In this document: positions 1 to 52,107 of the stretch, one piece after another
Layout: every line of letters starts with the position of its first letter
How positions within the stretch are numbered: the stretch's first letter is position 1
NCBI RefSeq assembly: GCF_001194135.2
Contig: NC_068982.1
Coordinates: 137,486,811-137,538,917 of the forward strand
From: Octopus bimaculoides
Lineage: Eukaryota
Length of the DNA: 52,107 nt
Direction of reading: 5' to 3'
Program-made: the position numbers and the translations under genes
The notes under the pieces: generated by a model
What the model saw: only the letters and a program-made list of their open reading frames with translations
Databases searched by the model: none
Told to the model about the DNA's origin: nothing

Positions 1-220
1 TTTTTCTGAAAAAAATTTCCCAAAATTTTTCTACTTGAGGTTTTAGGGTGGTGGTTTTAGGGTTAGTCACGGAAAAAGGTGAAAATGAAGAAATTGGGGC
101 GGGGAAGAGGTAGGAATGGGCAAAAAGTTTCATAAATCCGATTTTTGGCAATTTTCCGGAATCTCCGAATCCGAAAACACGGATTTTTTTGCAAAAATTT
201 TTTTTTTAATTTGCGAGAAA

Positions 221-363
221 ATGGGGTGGGGGGGGGAGGAAATCTTTCCGGATCACAATTTACCTGTTAATTCAAATAGCAATGTAAGAGATCTGTTCGT
301 CGGGCTTTTCGGAGTAACTATCACTACTTCAGAGAAAAAGCAGAGCAAGGAATTAGGGCGAAG
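221..363 (+). CDS. Possible upstream exon of the SprT-like gene
   Basis: Open frame ...NSNVRDLFVGLFG...ELGR ends at a phase-2 donor AG|gtaaac that is compatible with exon 2464. NVRDLFV weakly resembles SPRTN DLQALFV. The 5' part is homopolymer-rich and looks low quality. Confidence 0.25.
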
Positions 364-902
364 GTAAACAATACGCACACCACCCGTTTTCGACTTAAAC
401 TTAACACTAAACGCCGAAAACTGGTGGTGTGCGAATTCTCTACCTTCGCCATTACATATGTATGTATGTGTGAAATGTGATAGAGAATGGATTTCACAAG
501 ACCTTTAGAACTACTGCAATCCTTTCGACCCATCATGCACCGGTACCTTACAGGTTATGTGCTGTACAATCGTCATTCATTATAAATATAGATGTCACCT
601 CGAGTAACTTTCAAAAAGTATGTCCTGCCCACCACCCCTAGAAAGCATGACAATTGTTTGTACTGTATCTCATTTGTAAGGTACCAGTGTACGTTGGGTC
701 GAAGTGATTGTAATGGTTTCAAATAGTTTCGTGAATTCCGTTCTCCAGCTCACATATTTGATAGAAGCTCTTTGGACATAAAGGGATTCCTGAGGTAAAT
801 CCAGTGGCATGTGCCTCCATACTGTGGTCGGGCTTTAAACAGCATACTACAAGGTGTATACCTGAATATAAAATTTTATACAGGTGGGTTTTCTTTCAGT
901 TT

Positions 903-1118
903 CTTATTTCTTTACTGCACAAGGGGATACACACAGAGGGGACAAACGGATTAAGTCGATTATATCGACCCCAGTGCGTAACTGGTACTTATTTAATCGA
1001 CCCCGAAAGGATGAAAGGCAAAGTCGACCTCTGCGGAATTTGAGCTCAAAACATAGACAGACGAAATACCGCTAAGCATTTCGCCCGGCCTAATAACGTT
1101 TCTGCCAGCTCGCCGCCT
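903..1118 (-). mobile_element. tRNA-derived SINE, family B
   Basis: On the - strand: A-box-like GGCGAGCTGGCAGAA, B-box-like GAG(C/T)TCAAATTCC, and central GTCGACTTTGCCTTTCATCCTTTCGGGGTCGAT, shared with many copies in the window. Confidence 0.85.
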
Positions 1119-1119
1119 T

Positions 1120-1235
1120 AAGTTTTCTTTCAGTTTCTATCTACCAAATTCGCTCAATGCTTTCGTCTGCCCAAGGTACCACACTGTGGGACTGAACCGA
1201 GAACCATGTAGTTGGGAAACCTACTTCTTATCACA
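1120..1235 (-). mobile_element. SINE family C, partial head
   Basis: tttctttcagtttctatctaccaaattc...ccaaggtaccacactgtgggactgaacc matches the copies at 33111 and 26220. Confidence 0.65.
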
Positions 1236-1604
1236 CAGCTACTCCTGTAATATCATGCACAGGTCGACTTCAAGCTTGAGTTGGACTCCAACAACTGTTA
1301 TCTCTGACAATGATTTCTGTTGCTGTTTATTTACACATCCAGCCGATTTGAGAAAAGGCTTTCCAATCGTAGCCACCCTGATATTTTTATCTATGACTTC
1401 ATTATCCAATGAGTTCCCTATCCACCTTTTACCCCCAAATTAGTATTTGTGGGTAATGTGACTGTTTTGGGAGACCATATATCGGCCCCTTACTAGTTGC
1501 TGCCTTGATTTATACAACTTTAGTGGCTGGAATAATTGTTTGTGTCGAACGTGTTTGACATTTTTGTCCAGATTCAGACACCTGTATTAGATACTCGAGC
1601 AGAA

Positions 1605-1697
1605 TCGAAATTCTTAGTAACATTTCGTCCGTCTTTACGTTTTGAGTTCAAATTCCACCGTGGTTGACTTTGCCTTTCATCCCTTCCAGGATTGATG
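1605..1697 (+). mobile_element. SINE family B fragment
   Basis: gagttcaaattccaccgtggttgactttgcctttcatccc. Confidence 0.7.
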
Positions 1698-2463
1698 TGA
1701 TTAGTTTCCCCTTCCCCAAACTTATTGACCTTGAAATTTGAAATCTTCAGTTTATCCGTATTTAGACATACCTTCTATATTTTTTGTCCATATTAAAGAA
1801 GCGTATCCGATCCTCCTCTATTTCTGTTCATTTTAACCCCCGTATACAATATGCACCCATGCACCAAATACCTTCATGTACCATTCAGAAGTTTTTGTTC
1901 CAGCATTAAAGGACTTAGTCACTCGGTATCCGATTTACCTACAAGATTGCAAGGCTTAAACCAAGAGCTTCAATCTAGGGAGCTTCCAACCAAGGTGTGT
2001 GTGTATAATATAATTCTAATCGGGGGATACTGGGAGTCACCTCGCGAATGAAATACCATAGGATTTCTCTTCATCTCAACCTGGCGCTGACATCACTTCA
2101 AAACTCGTGTCACCAATTAATTCCGGTTAACAATGATGAAATATATTATTCACATGAAGTTTCGACTTTCAAACTTAAACATTCCATGTTCGAATTGAAC
2201 GGCCATCTTACATTTTGTGTCGGAAAGTAAATATCACATCATTTAGAATCTATTTACTTAGATACTAATGTTAAATATATTTAACGCTCCTAAGCTGCAA
2301 ATTTAGACTTTACATCCCAATACATATATTTGTTGGTTCTAAATACACAATCTATAGACATCAATTCTCATTAACTGAAATGTTTCGTTATTTCATTTTA
2401 AACGCCTAAATATTTACGTTTGAAAAGTTTTCTCGTTTTTTAACCTTTGTGTTTCTTAATAAG

Positions 2464-2572
2464 ATGTGCTGGTTGTACCCAACAACCTTACGCAAACAAG
2501 GTATGCCACATATCTTTGAGTCGACCACTTCTGGAACTTAGACCACTAGAGGATCTGCTGGAGACGTTATTG
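2464..2572 (+). CDS. SPRTN: SprT-domain exon: (x)CAGCTQQPYANKVCHISLSRPLLELRPLEDLLETLL
   Basis: Acceptor taataag|, donor TTG|gtaaat, phase 2 to 0. Aligns by eye with human SPRTN CAGICSYEGKGGMCSIRLSEPLLKLRPRKDLVETLL. Symbol denotes the family; this may be a paralog. Confidence 0.9.
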
Positions 2573-5500
2573 GTAAATATATCCGTGTTTATACTCATTA
2601 CTGCCAATGCTCTATCTCTTTAAAATATCAACGTAGTACTAATTGTAAAGTTAATTTCCAGTTTCATGTATTTGTCTCCTTATTCAGTGTTTCTTAGCCT
2701 TTCACAATGGCGAGAGGTAACCAAATTGGCCACCACGCTTCTTTAAATGTACCACATGTAAAATGGCCGCCCTCTACAGTATACACATTCCACACCACTG
2801 AATTTTCATAATATTCAATATATTTTTGTAATTTTTTTCTGGTTAAAGTTTGTAAAATGTCTCCTAAATTTCAGTTCTCGCTGTAATTGAAATTTTGCCA
2901 AACTCAATTTTAGTTTTAGCATAAACTTCCAAAAAAACGAGTGGGAATTAGACACTGTTAGACTAAAAGAAACTACCAAAATAAAGCTTCCTGTTGTCTC
3001 TCTTGGCCCTATATCGTCTTCTCTCCACTTGTAACTATACTGTGTGTGTGTGTGTGTGTGTGTGGCTTAGCGATTAAGGTATCCCGCTCACTATCGTAAG
3101 GTTACAGGTTGTATCCTTGAGCAAGACTTTCACATTGCTTATGTTCACTCAGCAGGCAAAAATGAGTTGTATCTGAAATTCAAAGGGGCCAGCCTTGTCA
3201 CATTCTGTTTTGCTGAATCTCTCTGAGAACTGTTAAGGGTTCACGTGTCTGTAGAGTGCTTTAGCCAGTTGCACATTAATTTCAGGCGCAGGCTGATCTA
3301 AAAGAACACTCGTTCTCGTAGCCGCCGGAATGCCCAGTCGGAGGCGCCTACACGCACTCCCACTCCTAAAGCCCTATTGCTCGATGTACCTTTCCCCTTG
3401 TACAATAATACATTTAATTTCTTAGAAAATTGTACCACTTTTAATTTGTTAATTTGGGTTTATAAATTAGAATTGAACAAATAATTTTAATGAAATATTT
3501 TAAATTTATTTTTCAGCACGAAATGATCCATGCTTATCTTTGGGTAACTGATAATCATGTAAGTAAAATAGAATATATCTGTTACTCTAGTTTTCTTGCG
3601 TAACGGCAAAGAATCATGTTTGACGTTTTTATTCTGATAAAATAAAACATGATTTTTGTTTCTTTTATATGGAGGACATTATCGATTTGAAAACAAAAAT
3701 GTGAGTTTCAAAACGGAAGCTGAATCTAAGCACTTATCGAAAAGAGCTCCTCTGAATCTTGGGGTCCGTAAGGATATTTAACCACTGTAATATTACGCGG
3801 ATCAACACCCGTAGAATATTGCACTAGCATTTTGCAGTTAAGTAATCCAGACTAGATTTCTGGGGTGCGTTTAATTGGCGGAAACTAGTATCTCACAATT
3901 TGTCCTAAAGTACCTACACTATTTTATATCAATACTACATTGTAACAGTGGGTCACCTTAAATTGTTTCGATAATTGGTCAGATATATCTGAGCTAATAG
4001 TTATTTCTAACCCCTGATAAAGGGCCATGTTATTTTTTGGTAGTAGGGCATGTTTGATAAAATCGACTCCAGTAATTGTCTGGCACTTTAAGCTCAACAA
4101 CATTCAAATTCAAATCGGAGCTGACTTATATTTCAACAATTCTGTAACGGTAAAATATTACCCAATGAAATTCGTTGTGACTGAAAGAAAAATACTATTT
4201 GATTTAAAGCATCTTCTGCATTTTTCTTTCAACTTATCAATTTTTATGGTTAACACCAAATTCCGAAGTTTCGAAATGGCGCAAAATTTCCAATTATCAG
4301 CTGAAAAATATAATTTTCCACGTTTCAATCTTCAAATAGTCGTGGGTTTAACTTTTAATGTATAACTCCTTCCCTCATTGGCACTTTACTTTTGCAATTA
4401 ACTTTCTAGAGATTTTTGTGCACGATGAAACGTTTTCTATAGAATTGAATTTCCAGTTATGATTTCACGGCTCTTCAGATGTCTGGGTCCAAGTGTAGGC
4501 CTGACATCATTGTCTGGACACAGGATTTGGATTAGTGATTTTCTTCTTTCTATCAGATTGTGATTGGATTTTAGATGACTTTGCCCTCAGTTATTGAGGT
4601 ACTTCAGTCACTGCACAACATGGTGATCCAGTGTAGTAACAGGTGGAGTATCATGAATACCCTAATACACTCGATATATCGGGTTCGCCTGGCTTTGCGC
4701 TGCGACCGCCTGGCTTTGCGTTCTGAGCGCAAATTCTGCTGAGGTCGACTTTGCCTTTCATCCTTTCGGGGTCGATAAATTAAGTACCAGTTGCATACTG
4801 GGGTCGATCTAATCGACTGGCTCGCTCCCACCAAATTTCGGGCCTTGTGCCTAGAGTAGAAAAGAATATATCGGGTAACCTCATAAAACCTAGGGCACTG
4901 TGTGTTGCACAGTCCGGCCACTTCGATCCCGAGTAGGAATAGAACCATCTATGAAACTAATCCATACAGCAAATGGATCTCGAAAGAAAATATGGAGGTG
5001 TGACATTATGGTTGTGTGATCGTTTGCTTCGTAAACCCTTGGTTTCGGGTTCAATCTCACTACACAGCACCTCAGGTGTTTTCCACAGCTGTAGGCTGAC
5101 AAATTCCTTCAGTGAATTTGGACGATAGAAATTACGTGTAAGATTGTACCTGCACAATTTCCCCGCTTCTTGGAAACCAGTTTTGGTTAATGTCCCCGTA
5201 ACAGAGGTTCACCAAAAAGAGATCAATGAAATAAGCAATTGAGTGGAGTTGTTAGACTAAACCTTTTAAGGCGGAACTCCAGCATGGCCGCAATCCAATT
5301 ACTGAAACGAGTAAAAGAATAAAATGCAGCTGTATACGGAAGTTAAACCTAAAGTCAGGAATGCGAAGTGTGGATGGATAGTTATTTAAATTTTATTTTA
5401 GACATGATGGTGGGATGGTGAAGTCTGTTGCAATTTATTAGAAACTATTCGCCTGTATTAAAATTAGAAAATAAAAAATTCGTTTTTTTAATTATTTCTT

Positions 5501-8500
5501 TGCAGGAGCAGCTAGAACATGGCCCGAAATTCCACGCGGAAATGAAAAGAATTGAGAAAGAGTCGGGAATGAAACTAGAGGTGATTATAACTAATTTATT
5601 GAATTTATGTAAATTTCTGGCAGTGTTTGTTATTTGGTGTAGAATGTAAGAAACCAGCGCCAAAGAAAATATAATTTAAAATAATCATAAGAAAAAAATT
5701 AACAATTTAGCGCTAGTTTGGAGCATTGCCCAAATATTTAATGTAAGTTATTTTTCAAACGTAGTCTTGTTTATAACAAAAGTGTATTGGTGAGCTTATG
5801 TCTGTCAGCTGCATTTTATAATGTAATACAGCAATCTTTCTTTTGACGCTGTTTATTGAAAATCGGACACGAGTACCTTGCGGCACTTGGGCAATGTGTG
5901 GCTTTTTATGACTTGTATGGAATTCAGTACCACTATGTGGAGGCGCAATGGCCCAGTGGTTAGGGCAGCGGACTCGCAGTCATAGGATCGCGGTTTCGAT
6001 TCCCAGACCGGGCGTTGTGAGTGTTTATTGAGCGAAAACACCTAAAGCTCCACGAGGCTCCGGCAGGGGATGGTGGCGAACCCTGCTGTACTCATTCACC
6101 ACAACTTTCTCTCACACTTACTTCCTGTTTCTGTTGTGCCTGTAATTCAAAGTGTCAGCCTTGTCACACTCTGTGTCACTCTGAATATCCGAGAACTACA
6201 TTAAGGGAACACGTGTCTGTGGAGTGCTCAGCCACTTGCACGTTAATTTCACGAGCAGGCTGTTTCGTTGATCGGATCAACTGGAACCCTCGACGGAGTG
6301 CCAACAACAACAGTATCACTATGTAAACATTACTTTCTAAACTGTAACAGATTATTTGTTTCGTTTTTCTTATCCAATCGTGCTTTCTTCTCAGTTTGAC
6401 GCCGTGCATTTTCTCTCCGAATTCTCAACGGAAACTTACTGTACACAATGTTCTTTAAATAATTTTACTGCTACAACCCGCTTTATGAATAAAATTTCAT
6501 AAAACTTAAAATGGTTGTCTATACTAGTAAATTATACATAGTAAATGATGTACATAGTAAAAATAGCTTTAAACTAACGAAATCGATTACGCGACATCTG
6601 TAATCGCCGAAAGCTTTACTACAAAGTGTAAGTATAAGGTGTTCTGTGTGAAGGTGCGTGGTTTAGTGGTTAGGGTGTTGCACTCACAATTGCTAGATCG
6701 TGAGTTCGATTCCAGGACGAGGGTGGCGCGCTGTGTTCTTGAGCAAAAACACTTCATTTCACGTTGCTTCAGTTCATTTGGTTGTAAATGGGGGATCCCT
6801 GCGATGGAATCTTCTGATGAGTGGAATGTTGGCTCGCTCACCTAACCTGCGAGACGGCATCGTTCGAAGGTTAAAACTATGCAAAGCGCATTGGGACCAA
6901 CAAACGATATCACGGTCAGTACCGTGATATTAAATTCTAACAATTGGCTATTAATGTTACTATATCTAAGAAAAATTCTTAAAAAATAATCTAGTGTCTT
7001 TTATTTCTACAAAATGAATCGAATTGTCTCGTAAATATTACTTAATGAAAGACAGCAAAACAATCCTTAAAATTTCTCTATCGAATTTAGAAACTCGTCC
7101 ATAAGACGTGAGTTGCACGGGAATCCTTCGACTCTTTTCTCTTTAAATGTGTTTTTCTACCCAATATTTACATAATATCCACAGCTTTTTGTACTTAAAA
7201 ATTTGCTTCTCCAGAAACAATTTTACTAGAAAACTACTGAAAAGTCTGCCAATGAATCATTAACCAAAGTCGGTTACATTTTAATCTCTCGCCTAAATAT
7301 CTTTTCTTCTAAAAGGTTTTCCATGAATTCTATTCTGAATATANNNNNNNNNNNNNNNNNNNNNNNNNNNNNNNNNNNNNNNNNNNNNNNNNNNNNNNNN
7401 NNNNNNNNNNNNNNNNNNNNNNNNNNNNNNNNNNNNNNNNNNNNNNNNNNNNNNNNNNNNNNNNNNNNNNNNNNNNNNNNNNNNNNNNNNNNNNNNNNNN
7501 NNNNNNNNNNNNNNNNNNNNNNNNNNNNNNNNNNNNNNNNNNNNNNNNNNNNNNNNNNNNNNNNNNNNNNNNNNNNNNNNNNNNNNNNNNNNNNNNNNNN
7601 NNNNNNNNNNNNNNNNNNNNNNNNNNNNNNNNNNNNNNNNNNNNNNNNNNNNNNNNNNNNNNNNNNNNNNNNNNNNNNNNNNNNNNNNNNNNNNNNNNNN
7701 NNNNNNNNNNNNNNNNNNNNNNNNNNNNNNNNNNNNNNNNNNNNNNNNNNNNNNNNNNNNNNNNNNNNNNNNNNNNNNNNNNNNNNNNNNNNNNNNNNNN
7801 NNNNNNNNNNNNNNNNNNNNNNNNNNNNNNNNNNNNNNNNNNNNNNNNNNNNNNNNNNNNNNNNNNNNNNNNNNNNNNNNNNNNNNNNNNNNNNNNNNNN
7901 NNNNNNNNNNNNNNNNNNNNNNNNNNGACTGCCCCACCCCCTTTAAAATTGCTGGCCTTGTGCCAAAATGTGATCATTACGTTGCGTTGAAATTCCATGT
8001 GAAAGATTTGTTGTAAGGCAAATACTTTTAATCTCATCGGTTTTGTGTTTCACTTAAATCAAAGTGGCTGTGTATTCCTGACACTTGTACTCTTAATAGT
8101 CATCAAGCAGAATCACATGATACAGGGCTCTTAACTGTATATTCTATCGCGTCAGTAAAAGTATTTCGATTTGCACAATATTTTCACAATTACATTATAT
8201 TTGCGCGTTATTAGGGCATCAAAAGAAGTGAGTGGGGGGGGGCACAAGTGGTAAATAGTTTACTGCACAAAAGAAATCACTTTAAACTTGCTAAAATAAC
8301 ATTCCAAGTAGTTTATATGATCGAAAATATAATTTTGTAGTGTTTCTGCTGTTATAATGAGGATTTGATCAGATTTTGCAATTAAAGTAGAAAAATGTGT
8401 AAGTACACAAAAGTAGACATTTTTCATCTTGCTTTGTTCCGTTTTGAAAAATAAGAATTTATTTTATGGTTTGTTTATATTTTGAATTACATGTATAATT

Positions 8501-11500
8501 GGGCACCAAAATCTTAAGAGATAAGGGACTCTGAATCTTAATCTGACCCTGTCTTAGCAATTATATTTTATACAATTGAATAATGACGTCGCAATTATTG
8601 ATTCCAGAGATCCAGTCCCTTGTTCAATGCAGTTTGTGGGGTGACAAGGGAATGACTATAATTCGATGCAAAACAGATCTCGAAGGACTTCATCCGTAAA
8701 ATGCCGTTATTTGGGATCTGTAGCCAGTATTTATCTGCACAAGCGTACATACGCTTACGCCTGTGAAATCTCATTCGGAAAATATTCCTCTAACCAAAGT
8801 AATGCCGCGCCTTTCCCAAGGTGTCGCACGGTGGGGGTCGAACTCGGGACCATGTAGTTGCGGAGCGAACATTAACTACTCAGCCAATTCTTTCTTAGTT
8901 TGGATTTCAGTTATATCTCTTATGCAACACAGACATTAAACAAACTGTCTCAAATTAGTTTCTAACTAAAATTATCTTGAATATTAATTACAAATGAGTA
9001 ATGAATTTGGTGCTGACATTTTGGGCGAGGAGATGTTTTACGGTGTCTAGTTCGGTGCTTTAGTTAAATTCTTTCTGCTTGGCTACCCTTTGTCAGGTCT
9101 ACACCTGAAAATGCTGAAATTAAGCCTAGCAGGTATTCACTCATCGCTTAAAATCTCATTAAAATAATGCAACGCTTGCACAAACTGCAAAAAAATGCAG
9201 ACGGTGTAAGTTACCATTTTCTCCGTATTATTTGGTTTGCAGTCACGATGAAACTGAGGAAAATAATGCAGCTTCATGCTGAGTGGTTGGGTAGAATATT
9301 GTTTTTAGAAATTTGGTTCGTTATATTGTTCTAACAATCATTTCTGCTTGGAAATTCATTTCCACATTTCTGAACGAAACAAGACTTTGCGACAAATCTC
9401 ATTTGATATGTGAATTGTAAGGTTTTTCTTGTTTATAGTCGATTAATTTTTTCTCACCTAAAATATTTTTCATTGCGTAAATCATTTCCTGTGTTTTCGT
9501 TTTTTCAAGAAGATAAGCATGTGATCAAAGCATTGCTTGTGTAGCAGCTTTGATTACAAGGGCAATGGTGGAGCCCTTGTCTGACTCCGTCTCCTCACCC
9601 TTTATACTGGCTTATACAATACTCAAGAGATGCAATCATAAAAGCGACTCCCCGCCCCAGCTACGCTATTAGGTAATGTAGATATTCTTTTCTACTAGGC
9701 ACAAAGCCTAAAATTTGAGGAGGGTGCCAGTCGATTAGATCGACCCCAGTACGCAACTGGTACTTAATTTATCGACCTCGAAAGGATGAAAAGTAAAGTC
9801 GATCTCGGCGGAATTTGAACTCAACGTAAAGACAGACGAAATAGCGCTAACGTGATAACGATTCTCCCAGCTCGCCGCCTTAGGTAATGATGTCTCCAGC
9901 AACAGATACGAGCGAACAAGAGCCACAACGAGGTCATTCGATGGACTAGAAATAGAAACCATATATTCCTCAAATCATTTTACTGTCTTTCATCCCCTTT
10001 TCTGCGCGCCTTTATTAAAGGCAAAAGATTGTTTTGTTTGATCTATTAATTTCAAACTTTAAAAGACAAGTTGAAGAAAAAAAATTGTATTCGAAATTTC
10101 CATTCCACAACATTTCTACTAATTTCGTTGGTTATTTTCCTTCAGCTGCATCGAATCAAGAATCCGTCCAGGCAACTTTTGCTGGGTTCAGTCGGTAACT
10201 GAATCTTAAGTGGTTTGAACAACGTTTCTCGATGTTCACCAACGAAGTAATCCTCTGGATACAGGAGTTGTACCAAAGTGTCAAGTCTGGAAACTTAGCT
10301 GTTAAGTGTACACAGACCAGCATCTGTTCGAACATGGCTAAATCAACGCCTATGATTCCCTTTTGGTTACAGAATATAGAAACTTCTTAAATCTCATTTT
10401 TAGAGAGATCGTTGGCTGGAATGACTCGAGTATTTGTTCCAAATCTTTTCTGAGATCAAATCCTGTAAAGATCAATTTTGCTTGTCATTCTCTCGGAATC
10501 GTTAAAAAAACAGTATCAATCTAAGGTGCTGCATTGGTGGAACTATTTCAGAGGTGGACATGGTGCCTTGTGTCTGTACTTTTACTGACGCGATAGAATA
10601 TATAGTTAAAAAGAGCCCTGTATCACGTGATTCTGCTTGATGACTATTAAGAGAAGAAGCGTCAGGAATACACAGCCCCTTTGATTAAACAAGTGAAACA
10701 TTTACAAAATCGATGAGATTAAAAGTATTTGCTTTATAACAAATTTCACAGGGTATTTCAACGTAACGCAAAGTGTACACAGACCTGCATCTGTTTGAGC
10801 ATGGCTTGATTAATGCCTATGATTCCCTTTTGGTTGCAGAATATAGAAACCTCTTAAATTTCATTTCTAGAGGGATCGTTGGCTAGAATGACTCGAGTGT
10901 TTGTTTCAAATCTTTTCTGAGATCAAATCCTGTAAAGATCAATTTTGCTTGTCATTCTCTAGGGAATCGTTAAAAAAAACGTCAATCTAGGGTGCTGTAT
11001 TGGTGGGGCTGTTTCAGAGGTTGACATGGTGCCTTGTGTGTGTTCTAATCCTCTGCGTTCTGAATGCGACGACGACGACACCAGTTCCAGGATGTATAGA
11101 CCCAAATTAGTGACCATTCTCTTGGATAAACATCAGCGGCGTGGAGAGGCAACTTGGATGCGTGAATCAATGCACAGAAAGAAAATCAAGCGAATTCATG
11201 AACTTCAGCGTGGCGGGCGGCAGGCGTGGGGTGGGCATACATACGAACTGGTTTTTAACGGTAGAACTCTAAGTAGATAACACTATAACAGCGCGTAAGT
11301 ATTGGTTTTAAAAAAACCTATATTGATGCGCTGTTTATAGTTAGATCTACTTCGTGTTCCACCGTTAAAAACCATTTCATGTATGGAAGTTTGTAAGTTC
11401 TAATGATGTAAACAATGTCTATTTCTCTCTCACTCTCTTATACATACTACTGACCACTACATTTATATATTTTTTCGCTCCTTGTTTCTCTCCTTGTTTC

Positions 11501-11639
11501 TTTTTGTGTTCCTTTCAGTTGAAGAGCGTAGGCTCAAAACGTCAGACTTTCTCTATTTCTGATTGTTATACTAATACATCCATTTGTTATTTACACCACC
11601 TGTCTTCGTCTGTTTTTTCGTAAATTCTCCACCCCCCCC

Positions 11640-11673
<34 letters not shown>

Positions 11674-14600
11674 TTGCTATTATGCAAGTGTCGTAATTCC
11701 AAAATGTTACTTTTTCACCATTCCATGGCAAGACCATTTTAATACACTGACAATTTCTGATATCTTGGCAGCCGGAGATACGATAGTTTGACCAAAAGAA
11801 CCGGCTATTGCAAGCAAGAATATTGAAAAAAATAAAACGCCAAATTTGGATATACCACAGTTTAACATTATAGCAACGATATATATACAGTTACCATGTT
11901 TCAAGAAATATGGCATTTAAATATGGAATATTGGAAATTTTTTTTCTGTAGAATTTAATCCAAGAATTGAAGGGGAACTAAGAGAATTTATTTCCAAAAC
12001 GTGGAAAATTCCCGAAGAAGGTATTTACAAATTTCTTTCTAAAATTGTTGAAAACTTGGTATTTAAAAAAAAAATATCAAATTCGTCAATGCTTTCGGGG
12101 TTTTATCATCAAAACGATGTTCTTGCTATAAGTATTGATCTTTATAGAAGTCACATTTGAGAATTGAGCCTTTTCCATGATTCTAAATTTATTCTACAAA
12201 TTGTTAAATATTCTTAGTCTAAATTTAATGAACCAATAAAGTGACCTATGTGGTCATTTGAGTTGCTAGAAATATCAGCCAGGTATCTCGAATGGTACTT
12301 TATCGTCTTTAAAAATAGCTAACATTGTTGGGTAATCAGATTAACTGTCCCGGTTGGAATGTCTTACCGATCTGTTCAGTCAGGGCGGATCCGGGGCTAA
12401 GCAACCGTACATAAAATCCGAGGTAGATATTGCACTATATGTTGTCCTTCCACCTATATGGTAGTATTGCGACATAGATCACTAGCGCTATGACTTCCTG
12501 AATGTTTGTACATGAGCTTGATATTTCAGATTTACAAAGTGGATACATGAATTCCAGTAGTTTCTACATTTGATAAATACCTTGAACAATTATCCTTCCT
12601 TTAAGCCGAAGTCGATTTCCTTCTTCGAAAAGCGGTGGATAATATCAACATTGACAGTTTTGGACAATGAAACAGTCGTTTGATCATACAAGCGAGCAAA
12701 GAAATTAACAAGAAACTAATGGATAAGTCTCATACCATAAAATGCGTTAGCATTAAATTAACCAAGTTTTTCATTAGAAGTTCCTTGAAATTTGCTTTTA
12801 GCTTTTGTCACTTGACTGCGGCCATGTTGGGGCACTGCCTTGAGTTTAGAACATAGTTGATCAGAATATCTGAAAAAGAACAAAAATTTTCACAGGCCAA
12901 TGGGGTCCAATTAGACTCTAATGACCATATTTTATAACACCCGTATGACTGGAAATTTTTAACTAAAAATTTGTATGTGCATACAGTAGGACCTCGGTTT
13001 TCGAACAACTCAGATCACGAATAAATCATGCTANNNNNNNNNNAAACGAACTAACGAACTAACTAACTAACTAACTTTGGTTGTAGAACAAACAACAAAT
13101 GTAAGGTTATCCAACTAATATATCAAATCTCGAACATTTAATCACATATAAAACAATGCTTTTTCTATACATAGAATTTTTTTATACGTGATAGACTGTA
13201 CTCTTTTTCTATATGCCTGTCTAAATGAAGTATTGTTTCATATTCTGTGATTTTTGTGCATCTGTATTCTATGTATAAGAAAAAGCATGATGTCTTTATA
13301 TGTGATTAAATGTTCGAGATGTGATATATTAGTTGGATGACCTTAAATTTGTTGTTTGTTCTCCAACCAAAGTTTGTTATACTCCTCATTTACTTGAGCA
13401 CTTCTCTTGCAGTCCTATTAACCCTCTTGTTCCTAATAAAAATCAATCACTATTATTATTGATATATATATATATATATACATATAAAAGCACAATTTAT
13501 TCGCGATCGTGGTACTATTGTACATAAACTATTAAGTCATGAGATTTAAATAAGAATCGTAAAAGTTGCATAACTTTTAAAATCTGCTGGATCCCTAAGG
13601 GATCCCGCCGGCCCACGAAGGGTTAAGTATATGTATGTTAGGCACTCACCATATTCATTAAGTTACTCTAAGAAAGTGCTAAAACCTTTCCAAATCCTAT
13701 GCTTCGATTTGGTTTCAAAAACAGAATCAAGACAGCTTAAATTTCTTTATTTCAAACATTTGTAATTCAAACGCAAATTTAATTTATTTACCCCCATTGT
13801 ATTTATCCCATTTGAGCTTTCGGAATTGACAAATATTTGATTGTAATAAATGAAACTAGAAAAGTTAAACCTTTACAAACTGGAAATTTTCGAAGATAAA
13901 ACAGCCATCTAATTAATTTTGTGCAAATTGTTTGAAAATTGTTTCCATTTCCCAGGTCTTTACTAATCAGATCCAACAACAAGGAGGATTATCTTGCTTT
14001 CTTTAGATCGATTATCAAATTTGATAAGCAACTATAAAAAGAAATTTAGACAATACTTAATATATTCTACCAAGCTTATTTCTTACAGCAAGCGGATATA
14101 TTTAATATGAAATACAACCATGAATTGTTTCCGTTTTAAATCTTAGGATTAGTCTTTCATTTACTTGAATTCTGGGTTACTGATGTGGAAAAAATCAGAA
14201 CATCTTAGCATTCTTTCTTTCCAAGAAAGAATTCTTAATTCTAGCTGTTCGAAGGCTGAGAATGTAAATTAATCTGTATTTGTCTATGAATACTGTCAGA
14301 TCTAAATATAAATGTGTACAACAATGTAAAATTACTTCCCGAACTAAAATGGGTCAAGGATTCTGTTTTGTAAAATATTTAGTAGACTGGATGGATTTTC
14401 AGGCAGCTTATTTCTATGTGAAGTATAAAAATCGATCGGATAATTTCGTCTGTGATAAAATAAAACCCTGCTCTTTTTTACCTTCTTAGATTTCTAAGAT
14501 TGGACATCCTTTATACTTAAACAATTTTTTGTATTAGACTTTCTCGGTCTTTTCAACGTAACACTAAAATAGAAATGCAATTCAGAAAGTTTAGTAGTTT

Positions 14601-16855
14601 TGCTTGGACTTCAAAACTAGAATCGCCGCAGTTTTGAAAGAAAACCCAATCTAATTATGGTTCAGTTATTAGTGGAAACCAGTTTACTCGATTTATGTTA
14701 CAAATGTTCATTGAGAAAGTGGTAATGTTGTAGCTTTGTTTCCTCGATGACTTTATTTTATAACCCGTTTTTTTTTTTTGGTGGGGGCGTTAGATTTGTA
14801 TAACATCATAAAAAGTATCTTCGGACAGAGTTCAAAAGTTAAACAAGCAGAGAATGGTTTCCAGGTGAGACGAAATCTGAGCAGATGATCCCTGTGTCTA
14901 TTAAATGTTAGTCTATTAAATGTTAACTCGGTAATCTAGATATGAAGTGTTATCACTGAGGAGTAACCACTTTTGAAGAGGATTTCATCTATACTCAATA
15001 AAATGTAAAAAAAANNNNNNNNNNAACTATACCAATCGAATACACTTCAAAGAATATTTTAAGTTTCCTTTAAACAGAGTTGTATGGTTACCAAATTTTC
15101 TTTGCGACCACGTAGTTCCGAGTTTACACTGGACAAGTTTCTCCGATAAAATTGAATTCAGTAAGCGAGTTCACCATTTTTGTAAATTTTCATAAGACTT
15201 GCTTACTAAGATATCCCATCTTTTAAAGAATTATGGGTGTTGTAAAGTGTAGCTGCCACAAATGATAGACTGGGGTCGACATTTGCTAAGCCAACCCACA
15301 AATTGACTGTTTTAGGCCTCAGTCTGTTAGCTTCATGTCTGGAGAATATAATATTCGATTGTCTAAATCCATTCGGTGTACTGAAACCATTAATGCTACA
15401 TTACCAGATCTGTTCTTCATAAGCATAGAACATTCTGGTCAGAGCCTTAAATTTTGCAAGATGGAACGAGACTTTTCTAGCTGTAAGTTTAAGAGGGTCC
15501 TTCGGATACATATGACCCCACTTGACTTTCTGGCGCTCAGAATTATGCACCAGTTGAGCTTCCTACAGGACCTAACTCTTGTTTGAAAAACATTTTAGGA
15601 AGTATAAAAATTTCATTAGCAATTCAAGTTTCATGTATAACGGTAACGCAGCGGTATCTTTTAGTACATTAAAGGTTAAATCTAATATTCGAGCGACTTA
15701 GAGGTAAGTAAGCCATCGGGAGGATGGTATGGCTCCATCTTGGAACAGTAGGTGAAGCACGGTCTGTAAAAGACGTTACATAATGGAATATTAAATACAC
15801 TGGGTACATAATGGAATATTAGATACACTGGTAGGAAGTGGATGGTCTGAGATGGAATTCCTATGATCACAGAATTGCTTGAACATAGCTGACCTGAAGC
15901 TAAACAACGCCAAAGATAAATAGCGAACCATTTTTGATTCCCAATTGTTGGCATTTAATTCTTGCTAAAGATGTTTAGAAATCTTCACAGGAGCTCTTTA
16001 TTTCATAAATCTAGTCTCGTTGATCTTAATCACCAATTACAAAATGGAATTGAATTCGGATTTGAGTTTGTGTGCATTATATTAAAACTTTCAAACACAA
16101 ACTCTAGCTCTAAATGTACAAACATGAATTTCTTACAACGACGACTTTTCAAATTGTTTCTTGAAGCTGCTGTCAATATAACTTCTAAACTCTTGTACCA
16201 CACCCTATTAGTTTTTTTTAATTTATTTTATTTCATTTTTTTTTTTTCCTTTTTTGCGGACAATGACCAGATTTCAATAATTTACTTTTAAACATTCTCT
16301 TAAAGCTATGAAAAAACCCGCGTCACCTCCAGGAAGTGATTTCTCAAGCGATAATTCTGACCTGACTCTCAGTCCTTCATGGGGTAGCAATTTCGATTTT
16401 TTTGGCAGTTCAGGTTAGTAAGAACGAAATATCTTTCTCTCGCCTTTTTCTTTTCTTTCTTTCGTTTTCTCTCTCCCTCTCACATCGTTCAGCCATTTGA
16501 TTGCGGCCATGTTGGAGCACCGCCTTAAAGGGTTTTAATCGAAGTAATCAACCCCAGGACTTGTTTTATAGGTCTCTTTTGCCGAACCGCTATGTTACGG
16601 GGATATATATATACAAACATTGGTTGTCAAGCGATGATGGGTGAGGGAACATAGATGCATGTATATATATTATACGACAAGCTCCTATTTTCCGTCTACC
16701 AAATCCACTCAAGGCTATGGTCGGCCCGAGGCTAAAGTAGAAGACACTTGCCCAAAGTGCCATGCATTCGGAATGAACCCAGAACCATGTGGTTGAGAAG
16801 CAAACTTCTAAACTCTCTTTCTCTCTCTTTCTCTCTCTTTCTCTCTCTTTCTCTC

Positions 16856-16886
<31 letters not shown>

Positions 16887-16889
16887 CTT

Positions 16890-16947
<58 letters not shown>

Positions 16948-17612
16948 TCTNNNNNNNNNNNNNNNNNNNNNNNNNNNNNNNNNNNNNNNNNNNNNNNNNN
17001 NNNNNNNNNNNNNNNNNNNNNNNNNNNNNNNNNNNNNNNNNNNNNNNNNNNNNNNNNNNNNNNNNNNNNNNNNNNNNNNNNNNNNNNNNNNNNNNNNNNN
17101 NNNNNNNNNNNNNNNNNNNNNNNNNNNNNNNNNNNNNNNNNNNNNNNNNNNNNNNNNNNNNNNNNNNNNNNNNNNNNNNNNNNNNNNNNNNNNNNNNNNN
17201 NNNNNNNNNNNNNNNNNNNNNNNNNNNNNNNNNNNNNNNNNNNNNNNNNNNNNNNNNNNNNNNNNNNNNNNNNNNNNNNNNNNNNNNNNNNNNNNNNNNN
17301 NNNNNNNNNNNNNNNNNNNNNNNNNNNNNNNNNNNNNNNNNNNNNNNNNNNNNNNNNNNNNNNNNNNNNNNNNNNNNNNNNNNNNNNNNNNNNNNNNNNN
17401 NNNNNNNNNNNNNNNNNNNNNNNNNNNNNNNNNCTCTCTCTGTCTCTTTCTCTCTCTGTCTCTTTCTCTCTCTGTCTCTTTCTCTCTCTGTCTCTTTCTC
17501 TCTCTGTCTCTTTCTCTCTCTGTCTCTTTCTCTCTCCGTCTCTTTCTCTCTCTGTCTCTTTCTCTCTCTGTCTCTTTCTCTCTCTGTCTCTTTCTCTCTC
17601 TCTCTTTCTCTT

Positions 17613-17645
<33 letters not shown>

Positions 17646-17752
17646 TTCTCTCTCTCTCTTTCTCTTTCTCTCTCTCTCTTTCTCTTTCTCTTTTTCTCTC
17701 TCTCTTTCTCTCTCCGTCTCTTTCTCTCTCTGTCTCTCTCTCTCTGTCTCTT

Positions 17753-17783
<31 letters not shown>

Positions 17784-17908
17784 TTCTCTTTCTCTCTCCG
17801 TCTCTTTCTCTCTCTGTCTCTTTCTCTCTCTGTCTCTTTCTCTCTCTGTCTCTTTCTCTCTCTCTCTTTCTCTCTCTCTCTTTCTCTTTCTCTCTCTCTC
17901 TTTCTCTT

Positions 17909-17941
<33 letters not shown>

Positions 17942-17954
17942 TTCTCTCTTTCTC

Positions 17955-18015
<61 letters not shown>

Positions 18016-21000
18016 TTGTGCTTTCAAAAAAAAAACAACCTGAGATGCGTTTCTGCAAAATCTCCATTTGTATTGATTTACCATTATGACCGGCTTAACC
18101 ATTCTTTCTCAGAACTGCTTCCTTTTAACTTGCAATAATTCGAATCCTTTTTAATTTGCAAACCTCCCGCCCTAATCTATGGAAGGCAGTTTTACTAAGG
18201 TCAAACGTTGACTACTAAGTCTGTAGCAAGATTTCGGTTTTTAACTTCTATATGTTATGCACAAAATGGAGCAAGTTCCTATGACCCTACAATACCCAAC
18301 CGTAGCTAATAGCTAAGTTCCTTTTGTTATGAACAAAAGGATATCCAACGCTTCATTCACGCTTGTGAATTTTCTCGGTCAATGCTTGTCTTTATTCTAA
18401 GCCAGAGTATTTTGTTGAAAACGATTTCAATATTTATGTATTTAGGAAAAAAATCCACTTATTGTAATCACATTCGTTCGGACTTACATCATTAAAGAAT
18501 TTCTACTTGACTTCAAATCTGCCAGATATTTATACTTTCTCAAATGAAGGAAAAATTAGTCTACAGACATGACCATTTTACAAATTCCCTTTGTGAACAC
18601 GTAGTTTTCAGTTCAATCTCAGTGCGCGCCACATTGTGCAAGTTCCTTCTACTCTGAACAAATTCAATAAGCGAGTTCACTATTTTCTTCTCTTTTCATG
18701 ACTCCATTTCTGAAATCTTCAATTACTTTTAATGGTTAGATCTGTGAAGAGCTACTGCAAATGGTCATCTGGAGCTAGATTTCGACATATGATAAACCGG
18801 CCCACCTTAAGTTTAAGACCTCTATATCTGTTGCAGAGAGTATTATCGCACTATCTAATCGTCTAAGAAATATGTTCAGTTTCAACATTTCATGAATATT
18901 TCAATAAATGTCGACATTTTTTTGTTTCAGATTTTTCTACTGATGAAGAACCAGGTGAGCTTAGCTACCCAAAACTTAATCCAGGAGACATAGTATATAT
19001 TCAAGTCTAGTAAACCCTAAATTCTGTTTTGATTTTTCAGTTTAACCTAAATCTTAAAAGTTGTTGAATGATTAAAGATAGTTTTGTCGACACGTGTTGG
19101 AAGAGAGACGGCCGATTAGCAGTCATTAGAGATTGTTTTGCGATAGTCATTTCGTCTCTCGACGCTCTTGGTTCAAATCCCACTGAAGCCAACTTTGCTT
19201 TTCATACTTTCGGAGGTGATAATGTACAAGTCATTTCGACATTCTCTTATTCTTTGTTCTCTCTGATTTCTGGTAAAAAATCGGCTGTCGTCAGACCTGG
19301 GGAGATATGAGCTCCTCCATGTCTAAAAATGTTATATCATGACAAGGATCTTATGATTCCATCAAAGAATTGAGGATTCAAGCCAAAGTAAGGCAATATT
19401 GACACATTTATCTTGCAGTTCGAAAATCTTCAATTCTAGGTTTTCTGTACAAATCTATTTTACCAAATGGACCATTTCGAACGTATTTATTGATTTGAGC
19501 CCAGTCCAAATCTGCTTTTCACATTACATCGCTGTAAGATAATGTAACAAATTGGATTCACCATCAACTTTGAGTTGTCGTTTTATCAAATAAATGTAAC
19601 GTTTTCTTTTGAGATTGTAAAAAATATTTCAAAAACCGGGTTGATAGTTGACTGTTAGGATTTGATCACTAGTTGAAGCAGACTGACAAATTTCAATTTA
19701 TGATTGAACATTACCAACTTGTTAGAATAAACTTATCGCTAGAATTATGAAATAACTTCGTTCAGATTATGTAGATGACTTGCATTTAATTTCATTTGCT
19801 TTAAAGAATTTGTAATCAATGTTTTAATGTTTGACTTTCTAAACTAGATAAATTTGCATCCAATGAAAAAACCAAAATGAAAGTACCAAAGGCCGGTTAG
19901 TATAACTGATATTTTTATTTTTAACATTTCGCATTTCTTGACTGATTTGAAATCGTCGACAGTTTGACGCAACATTTTAAACAATTTAGTAATTTCTGCG
20001 TCGGAATAATCAGCTATCTAATAAGGCGAAAATAGATAATCAAAACCAAAAGTTTTGAAACAGGCAAAATAACAAATATTTTTTCACAAACGTTTAATGA
20101 CCAATACAAACTAGTTGCTATTCCATGCATGGCAACTCTATAATTGAAGAGTATTTTTAGTCAGTAAATTTAATGGTACTTCTTGAATTGAATTTCCGAC
20201 GAATTTAAATTAAAATGGATGAGTTGAACTCTGGATGTAGTAAATGTATGGTTTAATTTTGATTTTTCATTGCAAATTTACTTATGTCGTTGGTGGCGAT
20301 CGACAGACGTCAACGCAAATATATCCCTGTAACCTTTACCTCAAGACTTTTAATTTGAAAAATTAACTTGTCTCTTAATAGTTTTAACTTTCATTTAAAC
20401 TAAAATCGTTACACTTCCAGCTAAATCAGTTACACCACTGATGGAAAATAAAAGTGAGTAAAGTTCAATTATTTCAAAAAACTAATATTTGGGGATAAAA
20501 TGAGCTGTTCATCAAAAAAAGTTCTGGTTTTTCATTTTTCATAATTAACATTCAATTTTCTAGCTAGAACCGCTTTAACTAGAGCTACATCACTTACTCT
20601 TCCAACAAAAGTTAAACATGACTAAAAATTTAATTAGAATTAAAGCAATTAAGTTCATGTAGGGATGAAATTCCTTTCACTAAAATCTCTCACTCGAGCA
20701 CAAACTCTTTCAATTTTGAACAAGAACAGTAAAGACTTATCATTTGAGACTAATATTTTAGGTTGAGTAAAACTAAATTGTGCATTTTAGTTGTTGCTTG
20801 GTCTCTTTGTTCAGAATTTAATTTTAAATCACAGCTCCAGTTAAATCAGTAACCCCACTAAAGGAAAATCGATGTAAGTATAGATCTTACGGTTAATTAT
20901 TCGTGAATAAGATGTTCAATCTAGCTTCTCGCTTGCTTTCTGATCTTCGTAATTTTTTCTTGCTAAAACCGTTTTAACTTTAACAGCACTTACACAACCA

Positions 21001-24000
21001 ACAACGAGAGTAAAAATTAAATTCTAATTAAAACTATAATTATCATTGAAATTCCTTTCAATAAACTCCGTCACTCAAGCTCAAATTCTTTCACCATTGA
21101 ACAAGAAAAGTAAACTGATTTAAACCTAATATTAATGGATGAGTACAGATAAAATGTCGATTTTAGTTGCTTGGTCTCTTTGTTCAGAATTTAATTTTGA
21201 ATTCATTTTAGCACCAAAAACCACAGCTCGTGTTAAACCAGTAACCCTACCAAAGGAAAATAGATGTAAGTATAGATCTTACGGTTAATTATTCGTGAAT
21301 AAATTCAATCTAGCTTGTGGCTTGCTTTCTGATCTTCGTAATTTTTTCTAGTTAAAACCGTTTTAACTCCAGCTACGGCACTTCCATCACCAACAAGAAA
21401 AGATAAACGAGAGTAAATATTAAATTCTAGTTAAAACTATAATTGTCAAGTAGATGAAATACCTTTCAATAAAATCCCTATCCACCATTGAACAAGTAAA
21501 CTTTTTCTCATTTAAGACTAATATTAATGGAGGAGTACAGCTAAAATGTCGATTTTTACTTGTTGCTTGGTCTCTTTGTTCAGGATTTAATTAAAATTTT
21601 TTTTTATCTCCAAAACCTCAGCTCAGGGTAAATCAGTAACCCCACCAAAAGAAAATCGATGTAAGTATAGATCTTACGGTTAATTATTCTGATCTTCGTA
21701 ATTTTTTCCAGTTAAAACCGTTTTAACTCGAGCTACAACACTTACACCACCACCACCACCACAAGATAAACCAGAGTAAAAATTAAATTCTAATTAAAAC
21801 TATAATTGTCATAGAAATTCCTTGCACTAAAATCTCTCACTCGAGCACAAACTCTTTCAACATTGAACAAGAGAAGTAAAGACTTAGCATTTAAAACTAT
21901 TTTAGGTTGAGTACAGCTGAAATGTGCATTTTAGTTGTTGCTTGATCTCTTTCTTCAGAATTTAATTTTTAATTCTTTTTAGCTCCAAAAACCTCAAGTC
22001 CAGTAAGATTATCAAAGGAAAATCGATGTAAGTATAGATCTTACGGTTAATTATTCGTGAATAAGATGTTCAATTTAGCTTGTCGCTTGCTTTCTGATTT
22101 TCGTAATTTTTTTCCAGCTAAAACTGCTCCAACACAAGATCTATTACTAACACCACCTCCGACAGAAAATAAGTGATTAAAAAATTTAATTTCGATTAAC
22201 ACTGAGACATATACGGATGAAATCTAGATTTTTACAAGACTGCTTGACATGTAAAGTTAAAAGGAGGGCTTGCGAAGATATAAGAGAACAGCTGGTCTTC
22301 ATCAAGACCCAGCAAGTAGAGAGAAAAAAATGCAGATTAGCGCTGTAGAACTTTAGATTTAGCTTGCCTTCTGTTCGTAACGTGTTCACTTCGCTTCATA
22401 TCTTTCTTGAAGTACAAACAATCGATGTCCAATCTTATCTCAAATTCTTCAATGGTATAATAGATTGAAAAATATAATTTGCAATACTTTCTTTTTTAGC
22501 TTCTAAAATCTGTCATTCAAGTTCAAACCCTTTCACCCTTGAACAATCGTAATGACGTTTCATTTAAAACAAATGTATGTGGAGTACAGCATGAAACGTT
22601 GAGCAAAAAAAAAAAACGGTGGCGTTTGTTGATATTCCTTAACAAATCACTTCGTAACTTTGTGCGTTCGAGAAGGGGTGGAATGAAGTAACAATATCTC
22701 TTAACAAGAAAGATATCGATATAAAACAATGCTTTGATATGTATTCGTCCAATCCATGTCAGCATAGAAAAACGGACGTGAAATGAAGGCTTTGGACGAT
22801 ACTTAATTTCTATTTAGCGGCTCAAACTCTTTTGCTATCAGCGAACAAGAAAAGTAAATAACGTTGATTTAAATAAAGCTAATATTCGTGAACTACAGGA
22901 TAACAGAAGGGAGATGACGTTTCGATTTTAAGTAGTATAGTCTTTTTATTCATAATTCAATTTTAAATCCGTTTTTAGCTACTAAAGTGACCGCGACCCG
23001 AACTAAATCAGTACCACCACCACCGACTAAAAATAAAAGTAAAAATCAATTTTTAATTCAATAAAACTAAGAGCATTGTAGAGTTATAAGTCGTACGGTT
23101 CGCTTTTTATTTCCTCTTCACATTACCATCGGTAAACAAAAAAGTGAAAGTCAATTTTCAACGAAATCAATTGGAAGAAGAACGTTGTTGAAATTAACTC
23201 TTTTCATAACTTTTTAATAACTTAGTCACTTATAGTTTATACTTATAAAGATATATAAAGTCATGATATACTTGTCAATCTTGCTTTCTAAAGATCTTGG
23301 ATGCTGAAACACAACTGAGTGGATCTCGTGGAACAGTTAGTTTCCAGATCGTATCGTACTAACACTTTATCCGGACTAGAAATATTCTCAAATTTCACTA
23401 AACAGATGATCGCTTTGGGAGGAAGCTTGCCATATATCAGGAGCTGGTGCAGCAGTGCAGAAACCAAGGCTGGCAGGCAGGTTGCGAGGCAATAGTGGTG
23501 GGCTGTCGAGGGTTTTGTATGGCATTCATTCTGCAAAGGTCTGACTGGGTTTGTTATTGGTGCAACAAAGAGGGCTATAAATTTCATTATTAAAGCTGCA
23601 AAGATGGCCTCTTGGGGACTTTGAGTAAAGAAGGGCAGACTAGTGATTTGCTGCTACAGGGATGCAAACTGATGAAGTTCCAGTTTGAAGACCCAAACTT
23701 GATCAACCCGGGGTGAGTTAACTGGGCGAAGTGAATATTATGTTGAAAGACCCTACCTCCACTTCCCTTTGAAACACGAGAAACATCACAGATGATGCAT
23801 TCCAAAGCATCTGCGAGACATCTTAAAACTAACATACGAAAATATAAGCGTCGCGATAATACGAGTCGCTTTCTATATACCTTCAATGTTTGCGTCGTTC
23901 AAATGAATATTTTCAATCAAATGACATTTTTATTTATTTAGCAAAGAAATTACCTGAAAGTTCTAAAAATTCAGCGGCGTAGGAAAAAGATAAATGAAGT

Positions 24001-26164
24001 TCCAACAACTATAAATAATGAATAGTTTGAGTAAATTAGTTTACAACCTGATTTAGCTTCTTCTGAACTTATTCATTTGAGTTCCATTAGACTAAAGAAC
24101 GTGAGGACTTCACAAGTTTGTCGTTCTATTGGTAAAGGATTTATCCGTAAGAAAGTGTTAAAAGCGACAAATAAACTGAAAATCGTTACTGTGAGGTTCT
24201 TCAGTGAAATTGTTTCTCCAAATTTATTCAACCTGTATAGTACAGATATTCTGAATTTAACTTAAATGAGGTTTATGTCAAGAACTAATGAACGATAAGA
24301 TAACAGGTATTTCAAGACTAGAGCAACTACTGATGTACATTTAGTATTCTAAGAAACTGATTAAAATTACCTCAATGCAATGGCTAACTCTAGTTTTAAA
24401 AATAGCAAGGGAAAATGCCAAATTTTAGAGATATGGTATTGCAGTATGTAGTCGTTAACAACTAAGAACGTATGTCAAGGCAACTGCAATCTTTTTCACA
24501 TGCCAAATCAAAAGTACTTTCACCTACTCTCAAAAATGTTGAGTAAATATCTCCTTTTGGAAAAAGCTACTTAATTCTAAAGCTTGTTTCCAATTCTAGT
24601 CGTCTACACTTTTGACAATGTTTAAACGTATCTCATTGGTATCATAGATAGTCCATTTTTACAAATTATGATATGCAGTTATTTCTGAACTGCTTCTCTA
24701 AAGATAAACGTCTCGATGGCGTAATCTTGTTTCCCAAAAATCTTAGATACGTTTAAAGTTTAACGGAATAACATTTTTTTAAAATTTTGTTTTAAGCTAA
24801 GAAAACTGAAGCACCAGCTAAGGTTTCATCAGTGAAGAGAAAACGTGAATAATTTTACAAAATCAAATGTTATGACCTTTCGATTTTAACGAATATGCAG
24901 CTAGTTTTCTATTCCACTTAACAAAAACACAAAATCTCGCAACAGATTTTTTCCCTTAATTACCTTCTTTAATGAATTTTAAAAAAGGTTAAAAGCAACA
25001 ATCACAGGGAAGGATGTATTTTATATATTCAGTCTAGGTTAACTTTCCTAACATTCTGGTCAAACATTGATTTCAAATTCTGGCACAAGACTAGCAATTT
25101 CGGGGAAGTCGATTACGTCGACCTAATGTTCACCTGGTACTCAACGATCCCAAAAGAACGAAAGGCAAAGTCGATCCCGTATGTTAGCTGTACGATGTCT
25201 CGCAGATGCTTTGGAATGCATCATCAGTGATGTTTCTCGTGTTTCAAAGGGAAGTGGAGATAGGGTCTTTCAACATGATATTCACTTCGCCCAGTTGACA
25301 CACCCTAGGTTGATCAAGAGCATAAAAACTCGACGAAATGCTCAGTATTTCATTGGTGTGTTAACGATTCTGCCCGCTCGCGGCCTAATTGTCAAATTAT
25401 CGAAAATATAAATAGTACAGATGTTGCAGTGGCACTAACTAAAATGAAAATTCTATTTGAACAATTTTTTTTTTCAATAATGTGAAATGTTTGAAGATAC
25501 AGCTTATCCATCGTTTTATGGCGCATACAATCTCGATAACGTAAAATATTCTTGCATGTCTTAACGTTGTACATTATGACAATCATCACTCATAGAAGTA
25601 AAATCGCAAATTAACTCTTAAATTTTCCTAATGCAAACATTTTCTATCTCTGAAATTTGAAATACAACAGAAATCCACCTGCATTTTGATGTCTGAACTT
25701 GAAAATGAGATCCAAGCCGTTTCAGTCTTTCTAAATGAAGTTCTCTCGTTGTTATGCAGGATTACTGTTAAAGAAATGTTATTGTAACAGTAACTAAAAT
25801 GAATATTTTTTCCAACAAAAATAATTTTCGCACGTTTCAAACACTCTTCATCAATGATTTTTGTTCATTTTCATTGTATGTCAAACCTACACGAGTGGTG
25901 ATTCATTCCAGAACATTAAATCTTTGTTCTGAGAGCATGTGCTAAGGTACTAAAGAAAAGTTCCGACTGCGCCTGAGGTGCGATGGCTAATACGGTTCCG
26001 GATACACTTACGGACGCAACATCTGACGAGGCTGTTTCCCCACTGCATCTACGGTTGTAGTGGTTAGTTATGCGATTACGATGTCATACCGGCTGTGACA
26101 GCATAATTGAAATTGAGATTCTTCTGTTCTCCAGTCATACATCACTCATGATCTCGTATACAGG

Positions 26165-26222
<58 letters not shown>

Positions 26223-29200
26223 ATTTGACTGTGGCCATACTGGGGCACCGCCTTGACTTATAGTCGAACAAATCGTCCCGGGACTTTTGAAAGCTTCGTA
26301 CTTATTTTATCGATCTTTTTGCCGAACCACTAACTTACGAGGACTTAAACGCACCAATACCGGTTATCAAGCGGTGGTGGACACACGGATACACACACAC
26401 GACAGGCTTTCAATTTCCGTCCACCAAATCTACTCACAAGGCTTTGGTCGACCAGAGACTATAGTCAACACTTGCCCAATATACCACGCAATGGGAATGG
26501 ACATGAAACCATGTGGTTGGGAAGCAAGCTTATCACACAGCCATATGTAAATATACTGCAGAAAGAGTAGAGCTGAGGCTCCCTACACAAAGTAAGTTTT
26601 GCCCTCTTTTTGAAAATGCAATAGTTTGCGTACTCTATAATTTTATTCCTTGATGTTGGACAACTTCAAAATTTTAAACCATCAAATTAAGCATAGCAAT
26701 TTCCCCCTTTTTTTTTCCTACTCACAGCCCTACTTAGGAGTGCTTATCCCACTGCTATGAGAAATACTACAGGAGAGTAAGACCTCATTGAGCAGTATTT
26801 CCTTCAATTTTTTTGCTAAGCGTGGGCTAATTTTCTCTTTACAAAGTATGTGCGCTTCCTTGTTAGCAACCATCTTCAATTAAGAATGTTCGATCGCAAC
26901 TTAAGCTTCGTGTGTGCACATTTCCTTTGCTCTCTAATTATTAAGGTAGTCCATTGCTGTTGACTTTCAACCCATCTAGTCTTAAGCTTGGTTTCGATTT
27001 CTTGTACCTTTAATATGTAGAAACGTAGTGCATCGATTCCTATGTTGATTCCCGTCACCTCCCTTCGTTTCGCGAATCAATAACAAATCCTTATTAAGTT
27101 CTCTCCTACCCTTGAATGTCTCCCTTCGATTCAATTGAAAATAAATATCCCGTTCCACCTGTATTGATCATAGTGTATTGATTATATTGGTTTTATCTTC
27201 TAAAGATTATAGATACCTATAATATTAGTAATTTTAATTTTTAGCCGCTGAATCTTCTTCAAAGACTGCAACAATGAAGAAAAAGAGTAAGTAAAGATCG
27301 ATTTCCTACAAAATCAGATTTAACGTGTCTGAAACCTACTTTTCTGTTCATCGCGTTATTTGAGTCTTATTGGTCAGTTTGTTACTAGGCCGTCAGCAAA
27401 TTCATACGCAGACTCTCAGCCCCTTGACCACCCCTTCTGTTCATATTTCTCACTGGATTTGATTTTAAGTTTCGAACTAACTGTTACTCATAAACAAGTA
27501 TGGCTTAGTAAGATGTTTCACGTTTTTGCTAATTCTTTGAACTGTCTGTTATTGCGAGCAGACATGGGCACCCATTCGATTCTTCTGTACTGACTCTTAA
27601 ATATCAATAACTAGAGCTCTTTTGACCAAAATCTCCTCTTCCTGCAAATGACTGTCCGATTTATTGAAATGTCGAGACAATACTTGTTCTTCCTGAATAA
27701 ATCCTTACATCTAAAGATGAAGTGCAATGATATTCAAATCTTGTCTCTTAAAGATTATAACTGCTGATGTAGTTACATTTGTCTCCAAACAAGAAATAAA
27801 TTTTACGCTACTAAAAATACTGAAAGTCCATCTAAAACAAACAAAAAGAAATATGAGTCGAGATCAATTTGCAGCCAATTTTTCCCCATTAATAATGGAT
27901 TTAAAGCAACAACATCACAAGGTGGGTTATGTTCTATATTGTCTTGTCACTTTGCTTCTCACTTTATCGATATTCTATATAGAACGATTACTGTTCTGAA
28001 GCTACCAAAAATAGAAGGGGTAAAGAAGACTGACCGTCTGAGGCGACACTTTATGCAGGGTAACACTTGTACGTCTACAGTGTAAACCCGTATAGGGTTC
28101 GGGGCTTATCTGTGGCGGCAATCTCAAGGCCTATCCGTGCAGGATTCTTACTACGCTACTAGTTGCAAAGGAAATAGTGATAAGTATCCCAAAGTGAGAA
28201 ACTGCTTTTCCTTACAATCGAAATTTTATTTCTAGATGCTATTTAGGTGATTATTTCTAGATACTGTTTAGATGATTATTTCTAGATACTCAATGTTAGA
28301 TATTTTTGATTTTACCTAAGAATATTTTTCTTTCCAGAATTACTAACAAATGGGAAGACGAAAATGGCTTCTAAATTCACTGAGAGTAATGTTTTTTTTT
28401 TTAATATATATTTAATTTATATTTAGTGGAGTAAGCATAGCAAGCTCTGTATAATCAATTAGAAGCTGGTCTTTTGTTCAATCACAAGTTTTTCTACGAC
28501 ATAAGGTGGGTAGACAAATCGGCAATTGTTTGTGATGGTTTTAGAGACTCTGCACTAATCTTTATGATTCGTTCTATGTTGAAATCCCGCAGAAGTCATT
28601 CCTTCAAGGTTGATAAAATACCCGTCAAGTACTGAGATCGATATAAAGTAGTTAACCCACTCGTCCCACAAATTTCAGATCTCCGGCCTAAAATATCATG
28701 GCAGAACTCAGAGTATCTGTAAAAATTAATTACAGTATACGACCCCATATGTTTTGCGCTCAAACTCTCACCGAAGTAGAGTTTATCGTTTTGAAGCCGA
28801 TAGTACTTATCTAAGACAGGCTACGAACCGCTCTGACACGGCCATCTTGGTCCACTCATTTGGCGTCACTGATTCGACGCTGCCTTATTTGGCATGTATT
28901 GTCACTGGGACATTTTGGCACCGTAAAAACTTACTGCTCTAGTTAACAACTAACTTGTAATCACTTCTAAATTTTCAGCTTCCGGCTCCACATTGTGTAT
29001 GTGATGGCTGGTGAAATAGTAATGAAATGTGGAAAACAGTTTTCTTACAATGGGTTTCTGTAGATCTTTGACAAAGTAGAACCGAGTTAATTTAAATTTC
29101 AACGCTGTGAGCAGAAAAATTAAGGAGAAACAAGATGTATTAGATAACGCCTATTACCACAAACACTTCTCCATCTTTCCTCTTTGTATTTCTGTATGTA

Positions 29201-31121
29201 CGTGTGTCTATTTGCTTCTGTCACTAAAATAAGCCATTACCAAAATAGATTCGGTGTCCACTCAGCCGTACAAAATAGCCAGCGTCAAAATAGCCACACT
29301 AAATCGTTTCATTTGGGAGGTTTGCTTTAAAGGGAAATCTAACGTAAATTCTAACAAAACTTGAATCTTTGCTTTTAATTCGTAATTTTTTTCACATGCT
29401 ATGCCGTGGCACATCAGGAAATAGATTCGAGTCTTTTTGCAAATAAGCCATAGACCAGTGATTCACCTTGTTTGGAAATTATCCGGGTACTTAGTATTGT
29501 TACGCTACAATTGACTAAATATCGATATCTACTATTTTCAGTGATTCCGAGGTGAGTTGTCTCGGCTGGTCTGTGACATTCAGGTGTTCTTTAACACTCG
29601 GCGTCATTTGAAGAGCTTTCCTTGAACGCTATTCCGCAGCAAATTTGACCAAAATACATACTATGTAAGTGCGACCAATAATGTTCACATTACTTGAACG
29701 GCTTTTAATTCGGTACTTAAATTTAATGTTTCAGTTATCAAGAAATACAAATGGCAATGTTATGGTGCATGTCAAAACGAGGCTCCAATGTTTGGTCGTA
29801 TAGAGCGTTTAATTAACAGACCACCAAATACAAGCGAAAAATGGTTTTTGCTCCACGAAAAAAATTGTGGAGGAAGTTTCGTTAGATTCGATTAAATCGG
29901 TAAGTTTAATATTAATGAAACTGAACACTTGTGTGCGTGTGTGTGTGCGTGTGTGTGTGTGTGGGNNNNNNNNNNNNNNNNNNNNNNNNNNNNNNNNNNN
30001 NNNNNNNNNNNNNNNNNNNGGGGGGGGGGGGTGACAAACGACCTACTTTCCATAAGTAGTCGTTTGCAGCTGTTTAACACTAGATCAGTTTTCATTGATC
30101 AAAAGCCTTCCAACCGTGATCGTTCCATCTATTTTAGCTACGGCTACATTATTTTAAATTTTCTAAAACTGGTTGATTTAAAGGAATTTGGGGATCTTTT
30201 TTCGTTTGACGTACAAAGCGATATTTTTGAAAATATCTACATAATGTACTTTTGTATGTTAATTACGAAAATGTTTTTGTAGCAAGCATTCAGGATAGAT
30301 TTCTAGTTTGAGGATCCCTTTTTATCCCCTTCTTCCCACCAGTCTTAGAGACTATGTAACGCGTCATGGGTACTGTCTTTCTTATCTCTAAAAAATGAAG
30401 AAAAAAAATAACTCTTTCTGGTGTTTTATTCGATGGGCGACGCAGCTCGGAGGCCAGGGAGTCTCTCAAAGTCGAGCTGCTGCATCTCCATATTAACAGT
30501 TCGGATATATCGGACACGTGTTCAGAATGTCACAGGAAAGAATCGCAAGACAGATTCTTCAAGCCAAGCCAACCGGCAGCAGAACCTGCGAATGACAAAG
30601 AACGAGATGGTTAGATAATATCCATAGTTCTTGTTGGTCACACTTGAGCATCAAGCCAGAAATCAGTTGCTTCTGATAGGACCATATAGAGGAGGCTCCT
30701 GAAAACTCTATCCCCACATTATCATAAGAATACTGGGCGGGAAAAATTGCTGGATGGGCAGAATTCTAACTTAAAATTGTAATTGCATGCACGCAATTGT
30801 AAACATTTAATGTTGTCTGAGTTACGAAAGTTTGATTTCAATCTTTATCTATTCTTGGAATTTGCTTTCTATACACATAGGGGTAGGAGAGGCTGTGTGG
30901 TAAGTAGCTTGCTTACCAACCACGTGGGACCAGGTTCAGTCCAACTGCGTGGAATCTTGGGCAAGTGTCTCCTACTATAGCCTCGGGCCGACCAAAACCT
31001 TGTGAGTGGATTTGGTAGACGGAAACTGGAAGAAGCCCGTCTCTCTCTCTCTCTTTCTCTCTTTTTCTCTCTCTCTCTCTCTTTCTCTTTCTCTCTCTCT
31101 TTCTCTCTTTATCTCTCTCTA

Positions 31122-31156
<35 letters not shown>

Positions 31157-32153
31157 GTCCCCTCCCCAACATCGCTTGACAACCGATGCTGGTGTGTTTA
31201 TGTCCCCGTAATTTAGCAGTTCGGCAAAAGAGACCGATATATTAAGTACTAGGCTTACAAACAGTAAGTCCTGGGGTCCATTTGCTCGACTAAAGGTGGT
31301 GCTCCAGCATGGCTGTGGTCAAATGACTGAAACAAGTAAAAGAGTATTGATCGAGTGGCATTTTTTTTTTCTTTGATCAGCTGACAGTTGGGGTTGACTT
31401 GGTTGAGACATTTTGGTTACAAGTGGAGGAAAGGAGAATACAGCCAAGTTTTGAGTACTTCTAGCCCCATTTGTGTATGTACGTGTACTAGCGAGGACAT
31501 GAGTGCAAAACAGTGGAAAAGAAAAATAGAATTTAGTTGCATTCATGCTGAAAATTTTTATGTTCATTCCAACTTTCACGTAACAGATCGGATCGGTTAC
31601 GTGAAAGTCAATCCCGCCACTGGCTTCTTTTTCTCTGTATAACTATGTTACTCATTTGAGGACCAATAATTCAGTCAGACAAATTTTTCTCCATGTTTAA
31701 AATTATTTGAAAGGTTTTTTTTTTTTCTTCCAGGTTTCACATTTCACCCATTTTCGTTTTTCTGAATTGAAACCTCAAATTTCAACATCCGTTAAAGACT
31801 CGCGCAATTGGCTTTAAAACACAATGCTTTTAGATTTGTGAAATCTAAAATTTTCTAAAATGTCATTATTGGCTTTTAAAGAACTTTTTGTTTTGCTTTT
31901 TTCGTTTTAACAATATTTCTTGTTTTGCATCTAGTTTATGATCTGCTTGTTTTAAAATAGATAAACGTAACTCTTTATATAGAAATATCGCTGCCATAAT
32001 TTATTCTTGACGGGAAATTTGGTACGTTTTGGATATCTTGTCTTCTGTGGAGATGAAGAACAGTTTTTGGTTTTTTAAATTTTGTTTTACAGTATCGTAC
32101 TGTTTTTATTTTTTCCAGTTTCATCTGTACAGAAACTAATGTTTTTTCGCTGA
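2464..32153 (+). CDS. Multi-exon gene model: divergent SprT-like/Spartan-family metalloprotease with a long low-complexity C-terminal region (span of predicted exons; 5' exon uncertain)
   Basis: Three homology-supported exons (2464-2572, 3517-3558, 5506-5580) are followed by about 17 candidate GT-AG mini-exons, mostly phase 1-1, and a candidate last exon with AATAAA. That all downstream exons belong to one transcript is inferred. Confidence 0.55.
3062..3300 (+). mobile_element. SINE family A, diverged
   Basis: Shares ccagccttgtcacattctg...cacgtgtctgtagagtgct..agcca.ttgcac.ttaatttca with the 5939 copy; preceded by (GT)n. Confidence 0.7.
3517..3558 (+). CDS. SPRTN: SprT-domain catalytic exon: HEMIHAYLWVTDNH (HExxH)
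   Basis: Acceptor tttttcag|, donor CAT|gtaagt, 42 nt, phase 0-0. Nearly identical to SPRTN HEMIHAYLFVTNND. Confidence 0.92.
4718..4870 (+). mobile_element. SINE family B
   Basis: gtcgactttgcctttcatcctttcggggtcgataaattaagtaccagtt...ggggtcgatctaatcgact...ccttgtgcctagagtagaaaag. Confidence 0.85.
5506..5580 (+). CDS. SPRTN: SprT-domain exon: EQLEHGPKFHAEMKRIEKESGMKLE (third Zn ligand His)
   Basis: Acceptor ttctttgcag|, donor GAG|gtgatt, 75 nt, phase 0-0. Matches SPRTN GHGPEFCKHMHRINSLTG. Confidence 0.9.
5939..6311 (+). mobile_element. Full-length tRNA-derived SINE, family A
   Basis: tRNA-like head with A box (TGGCCCAGTGG) and B box (GGTTTCGATTC), a body shared with 3062 and 32943, and an (AAC)n tail. 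Confidence 0.85.
6652..6930 (+). mobile_element. tRNA-derived SINE, family E
   Basis: TGGTTTAGTGG / GAGTTCGATTCC boxes followed by tgttcttgagcaaaaacacttcatttcacgttgct; related - strand copy at about 33505-33620. Confidence 0.75.
7091..7107 (+). CDS. Candidate micro-exon KLVHK(T)
   Basis: tttctctatcgaatttag|...AC|gtgagt; 17 nt, phase 0 to 2. No homology support. Confidence 0.33.
7344..7926. other. Assembly gap (N) inside the SprT-like gene
   Basis: Run of N. Other gaps: 13034-13043, 15015-15024, 16951-17433, 29966-30019, 35502-35848, 42940-43135, 44192-44314. Confidence 1.
7981..8163 (+). repeat. Interspersed ~185-bp repeat (unclassified)
   Basis: Reverse complement of 10578-10767. Confidence 0.85.
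9097..9132 (+). CDS. Candidate exon (STPENAEIKPS if phase 2)
   Basis: ctttgtcag|...CAG|gtattc; 36 nt, symmetric. Frame ambiguous. Confidence 0.4.
9680..9880 (-). mobile_element. SINE family B
   Basis: gatcgaccccagtacgcaactggtacttaatttatcgacctcgaaaggatgaaaagtaaagtcga...ctcgccgcct. Confidence 0.85.
10146..10194 (+). CDS. Candidate exon, frame unresolved (LHRIKNPSRQLLLGSV if phase 0 to 1)
   Basis: ttttccttcag|...TCG|gtaact; all three frames are open. Confidence 0.42.
10304..11039 (+). repeat. ~270-bp direct duplication (10304-10573 and 10771-11039) flanking a 190-bp repeat
   Basis: Both copies run aagtgtacacagacc...ctgagatcaaatcctgtaaagatcaattttgcttgtcattctct...catggtgccttgtgt with scattered substitutions. 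Confidence 0.92.
10578..10767 (-). repeat. Interspersed ~190-bp repeat (unclassified)
   Basis: Inverted copy of 7981-8163. Confidence 0.85.
11240..11385. mobile_element. Fold-back MITE-like palindrome
   Basis: Arms 11240-11294 and 11328-11385 are imperfect reverse complements (tggtttttaacggt...aagtagat...ctata.acagcgc) with TA at both ends. Confidence 0.7.
11480..11610 (+). mobile_element. Penelope-like element terminal fragment
   Basis: gaagagcgtaggctcaaaacgtcagacttt...tacaccacctgtcttcgtc; homologous to 40930-41075 (-) and 44100-44191 (+). The PLE assignment rests on the hammerhead-like core. Confidence 0.55.
11952..12020 (+). CDS. Exon (E)FNPRIEGELREFISKTWKIPEE
   Basis: tttttttctgtag|...GAAG|gtattt; 69 nt, phase 1-1, open frame with a protein-like amphipathic pattern. 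Confidence 0.65.
13418..13626. mobile_element. Possible piggyBac-type MITE
   Basis: Bounded by TTAA-CCCT and AGGG-TTAA; only an 8-bp terminal match. Confidence 0.3.
14794..14864 (+). CDS. Exon (D)LYNIIKSIFGQSSKVKQAENGFQ
   Basis: T-tract ...gcgttag|...CAG|gtgaga; phase 1 to 0; continues the previous exon in frame. Confidence 0.58.
16306..16413 (+). CDS. Exon (x)MKKPASPPGSDFSSDNSDLTLSPSWGSNFDFFGSS
   Basis: ctcttaaag|...CAG|gttagt; 108 nt, phase 1-1, open Ser-rich frame. Confidence 0.62.
16494..16812 (-). mobile_element. SINE family C
   Basis: ttgattgcggccatgttggagcaccgcc...ggtctcttttgccgaaccgct...ccgtctaccaaatccactc.caaggct.tggtcggcccgaggcta.agtagaagacacttgcccaa. Confidence 0.85.
16814..18015. 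repeat. Compound (CT)n/(CTTT)/(CTGT) microsatellite interrupted by an assembly gap (16951-17433)
   Basis: Directly visible polypyrimidine repeat. Confidence 0.97.
18931..18954 (+). CDS. Micro-exon (D)FSTDEEP
   Basis: tttttttgtttcag|...CCAG|gtgagc; 24 nt, phase 1-1, strong splice sites. Confidence 0.6.
19848..19895 (+). CDS. Exon (D)KFASNEKTKMKVPKA
   Basis: tttctaaactag|...GCCG|gttagt; 48 nt, phase 1-1. Confidence 0.62.
20421..20453 (+). CDS. Cassette exon A1 (A)KSVTPLMENK
   Basis: cttccag|...AAAA|gtgagt; 33 nt, phase 1-1. Confidence 0.65.
20835..20873 (+). CDS. Cassette exon A2 (T)PVKSVTPLKENR
   Basis: aatcacag|...CGAT|gtaagt; 39 nt, phase 1-1. Confidence 0.7.
21212..21265 (+). CDS. Cassette exon A3 (S)PKTTARVKPVTLPKENR
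   Basis: ttcattttag|...AGAT|gtaagt; 54 nt, phase 1-1. Confidence 0.7.
21622..21660 (+). CDS. Cassette exon A4 (S)QGKSVTPPKENR
   Basis: The homologous upstream AG is lost (ttat); next AG is cctcag|; donor CGAT|gtaagt; 39 nt, phase 1-1. Confidence 0.6.
21983..22027 (+). CDS. Cassette exon A5 (S)PKTSSPVRLSKENR
   Basis: ttctttttag|...CGAT|gtaagt; 45 nt, phase 1-1. Confidence 0.7.
22979..23038 (+). CDS. Diverged cassette-related exon (S)TKVTATRTKSVPPPPTKNK
   Basis: ccgtttttag|...AAAA|gtaaaa; 60 nt, phase 1-1; shares KSV.P...NK with exon A1. Confidence 0.62.
23290..23822 (+). mobile_element. HERO-like (RLE-endonuclease) non-LTR retrotransposon 3' fragment, degenerate
   Basis: Frameshifted translation VDLVEQL..TNTL....FS..TKQMIAL / YQELVQQCRNQGWQAGCEAIVVGCRGF / SFCK......GATKRAI...AAKMASWGL*VKKG resembles HERO C-termini. 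The 3' UTR tgatcaacccgg...ctgggcga....atgttgaaagaccc...catcacagatgatg also fits. Confidence 0.75.
24797..24844 (+). CDS. Exon (T)KKTEAPAKVSSVKRK
   Basis: ttttgttttaag|...AAAC|gtgaat; 48 nt, phase 1-1. Confidence 0.58.
25079..25178 (-). mobile_element. SINE family B fragment
   Basis: gtcgattacgtcgacc...ctggtact..cgatcccaaaagaacgaaaggcaaagtcga. Confidence 0.65.
25194..25318 (-). mobile_element. HERO-like 3' UTR fragment
   Basis: Reverse complement of 23698-23822 with few mismatches. Confidence 0.8.
26168..26219. repeat. (TA)n microsatellite
   Basis: Directly visible. Confidence 0.95.
26220..26543 (-). mobile_element. SINE family C
   Basis: Homologous throughout to 33111-33470. Confidence 0.85.
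26562..26591 (+). CDS. Candidate exon (x)RVELRLPTQ
   Basis: atactgcag|...CAAA|gtaagt; 30 nt, phase 1-1; weak pyrimidine tract (a SINE lies just upstream). Confidence 0.33.
26728..26776 (+). CDS. Candidate exon (x)LLRSAYPTAMRNTTG
   Basis: Strong acceptor ttttttcctactcacag| and donor GA|gtaaga, but phase 1 to 2 does not fit the next candidate exon. Confidence 0.3.
27245..27286 (+). CDS. Exon (x)AESSSKTATMKKK
   Basis: taatttttag|...AAGA|gtaagt; 42 nt; only the phase-1 frame is open. Confidence 0.62.
28338..28385 (+). CDS. Exon (x)LLTNGKTKMASKFTE
   Basis: tttttctttccag|...GAGA|gtaatg; 48 nt, phase 1-1; NGKTKM resembles NEKTKM of exon 19848. Confidence 0.58.
30891..31346 (+). mobile_element. 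Full-length SINE family C with internal (CT)n microsatellite
   Basis: tRNA-like head (ggctgtgtggtaag..., ggttcagtcc), CORE-like cttgggcaagtgtct, an internal simple repeat that varies between copies, and tail ctccagcatggc...caaatgactgaaacaagtaaaagag. Confidence 0.88.
32119..32153 (+). CDS. Candidate terminal exon (x)SSVQKLMFFR-stop
   Basis: tttttattttttccag|, phase 1, TGA at 32151-32153, AATAAA about 50 nt downstream. Confidence 0.33.
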
Positions 32154-32203
32154 CGTCATCTGAATGATGTCTTATTGTTTTTATATTTGTTTTATACTTC
32201 TAC

Positions 32204-32209
32204 AATAAA
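32204..32209 (+). promoter_or_regulatory. Candidate polyadenylation signal
   Basis: AATAAA downstream of the candidate last exon; the hexamer is common in AT-rich DNA. Confidence 0.25.
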
Positions 32210-32942
32210 ATGCACTTTTATCTGAAATCTCACAAAAATGTATTAAATGCTGATTGAAAATATTAAACCAAAACATCTCAAGCATCGTGTTAGGTCTTTT
32301 ACTTTTTATATTTAACAAGTTTACTCTACAAATGATTAACTAACCTAGATACTAGCTGGTTGGTTGATCAATCATTTTCACCGGTTCACTGATTGAATTA
32401 ATATCGATTTAGACTAAGCCGAGCCAAATATGGCGTACTTGTCACTAGGACAGATGTAGTGAAGTCTATCGTGGATCTATGCCTAAAGTAGTAACCCACA
32501 CTTCTCTACGAAGTACACTAACAACTGGTAATGCCGTTTCGAATGTTTACACCTCTAGGGTGACTCAAACTCTTTTCTCTACTATGTGGTATCGAACCAT
32601 CTTCTGTCACCTCAAACTGCCAGCTTTGATGTGAGGTGGGTGTGGGGGCAATACTGCTCTCAGCAAAATGAATAAGATAAGAACTTTGTTTCATGCATTG
32701 TGAATTCGACTTAAACATCGAACCAATTAAAACAAGTGAAGATAATGGTACTTCTAATTCAAGCAGCACTCGTGTTGGCGAAATAAGACGAAGTGAGACC
32801 TATAGTGAAAAGGTCTTTTTTATTTGATGTTTTAAGTCCTTGTGTTCTAAAAAAATTAGAAGGTAAAACCATTCATAACAAACACAAAACTTAATTCCTC
32901 TTTGCATTTCCGTATATATAGTTGCATTATTTAGTCTATAGA

Positions 32943-33110
32943 CTGACACTCCGTCGGTTACGAGGGTTCCAGTTGATCCAATCAACGGAACAACCTGCTC
33001 GTGAAATTAACGTGCAAATGGCTGAGCAATCTGCAAACTCGTGTACCTTTAATATAGATCTTAGGGAGATTCATTGTGATACAAAGTGACAAGGCCGGCC
33101 GTTTGAATTA
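32943..33110 (-). mobile_element. SINE family A, 3' half
   Basis: cactccgtcggttacgagggttccagttgatcc.atcaacggaaca.cctgctcgtgaaattaacgtgcaa is the reverse complement of the 5939 copy tail. Confidence 0.85.
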
Positions 33111-33470
33111 CTCTTTTACTTGTTTTAGTCATTTGACTGCGGCCATGCCGGAGCACCGCCTTTAGTAGAGCAAATCGACCTCGGGACTTATTCTTTGTAA
33201 GCCTAGTACTTATTCTATCGGTCTCTTTTGCCGAACCGCTACGTTACGGGGACATAAACACACCAGCATCGGTTGTCAGGCGATGTTAGGGACGCGCACG
33301 TACACGTATATATATATATGGCGGGTTTCTTTCAGTTTCCAAATACCAAATCCACTCGCAAGGCTTTGGCCGGCCCGAGGCTATAGAAGAAAACACTTGC
33401 CCAAGGTGCCACGCAGTGGGACTGAACCCGGAACCATGTGGTTGGTAAGCAAGCTACTTACCACACAGCC
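33111..33470 (-). mobile_element. Full-length SINE family C (CpG-intact)
   Basis: Reverse complement of the 30891 copy. Confidence 0.9.
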
Positions 33471-33504
33471 ACTCCGGCGCCTGTAGATACAGCTTCTTTT
33501 TGTC

Positions 33505-33620
33505 AACTCATTGCGCTGGAGTAACGTGAAATAGTCTTACACAAGGCTACAACATGCTCCCGGGAATCGAACTCCCGGCTTTAGGATCATGAACCGAATG
33601 CCCTAAGCTACGCACCTTCG
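33505..33620 (-). mobile_element. SINE family E head
   Basis: ctggagtaacgtgaaat...cacaaggctacaaca...gggaatcgaactc...acgcaccttc. Confidence 0.6.
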
Positions 33621-34659
33621 CACTAGTTTAGACAATACACTCGTAATTATTGAATATATCGATTTAAGCCATGTCGAGGATTTGTTTCTAATTATAAAAT
33701 TAAATATGAAAAATTTAACAATGCATTTATTGACAGTATTAATAAAGCCACAAATGAACGTAACTTGAGAACGTTTTAGAAATTAGTATATTAATCTTAA
33801 TATTCGGTTATATGACACGCTTAATATTATGTATTTTCTGATGGGTAAACGAAGAAAATTATCAAAACGATCGTAAATTTTCCAACTGCATAAACCAAAA
33901 TGAAAATTTAGAATTGAAGTCGAATGCTCACTGACTGCTGCTCGCCATGCTGTGAACATCTCCACTGAAACTAGTCGTTATTCTGCCTTTCAAAGTAGCT
34001 AGCTGTTAAAAAATTAACTACTGAAAAAGGTAGACCAATACATTTACAATTTGCTGTTGAACAGGAAAATGCCTGCCAAAGTCTTTCGTCAGAAATGTAT
34101 CTAAATTGTTAGTGCCACCAAAAACGAACTAAAAGGTTCGGGTTTAAGACGTTGCACGTAGAATAAAGATGCACATTTTTCTGAAGAACGGATACTCTCG
34201 CATACAAATGAACAATTCATTTGCAATTCGTGCATACTAACATTGCATATCCAGCAGAGCATACTAGATTCATATATTTTTCTCTGGTCTTTGCAATGGC
34301 CCACATCTTTCTATCATACAGCAGTTGCAAATAAGCACCATGCTCTTTCACACGGACACTTTTTTTTTTTTCAACCCGTTTTGAGACTTCTCTGCTTTTT
34401 CACATGTACACTAATCAGATGTTTTAAAATCTTTCAAATGCCCTGACAGCACCTCTACAAGTACATGACAGCTGCCTAAGTATTTAACTTCTCACGATTT
34501 ATCGTAGTGTCTTCCCTTAGCCTCTGTAATGCCATTTACACATCCATGGTTTACATGGAAGAATTCCTAATTTTTTTACGGGTTTAGTTGTAAAAACTGT
34601 CATCAGCTTATAGGTGTTTACATGGGCAAATGAACTGGCCATGATAAATAGACTGAGAA

Positions 34660-34900
34660 CTCTCTTGGCCTTACCTAATGAGCAAAATTCATTGCTGATT
34701 TCACCTCTGTACAACATGGCTTGTGCAGAGCTTGCAGGCCATTCATCTATCCCTAGTTTCCTTAGCAACCCTCAAATTAGAGTGGAACCTTATCAAAGAC
34801 CTTTTGTAGTATGAAGAGTATTTCTCTCTAGCACAATATCAACCTGCATCCCATCTAGGTTATTTTGTTTGTAATGAATTGCATAATCTAATCCTACAGT
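34660..34900 (-). mobile_element. Decayed RTE-type LINE reverse-transcriptase fragment
   Basis: - strand translation KVFDKVP / LRKLGIDEW.....QAM.YR resembles RT EKAFDRVP...LRKLGVEEWLVRAVQ.MYR; contains stops and frameshifts. Confidence 0.65.
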
Positions 34901-35091
34901 TTGAAGCCCTCAAGTGCATCTCCAGTTGCCCTTAAACCCCATTGTGCTACGCCAATTATTAGCTATTACATCTTTATTACCCAATTGATCACACAAATAA
35001 CTGTGACCTATTGACAAGCATGTTAAGCATCTTGGTAACTTCCTTAAAGACCAGCTACCTTCATATCTTTAATGGTGCTTGCTACCATACT

Positions 35092-35330
35092 GGCAATTGG
35101 CGTAGTGGTTAACAGCGTGGGCTATTAATCCCAAGATTCCGAGTTCAATTCCAAGCAGTGACCTGAATAGTAATAAGAACATTGAAAAATACCTTAGGAA
35201 TGAGAACCTAGGTTCGAAATTTCCCCCAAGACACCTGATGAAGGCTGGAGGGTATATCAGCTGAATTGTGATAACAAGCAAGACGAGGACAAATATCTGT
35301 CAAATGTACATAATTCCTCATCACTTGACT
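35092..35330 (+). mobile_element. tRNA-headed SINE-like element with a Penelope/hammerhead-like 3' part
   Basis: TGGCGTAGTGG A box, GAGTTCAATTCC B box, CTATTAA anticodon-loop-like segment, then ACAC-CTGATGA-AGGCTG..CAGCT-GAA. Confidence 0.6.
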
Positions 35331-35848
35331 ATAGACCTGTGTCAAAAATTAATTGAATCCATTCGCAAACCATATCATCCCACAAAGCTGATACTTTTTG
35401 TAGTGTCAAGAATCTCTTTTAGATGAAAGATAATTGGCTTGTAATTATTACGCAAGAGTAAATCTACTGGAATATAAGTTTTAGTTGATGTTAGCTGAAT
35501 GNNNNNNNNNNNNNNNNNNNNNNNNNNNNNNNNNNNNNNNNNNNNNNNNNNNNNNNNNNNNNNNNNNNNNNNNNNNNNNNNNNNNNNNNNNNNNNNNNNN
35601 NNNNNNNNNNNNNNNNNNNNNNNNNNNNNNNNNNNNNNNNNNNNNNNNNNNNNNNNNNNNNNNNNNNNNNNNNNNNNNNNNNNNNNNNNNNNNNNNNNNN
35701 NNNNNNNNNNNNNNNNNNNNNNNNNNNNNNNNNNNNNNNNNNNNNNNNNNNNNNNNNNNNNNNNNNNNNNNNNNNNNNNNNNNNNNNNNNNNNNNNNNNN
35801 NNNNNNNNNNNNNNNNNNNNNNNNNNNNNNNNNNNNNNNNNNNNNNNN

Positions 35849-36181
35849 GCCTTACTGGCACTTGTGATGGTGGCACGTGAAAAAACATTCGAGCGAGATC
35901 GTTGCCAGTGCCGCTGGACTGGCTCCTGTGCAGGTGGCACGTAAAAAACACCATTTTGAGCGTGGCCGTTGCCAGTACCGCCTGACTGGTCTTCGTGCCG
36001 GTGGCACGTAGAAGCATTCACTACACTCTCAGAGTGGTTGGCGTTAGGAAGGGCATCCAGCTGTAGAAACTCTACCAAATCAGATTGAAACCTGGTGTAG
36101 TCATCTGGTTCGCCAGTCCTCAGTCAAATCGTCCAACCCATGCTAGCATGGAAGGCAGACGTTAAATGATAATGATGATGA
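35849..36181 (+). mobile_element. RTE/Rex3-like 3' tail element (family D)
   Basis: Internal tggcacgt repeats, gtggttggcgttaggaagggcatccagctgtagaaac, and a (GAT)n tail. Confidence 0.8.
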
Positions 36182-36658
36182 TCCTATTTCTATGCACATA
36201 AATTGTATAGGCATTCGTTAACATTTTCCTAGCACATCCAATTAACCATTCAGTTTCGGCTAAAAGGTATACTGCAATAAATTTACAATTAGTTTTTAAA
36301 AACTTGCTACTTGGATCGTTTTAATGTTATGCTGTCACAGGTAGCTTCTATTATTATAGGCAGCTGTGTTATTTGAATCCTGTGTTTGTACAGTTGTCAT
36401 TGTATCTGGATGAATTGTGTGTGTGCATATCTTATTTGCTTCAGTCAATCTGCAGCCATGTGTGTGTGTGTGTGTATGTATGTTATATAACATGAGATTG
36501 GAGCAGGCAGTAGTCTGTTTCACTCTTCGTGTACAATTGATCTTTCCAATAAATTAACCAACGAAGTCACTAAGTGGTTGCATGATCTGCAAAAAACAAC
36601 AGTAAAATTATATCTACTCCCAGTTTTTTTCTCCAAAGAACACATTGGAAATTATATC

Positions 36659-36992
36659 ATCATCGTTTAACGTCCGCTTTCCATGCTAGCATGGGTTGGA
36701 CGATTTGACTGAGGACTGGTGAAACCAGATGGCTACACCAGGCTCCAATCTGATTTTGGCAGAGTTTCTACAGCTGGATGCCCTTCCTAATGCCAACCAC
36801 TCCGAGAGTGTAGTGGGTGCTTTTACGTGCCACCGGCACGAAGGCCAGTCAGGCGGTACTGGCAACGGCCACGCTCAAAATGGTGTATTTTATGTGCCAC
36901 CCGCACAAGAGCCAGTCCAGGGGCACTGGCAACGATCTCGCTCGAAAGTCCTTACACATGCCACGGGCACAAGTGCCAGAAAGGCGACGCTG
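36659..36992 (-). mobile_element. Family D element
   Basis: Reverse complement of 35849-36181. Confidence 0.85.
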
Positions 36993-38949
36993 GGCACAGG
37001 ATCCAGAATAAAAGATGGGATAGTCAAAGCTGGAGACCTTTTTGATCACATCTGCTTGATCAGGGCTAACTAGGTTAAACAGCAAGTGTTAAAGAAATGA
37101 GACATCTGCTGGATGTAATGCAAACCTCATACAGGACATAATCTTTCTGGGGAAATGTCAGTTGGCTATCCAAAAACAGTGGTTGCAGCTGACCTGTTAA
37201 GACACTGGCTGAAGGCTTGGAAATTCACACAAGCTTAGATGACCCCTATTTCTTTGTATGCAGGTACCATATGATAGGAATACTTCACTGCCATAGACAA
37301 CAGTAGCTCCATAAGACATTTTTCTTTAATTTAGTACTGGACTCAACATAATGCATAAGTAACTTTGATGGGTTTCACAAAATTGACATATGCTACATCA
37401 TAATTATAATCAATCACCGTTCTGTTTTTCAGTGCTTGTATAGGTTAGACAAACTTTGTTGAGGCATATTTTCAATGACTGGACGTTTTTCTTGTAACCA
37501 ACACTCACCTGTTTCCAGACAAGGTAATATGTTCCCAAGTCTTTTAATACAAAAAGAACAATGGCTGGATATGTTTTAAAAGAGTGCAAACAAACAACAC
37601 CACTTGTGTGACAGTGACATTCGTTTACAATTAGTGCACAGTTCCAAGACATGGAGACCCAAACATAGACTTCCATGAAGTGACATTGTCAATTTTCTTT
37701 TAAACTTATAAATGTATTGGAACTCATGGCCATCTGACAATAAGGTTCTACCACTGGGACATGAAATCATAATTTCAGTCAGTCTGAGACAATCCACAAG
37801 CTTCTTTCAGTTTCCATCTAATTCCCTCATTAAGCATTGGTTGGTCATGAGTTATAGAAGACAATACTTTCCAAAAGTGCTACAGGGTGGTACTGAACCC
37901 AAAGCTACATGGTTGAGAAACCAAACGATTTTTTAACCATACCTGATAGTGAGAAAAAAAAATTAAAATCTTTGTACTTGGGTTTCAACTTTCATTGGAT
38001 TTCAGTAAATCACAAATGCATTAAAATAACAACTAAAATACAATTTAGTGACAATATCAGAATATAGAATTTATTCTTATATATATATAATATATATGTG
38101 TGTGTGTGTATGTATGTGTCTATATACTTATATACAAGATGGGATGTAGCTTTAAAAGTAAGCTTTAAGATTGTAGAAAGCAGATCTTGTCTCAGGAAGA
38201 ACATCTGTAGTTTAAGTATTTCGTTATCCGTTAACTCTGTAAAACCACAGGATATCTTTAGTTACCAATTTTGATTTCTTTTAACTAGACACAAAGTAAA
38301 TAGAGAAGTTGTGACGTTCATGGTTTTCCGAAGGGCATTAATGGCATTTAACTGGGAAACTGAAATCATGTCATGGGCCTGACTTACCGAAAGCTAACCT
38401 CTCATTCAATGATGAATGTCACATATGTATGTGTTACTAACAGTGATGTCTGATGTAAACAGGAGACCTCAACTTCATAAGGGCAGAGAAATGTAGCGTT
38501 GAGACATTTATGCCTTTCTAGAAGACATTAGAAGCATAAGTGCATTGAAATAACTTCAACTAGGAATCAAAACTAAGTCACTGACTTGACTTGTTGGGAG
38601 CTTACCTTGTGGTACTCACCACTTTTCATTAGCAATACTGACAAAAAAAAAAAAATGAAAGTGAAAGCTAAGCTTTAATTCCCAAACAGCTAGATGTCTG
38701 AAGAATCTACTAATGGTAAAGGCATTAGCAACAATTAAACTTTAAATGATTCTCAGGAGTTGAAAGTTTCTTTCTCTTCATTCCTCTCATCCTGTTTCTG
38801 TTCAACTTTAATCCCTTTAAAGTGAATTATATCAAAATGTTCGGATTATCTCTGAAATCCTATAAAATATGTTGTTTTTTTTTTCTTTTGGCAAGAATAG
38901 TCAATTTAAAACAGCTTTTGAGAGTAGTGCTAACGAAAAAAAATAATAT

Positions 38950-40777
38950 TTATATTATTTCCTTAACTTCTGATTGCCAACCATCGAAATCACTAAATAA
39001 TAAATAGTTCTTGATTTTTAATGGAATTTCCAAGGCTTGTATGTCATTAGAAACTTTCCCACCCTTACCAAAAGTAGTGCGGATGCACTGCCTACAGTGT
39101 TCCATTAATGGCCTGGTATTACAAGAAAGAGTCTGTACCATTTCTATAGTACTTTTGTTCACAGATGGCATTTTACGTAGAATGTGTAAATGACTTCGAA
39201 ATGCGTTCAGAGCTTTTGACCCATAAGCTTTTGCAAGCCAGATAATCAATGTCTCTTTTTGTTGATGAAGTACATGTTCCAGAGGACTGCAAGGTCCACA
39301 GGACTCCAAGAAAGTGGAAACCTGATTCGATCGAGCATTGGCAAGCAGCAATACTTTGGCCATGTCAAGGTTTAAATTATCAATAGCAAACCAAAGTGGT
39401 AAGGTCCCCACAGCATCTTCGATATCTGGGTCAGCGCCATACTGCAGAAGTAATACTACAAGTGGGAAGTTGTTATAGAAAACTGCTTCGTTAAGTGCTG
39501 TCATTCCATGCAAGCCTCGATGATTCACCTTACAACCATAGTCTAGCAAAAGTTTTGATGTTGAAATCTGTTGATGTTTTACAGCATTCACAAGTGGCGT
39601 AATCCCATCATAGTTCTGTGCATCAATATCAAAGTTGCGTTCAATGAGAAACTTACAGATTTCTGTGTTGCCACCAGCAGCAGCAAAGTGCAGAAGCATG
39701 TCCCCATTGGAAGTTCTTTCATAAATATCAGCACCATTAGATATGAGGAATTTCAATACATCCATATGCCCTTTGCTAGCCGCTACATGAAGTGGAGTGC
39801 AGCCAAGAACATCTTGTGCGTTAATGGAGGATCCAGCTTCAAACAATAATTTGCAGCATCCCAGTTTTCCTCGTTCAGAAGCCAAATGCAGTGCTGTGCG
39901 TTTGTTATAAGCAACCATGTTGATATTGCATCTATGCTGCACCAATAGTTCAACGATTTTATCATGACCATTAAGTGAAGCCATCATCAGTGGAGTGAAA
40001 CGACGAATGTCTTGTGCATCAATCTCAGCGCCATGCTCGAGCAGCAAACAGGTGCATTCATAGTCACCATGTTGTGTGGTCAAGTGAAGTGCAGTAACTG
40101 CACTGTGGCTCATATGATTCACATCACAACTTCGATTCAGCAGCATTGCTAAAACCTGATAATGCCCTTTTTCTGCAGCACACATCAATGGAGTATTACC
40201 AAAGTTATCCTCACTCTCAACATCAGCTTTAGCAGTCAGTAAGGTCTGGCAACAATTAATATGGCCATTACTGGCAGCCATGTGTAGAGCACTTGCTTCG
40301 TGAGATCCTCCTCGACGTACAGATGCATTCCATTTGAGCAAAAGTTTCACAATATGATCATGACCATTTGTTGCTGCTAAAATCAATGGCGTATTGTCTT
40401 CAGCATTCTCAGCATTGGCTTCAGATCCAGACTCTAACAAAGACTGACAACATTCTAAATGTCCCTCACTGGCACTGAAGTGAAGAGCTGTGTTCTGTAA
40501 AGGGCCAACACTGAGATCAATTGTACAATCCCAGCGAATGATGAGATCAAGGATAGGGTTTTGTCCATATTTGGAGGCTGTTGCCAAAGGTGTAAACCCT
40601 TCAGAATCTAACATATTGCATGATATTCCAGCCTCTAAAATTGTTGCAGCACAATTGATGGATCCAATTTTACAAGACAGAATTAAGTTCACCTTCAGTT
40701 CATCTTCGGCAATCTCTTTAGCAGATATCATTCGGCGAAGAGTTTTACTATCATCTTTATAGAAAAGTTCACGTAAT
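38950..40777 (-). CDS. Ankyrin repeat and SOCS box protein (ASB-like), large terminal coding exon
   Basis: 593-aa ORF with 13 clear ankyrin repeats (G.TPLH.AA..GH...LL..GA..N/D) plus degenerate flanking ones, and a C-terminal SOCS box (RPLMEHCRQCIR...IQALEIPLKIKNYLLF). The frame extends upstream to a strong acceptor (ttttcttttctttttccag|A TTA CGT GAA, 40777), adding LRELFYKDDSKTLRR, so at least one further 5' exon exists. It was not located. Confidence 0.95.
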
Positions 40778-40929
40778 CTGGAAAAAGAAAAGAAAAAAAA
40801 AATTGTTAAATATAGAGGAAAAAAAAATTGTTAAATATAAAAGAAAAAAAATCGTCATAAATTAAGTTAATTTAAAACAGTGCTTCTCAAACATTTTTAA
40901 CTGTTGTTAAAATTCATAAAACAAAAAGC

Positions 40930-41075
40930 AAAAGACGAAGACAGGTGTAGGAACAACAAGCAGGTGTATTAGTTTGACGCTCTGGAAAAATTAAGTCTTT
41001 TATGTTTCAAGCCTACGCTCTTCAGCAGAAAGGAACAAGAGAAAATAAACAGAGAGAGAGAGAAAGTGAAAAGAA
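40930..41075 (-). mobile_element. Penelope-like terminal fragment
   Basis: The reverse complement reads cctttctgctgaagagcgtaggcttgaaacataaaagac...; homologous to 11480. Confidence 0.6.
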
Positions 41076-41208
41076 CTATTGCTTCTTTTCTTTTACTAAT
41101 ACTTTTTTCAATGCTACCCCTGTCATCTACTACGATTCTATGTCCCACCATCTGGAGTAGTCATGTACAACAAGGCACTTGTTCCTGACCTCCATACATA
41201 TTTTAGCT

Positions 41209-41305
41209 CAGTGGTTCTTAACCAGGGTCCATGTGACCCTTGAGGGTCCATATAAGATTTTATTGTTAAAATTGATGTGCAATACATTGGTTATACTTCT
41301 ACAAT
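41209..41305 (+). mobile_element. hAT/Charlie-like MITE end
   Basis: Starts CAGTGGTTCTTAACCAGGGTCC, typical of hAT-Charlie termini; other end not found. Confidence 0.4.
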
Positions 41306-41688
41306 TCTTTTATTCTTTTATGTTTCAGCCTTGAGGCTGCAGCCATGCTGGGGCACCGCCATTTTAAAAAAGACAAGGTTCTGACAATGCACAAAACATG
41401 GGGGGATCAAACCTTTAAGGTTTCGACCAAAAAGAGCCATATGATTGCAAAGCAAATATATCAACAACATACACACACACACACACACATCTATCTATAT
41501 ATATACATAAATAATATATACAGAATATGGGGGTTTAGTTCACTGGTGATCTAAATGAATAGGTACAATGGGTAAGTGCTGTAATGGATTATCAGGGATC
41601 CAAGCACATAACTGAGATGGAAGTTATGGATCCATTTTAGATTTCCGATTTAGCAGATATGTATTTGTGGAGTTTGTTGTCCTCATTC

Positions 41689-41726
<38 letters not shown>

Positions 41727-41737
41727 CTGTGCCGTAA

Positions 41738-42040
41738 CAGTTTGCTTTCCAATCACATGGTTCCAGGTTCAGTCCCACTGTGTAGCACCCTGGGCAAGTG
41801 TCTTTTACTACAGCCTCAGACCAATCAAAGCCTTGTGGGTGGACTTGGTAGATGGAAACTGAAAGAAGCCCATTGTATATAATTTTATATATCTAAGTAT
41901 GTGTGTGTGTGTCTTTGTTTGTCCTGACCCCACCACTTGACAACCAGAGTTGGTGTGTTTACATCCTCATAACTTAGCAGTTTGGCAAAAAAAAAACTGA
42001 TAGAATATGTACCAGACTTAAAAAAACAATAAACACTTGG
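41738..42040 (+). mobile_element. SINE family C (CpG-decayed)
   Basis: Homologous to 30891 with CG changed to TG/CA. Confidence 0.85.
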
Positions 42041-42049
42041 GTTGATTCA

Positions 42050-42345
42050 TCATCATCTTATTTAACAGCCACCTTCTATGCTGGCATGGGTAAGACAGCT
42101 CGACAAGAGCTAACCAGGCAGAAGCTTGCCCCAGACTTCTGTGTCTGTTTTGACAGGGCTTTTATGACTGAATGCCCTTTTTAACACCAACCACCCAGCA
42201 GAGTGGACTGAGTGCTTTTTACATGGCATAAGCACAGGTGAGGTCAGTTTTGGATGCCTTTCCAAATGCCAACCACTTTACAATGTGGACTGGATGCTTT
42301 TTACGTGGCATCAATGCTGGCAGGGTCACCAAGTAATTGGCAAGA
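42050..42345 (-). mobile_element. Family D-related element, older
   Basis: catcatcatc.tttaac..cc..cttc.atgctggcatggg...atgccc.t..taacaccaacca. Confidence 0.6.
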
Positions 42346-42592
42346 CAAAGATTCTTTGAGAAGGGAGGAGACATTGGAGGAAGTGGTCTTGCATCAGATG
42401 ATGAAAGATTATAGTGAGACAGTGACGCAGAAACAGGTGCCTTGCTGTAGAGGAGGTACGTGATTACCTGGCCAGAGAGAGAGAGGGTGAACAGGAATCA
42501 TACGACTAAAATTCTTCAAGGTGGTGCCCCAGCATGGCCAAAGTCTAATGACTGACACAAGTAAAAGATATTATGAGATAAAAGATATATAT

Positions 42593-42908
42593 CATCATCG
42601 TCGTTTAAACGTCCGCTTTCCATGCTAGCATGGGTTGGACGATTTGGCTGGGGACTGGCGAACCAGGTGGCTACACCAGACTCCAATCTGATCCAGCAGT
42701 GTTTCTACAGCTGGATGCCCTTCCTAACAGCAACCACTCAGAGAATGTAGTGGGTGCTTTTTACATGCCACTGGCACGAGGGCCAGTCCAGCAGTAGTGG
42801 CAACAGCTATGCTGAAATGGTGTTTTTTACGTGCCACCTGCACAGGTGTCAGTCCAATGATTTGTTCACATGCCACCAGCACAAGTGCCAGTAAGGTGAA
42901 GCTGGAAA

Positions 42909-42910
<2 letters not shown>
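42593..42910 (-). mobile_element. Family D element
   Basis: Homologous to 36659-36992. Confidence 0.85.
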
Positions 42911-42939
<29 letters not shown>

Positions 42940-43352
42940 NNNNNNNNNNNNNNNNNNNNNNNNNNNNNNNNNNNNNNNNNNNNNNNNNNNNNNNNNNNNN
43001 NNNNNNNNNNNNNNNNNNNNNNNNNNNNNNNNNNNNNNNNNNNNNNNNNNNNNNNNNNNNNNNNNNNNNNNNNNNNNNNNNNNNNNNNNNNNNNNNNNNN
43101 NNNNNNNNNNNNNNNNNNNNNNNNNNNNNNNNNNNATATCCATAGTAGTGTGGATTGATCAAACTGTGAGCGGTAGTGTTGATAATGATGAGGTTGATGA
43201 TAATGATGATAACGATGATCATGCCAGAAAATTATTAAGTAGCTGTGAACTGACATTTAACATACCTCCATCTGTTTACAATATAAACTGTCTTGAACTA
43301 CTAAACAATGTGCCAAAAGTTGATCTTAGTTTTTGTCCCTCGAGCTGCCAGG

Positions 43353-43389
<37 letters not shown>

Positions 43390-43994
43390 CACATGCACGT
43401 ATGGTGAGTCAGAGAAGTTGAGTAAGATATGAATATAATTATTTACAATAAGAAAAATAGATAAACAAATAAATTAACCAGATTTTTATCTTAACTAAAT
43501 AACAGTCAGCATGTGGTTATTTTAAGAAAACTATCAACTATCATCAACTTGAATTTACTACTATTTTATTGACTAAATCCTCTTCTAAACACTGCTCTTG
43601 TTACCAGAAGGGTAGACCTGTAGAGCTCCACATTTAATGTTCAAATAGGTATCTATGTATCATAGTGAATGTATATTGTATACACTGCTGACAGGCAAGT
43701 TACTGCATTTTGTCCAGATTACATTCTCACTAGCTGCTATCAGGATGACTTTTTCAATACATACATACATACAAACGTATGTACATACATATGTATATGT
43801 TTAAAGTGGTGTACTGATTTTATATATTCAGAATAAGAGGGTAATAATTATTTATCTTGCACTTTCATCTCATTTCAGAGATTTATCAGGAATTATTTTT
43901 TTTAACAGAAACTTTAGGCATTTTATATATACGCAAGTTAGTTGAAAAAAATCTGGAGTTGAAGAGGGAAGAGAATGTTCATTGCTATTTTGAA

Positions 43995-44035
<41 letters not shown>

Positions 44036-44099
44036 TAATTTTTGGAGACTTGGTTAGAGGGAGAAAAAAATGGAAAAAAGAATTAAAAACACTAGATAT

Positions 44100-44191
44100 A
44101 TATGTGGAAGAGCATAGGCTCAAAATGTTAAAGACTTTTTCACTTCCTGAGCGTTAAACTAATACATCTGTTTGTTGTCTACACCACCTGT
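44100..44191 (+). mobile_element. Penelope-like terminal fragment
   Basis: gaagagcataggctcaaaatgttaaagacttttt...tacaccacctgt. Confidence 0.55.
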
Positions 44192-44314
44192 NNNNNNNNN
44201 NNNNNNNNNNNNNNNNNNNNNNNNNNNNNNNNNNNNNNNNNNNNNNNNNNNNNNNNNNNNNNNNNNNNNNNNNNNNNNNNNNNNNNNNNNNNNNNNNNNN
44301 NNNNNNNNNNNNNN

Positions 44315-44359
<45 letters not shown>

Positions 44360-44669
44360 AGTTGGGATGCATGGCATTCAGTTATTCCATAAATGAAAAA
44401 TGCATTACATACTACAAAACGTATATGTAGGACATAGAAGGGCCCTAATCTTTCCTCGGTTATCGATCAAAAATATTAATACTTAGTTTCGTGCCTTTAA
44501 TGATAAAGGCGTGAAACCAGGTATTAGTATTTTGGGTCGATAACTGAGGAAGGATTAGTGCCCTTCTGTGTCTGTCCTACATGTACGTTTTGTAGTATTT
44601 AATGCATTTTTCAATTATACGTATATATATTTATTTTAATACATCACATCTATAAGAGATTTTTTTCTC

Positions 44670-44785
44670 AGGATAAAACTTATTTTATCAACCCTGATAG
44701 GATGAAAGGCAAAGTTGATATCAGTAGGATTTGAACTCAAAACAAAGAACCAAAAGAAATACCACTGAGCAGTTTGTTGGATATA
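44670..44785 (-). mobile_element. SINE family B fragment
   Basis: cttattttatcaaccctgataggatgaaaggcaaagttga....ggatttgaactca. Confidence 0.7.
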
Positions 44786-44794
44786 CTCTTTTTT

Positions 44795-45020
44795 TTACTC
44801 TTTTACTTGTTTCGGTCATTTGACTGCGACCATGCTGGAGCACTGCCTTTAGTCGAGCAAATCGACCCCAGGACTTGTTTTTTGTAAGCCTAGTACCTAT
44901 TCTATCGGTCTCTTTTGCCGAACTGCTAAGTTACAGGGATGTAAACACACCAGCATTGGTTGTCAAGCAATGCTAGGGGGGACAAACACAGACACACAAA
45001 CACACACACATAGACATATA
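44795..45020 (-). mobile_element. SINE family C, 3' half
   Basis: Near-identical to 33111-33290. Confidence 0.85.
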
Positions 45021-45322
45021 TAGGCATAACTACAGAGTTGTACCCCCCAGACTTTGGAAGGTCATAACTTTCAGAAAAATGAATATTTTTTATGAAATTT
45101 TCTATGCATATAGTATTTATTATGTAGATTCCGAATATACAAAAATTTCCGGTGAAAGTGTTTTGGAATGGGGGTGGGGGACAATTTTCGGAAATTCCAA
45201 CAGACTTAAATAGCCATAGTAGAGTAATACATAATACAGTTACCTCCCTTGAAATATGTGTGTGTGTGTGTGTGTGTGTGTCTGTGGCTATGATACTCTC
45301 TGAGGAAAGTTGCCAAATTACA

Positions 45323-45660
45323 TTAACCCTATTGCGCCTTGTTCCTGCAATAGCAGGAATAGCCTAAACGTAATCGTTACCAGATCCTCGTTAAAGTGGT
45401 AATGAACAACACTCATAAAAAAGAAGATAAAATACTAGAATTAGACGACCGGTCGCATTGCAGCTTTGTAATCAAGTGTATTTATAACTCATTGTTGAGG
45501 GTATCCCCCAGAGCAGTTGTTTATTTTTGTTTTTAACTGGAAAAAAGAAAAAAGATTTTTAGTGATGAAATGAGCATGTGAGGAACCTAGCACTTTGTCT
45601 GGTAAACGAGTAAAGCCTTCACTCTTTACAACTGAGGAAATTATTGATGATATTTAGTCT
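45323..45660 (+). mobile_element. Possible piggyBac-like 5' remnant
   Basis: TTAA-CCCT start and a decayed short frame EEPSTLSGKRVKPSLFTTEEIIDDI; no second terminus found. Confidence 0.3.
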
Positions 45661-45669
45661 TTAAACAAA

Positions 45670-45740
45670 GACGGTGAGCTGCCAGAAATGTTAGAACGCC
45701 AGGCGAAATGCTTAGCGGTATTTCGTCTGCTGTTACATTT
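45670..45740 (+). mobile_element. SINE family B head
   Basis: gacggtgagctgccagaaatgttagaacgccaggcgaaatgcttagcggtatttcgtct. Confidence 0.75.
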
Positions 45741-46039
45741 ACCCTTATGCAGAGAATGAGAATGATGTGGGCACTCAAGCTGGTAAAAGTGATGAGGAAA
45801 ATAGTGATTCAGGGGGACAAACACAGTAGTTGAGAGAGATAGGCCATTAGCTTGCCTGCAATTATTACTCTTGAGTTGTGTATACAACTATTAATTTTTT
45901 ATTTTTTTTTAGCTCAGGATCCCTGGTGGAAGGTAAACACAAGGGACCCAGGTCTGAGAGAGTTGATAACAAGCAATTATTGCTATCTCATGTGGAGCCA
46001 TAATACCCAGTAATGTTGTACCCACACTGTTTCCCATCA

Positions 46040-46595
46040 CAGTCATCCCTCGACTATCATGGATGTTGCGTTCCAAAACACTCATGACAATCCGCGAAGT
46101 AGAAACAGTACTGTACTGTATATTTTTTTATTATTTTTTATCATTTTTATAATTTGTATATATTTATTTTTGGCCCTTGTGCCAGTGGCACGTTAGAAAA
46201 TCATTCGAGCGAAGTCGTTACCAGTGCCGCTGGACTGGCTCTTGTGCAGGTGGCACATAAAAAACACCATTTTGAGCGTGGCCGTTGCCAGTACTGCGTG
46301 ACTGGCCCTCGTGCCTATGGCACGTAAAAAGCATCCACTACACTCTCGGAGTGGTTGGCATTAGGAAGGGCATCCAGCTGTAGAAACTCTGCCAAATTAG
46401 ATTGGAGCCTGATGCAGCCATCCAGTTCACCAGTTCTCAGTCAAATCGTCCAACCCATGCTAGCATGGAAAGCGAACATTAAACGATGATGATGGTAATG
46501 ATGATTGTAAATGTAAAACAACACCACGGAGGAATCGACAGAAGTTTAAATAATAAACCTCGATAGGTGAACCACGATAGAGCGAGGGATTACTG
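46040..46595. mobile_element. Tigger/pogo-like MITE with a nested family D insertion
   Basis: TIRs CAGTCATCCCTCG (46040) and CGAGGGATTACTG (to 46595); TA on the right and CA on the left. Confidence 0.7.
46180..46503 (+). mobile_element. Family D element nested in the MITE
   Basis: Homologous to 35849-36181; (GAT)n tail. Confidence 0.85.
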
Positions 46596-46970
46596 TATTA
46601 CAATCTACTAAACAGATAAATAGCTACTAAATGATTTTCTAGATTGCTACCCTGAATAAAGAGGTGGAGGGGTGGGCAAGGCTAGAAAGGAAATATAATT
46701 TCCACAGTTTGTCAACCCCAGAGGATGAAAACGTCTCCAAATAATGGATTTGACCCTGGAATGTAGAAACAGGCTACAGTTTGTACCGATCTGCTTTCAA
46801 GTAATTAACAAGCAAGATAATTGATAATTATCCAGCTGCTTTGGAAAGGTAGATCAAACTAGCTAATTTTGTTTAATTAATGAGCAGGCTGCAGCAACTG
46901 GATTTTAAATAAACTGTGAAATTAATTATTTCTGCTTTGTTGCTTGTTGTTTTTCTTTATCTCTTTTCAG

Positions 46971-47245
46971 GTCACCAAGCTGCTGGCCTTCAGTTTGACC
47001 TTATTGATGAAGTTGACCTCAATACAATCTAACGAGAGAGCCTTTGAGCAGTTGCTTAAGCTGCTAGAAATAGCAACAAAAATCTCACTGATATTACATT
47101 CTCTCAACTTAAGAAGAAAAAAATCAAAAGATAGTGAATACAAACGGATTGGATGGCCATAGTTGGAACATCTGTGATTATTGATCTGCTCAATAAGAGT
47201 CAAACTGAGGTTGAACAACAAACTTTCAATGCATGTTAATGTCAT
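46971..47245 (+). other. Unassigned coding-like segment behind a strong splice acceptor
   Basis: ttttctttatctcttttcag|. Phase 1 gives GHQAAGLQFDLIDEVDLNTI-stop (to 47032); phase 0 is open for 63 codons. No family recognised. Confidence 0.3.
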
Positions 47246-47383
47246 TTGTTATAAAGTAGGTCAAGTTCAGAGATTAACTGTGATAAAGAGTTGAATTTTC
47301 TTGAGAATAATCTTTTCTTAGTGGTCAGACCATATGGGGTCTACAACTAGCATAATGGATGTCCACTTAGTGGTCATCCCTCT

Positions 47384-47434
<51 letters not shown>

Positions 47435-48654
47435 CGGAGATGTACTTGCATAGCAAGTGACCTGATCTGAGATCGTGTGCTGGAACGAAAACAATTGCAG
47501 CGTGGAAGGTGTTTATAATTCATTTAAAATAACATACAAAATCCGTTAGATTCACTTCAACTAAATTTAATTTGTCAAAATATTTTCGTCGCTTTGAGAC
47601 TGCGACCTGTTCACTGACAAAATTCATATATATATGAAGTTTTGAATTTAGTTCATGGACCACTCAGTACTACCTTTGCAGACCACAGGTTGGGAACCAC
47701 TGTTTTAGACACAAGATGAACCACCATGGTTCTTGGGTCAACAACCTCATAACAAACCAGTAGAATTACTTTATGTGCATAGATGCTTGTACACAAACAA
47801 ACACCAGCACAAAAGTAAACATGCAGAGATGCTGGCTTTTAGTGAACCAAACACACACATACTAGCACTGACATTTTTTTATTGTTTTATGAGGGAAGGA
47901 TAGTGCTCCAGAGTGATGAGAGGGAAGAAGGGATCTTCAAACGAGGAACCCGACTTGATGCTTGCAACAAAGCAGACTCCACAAAAGGCAACCAAGGTGA
48001 TGAGATGATGTTAAATCAGGTGATGAATTAAGTGTGTTATTCAAGGAGGCAATGGTGAGATTTGAACTCAGCAAGCAGAAACCCACAACAAATACCACAA
48101 ATAGTCCAATCCTATGTTCTAAAAATTTTCAGTAATCAAGTTTACTACCTAGGAGAGTTCTTTATTGACTTAGTTGAGATTTGAACTCAGAACACAATGA
48201 GCTGAAATAAATACAAGGCTTTTTATCCAGTAGTCTAAACGCCTTGCCAATTCATTCATATAGAAGAGTGCATGCACATGCACACACACATAGCTGTGAT
48301 TTCTTTTTCATATACAACATTAAAAGCTGTAACTTTCTTATATACAGCACTGTAAGTAGGAGAAAATAGGAACAGTCAAATCCCTTTTCACAGTCAGGGT
48401 CATATAAATAAACATGTGTACAGTGTGTCACATAAGTCTCCCTCTCACCCTCCCTCTCTCTCTCTCTCTCAGTTTCTCGCTAGCAAAATCATTTTTCGTC
48501 TTCTCCATTGACCGCTTTAAGGTAAATCTATGACCCAATGCTATAGTACAGAATTATCGTAACCTGATATTGATTTATTGGTAAAACAGTTTCTATATTT
48601 ATGATGTACTGAAGAAACTTGTTTAAGTTTTGTTTTCAAGGCTTAGGCATGACT

Positions 48655-49010
48655 TAAGAAGTGGTTAAGAAATTTTCTTGGCAACTGCAAGTTTCCAGGT
48701 TCTGTTCCACTGCACATCACCTTGGGCAAGTGTCTTCTACTATAACCATGGGAATTTGATAGATGGGAACTGTGTGGAAGCCTATTTTGTGTGTGTGTGT
48801 GTGTGTGTCTTTGTGCTTGTGTTTGTCCTTCACCACTGCTTGACAACCAGTGCTGGTTTGTTTACATCCCCACAGTCAGCAAAAGAAACAAAATGAATAA
48901 GTGCCAGACTTCTCAAGAAATAAGTACTGGGGTTAATTCGTTCAATTAAACTGTTTAAGGCAACACCCCAGCATGGTCGCAGTCCAGTGACTGAAACAAG
49001 TAAAAGATGA
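48655..49010 (+). mobile_element. SINE family C (CpG-decayed)
   Basis: ccttgggcaagtgtcttctactata...(GT)n...ttgacaaccagtgctggt...ccagcatgg.cgcagtccagtgactgaaacaagtaaaaga. Confidence 0.82.
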
Positions 49011-50374
49011 AGAAAAAGAAGAAAAAATAAAGTAACAATAATGTCCACAATTAGAAATTCAAATATCAAAATTTACCGAACCATCTTAGTTTGAGAAGCA
49101 TCCACAAAACACACACTAGTCAATAGACTTATTGTGAACGGAGAGTCCTGAACACCCCCACATAACTGAAGGTGGACTAACCAATTACAATATATATAAG
49201 AAATGAGTGAACTGTCAGAGGGAGTTATTGACAGGTGTTAGTTCGGCAGTGTGTTGGTTCACCAGTTGGTAGCTGAACAGTGAATACCAAGTATCATACC
49301 CACATTTGAGTAATACAGATTGCATCCTGTTTTAATGTATATTTGTATAATACCATTTTACACCAGATGTGTATATCCATGTCATAACACTTATATACAC
49401 TGGTTATTAACCAAGAATCATGCCTCCACCATGGTCCACCATTCACTTCATTCATCTCTAACCTCATCACTAACCATTCTGTCACTCTCCTCCCACACCC
49501 ATGCAAACTTTTCCCACCAGCCCTTTCGGATTTTCTGTCCCCATTATCTCTTCTACTCACCTTTTGTTATTTGAGGATTTGCCCTGACACCTTGACAGCA
49601 TTATCTTAATCCCTCTTTCCAGCTACTCTTGCCCACCCCCTACAAAATGTGGGGTAACCATGTATTTCCACTACAGTGGAAAATCTGCTCCTGTCCCCCT
49701 GACATAATTTAACTTCTCAACCACTACTATCAGCTAAGGAGGGTTTTTTAGACTTGTGAGTAACATGGCAACCTCACTAATGCTGGTACCACAAAAACAG
49801 TACCCAGTACACTCTGTAAAGTAAGCGGTTGCATTAGGAAGGGTATCTAGCCATAGAAACCATGCCAAAGCAGACATTGGAGCTCGGTGGCCTATCAGAT
49901 CATGTCAAACTGCTCAACACATGCCAGTATTGAAGACAGCCATTAACCTTTAGCATGCTGTAGGCAAATCATGTTACCATATGAGTTTTCTCTCCTCTCA
50001 ATGCACCAACAGCTACAGGAGAAAAAAAACTCATACAGCTAGATGATTCACCTAAATGTGTCAAAGGTTAAATGACAATGATTGTGAGGATGATTCTTGA
50101 AGAGATGGAAGTTAGTTCTTACATAACATATTACTCTTTTTAAGCCTTACACCAAACAGTACATGTGGACTTCATCCCTAAGGCCAGCTTCTTGCAGCTC
50201 TCACTCACTGTTTTTCTTTTTCTCCCAGCCTACATGTTCCTGCTAAATACTAATCCATAATATTTTATAACTAAATACCTTTCCATATTTTTTGCATACA
50301 AGATAGTTCTCATGGTCAGTGGCAGATATGGGTAACATACAATGCTCAGGAAGCATGCAGCCCTTCATAACATT

Positions 50375-50596
50375 TTGTATGACATGCATGATATATTACC
50401 TTTCAATTAATATAGCACCAGTGATGGTGCAACGTAAAAAGTACCCAGAACACTCTGTAAAGAGCTTCTGGCTATAGAAACCAAGCTAAAACAGACTATG
50501 GAATTTGATGCAGGTTCCAGGCCTTGCCAGCTCCTGTCAAGCCATCTAACCCATGCCAACATGGAAAATGGACGTTAAAGGATGATGATGATGATG
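50375..50596 (+). mobile_element. Family D-related tail, older
   Basis: gtaaaaagtaccca..acactctgtaaa...ctaacccatgccaacatggaaaatggacgttaaaggatgatgatgat. Confidence 0.65.
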
Positions 50597-51910
50597 GATT
50601 AATATAAAGCCTGTGTTATCTTCTTGATTTGTTGGTTTTATTATGCAAAGGAATGTTTCACTCACATATACATAAGGAGTTCACCCAACTGACCTCACAC
50701 TCATACACTGAGAGCTAACTCACTCTCTCACACACACTTTCCTAATACCTAATTAATCTCACTTCCATCATCAGCTTAATACCATCTATGTCTATATCAG
50801 CCTATTTCATTACATACATAAACCCTTTCACACATATTGCGTTCGCATAATCTACTCACCACCTAAATAACTCTGCCCATATCACATTTGCAAGGTGCAA
50901 CAACAGTTAACCTGCCTTGTCTAAAGACAGCCTTCACTGCTATCTACCACCTCTCCTATATATACATATATATTAACTGTTTTACAGGCTAACAAGAGAT
51001 GATCTTTAACCCCAGAACAGCCCTGTCCATCTCATCTTTTTGAAGACTATTATATAAGTGTGTCCTTTCTTTTTTAAAAATGGATGAGTTTAGTTTCAGA
51101 GAGATCTAACTGCTTTCGCATGTAGGCTAAAGTGATAGATCGGAAACTACAGCACTTGCCCATGCTGGAGCAATTGTTTTTAGAGTTGGGAGCTCTTCCT
51201 ACAATGAATTGTGAAATGAGAGGAGCTATTCAGGTAAACTGAGATAAACAGAGTCGTGTGTCTTGCCCAACAGTAACATCATGTCTGCAGTAAGGTCTGA
51301 ACAGATAATCATATTCTTTTGTATTAGAGTATTAGATTCAGTTACTAAACTGTGGCCATGCTGGGGCAGCGTTTTCAAGGGAGTTATTCAATTTTTTGGT
51401 AAGAGTTATTCAATTTTTCAATCTGGTATTCATTTTGTCAATCTCAATTTGTTTCTTAAGAAAAACAAAATTATGTATCTTAGTCTCCATATTTATATTT
51501 ATTTGTTCATATTCTGTAACCTAGCATTGCAACAAATTGAGATCAATGAAATAAATACTAGCCTTATTATTCAACTACATCAACCCTTAATATTTGGGTT
51601 AATGTGATCGACTAAACCCTTCAAGGTGGTGCTCCAGCAAGGGCTCAGGCCAATGACAGAAACTATTAAGAGATTAAAAGAATACCATTGCATTTTTTAA
51701 AGTAAAATCCTTTTGTTAATTCATGTTCCCAAACCGTTTAATGAAAGGGATGATTAGTTTATTAAACACCTTTAAATCCTTCATTGTTTTTAAAATTGAT
51801 TCAAACATAAGATGTGTTTTGTTAAAAATATGATGACAATAAGAGTTGAACATGAGTAAGGTGTTTGATGATTTTATAACTGCAAGACAAGGAGATTGAA
51901 TGAAGATAAA

Positions 51911-52107
51911 GAAAACCTGTTGGTTATGTAAGTTTAGTTTGTATGAAAAATGGAGACACATGAGATGTGAAGAAAATCTGTTGATTATGTAAGTTTAGTT
52001 TGTATGAAAAGTTTAGTTTGCATGAAAAATGGAGGGGACACATGAAATGTGAAGAAAACCTGTTAAATATGTAAGTTTAGTTTGCATGAAAAATGGAGGG
52101 GACACAG
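51911..52107 (+). repeat. ~61-64 bp minisatellite, three copies, cut by the window end
   Basis: Unit gaaaacctgtt..ttatgtaagtttagtttg.atgaaaaatggag(gg)gacacatga.atgtgaa. Confidence 0.88.

What the first reader, a model, noticed from the sequence alone, without database searches (positions are those of the whole stretch)
2464..5580. Hidden divergent Spartan (SPRTN)-family protease with an intact catalytic motif
Seen: three small exons with canonical splice sites and compatible phases give CAGCTQQPYANKVCHISLSRPLLELRPLEDLLETLL-HEMIHAYLWVTDNH-EQLEHGPKFHAEMKRIEKESGMKLE. Known: SPRTN is the DNA-protein crosslink protease; HExxH plus the His of the HGPxF motif bind the catalytic zinc, and all are retained here. 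Inference: the loop after CAG (CTQQPYANK versus ICSYEGKGG) is more diverged than expected for the usually conserved ortholog, so this may be a lineage-specific paralog.
Basis: partly seen in the sequence, partly recalled or inferred. Interest (0 to 1): 0.75.

Follow-up and report, generated by a model that had tools for sequence, protein, structure and literature searches.

The report
Fast-evolving octopus Spartan protease gene
The three small exons are real and belong to an Octopus bimaculoides gene for a Spartan-type DNA-repair protease that NCBI has already annotated, but the gene is an unusually fast-evolving octopus form that lacks the usual ubiquitin/PCNA-binding tail and has a long disordered tail ending in a second DNA-binding zinc module.

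Summary
Observation confirmed. Exons 2464-2572, 3517-3558 and 5506-5580 have AG/GT sites and compatible phases. They splice to a 75-aa peptide that hits Pfam SprT-like at 67 bits, with HEMIH and the HGPxF histidine intact.

The gene is not truly hidden. The window is Octopus bimaculoides, and RefSeq XP_014770613.1 ("Spartan") already contains these exons; only the older UniProt model omits them.

The RefSeq model is itself flawed. The next exon (7316-) runs into an assembly gap that must hold the first zinc-binding subdomain (ZBD1), which is present in the Octopus vulgaris and Argonauta orthologues. The true N-terminal exon is not in the window.

The full gene appears to be protease, then ZBD1, then an acidic-plus-basic disordered region built from many phase-1 micro-exons, then a second ZBD (29735-29892) and a conserved stop. 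There is no SHP, PIP or UBZ.

The protease core is only 45-50% identical to other SPRTNs, which share about 73% with each other. The neighbouring ankyrin-SOCS gene is 92% identical between Octopus and Argonauta.

Whether octopus also keeps a canonical SPRTN (paralogue versus sole orthologue) could not be tested. I lean slightly towards paralogue.

The parts
1876..1925 (+). First coding exon of the RefSeq model (MYHSEVFVPALKDLVT + CG). Doubtful: it replaces the canonical SprT N-terminus.
   Evidence: Exact match to XP_014770613.1 residues 1-17. The O. vulgaris and Argonauta orthologues instead have ...LLxQLFxIYxxxYF...V.WSxRMTS before CAGC. No homologue of that exon lies in 1-2463.
2464..2572 (+).
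   Evidence: 81% identical to O. vulgaris and 64% to Argonauta.
3517..3558 (+).
5506..5580 (+).
7316..7343 (+). Start of exon D (VFHEFYSEY, equivalent to human VYHTFHDEV), cut off by the assembly gap.
   Evidence: Acceptor tcttctaaaAG| in phase 0. In Argonauta the same exon is 211 nt and also encodes ZBD1 (L002 15168-15378).
7344..7926 (.). Run of 583 N. Inferred to hide about 183 nt of exon D encoding ZBD1.
   Evidence: O. vulgaris residues 132-200 and the Argonauta ZBD1 have no counterpart elsewhere in the window. This is inference, not shown.
11952..12020 (+). Exon E5: (K/E)FNPRIEGELREFISKTWKIPEE, phase 1-1. Modelled as a helix in the O. vulgaris orthologue.
   Evidence: AlphaFold2 helix 204-225, with block-mean pLDDT 75-89 over residues 201-230.
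16306..16413 (+). Exon E6: (A)MKKPASPPGSDFSSDNSDLTLSPSWGSNFDFFGSS, an acidic Ser/Asp-rich segment. Its ATG at 16308 is the start of the UniProt model.
18931..20453 (+). Three phase 1-1 micro-exons: 18931-18954, 19848-19895 and 20421-20453.
20826..22124 (+). Tandem repeat of 392-bp period. It carries the K(S/T)VTPxKENR micro-exons 21212-21265, 21622-21660 and 21983-22027, plus an intact unused copy at 20841-20873.
22118..28385 (+). Further tail micro-exons. 27245-27286 is in the RefSeq model. 22979-23038, 24797-24844 and 28338-28385 are intact homologues of O. vulgaris exons that RefSeq does not use. 22118-22174 (donor GA) and 23942-23995 (in-frame TAG, donor GA) are dead copies.
29735..29895 (+). 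Last coding exon: second SPRTN-type zinc-binding subdomain (ZBD2), IKKYKWQCYGACQNEAPMFGRIERLINRPPNTSEKWFLLHEKNCGGSFVRFD, then TAA.
   Evidence: Pfam SPRTN_ZBD PF22934 at 67-70 bits against a cut-off of 27. All 12 invariant ZBD columns are kept. AlphaFold2 pLDDT 85.8, superposing on 6mdx/6mdw at 1.5-1.6 A. 89-92% identical to O. vulgaris, with the stop in the same place.

Best explanation
The three exons are the catalytic core of a real, intact Octopus bimaculoides gene of the SPRTN (Spartan) family. It belongs to a fast-evolving lineage shared with Octopus vulgaris and Argonauta hians.

The inferred full protein has these parts in order:
- an SprT N-terminus (its exon lies outside the window);
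- the metalloprotease subdomain (exons A-D);
- ZBD1 (in the assembly gap);
- a short helix;
- an acidic Ser/Asp patch;
- a long Lys/Thr/Pro-rich basic disordered region built from many phase-1 micro-exons;
- a second ZBD at the very C-terminus.

It has no SHP box, PIP box or UBZ.

Proposed mechanism (inferred): a DNA-activated zinc protease. HExxH plus the HGPxF histidine hold the catalytic zinc. The ZBDs bind unpaired DNA bases, and the basic tail binds duplex DNA in the manner of the SPRTN basic region. The enzyme would therefore be brought to and switched on at DNA by its own DNA-binding modules, rather than by ubiquitin, PCNA or p97.

I judge it somewhat more likely to be a specialised paralogue than the sole orthologue, but this is unresolved.
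For: Shown:
- Exon structure and splice phases.
- SprT-like at 67 bits and SPRTN_ZBD at 67-70 bits; human SPRTN 6mdx at E 9.5e-32.
- Catalytic H/E/H/H and Y117 conserved.
- Identity with RefSeq XP_014770613.1.
- The O. vulgaris orthologue CAI9718184.1 has protease, ZBD1, disordered region and ZBD2, and ends at the same point.
- The Argonauta locus has the same gene order, and exon D and ZBD1 form one 211-nt exon there.
- The tail exons are all phase 1-1, so their gain, loss or skipping keeps the frame.
- ZBD2 keeps 12 of 12 invariant ZBD columns and models onto the human ZBD at 1.5 A.
- No UBZ-like motif on the + strand of the window, nor in the three octopod proteins.
- Protease core 45-50% identical to others, against about 73% among canonical SPRTNs.
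- The neighbouring ankyrin-SOCS gene is 92.5% identical between Octopus and Argonauta, against 59-66% for the protease core.
- Octopus and Argonauta group in 200 of 200 bootstraps on a long branch. They share an RP(L/F)ED signature found in only 4 of 260 sequences.

Background on the roles of the ZBD, basic region and UBZ comes from PMC9240642.
Against: - No transcript data were examined. The chain of micro-exons rests on three gene predictions in two species.
- ZBD1 and the N-terminal exon are inferred for O. bimaculoides, not seen.
- Argonauta has no ZBD2 in its locus, so the two-ZBD form may be limited to Octopus.
- No biochemical evidence exists for any octopod member.
- The basic region directly after ZBD1 is not obviously basic (KVKEPSEKKFEF).
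- Orthologue versus paralogue is untested.
Confidence: 0.7

Rival explanations
1. One reading: a lineage-specific paralogue that coexists with a canonical, UBZ-bearing SPRTN elsewhere in the octopus genome. It may be specialised for the germline, like the young Spartan duplicates of Drosophila.
For: - The protease core evolves far faster than in any other animal SPRTN sampled, including fast lineages such as nematodes and flatworms at 63-68%.
- All C-terminal partner-binding motifs are lost.
- An unnamed relative, P0005, from another sample shares the RPLED signature and also lacks a UBZ, which suggests a distinct subfamily.
- There is precedent for recurrent Spartan duplication with rapid divergence in Drosophila (PMC11210505).
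- O. sinensis has a SprT-like gene whose qPCR primers match neither this locus nor the O. vulgaris protein (PMC11202624). That gene may simply be GCNA.
Against: No canonical cephalopod SPRTN was seen among the named hits, although eight other molluscs gave one. The octopus genome could not be searched.
Confidence: 0.5
2. It is the only SPRTN orthologue of octopods. It has been remodelled (UBZ, PIP and SHP lost; disordered region and ZBD2 gained) and is evolving quickly.
For: - RefSeq and the Argonauta submitters both name it Spartan.
- Only this type was recovered from three cephalopods.
- The locus is syntenic across Octopus and Argonauta, so it is old and stable.
Against: A sole copy of a normally highly conserved gene dropping to 45-50% core identity, while the neighbouring gene stays at 92%, is unusual. 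Absence of a canonical copy was not demonstrated.
Confidence: 0.4
3. There are two separate genes, wrongly fused by prediction pipelines: a protease gene ending after ZBD1/E5, and an independent gene for the disordered region and ZBD2 starting at ATG 16308, as in UniProt A0A0L8IF26.
For: The UniProt model starts at that ATG. ZBD2 is only 38% identical to ZBD1 and is absent from Argonauta.
Against: - Gnomon in O. bimaculoides and the O. vulgaris annotation both join E5 to E6 in frame.
- E6 has an acceptor and enters in phase 1, matching E5's exit phase.
- The UniProt start is explained by the assembly gap breaking the upstream reading frame.
Confidence: 0.12
4. A decaying pseudogene copy.
For: The RefSeq model lacks the N-terminus and ZBD1. 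A stop lies 4 nt before a strong donor. Two tail exons are dead.
Against: - The missing parts are explained by the gap and the window edge.
- All coding exons are open, with canonical splice sites and intact catalytic and zinc ligands.
- The stop position is conserved in O. vulgaris, and ZBD2 is 89-92% identical.
Confidence: 0.03

Closest known systems
Canonical metazoan SPRTN / Spartan / DVC-1 (human Q9H040; structures 6MDW and 6MDX)
   Same: SprT metalloprotease subdomain with HExxH, the third histidine and Y117. A SPRTN-type ZBD with the C-x3-C...H-x3-C ligands, R185 and W197.
   Different: - No SHP, PIP or UBZ.
- No N-terminal VDxxWExxDPxPD motif.
- RPLED in place of RPRKD.
- The acidic linker residues D157 and E161, implicated in autoinhibition (bioRxiv 10.64898/2026.06.16.732584), are S/A and H/S.
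- A long tail of micro-exons.
- A second ZBD at the C-terminus in Octopus.
- Core identity of 45-50%, against about 73% among canonical members.
Young Spartan-family duplicates of Drosophila (mh, Gcna and CG2694 daughters; PMC11210505)
   Same: SprT-domain genes that evolve quickly and differ in architecture between close species.
   Different: Duplication is documented there by synteny. Here, duplication is unproven. No expression data were examined for this locus.
GCNA / ACRC
   Same: SprT protease combined with a long, rapidly evolving disordered region.
   Different: In GCNA the disordered region is N-terminal and the C-terminus carries a different zinc finger and an HMG box (PMC11210505, Fig. 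1 legend). Here the disordered region is C-terminal, both zinc modules are SPRTN_ZBD, and every hit among the best 150 that I named was SPRTN-type.
Wss1 / WLM proteases
   Same: DNA-dependent zinc protease with HExxH.
   Different: Pfam WLM scores 15.3 bits, below its cut-off of 26. Wss1 lacks a ZBD (PMC9240642).

Membership tests
SPRTN (Spartan) family | SprT-like metalloprotease domain above the Pfam threshold | tested here: met
   PF10263 at 67.1 bits against a cut-off of 25.6. Human SPRTN 6mdx at E 9.5e-32.
SPRTN (Spartan) family | Catalytic HExxH plus a downstream zinc-ligand histidine (human H111, E112, H115, H130) and Y117 | tested here: met
   All conserved in the alignment.
SPRTN (Spartan) family | SPRTN-type zinc-binding subdomain directly after the protease subdomain | tested here: inconclusive
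   In the window, the exon that should carry it runs into the N gap 7344-7926. It is present in the O. vulgaris and Argonauta orthologues. A second copy, ZBD2 at 29735-29892, passes PF22934 at 67-70 bits.
SPRTN (Spartan) family | N-terminal part of the SprT domain (human residues 45-75) | tested here: inconclusive
   Not found in window 1-2463. Present in the orthologues, where it lies 1.2 kb upstream of exon A in Argonauta. The RefSeq first exon is unrelated sequence.
SPRTN (Spartan) family | C-terminal partner motifs: SHP box, PIP box and UBZ4 zinc finger | tested here: not met
   No UBZ4 finger is encoded downstream of the protease exons: the one + strand match to the pattern C-x2-C...H-x3-C (6153-6227, in an intron) has no UBZ-like sequence. 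The octopod proteins have no UBZ or PIP match. SHP was not scanned by motif; the proteins simply end right after ZBD2 at a conserved stop, leaving no canonical tail.
SPRTN (Spartan) family | One-to-one orthology with SPRTN of other animals | not testable with these tools
   No octopus genome or proteome could be searched by homology. The protein tools returned only partial, mostly unnamed lists.
GCNA / ACRC | N-terminal disordered region, then SprT, then a C-terminal zinc finger and HMG box | tested here: not met
   The disordered region is C-terminal to the protease. Only SprT-like and SPRTN_ZBD are found by Pfam.
Wss1 / WLM | WLM domain above the Pfam threshold | tested here: not met
   PF08325 at 15.3 bits against a cut-off of 26.

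The most novel reading that the evidence does not exclude
Octopods may have no canonical SPRTN at all. In that case the essential crosslink protease has been rewired in this lineage: the ubiquitin, PCNA and p97 guidance modules are replaced by a modular basic tail of micro-exons and, in Octopus, a second ssDNA-binding ZBD. It would also evolve several-fold faster than its neighbour gene, hinting at an arms race with something on DNA, as proposed for satellites in Drosophila.
Probability: 0.35. Interest if true: 0.6.

Novelty: new variant of a known kind. Interest (0 to 1): 0.4.

Why it matters
SPRTN is normally one of the more conserved DNA-repair enzymes, and its control by ubiquitin, PCNA and p97 is central to current models. 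A natural version that keeps the protease and ZBD, drops all three guidance motifs and adds a second ZBD would be a useful comparison. It would help separate DNA-driven from ubiquitin-driven activation. It would also extend beyond Drosophila the observation that Spartan-family genes can evolve very quickly.

Practically, the case shows that both public gene models for this locus are wrong in different ways because of one assembly gap.

Tried and rejected
- The search for homologous proteins with the 75-aa peptide found nothing, because of the word index. The 137-aa composite found only the UniProt ZBD model.
- The look-up of encoding contigs had no record for the ankyrin ORF, P0001 or P0003.
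- Motif scans for an N-terminal exon, a PIP box or a UBZ in the window found nothing credible.
- I tried to find a canonical cephalopod SPRTN in two ways: a profile of lophotrochozoan SPRTNs (only proteins under 350 aa were listed, none cephalopod), and naming the ten hits most like mollusc SPRTN (gastropods, brachiopod, nemertean and others, no cephalopod). This is inconclusive, not negative.
- The organism of the closest non-octopod relative, P0005 (run ERR4592246), could not be identified.
- The O. sinensis 'SprT-like' qPCR primers do not match this locus.
- AlphaFold2 of the full O. vulgaris protein left ZBD2 unmodelled for lack of alignment cover, so ZBD2 was modelled separately.
- The pseudogene reading was rejected (see the rival explanations).
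- The Rfam mir-16 hit in an intron is a near-perfect hairpin and lacks the mir-15/16 seed as I recall it (AGCAGC; from memory, not checked).


Full report
**1.

- 2464-2572. The first base completes a split codon; the frame runs from 2465.
- 3517-3558.
- 5506-5580.

Each is flanked by AG and GT, and the two internal junctions are phase 0. Each sits in a short open frame closed by stops on both sides.

The spliced 75 residues score 67.1 bits (E 1.4e-18) on Pfam SprT-like, whose cut-off is 25.6. The catalytic HEMIH, the histidine of HGPKF and the tyrosine equivalent to human Y117 are all present.

**2.

A tblastn with human SPRTN, written from memory and used only as a lead, found a zinc-binding-subdomain exon 24 kb downstream, at about 29.7 kb. 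The protease core I recalled is identical to database protein P0086.

A motif scan found a further exon at 7316. It begins VFHEFYSEY, matching human VYHTFHDEV, and runs straight into a 583-N assembly gap.

With the ZBD exon added, phmmer against PDB gives human SPRTN 6mdx at E 9.5e-32.

**3. The gene is not hidden**

The composite peptide retrieved UniProt A0A0L8IF26 from Octopus bimaculoides, a 183-aa "Spartan-like zinc binding domain-containing protein".

Mapping it on the window gives 15 coding exons:
- 1876-1925
- 7316-7343
- 11952-12020
- 16306-16413
- 18931-18954
- 19848-19895
- 20421-20453
- 21212-21265
- 21622-21660
- 21983-22027
- 27245-27286
- 29735-29892, followed by TAA

**4. Both public models are damaged by the assembly**

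An HMMER search of 1.84 billion representatives gave 990 relatives. The closest is Octopus vulgaris CAI9718184.1, 487 aa. Reading along that protein:
- It has a normal SprT N-terminus (...LLLHQLFTIYDEKYFYCKLTGNVRISWSKRMTS-CAGC...).
- After IFHEFHSEC it has a complete first ZBD (HHLQTHVWKCNGPC...ICGGTFVKVKEP).
- It then continues into FNPRIEEEL..., a disordered tail and a second ZBD.
- It ends ...CGGSFVRLD, the same point as FVRFD-stop in the window.

Neither the N-terminal 55 residues nor ZBD1 has any counterpart in the window.

The Argonauta hians locus (L002) settles the anatomy. There the VYHxF segment and ZBD1 form one exon of 211 nt, entering in phase 0 and leaving in phase 1. The first exon lies 1.2 kb upstream of the CAGC exon.

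It follows that the window's exon at 7316 has lost about 183 nt, all of ZBD1, in the gap. The RefSeq model jumps the gap only because the 28-nt stub happens to end in phase 1. Its MYHSEV... first exon is probably a filler. The UniProt model starts at the first ATG after the gap (16308).

That O. bimaculoides has ZBD1 is an inference from two relatives. It was not seen.

**5. Architecture**

Pfam finds only SprT-like and SPRTN_ZBD.

Exons E5 to E13 are all phase 1-1. The assembled stub of exon D ends in phase 1, and the full exon is expected to as well, as in Argonauta. Exon E14 enters in phase 1. Gain, loss or skipping of any tail exon therefore keeps the frame.

Several tail exons lie in a 392-bp tandem repeat at 20826-22124.

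The window also holds further homologues of O. vulgaris tail exons that RefSeq does not use. Four are intact, and two are dead through a GA donor or an in-frame TAG.

The tail has two parts:
- an acidic Ser/Asp patch, pI about 4;
- a Lys/Thr/Ser/Pro-rich basic stretch, pI above 10.

AlphaFold2 of the O. vulgaris protein models the protease, ZBD1 and a helix encoded by E5 with confidence, and leaves the tail disordered. Its best PDB match is human SPRTN, E 8e-17.

ZBD2 is well supported as a real ZBD:
- It keeps all 12 invariant ZBD columns.
- Modelled alone, it reaches pLDDT 85.8.
- It superposes on the human ZBD at 1.5-1.6 A.
- It is the best-conserved part between the two Octopus species, at 89-92% against 79% for the protease core.

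Among the first 154 family members fetched, the only one with two ZBDs in a single model is the O. vulgaris protein. Argonauta has none in its locus.

There is no credible UBZ or PIP motif on the + strand of the window, nor in the octopod proteins.

**6. How divergent is it**

- The protease core is 45-50% identical (median) to all non-octopod SPRTNs. Canonical SPRTNs share about 73% with one another, and the canonical proteins closest to the bivalve Sinanodonta reach 86-92%.
- Both ZBDs are similarly divergent.
- Octopus and Argonauta group in 200 of 200 bootstraps on a long branch. They sit next to one unnamed protein, P0005 from run ERR4592246.
- These four sequences alone carry RP(L/F)ED where 164 of 260 sequences have RPRKD.
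- They also lack the N-terminal VDxxWExxDP motif and have WF for WW197-198.
- The neighbouring ankyrin-SOCS gene is syntenic and 92.5% identical between Octopus and Argonauta, against 59-66% for the protease core. The acceleration is therefore specific to this gene.

**7. How it probably works**

The catalytic machinery and ZBD ligands are intact. The simplest reading is a DNA-dependent zinc protease of the SPRTN type.

In human SPRTN the parts have known roles (PMC9240642):
- The ZBD binds unpaired bases.
- The basic region binds duplex DNA.
- The C-terminal SHP, PIP and UBZ motifs recruit the enzyme.

Here those motifs are absent. They are replaced by a basic disordered tail and, in Octopus, a second ZBD. 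I infer that recruitment and activation happen through DNA alone.

The acidic linker residues reported to mediate autoinhibition in human SPRTN, D157 and E161 (bioRxiv 10.64898/2026.06.16.732584), are S/A and H/S in octopods. Control of activity may therefore also differ.

All of this section is inference.

**8. Paralogue or orthologue**

Canonical SPRTNs turned up in Lottia, Patella, Haliotis, Elysia, Lymnaea, Biomphalaria, Pomacea and Sinanodonta. None came from a cephalopod. The lists were partial and mostly unnamed, and no octopus genome could be searched.

The gene-specific rate jump, the loss of all partner motifs and the existence of P0005 lean towards a specialised paralogue. There is precedent in Drosophila (PMC11210505). 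The absence of any canonical cephalopod hit leans the other way. I put the odds near 50:40.

The literature search found no paper on SPRTN in cephalopods.

**9. Verdict**

The "hidden" claim is only half true, because RefSeq already has the gene.

The gene is a variant architecture of a known family, and both public models of it are broken by one assembly gap.

Interest is moderate. It would be higher if this proves to be the only SPRTN of octopods.

Noticed in passing
window 38950-40731 (- strand): Single-exon 593-aa ORF with about ten ankyrin repeats and a C-terminal SOCS box (ASB-like). It is syntenic and 92.5% identical to a gene in the Argonauta hians locus (L002 34176-35924).
   Followed up: partly
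window 11265-11358 (+), in the intron between exon D and E5: Near-perfect 94-nt hairpin (-38.1 kcal/mol, z = -8.8). It gives a borderline Rfam mir-16 hit (39 bits against a gathering score of 36.5) but lacks the mir-15/16 seed as I recall it (AGCAGC; from memory, not checked). It could be a novel miRNA precursor or a palindromic repeat.
   Followed up: partly
window 16700-18150: Long purine/pyrimidine-skewed low-complexity tract (GA/TC-rich; GC skew -0.5), interrupted by a 483-N gap, just downstream of exon E6. It creates spurious long ORFs of the RERERK... and SLSLSL... types.
   Followed up: no
window 4690-4835, 9719-9835, 954-1052, 44678-44743, 1633-1686: Copies (81-90% identical) of a short interspersed repeat, in both orientations, inside introns and flanks.
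   Followed up: no
window 29893-32000: The stop codon lies 4 nt before a strong donor (cg|GTAAGT). No AATAAA or ATTAAA occurs within 1.6 kb downstream, and no AATAAA within 2.1 kb. A 54-N gap starts at 29966. The 3' end of the mRNA is therefore unclear and may involve a spliced 3' UTR.
   Followed up: partly
window 35491-36078 (-) and 36729-37073 (+): Two ORFs in opposite orientation share a near-identical peptide (...LQLDALPNANHSESVV...HRHE.QSGGTGNGHAQNGVFYVPPAQEPVQ...). This suggests an inverted pair of a repeated element around a 347-N gap.
   Followed up: no
protein P0005 (Logan assembly of run ERR4592246): Unnamed 347-aa SprT plus ZBD protein with the octopod-type RPLED signature, no UBZ and an acidic Ser/Asp tail. 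It is the sister of the octopod clade in 181 of 200 bootstraps. The organism is unknown.
   Followed up: partly
L002 1-5970 (Argonauta hians): The upstream neighbour of the Argonauta SPRTN-like gene is a 315-aa product with a weak SNAP (PF14938) hit. It could serve for synteny tests once the octopus region upstream of the window is available.
   Followed up: no

What the first reader, a model, noticed from the sequence alone, without database searches (positions are those of the whole stretch)
20400..23040. Tandem exon-cassette array building a repeated CDK-site + KEN-box tail on the SprT protease
Seen: a ~390-bp exon+intron unit repeated five times plus a diverged sixth. Exon lengths differ (33, 39, 54, 39, 45, 60 nt) but all are multiples of 3 with intact GT/AG. 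Spliced: AKSVTPLMENK-TPVKSVTPLKENR-SPKTTARVKPVTLPKENR-SQGKSVTPPKENR-SPKTSSPVRLSKENR-STKVTATRTKSVPPPPTKNK. That is four KEN motifs (two as KENRSP, formed across junctions) and four S/T-P-x-K/R sites (TPVK, TPLK, TPPK, SPVR). Known: KEN (extended KENxxP) is the APC/C-Cdh1 degron, S/T-P-x-K/R is the full CDK consensus, and human SPRTN/DVC1 has been reported to be an APC/C-Cdh1 substrate. Inference: a multivalent, phospho-tunable degradation module created by exon duplication, whose degron count could be dialled by skipping symmetric exons.
Basis: partly seen in the sequence, partly recalled or inferred. Interest (0 to 1): 0.85.

Follow-up and report, generated by a model that had tools for sequence, protein, structure and literature searches.

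The report
Repeated mini-exon array in octopus SPRTN paralogue
A stretch of five tandem "mini-exon plus intron" copies in an octopus-specific second copy of the DNA-repair protease SPRTN really is spliced into the protein, where it builds part of a floppy, positively charged linker, but the idea that it is a purpose-built, multi-copy cell-cycle destruction signal is not supported by comparison with other octopuses.

Summary
Window 20421-22400 contains five tandem units of 361-414 bp. Each starts with a mini-exon of 33, 39, 54, 39 or 45 nt with AG/GT borders, in phase 1-1. Splicing these with the neighbouring exons reproduces RefSeq model XP_052821850.1 of Octopus bimaculoides exactly. The "diverged sixth" exon (22979-23038) appears in no gene model of three species.

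The gene is an octopod SPRTN paralogue, not the canonical SPRTN, which lies on another chromosome and has a UBZ. The array is not a free tail. It is part of a disordered linker between the SprT domain and a second, C-terminal zinc-binding subdomain (29735-29895). The first zinc-binding subdomain is hidden in the assembly gap 7344-7926.

The degron reading is weak:
- O. vulgaris and O. sinensis have four units and one annotated tail KEN.
- The orthologue of E5 reads NENR, and E1 reads MENK or IENK.
- Argonauta and a related transcript have no KEN.
- KEN is never preceded by D/N/E.

What is conserved is E-N-[K/R] at exon ends, positive charge (+21 to +33 in the three named species; +9 in an unidentified related transcript) and predicted disorder. 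Cassette skipping of these symmetric exons is annotated in the sister species. My best reading is a birth-and-death exon array that builds a variable-length basic tether. Interest is modest.

The parts
20421..20453 (+). Mini-exon E1 (33 nt, phase 1-1), encodes (A)KSVTPLMENK
   Evidence: AG/GT borders. Present in all three O. bimaculoides models. The O. vulgaris copy AKSVKPRIENK is intact but in no model there.
20835..20873 (+). Mini-exon E2 (39 nt), TPVKSVTPLKENR. Uses an internal CAG acceptor 15 nt downstream of the ancestral one.
   Evidence: Included in XP_052821850.1. Skipped in A0A0L8IF26 and XP_014770613.1.
21212..21265 (+). Mini-exon E3 (54 nt), SPKTTARVKPVTLPKENR
   Evidence: In all three O. 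bimaculoides models.
21622..21660 (+). Mini-exon E4 (39 nt), SQGKSVTPPKENR
   Evidence: In all three O. bimaculoides models.
21983..22027 (+). Mini-exon E5 (45 nt), SPKTSSPVRLSKENR. By position and flanks it is the orthologue of O. vulgaris STKSSTPLKPVTLPNENR (KEN replaced by NEN).
   Evidence: unit bU5-vU4 identity 0.88.
20421..22400 (+). The five-unit tandem array (units of 414, 377, 410, 361 and 398 bp). Each unit holds an A mini-exon, an exon-like B block and an exon-like C block inside its intron.
   Evidence: TRF period 392, unit alignment, identity matrix, B and C blocks.
22118..22172 (+). B5 block, (S)KTAPTQDLLLTPPPTEN. It is 55 nt, so out of frame if spliced. Its O. vulgaris counterpart KTASTQDVLLTPPPTENK is a used exon.
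22979..23038 (+). Unannotated in all three species.
   Evidence: Identity to O. vulgaris is about 86% by my count of the two sequences, like its flanks (84%).
2465..5580 (+). Metalloprotease-subdomain exons: 2465-2572 (CAGC...ETLL), 3517-3558 (HEMIHAYLWVTDNH), 5506-5580 (EQLEHGPKF...KLE)
   Evidence: Pfam SprT-like E=9.6e-18.
7316..7343 (+). Start of the exon that in O. vulgaris, O. sinensis and Argonauta encodes the first zinc-binding subdomain (VFHEFYSEY...). It is cut off by the N gap 7344-7926.
11952..19895 (+). Helix and acidic linker exons: 11952-12020, 16306-16413, 18931-18954 (a 24-nt micro-exon), 19848-19895. All are phase 1-1.
27245..28385 (+). Distal basic cassette exons: 27245-27286 (SAESSSKTATMKKK) and 28338-28385 (KLLTNGKTKMASKFTE)
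29735..29895 (+). Last coding exon: the second zinc-binding subdomain (ZBD2), ending in TAA
   Evidence: Pfam SPRTN_ZBD E=4e-19. Matches human SPRTN structure 6MDX, E=2.9e-11.

Best explanation
The region is a tandem array of five 'mini-exon plus intron' modules in an octopod-specific paralogue of the DNA-protein-crosslink protease SPRTN (Octopus bimaculoides). It lies within the run of phase-1 introns that spans the gene from 7.3 kb to 29.7 kb.

Shown:
- The five mini-exons are symmetric, keep their reading frame despite indels, and are spliced in the public models.
- They encode about 70 residues of Lys/Arg/Pro/Ser/Thr-rich sequence.
- This belongs to a predicted-disordered, strongly basic linker between the SprT domain (protease subdomain plus first zinc-binding subdomain) and a second, C-terminal zinc-binding subdomain.
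- At least four units existed before the O. bimaculoides / O. vulgaris split, and O. bimaculoides has one more.
- Exons in this tail are gained, shortened by acceptor shifts of 15 nt, skipped and killed from species to species.

Inferred:
- The array grew by unequal crossing-over.
- Its product works mainly through bulk properties. It would be a flexible, positively charged tether that spaces the two DNA-binding zinc modules and adds non-specific dsDNA contacts, like the low-complexity basic region next to the ZBD in human SPRTN.
- Cassette-exon inclusion changes its length and charge.
- The S/T-P-x-K sites may let CDK-type phosphorylation weaken DNA binding.
- The KEN tripeptides are most simply a by-product of copying one exon whose conserved 3' end reads x-E-N-[K/R].
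For: Splicing: the exon chain reproduces XP_052821850.1 exactly. Three independent models share 24-54-nt exons, which ab initio prediction alone rarely places.

Frame: the A exons are 33, 39, 54, 39 and 45 nt. The B blocks are 47, 47, 61, 64 and 55 nt.

Architecture: O. vulgaris and O. sinensis proteins show MPD-ZBD1-linker-ZBD2, with two Pfam SPRTN_ZBD stretches. So does a transcript contig from run SRR8281686.

Disorder: AlphaFold on O. vulgaris P0158 gives pLDDT below 50 for residues 230-448. The SprT domain scores 70-96 and ZBD2 about 80.

Charge: the basic part has net charge +21 (O. bimaculoides), +24 (O. vulgaris) and +33 (A. hians). Each A exon carries +1 to +4.

Age and turnover:
- Cross-species unit identities (0.88-0.93) are at least as high as within-species ones (0.79-0.90).
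- O. vulgaris and O. sinensis have 4 units.
- The exon at 23942-23990 is dead, with an in-frame TAG and a lost donor.

Splicing variety: four cassette exons vary among 12 annotated isoforms.

Precedent: human SPRTN needs both the ZBD (ssDNA) and a low-complexity basic region (dsDNA, electrostatic) (PMC7534798).
Against: No transcript reads were seen; splicing rests on public gene models. DNA binding by the tail is inferred from composition only.

The last 13 nt of the A exons (the K-E-N-R codons) are 0.92-1.00 identical across units and species. That is higher than the exon 5' parts (0.5-0.8) and the adjoining intron across species (0.62-0.73). So something more specific than bulk charge is constrained there. 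It could be a peptide motif (E-N-K/R, possibly KEN) or a purine-rich splicing enhancer next to the donor.

dN/dS values are noisy and high for the whole gene: MPD 0.64, array 0.56. The tail may therefore be largely unconstrained.
Confidence: 0.6

Rival explanations
1. The array is a multivalent APC/C-Cdh1 degron made of KEN and KENxxP boxes. Overlapping CDK sites gate it, and exon skipping sets how many boxes the protein carries.
For: There are four KEN in a predicted-disordered segment, two of them as KENRSP. In Acm1 a CDK site (SPAK) overlaps the C-terminal end of KENxxP, much like KENRSPKT here (PMC3690534). SPRTN is a reported APC-Cdh1 substrate (PMC7782752, PMC7467358). The K-E-N-R codons are the best-conserved part of the A exons. 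E2 inclusion differs between models.
Against: KEN number is 4, 1, 1, 0 and 0 in O. bimaculoides, O. vulgaris, O. sinensis, A. hians and the SRR8281686 transcript. The K is replaced by N in the E5 orthologue and by M or I in E1, and is T in B-type exons, while E-N never changes. The residue before KEN is L, P, P or S, not the D/N/E that PMC3690534 reports as most frequent. KENxxP is not kept in O. vulgaris (KENRST or KENRSK). The only KEN exon of O. vulgaris/sinensis is constitutive. The canonical octopus SPRTN has no KEN. The four KEN are copies of one ancestral exon, not independent occurrences.
Confidence: 0.12
2. Neutral filler. The duplicated mini-exons are tolerated, near-neutrally evolving insertions in a disordered linker of a fast-evolving paralogue. 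They have no function beyond not breaking the frame.
For: dN/dS between O. bimaculoides and O. vulgaris is high throughout: MPD 0.64, acidic linker 1.8, array 0.56, distal tail 0.77. E1 has 3 non-synonymous changes and 1 synonymous change. Exon 5' parts diverge faster than the introns. Exons die or go unused in one species or the other. Copy number differs between species.
Against: Frame is preserved in all A exons through several indels but in none of the B blocks. The E-N-[K/R] exon ends are invariant. Net positive charge is kept over much deeper divergence.
Confidence: 0.23
3. The conservation of the KEN codons reflects RNA rather than protein. AAGGAAAAT next to the GTAAGT donor would be a purine-rich exonic splicing enhancer that such short exons need in order to be recognised.
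For: The conserved block runs across the exon-intron border (AAGGAAAATCGAT|GTAAGTATAGAT). The exons are only 33-54 nt. GAAAAT is also kept in E1- and B-type exons whose peptides otherwise differ.
Against: Of the three substitutions seen in this block among seven A exons, two are synonymous (AAG to AAA, CGA to AGA), as expected for protein-level constraint (my comparison of the exon sequences printed). No splicing assay is available, and enhancer motifs are not defined for cephalopods.
Confidence: 0.3
4. Annotation artefact. The mini-exons are intronic repeats wrongly threaded into models by gene predictors.
For: No reads were inspected. Models differ on E2. The RefSeq models also bridge an assembly gap artificially.
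Against: Three pipelines and releases agree on 24-54-nt exons. The orthologous exons are in O. vulgaris and O. sinensis models from gapless assemblies. Frame is preserved. All have strong GTAAGT or GTGAGT donors.
Confidence: 0.03

Closest known systems
Titin PEVK region (from general knowledge, not tested here)
   Same: Tandemly duplicated short exons encode a low-complexity, Pro/Lys-rich disordered segment. Differential exon inclusion changes the segment's length.
   Different: The octopus array is far smaller (5 units against more than 100). It sits in a DNA-repair protease rather than a muscle spring. Here the intron is duplicated together with the exon, at 79-93% unit identity.
Human SPRTN (DVC1/Spartan): ZBD plus basic region (BR) DNA-binding module
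   Same: It has a SprT metalloprotease with HEMIH and a third His, and a zinc-binding subdomain of the same family (Pfam PF22934; 6MDX match E=2.9e-11). A low-complexity, positively charged segment follows the ZBD.
   Different: The octopus paralogue has no SHP box, PIP box or UBZ. Its basic segment is 116-200 residues rather than about 10. It ends in a second ZBD. The true octopus SPRTN orthologue is a different gene (P0203).
KEN-box APC/C degron (ELM DEG_APCC_KENBOX; Acm1 KENxxP with overlapping CDK site)
   Same: KEN tripeptides lie in disordered sequence. Two are followed by xSP, as in Acm1 (PMC3690534).
   Different: There is no D/N/E before KEN. The K and the +3 P are not conserved between octopus species. 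No D-box accompanies them. Function is untested.
S/T-P-x-K motifs of linker-histone H1 C-terminal tails (SPKK-type; from general knowledge)
   Same: Both are Lys/Pro/Ser/Thr-rich, disordered and highly basic, with S/T-P-x-K/R sites that double as CDK consensus sites.
   Different: The octopus repeats carry one Glu each (x-E-N-K/R). Their charge density is lower (+12 over 70 residues). No DNA-binding data exist.

Membership tests
SPRTN / SprT-like metalloprotease family | HExxH zinc site plus a downstream third His (HEMIH...HGP.F); Pfam SprT-like | tested here: met
   HEMIHAYL at 3517-3558 and EHGPKF at 5506-5580. PF10263 E=9.6e-18 on P0162.
SPRTN / SprT-like metalloprotease family | Spartan-type zinc-binding subdomain (C-x3-C...H-x3-C) | tested here: met
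   PF22934 E=4e-19. 6MDX match E=2.9e-11, with the C, C, H, C positions aligned. This is the second copy; the first lies in the N gap.
Canonical SPRTN orthologue (as opposed to a paralogue) | C-terminal tail with SHP box, PIP box and UBZ4 | tested here: not met
   Regex scans find none of these in P0162, P0230 or P0010. A UBZ4 is found in P0203 and P0202, which are encoded on other chromosomes.
KEN-box APC/C-Cdh1 degron | KEN tripeptide in an accessible, disordered region | tested here: met
   Four KEN in the O. bimaculoides tail. The tail of the O. vulgaris orthologue is predicted disordered.
KEN-box APC/C-Cdh1 degron | Flanking consensus: D or N most frequent before KEN, Pro at +3 (PMC3690534) | tested here: inconclusive
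   The residue before KEN is L, P, P or S, never D, N or E. Pro at +3 occurs in 2 of 4 (KENRSP) and in none in O. vulgaris (KENRST or KENRSK).
KEN-box APC/C-Cdh1 degron | Conservation of K, E and N in orthologues | tested here: not met
   The E5 orthologue reads NENR. E1 reads MENK, IENK or MENK in the three Octopus species. A. hians and the SRR8281686 transcript have no KEN.
KEN-box APC/C-Cdh1 degron | Cdh1-dependent, KEN-dependent turnover | not testable with these tools
   Needs stability assays.
CDK phosphorylation-site cluster | Several S/T-P-x-K/R sites in disordered sequence, conserved as a cluster | tested here: inconclusive
   Four full sites in O. bimaculoides, 2 in O. vulgaris and 3 in A. 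hians, at non-equivalent positions. The T is replaced by K, I, M or A in homologous repeats. Phosphorylation cannot be tested.
Tandem exon-duplication array with cassette splicing | Exon and intron duplicated together; exons symmetric in phase; frame kept; variable inclusion | tested here: met
   Inclusion differences are shown (from gene models, not reads).

The most novel reading that the evidence does not exclude
Octopods carry a second SPRTN-type protease with a new architecture. It has a protease subdomain, a ZBD, a variable-length basic repeat tether built from a birth-and-death exon array, and then a second ZBD. It has no p97, PCNA or ubiquitin-binding motifs. Under this reading the x-E-N-[K/R]-S/T-P repeat is a genuine short linear motif. 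It could be a phospho-regulated Cdh1-binding KEN box in O. bimaculoides, or another partner site. Its copy number would be tuned by exon duplication and skipping, giving cell-cycle or tissue-specific control of a crosslink protease.
Probability: 0.12. Interest if true: 0.6.

Novelty: new member of a known kind. Interest (0 to 1): 0.3.

Why it matters
If the array only builds a basic tether, it is a tidy small-scale example of how tandem duplication of symmetric mini-exons lengthens a disordered linker, and how such exons are born, shifted and lost within one genus. That is useful for annotation but not surprising.

The wider context is more interesting. Octopuses have a lineage-specific SPRTN paralogue with two Spartan-type zinc-binding subdomains and none of the usual recruitment motifs. 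This bears on how DNA-dependent proteases couple DNA-structure recognition to activity.

If the repeats were true KEN/CDK degrons, it would show degron dosage evolving by exon duplication. The comparative data make that unlikely.

Tried and rejected
1. I first thought the array lay inside the protease domain, between the protease subdomain and the only visible ZBD. The O. vulgaris, O. sinensis and Argonauta orthologues resolved this. The first ZBD exon runs into the N gap 7344-7926, and the ZBD at 29.7 kb is a second copy.

2. I asked whether each 390-bp unit is an older triplication of a ~130-bp exon-intron module (blocks A, B and C). Peptide resemblance is suggestive, but DNA-level tests against shuffles were inconsistent. 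E1-B3 and B3-C2 gave 0/500 shuffles reaching the observed score; other pairs were not significant. This is left as a note.

3. I tested for a transposable-element origin. The unit is found nowhere else in the window or in the Argonauta locus. A genome-wide check was not possible.

4. I tested for recent, species-specific expansion or concerted evolution. This was rejected as the main story, because cross-species unit identities equal or exceed within-species ones.

5. The first word-indexed protein search missed the O. vulgaris and O. sinensis orthologues. The exhaustive HMMER search and a second search with P0004 found them.

6. The look-up of encoding contigs found nothing for P0001 or P0004. 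It worked for the longest isoforms, P0234 and P0230.

7. A literature search for run SRR8281686 found nothing, so the species of that transcript is unknown.

8. A search for papers on a cephalopod SPRTN paralogue listed none that mention SPRTN among the ten results shown.

Full report
**What is at the coordinates.**
Tandem Repeats Finder reports a single array in 18-26 kb: 20826-22124, period 392, 3.4 copies, 72% matches. Reading the sequence and cutting at the exon starts gives five units of 414, 377, 410, 361 and 398 bp.

Each unit begins with a mini-exon:

| Exon | Coordinates | Length |
|---|---|---|
| E1 | 20421-20453 | 33 nt |
| E2 | 20835-20873 | 39 nt |
| E3 | 21212-21265 | 54 nt |
| E4 | 21622-21660 | 39 nt |
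| E5 | 21983-22027 | 45 nt |

All have AG acceptors and GTAAGT or GTGAGT donors. All start with two bases of a split codon and end with one, which makes them phase 1-1.

However, it lies about 950 bp beyond unit 5 in much more diverged sequence.

**Whose gene it is.**
The window has a single HExxH (HEMIHAYL, 3517-3558) with SPRTN-like flanking exons at 2465-2572 and 5506-5580. It also has a Spartan-type zinc-binding subdomain (ZBD) exon at 29735-29895.

Protein searches returned three Octopus bimaculoides models that map at 100% identity to the window:
- A0A0L8IF26, 183 aa
- XP_014770613.1, 308 aa
- XP_052821850.1, 321 aa, partial

These came, so the window is O. bimaculoides.

Joining sixteen exons (listed in the parts section) gives a 963-nt reading frame. 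Its translation equals XP_052821850.1 apart from that model's first residue, whose codon begins upstream of the first exon in my list. That model includes E1-E5. The two older models skip E2. None includes 22979-23038.

From the exon at 7316 to the last exon, every intron is phase 1, so every internal exon is symmetric. I did not see reads. However, three pipelines agree on exons of 24-54 nt, which I take as indirect evidence that transcripts guided the models.

**Not a free tail, and not the canonical SPRTN.**
An exhaustive HMMER search and a second indexed search found several relatives:
- nine O. vulgaris isoforms (CAI9718177-85);
- three O. sinensis isoforms;
- an Argonauta hians protein;
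- a transcript contig from run SRR8281686.

Searches give the details.

The Octopus orthologues read as follows: protease subdomain, first ZBD, a short helix, an acidic Ser/Asp-rich stretch, a long basic repeat region, and a second ZBD at the very C-terminus. Pfam finds two SPRTN_ZBD stretches in O. vulgaris and in the SRR8281686 transcript, but one in Argonauta.

In the gapless O. vulgaris, O. sinensis and Argonauta loci, the first ZBD is one 210-nt exon beginning IFHEF or IYHSF. In the window that exon starts at 7316 (VFHEFYSEY) and runs straight into the N gap 7344-7926. The first ZBD is therefore almost certainly missing from the assembly, not from the animal. The RefSeq junction 'SEY-K-FNPRI' is an artefact of bridging the gap.

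The ZBD at 29.7 kb is the second one. It matches human SPRTN structure 6MDX at E=2.9e-11, with the C, C, H, C positions aligned.

Octopus also has a canonical SPRTN on another chromosome (P0203, 658 aa; P0202, 714 aa). It has the usual N-terminus and a UBZ4. The window's gene has no SHP, PIP or UBZ pattern. The gene is thus an octopod-wide paralogue, and possibly wider.

**The array in other species.**
I fetched the orthologous loci L002 (O. sinensis) and L003 (O. vulgaris). Window 19801-21801 aligns to L003 21269-23265 at 79%, with off-diagonal repeats.

O. vulgaris and O. sinensis have four units:

| Exon | L003 start | Peptide | Status in models |
|---|---|---|---|
| vE1 | 21876 | AKSVKPRIENK | intact, in no model |
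| vA1 | 22298 | AKSTAQVTPVKENR | constitutive |
| vA2 | 22646 | LKTTAQVKVVTPPKENR | intact, in no model |
| vA3 | 23042 | TKSSTPLKPVTLPNENR | cassette |

Whole-unit identities across species are 0.90 (bU1-vU1), 0.93 (bU2-vU3) and 0.88 (bU5-vU4). These are as high as or higher than within-species values of 0.79-0.90. The array therefore predates the species split, and O. bimaculoides has one more unit.

Exon-length differences trace to an acceptor shift of 15 nt onto an internal CAG (E2, E4) and a 9-nt deletion (E5, vA1). These are always multiples of three. In contrast, the exon-like B blocks inside the same units are 47, 47, 61, 64 and 55 nt.

B- and C-type blocks are used as exons in O. vulgaris (KTASTQDVLLTPPPTENK...ETSLPLDKK) but not in O. 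bimaculoides. One O. vulgaris exon is dead in the window: 23942-23990 has an in-frame TAG and has lost its donor. In Argonauta the comparable repeats (KAKTVKDIPL) sit in one large exon.

This is a birth-and-death pattern.

**Testing the degron idea.**
The background is sound. SPRTN is degraded via APC-Cdh1 in G1 (PMC7782752, PMC7467358). KENxxP with an overlapping CDK site is described for Acm1 (PMC3690534).

The comparative test is unfavourable:
- KEN counts in the tail are 4 (O. bimaculoides), 1 annotated (O. vulgaris, O. sinensis), 0 (A. hians), 0 (SRR8281686 transcript) and 0 in the canonical octopus SPRTN.
- At homologous exon ends the residue before E-N is K, N, M, I or T, while E-N-[K/R] never changes.
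- The residue preceding KEN is L, P, P or S, not the D or N that PMC3690534 reports as most frequent there.
- KENRSP becomes KENRST or KENRSK in O. vulgaris.
- The only KEN exon of O. vulgaris and O. sinensis is present in all 12 isoforms, so KEN dosage is not varied there.

The four KEN are copies of one ancestral exon, so they are not independent evidence.

The last 13 nt of the A exons are 0.92-1.00 identical across units and species. That is better than the exon 5' parts (0.5-0.8) and the adjoining intron across species (0.62-0.73). Within O. bimaculoides, though, the first 45 intron bases are equally conserved. The constraint is therefore on x-E-N-[K/R] plus the donor, at protein or RNA level, and not on the K that a KEN box requires.

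The TP sites are also replaceable: TPLM versus KPRI, and IPLK, MPLT and APLK in Argonauta.

**What is conserved, and the mechanism I favour.**
AlphaFold on O. vulgaris P0158, with a 45-sequence alignment, gives these confidences:
- a confident SprT domain plus ZBD1 (pLDDT 70-96);
- pLDDT below 50 for residues 230-448, which is the whole acidic and repeat region;
- about 80 for ZBD2.

The basic part of the linker has net charge +21 (O. bimaculoides), +24 (O. vulgaris), +33 (A. hians) and +9 (SRR8281686). Each A exon adds +1 to +4.

Human SPRTN needs both a ZBD that reads unpaired bases and a low-complexity basic region that binds dsDNA electrostatically (PMC7534798). I therefore infer that the array encodes part of a variable-length, positively charged tether. 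This tether would link the protease-ZBD1 module to ZBD2 and contact DNA non-specifically. Its length and charge would be altered by including symmetric cassette exons, and its DNA affinity possibly lowered by S/T-P phosphorylation.

This function is inferred from composition, disorder and analogy only. The gene evolves fast overall: dN/dS between O. bimaculoides and O. vulgaris is 0.64 for the protease exons, 0.36 for ZBD2 and 0.56 for the array, on few sites. A near-neutral filler role therefore remains a serious alternative.

**Verdict.**
It is not supported on the central functional claim of a multivalent KEN/CDK degron.

Tandem exon duplication building a repetitive disordered segment is a known kind of event, and the exons are already in public models. 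The two-ZBD SPRTN paralogue is the more noteworthy by-product.

Noticed in passing
window 29735-29895; L003 36924-37079; L004 (SRR8281686 transcript): The gene ends in a second Spartan-type zinc-binding subdomain (C-x3-C...H-x3-C kept). The two-ZBD architecture occurs in O. vulgaris, O. sinensis and an unidentified transcript, but not in the Argonauta hians model or locus. My paper search for a cephalopod SPRTN paralogue listed nothing mentioning SPRTN among the ten results shown.
   Followed up: partly
window 7316-7343 and N gap 7344-7926: The exon for the first ZBD is cut off by an assembly gap. Both RefSeq models bridge it and so lack ZBD1, with an artificial '...SEY-K-FNPRI' junction. Exon 1 (MPVNINRK...RMTS in O. 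vulgaris) would lie just upstream of the window start.
   Followed up: partly
window 23942-23990: The orthologue of the O. vulgaris exon KKLPETSKNSAAKEK is dead in O. bimaculoides. AAG has become TAG in frame, and the GT donor is lost.
   Followed up: yes
window 24797-24844: A 48-nt phase 1-1 exon (AKKTEAPAKVSSVKRK) has intact AG/GT. Its orthologue is used in all O. vulgaris and O. sinensis isoforms, yet it is in none of the O. bimaculoides models.
   Followed up: partly
window 20564-21875 (B blocks at 20564, 20963, 21352, 21712, 22118; C blocks at 20699, 21080, 21846): Each array unit holds two more exon-like blocks. The B blocks (KTVLTPATALPSPTRK-like) have lengths that are not multiples of 3. 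The C blocks (QILSPLNKK-like) are 30 nt, AG/GT-flanked and open in phase 1. This hints at an older ~130-bp module, but DNA-level support is inconsistent.
   Followed up: partly
window 38953-40830, minus strand; L001 34173-35926: A 626-codon open frame encodes an ankyrin-repeat plus SOCS-box protein (Pfam Ank E=2e-81, SOCS_box E=2e-7). A 626-residue gene sits in the same position and orientation downstream of the Argonauta orthologue, which suggests conserved synteny.
   Followed up: partly
L003 26354-29205; L002 26756-29734: A 2.4-2.9-kb minisatellite (22-bp unit in O. vulgaris; 22- and 16-bp periods in O. sinensis; 96-98% matches) fills an intron of the tail region. Blastn of window 19.8-23.2 kb found no counterpart; the rest of the window was not compared.
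   Followed up: no
window 16.6-18.1 kb (gap 16951-17433): A long purine/pyrimidine (GA/TC-type) simple-sequence tract gives strong strand skew (GC skew -0.50). It lies just downstream of the exon at 16306-16413.
   Followed up: no
window about 35.85-36.12 kb (-), 36.72-37.07 kb (+), 42.6-42.9 kb, 46.1-46.4 kb: Several copies of a dispersed repeat share near-identical open frames (for example ...PLRECSGCFYVPPARRPVRRYWQRPRSKW...). It is probably an octopus SINE or other interspersed element.
   Followed up: no
whole gene (window against L003): dN/dS between O. bimaculoides and O. vulgaris is high even in the catalytic subdomain (0.64 over 75 codons) and exceeds 1 in the acidic linker. The paralogue evolves fast.
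   Followed up: partly
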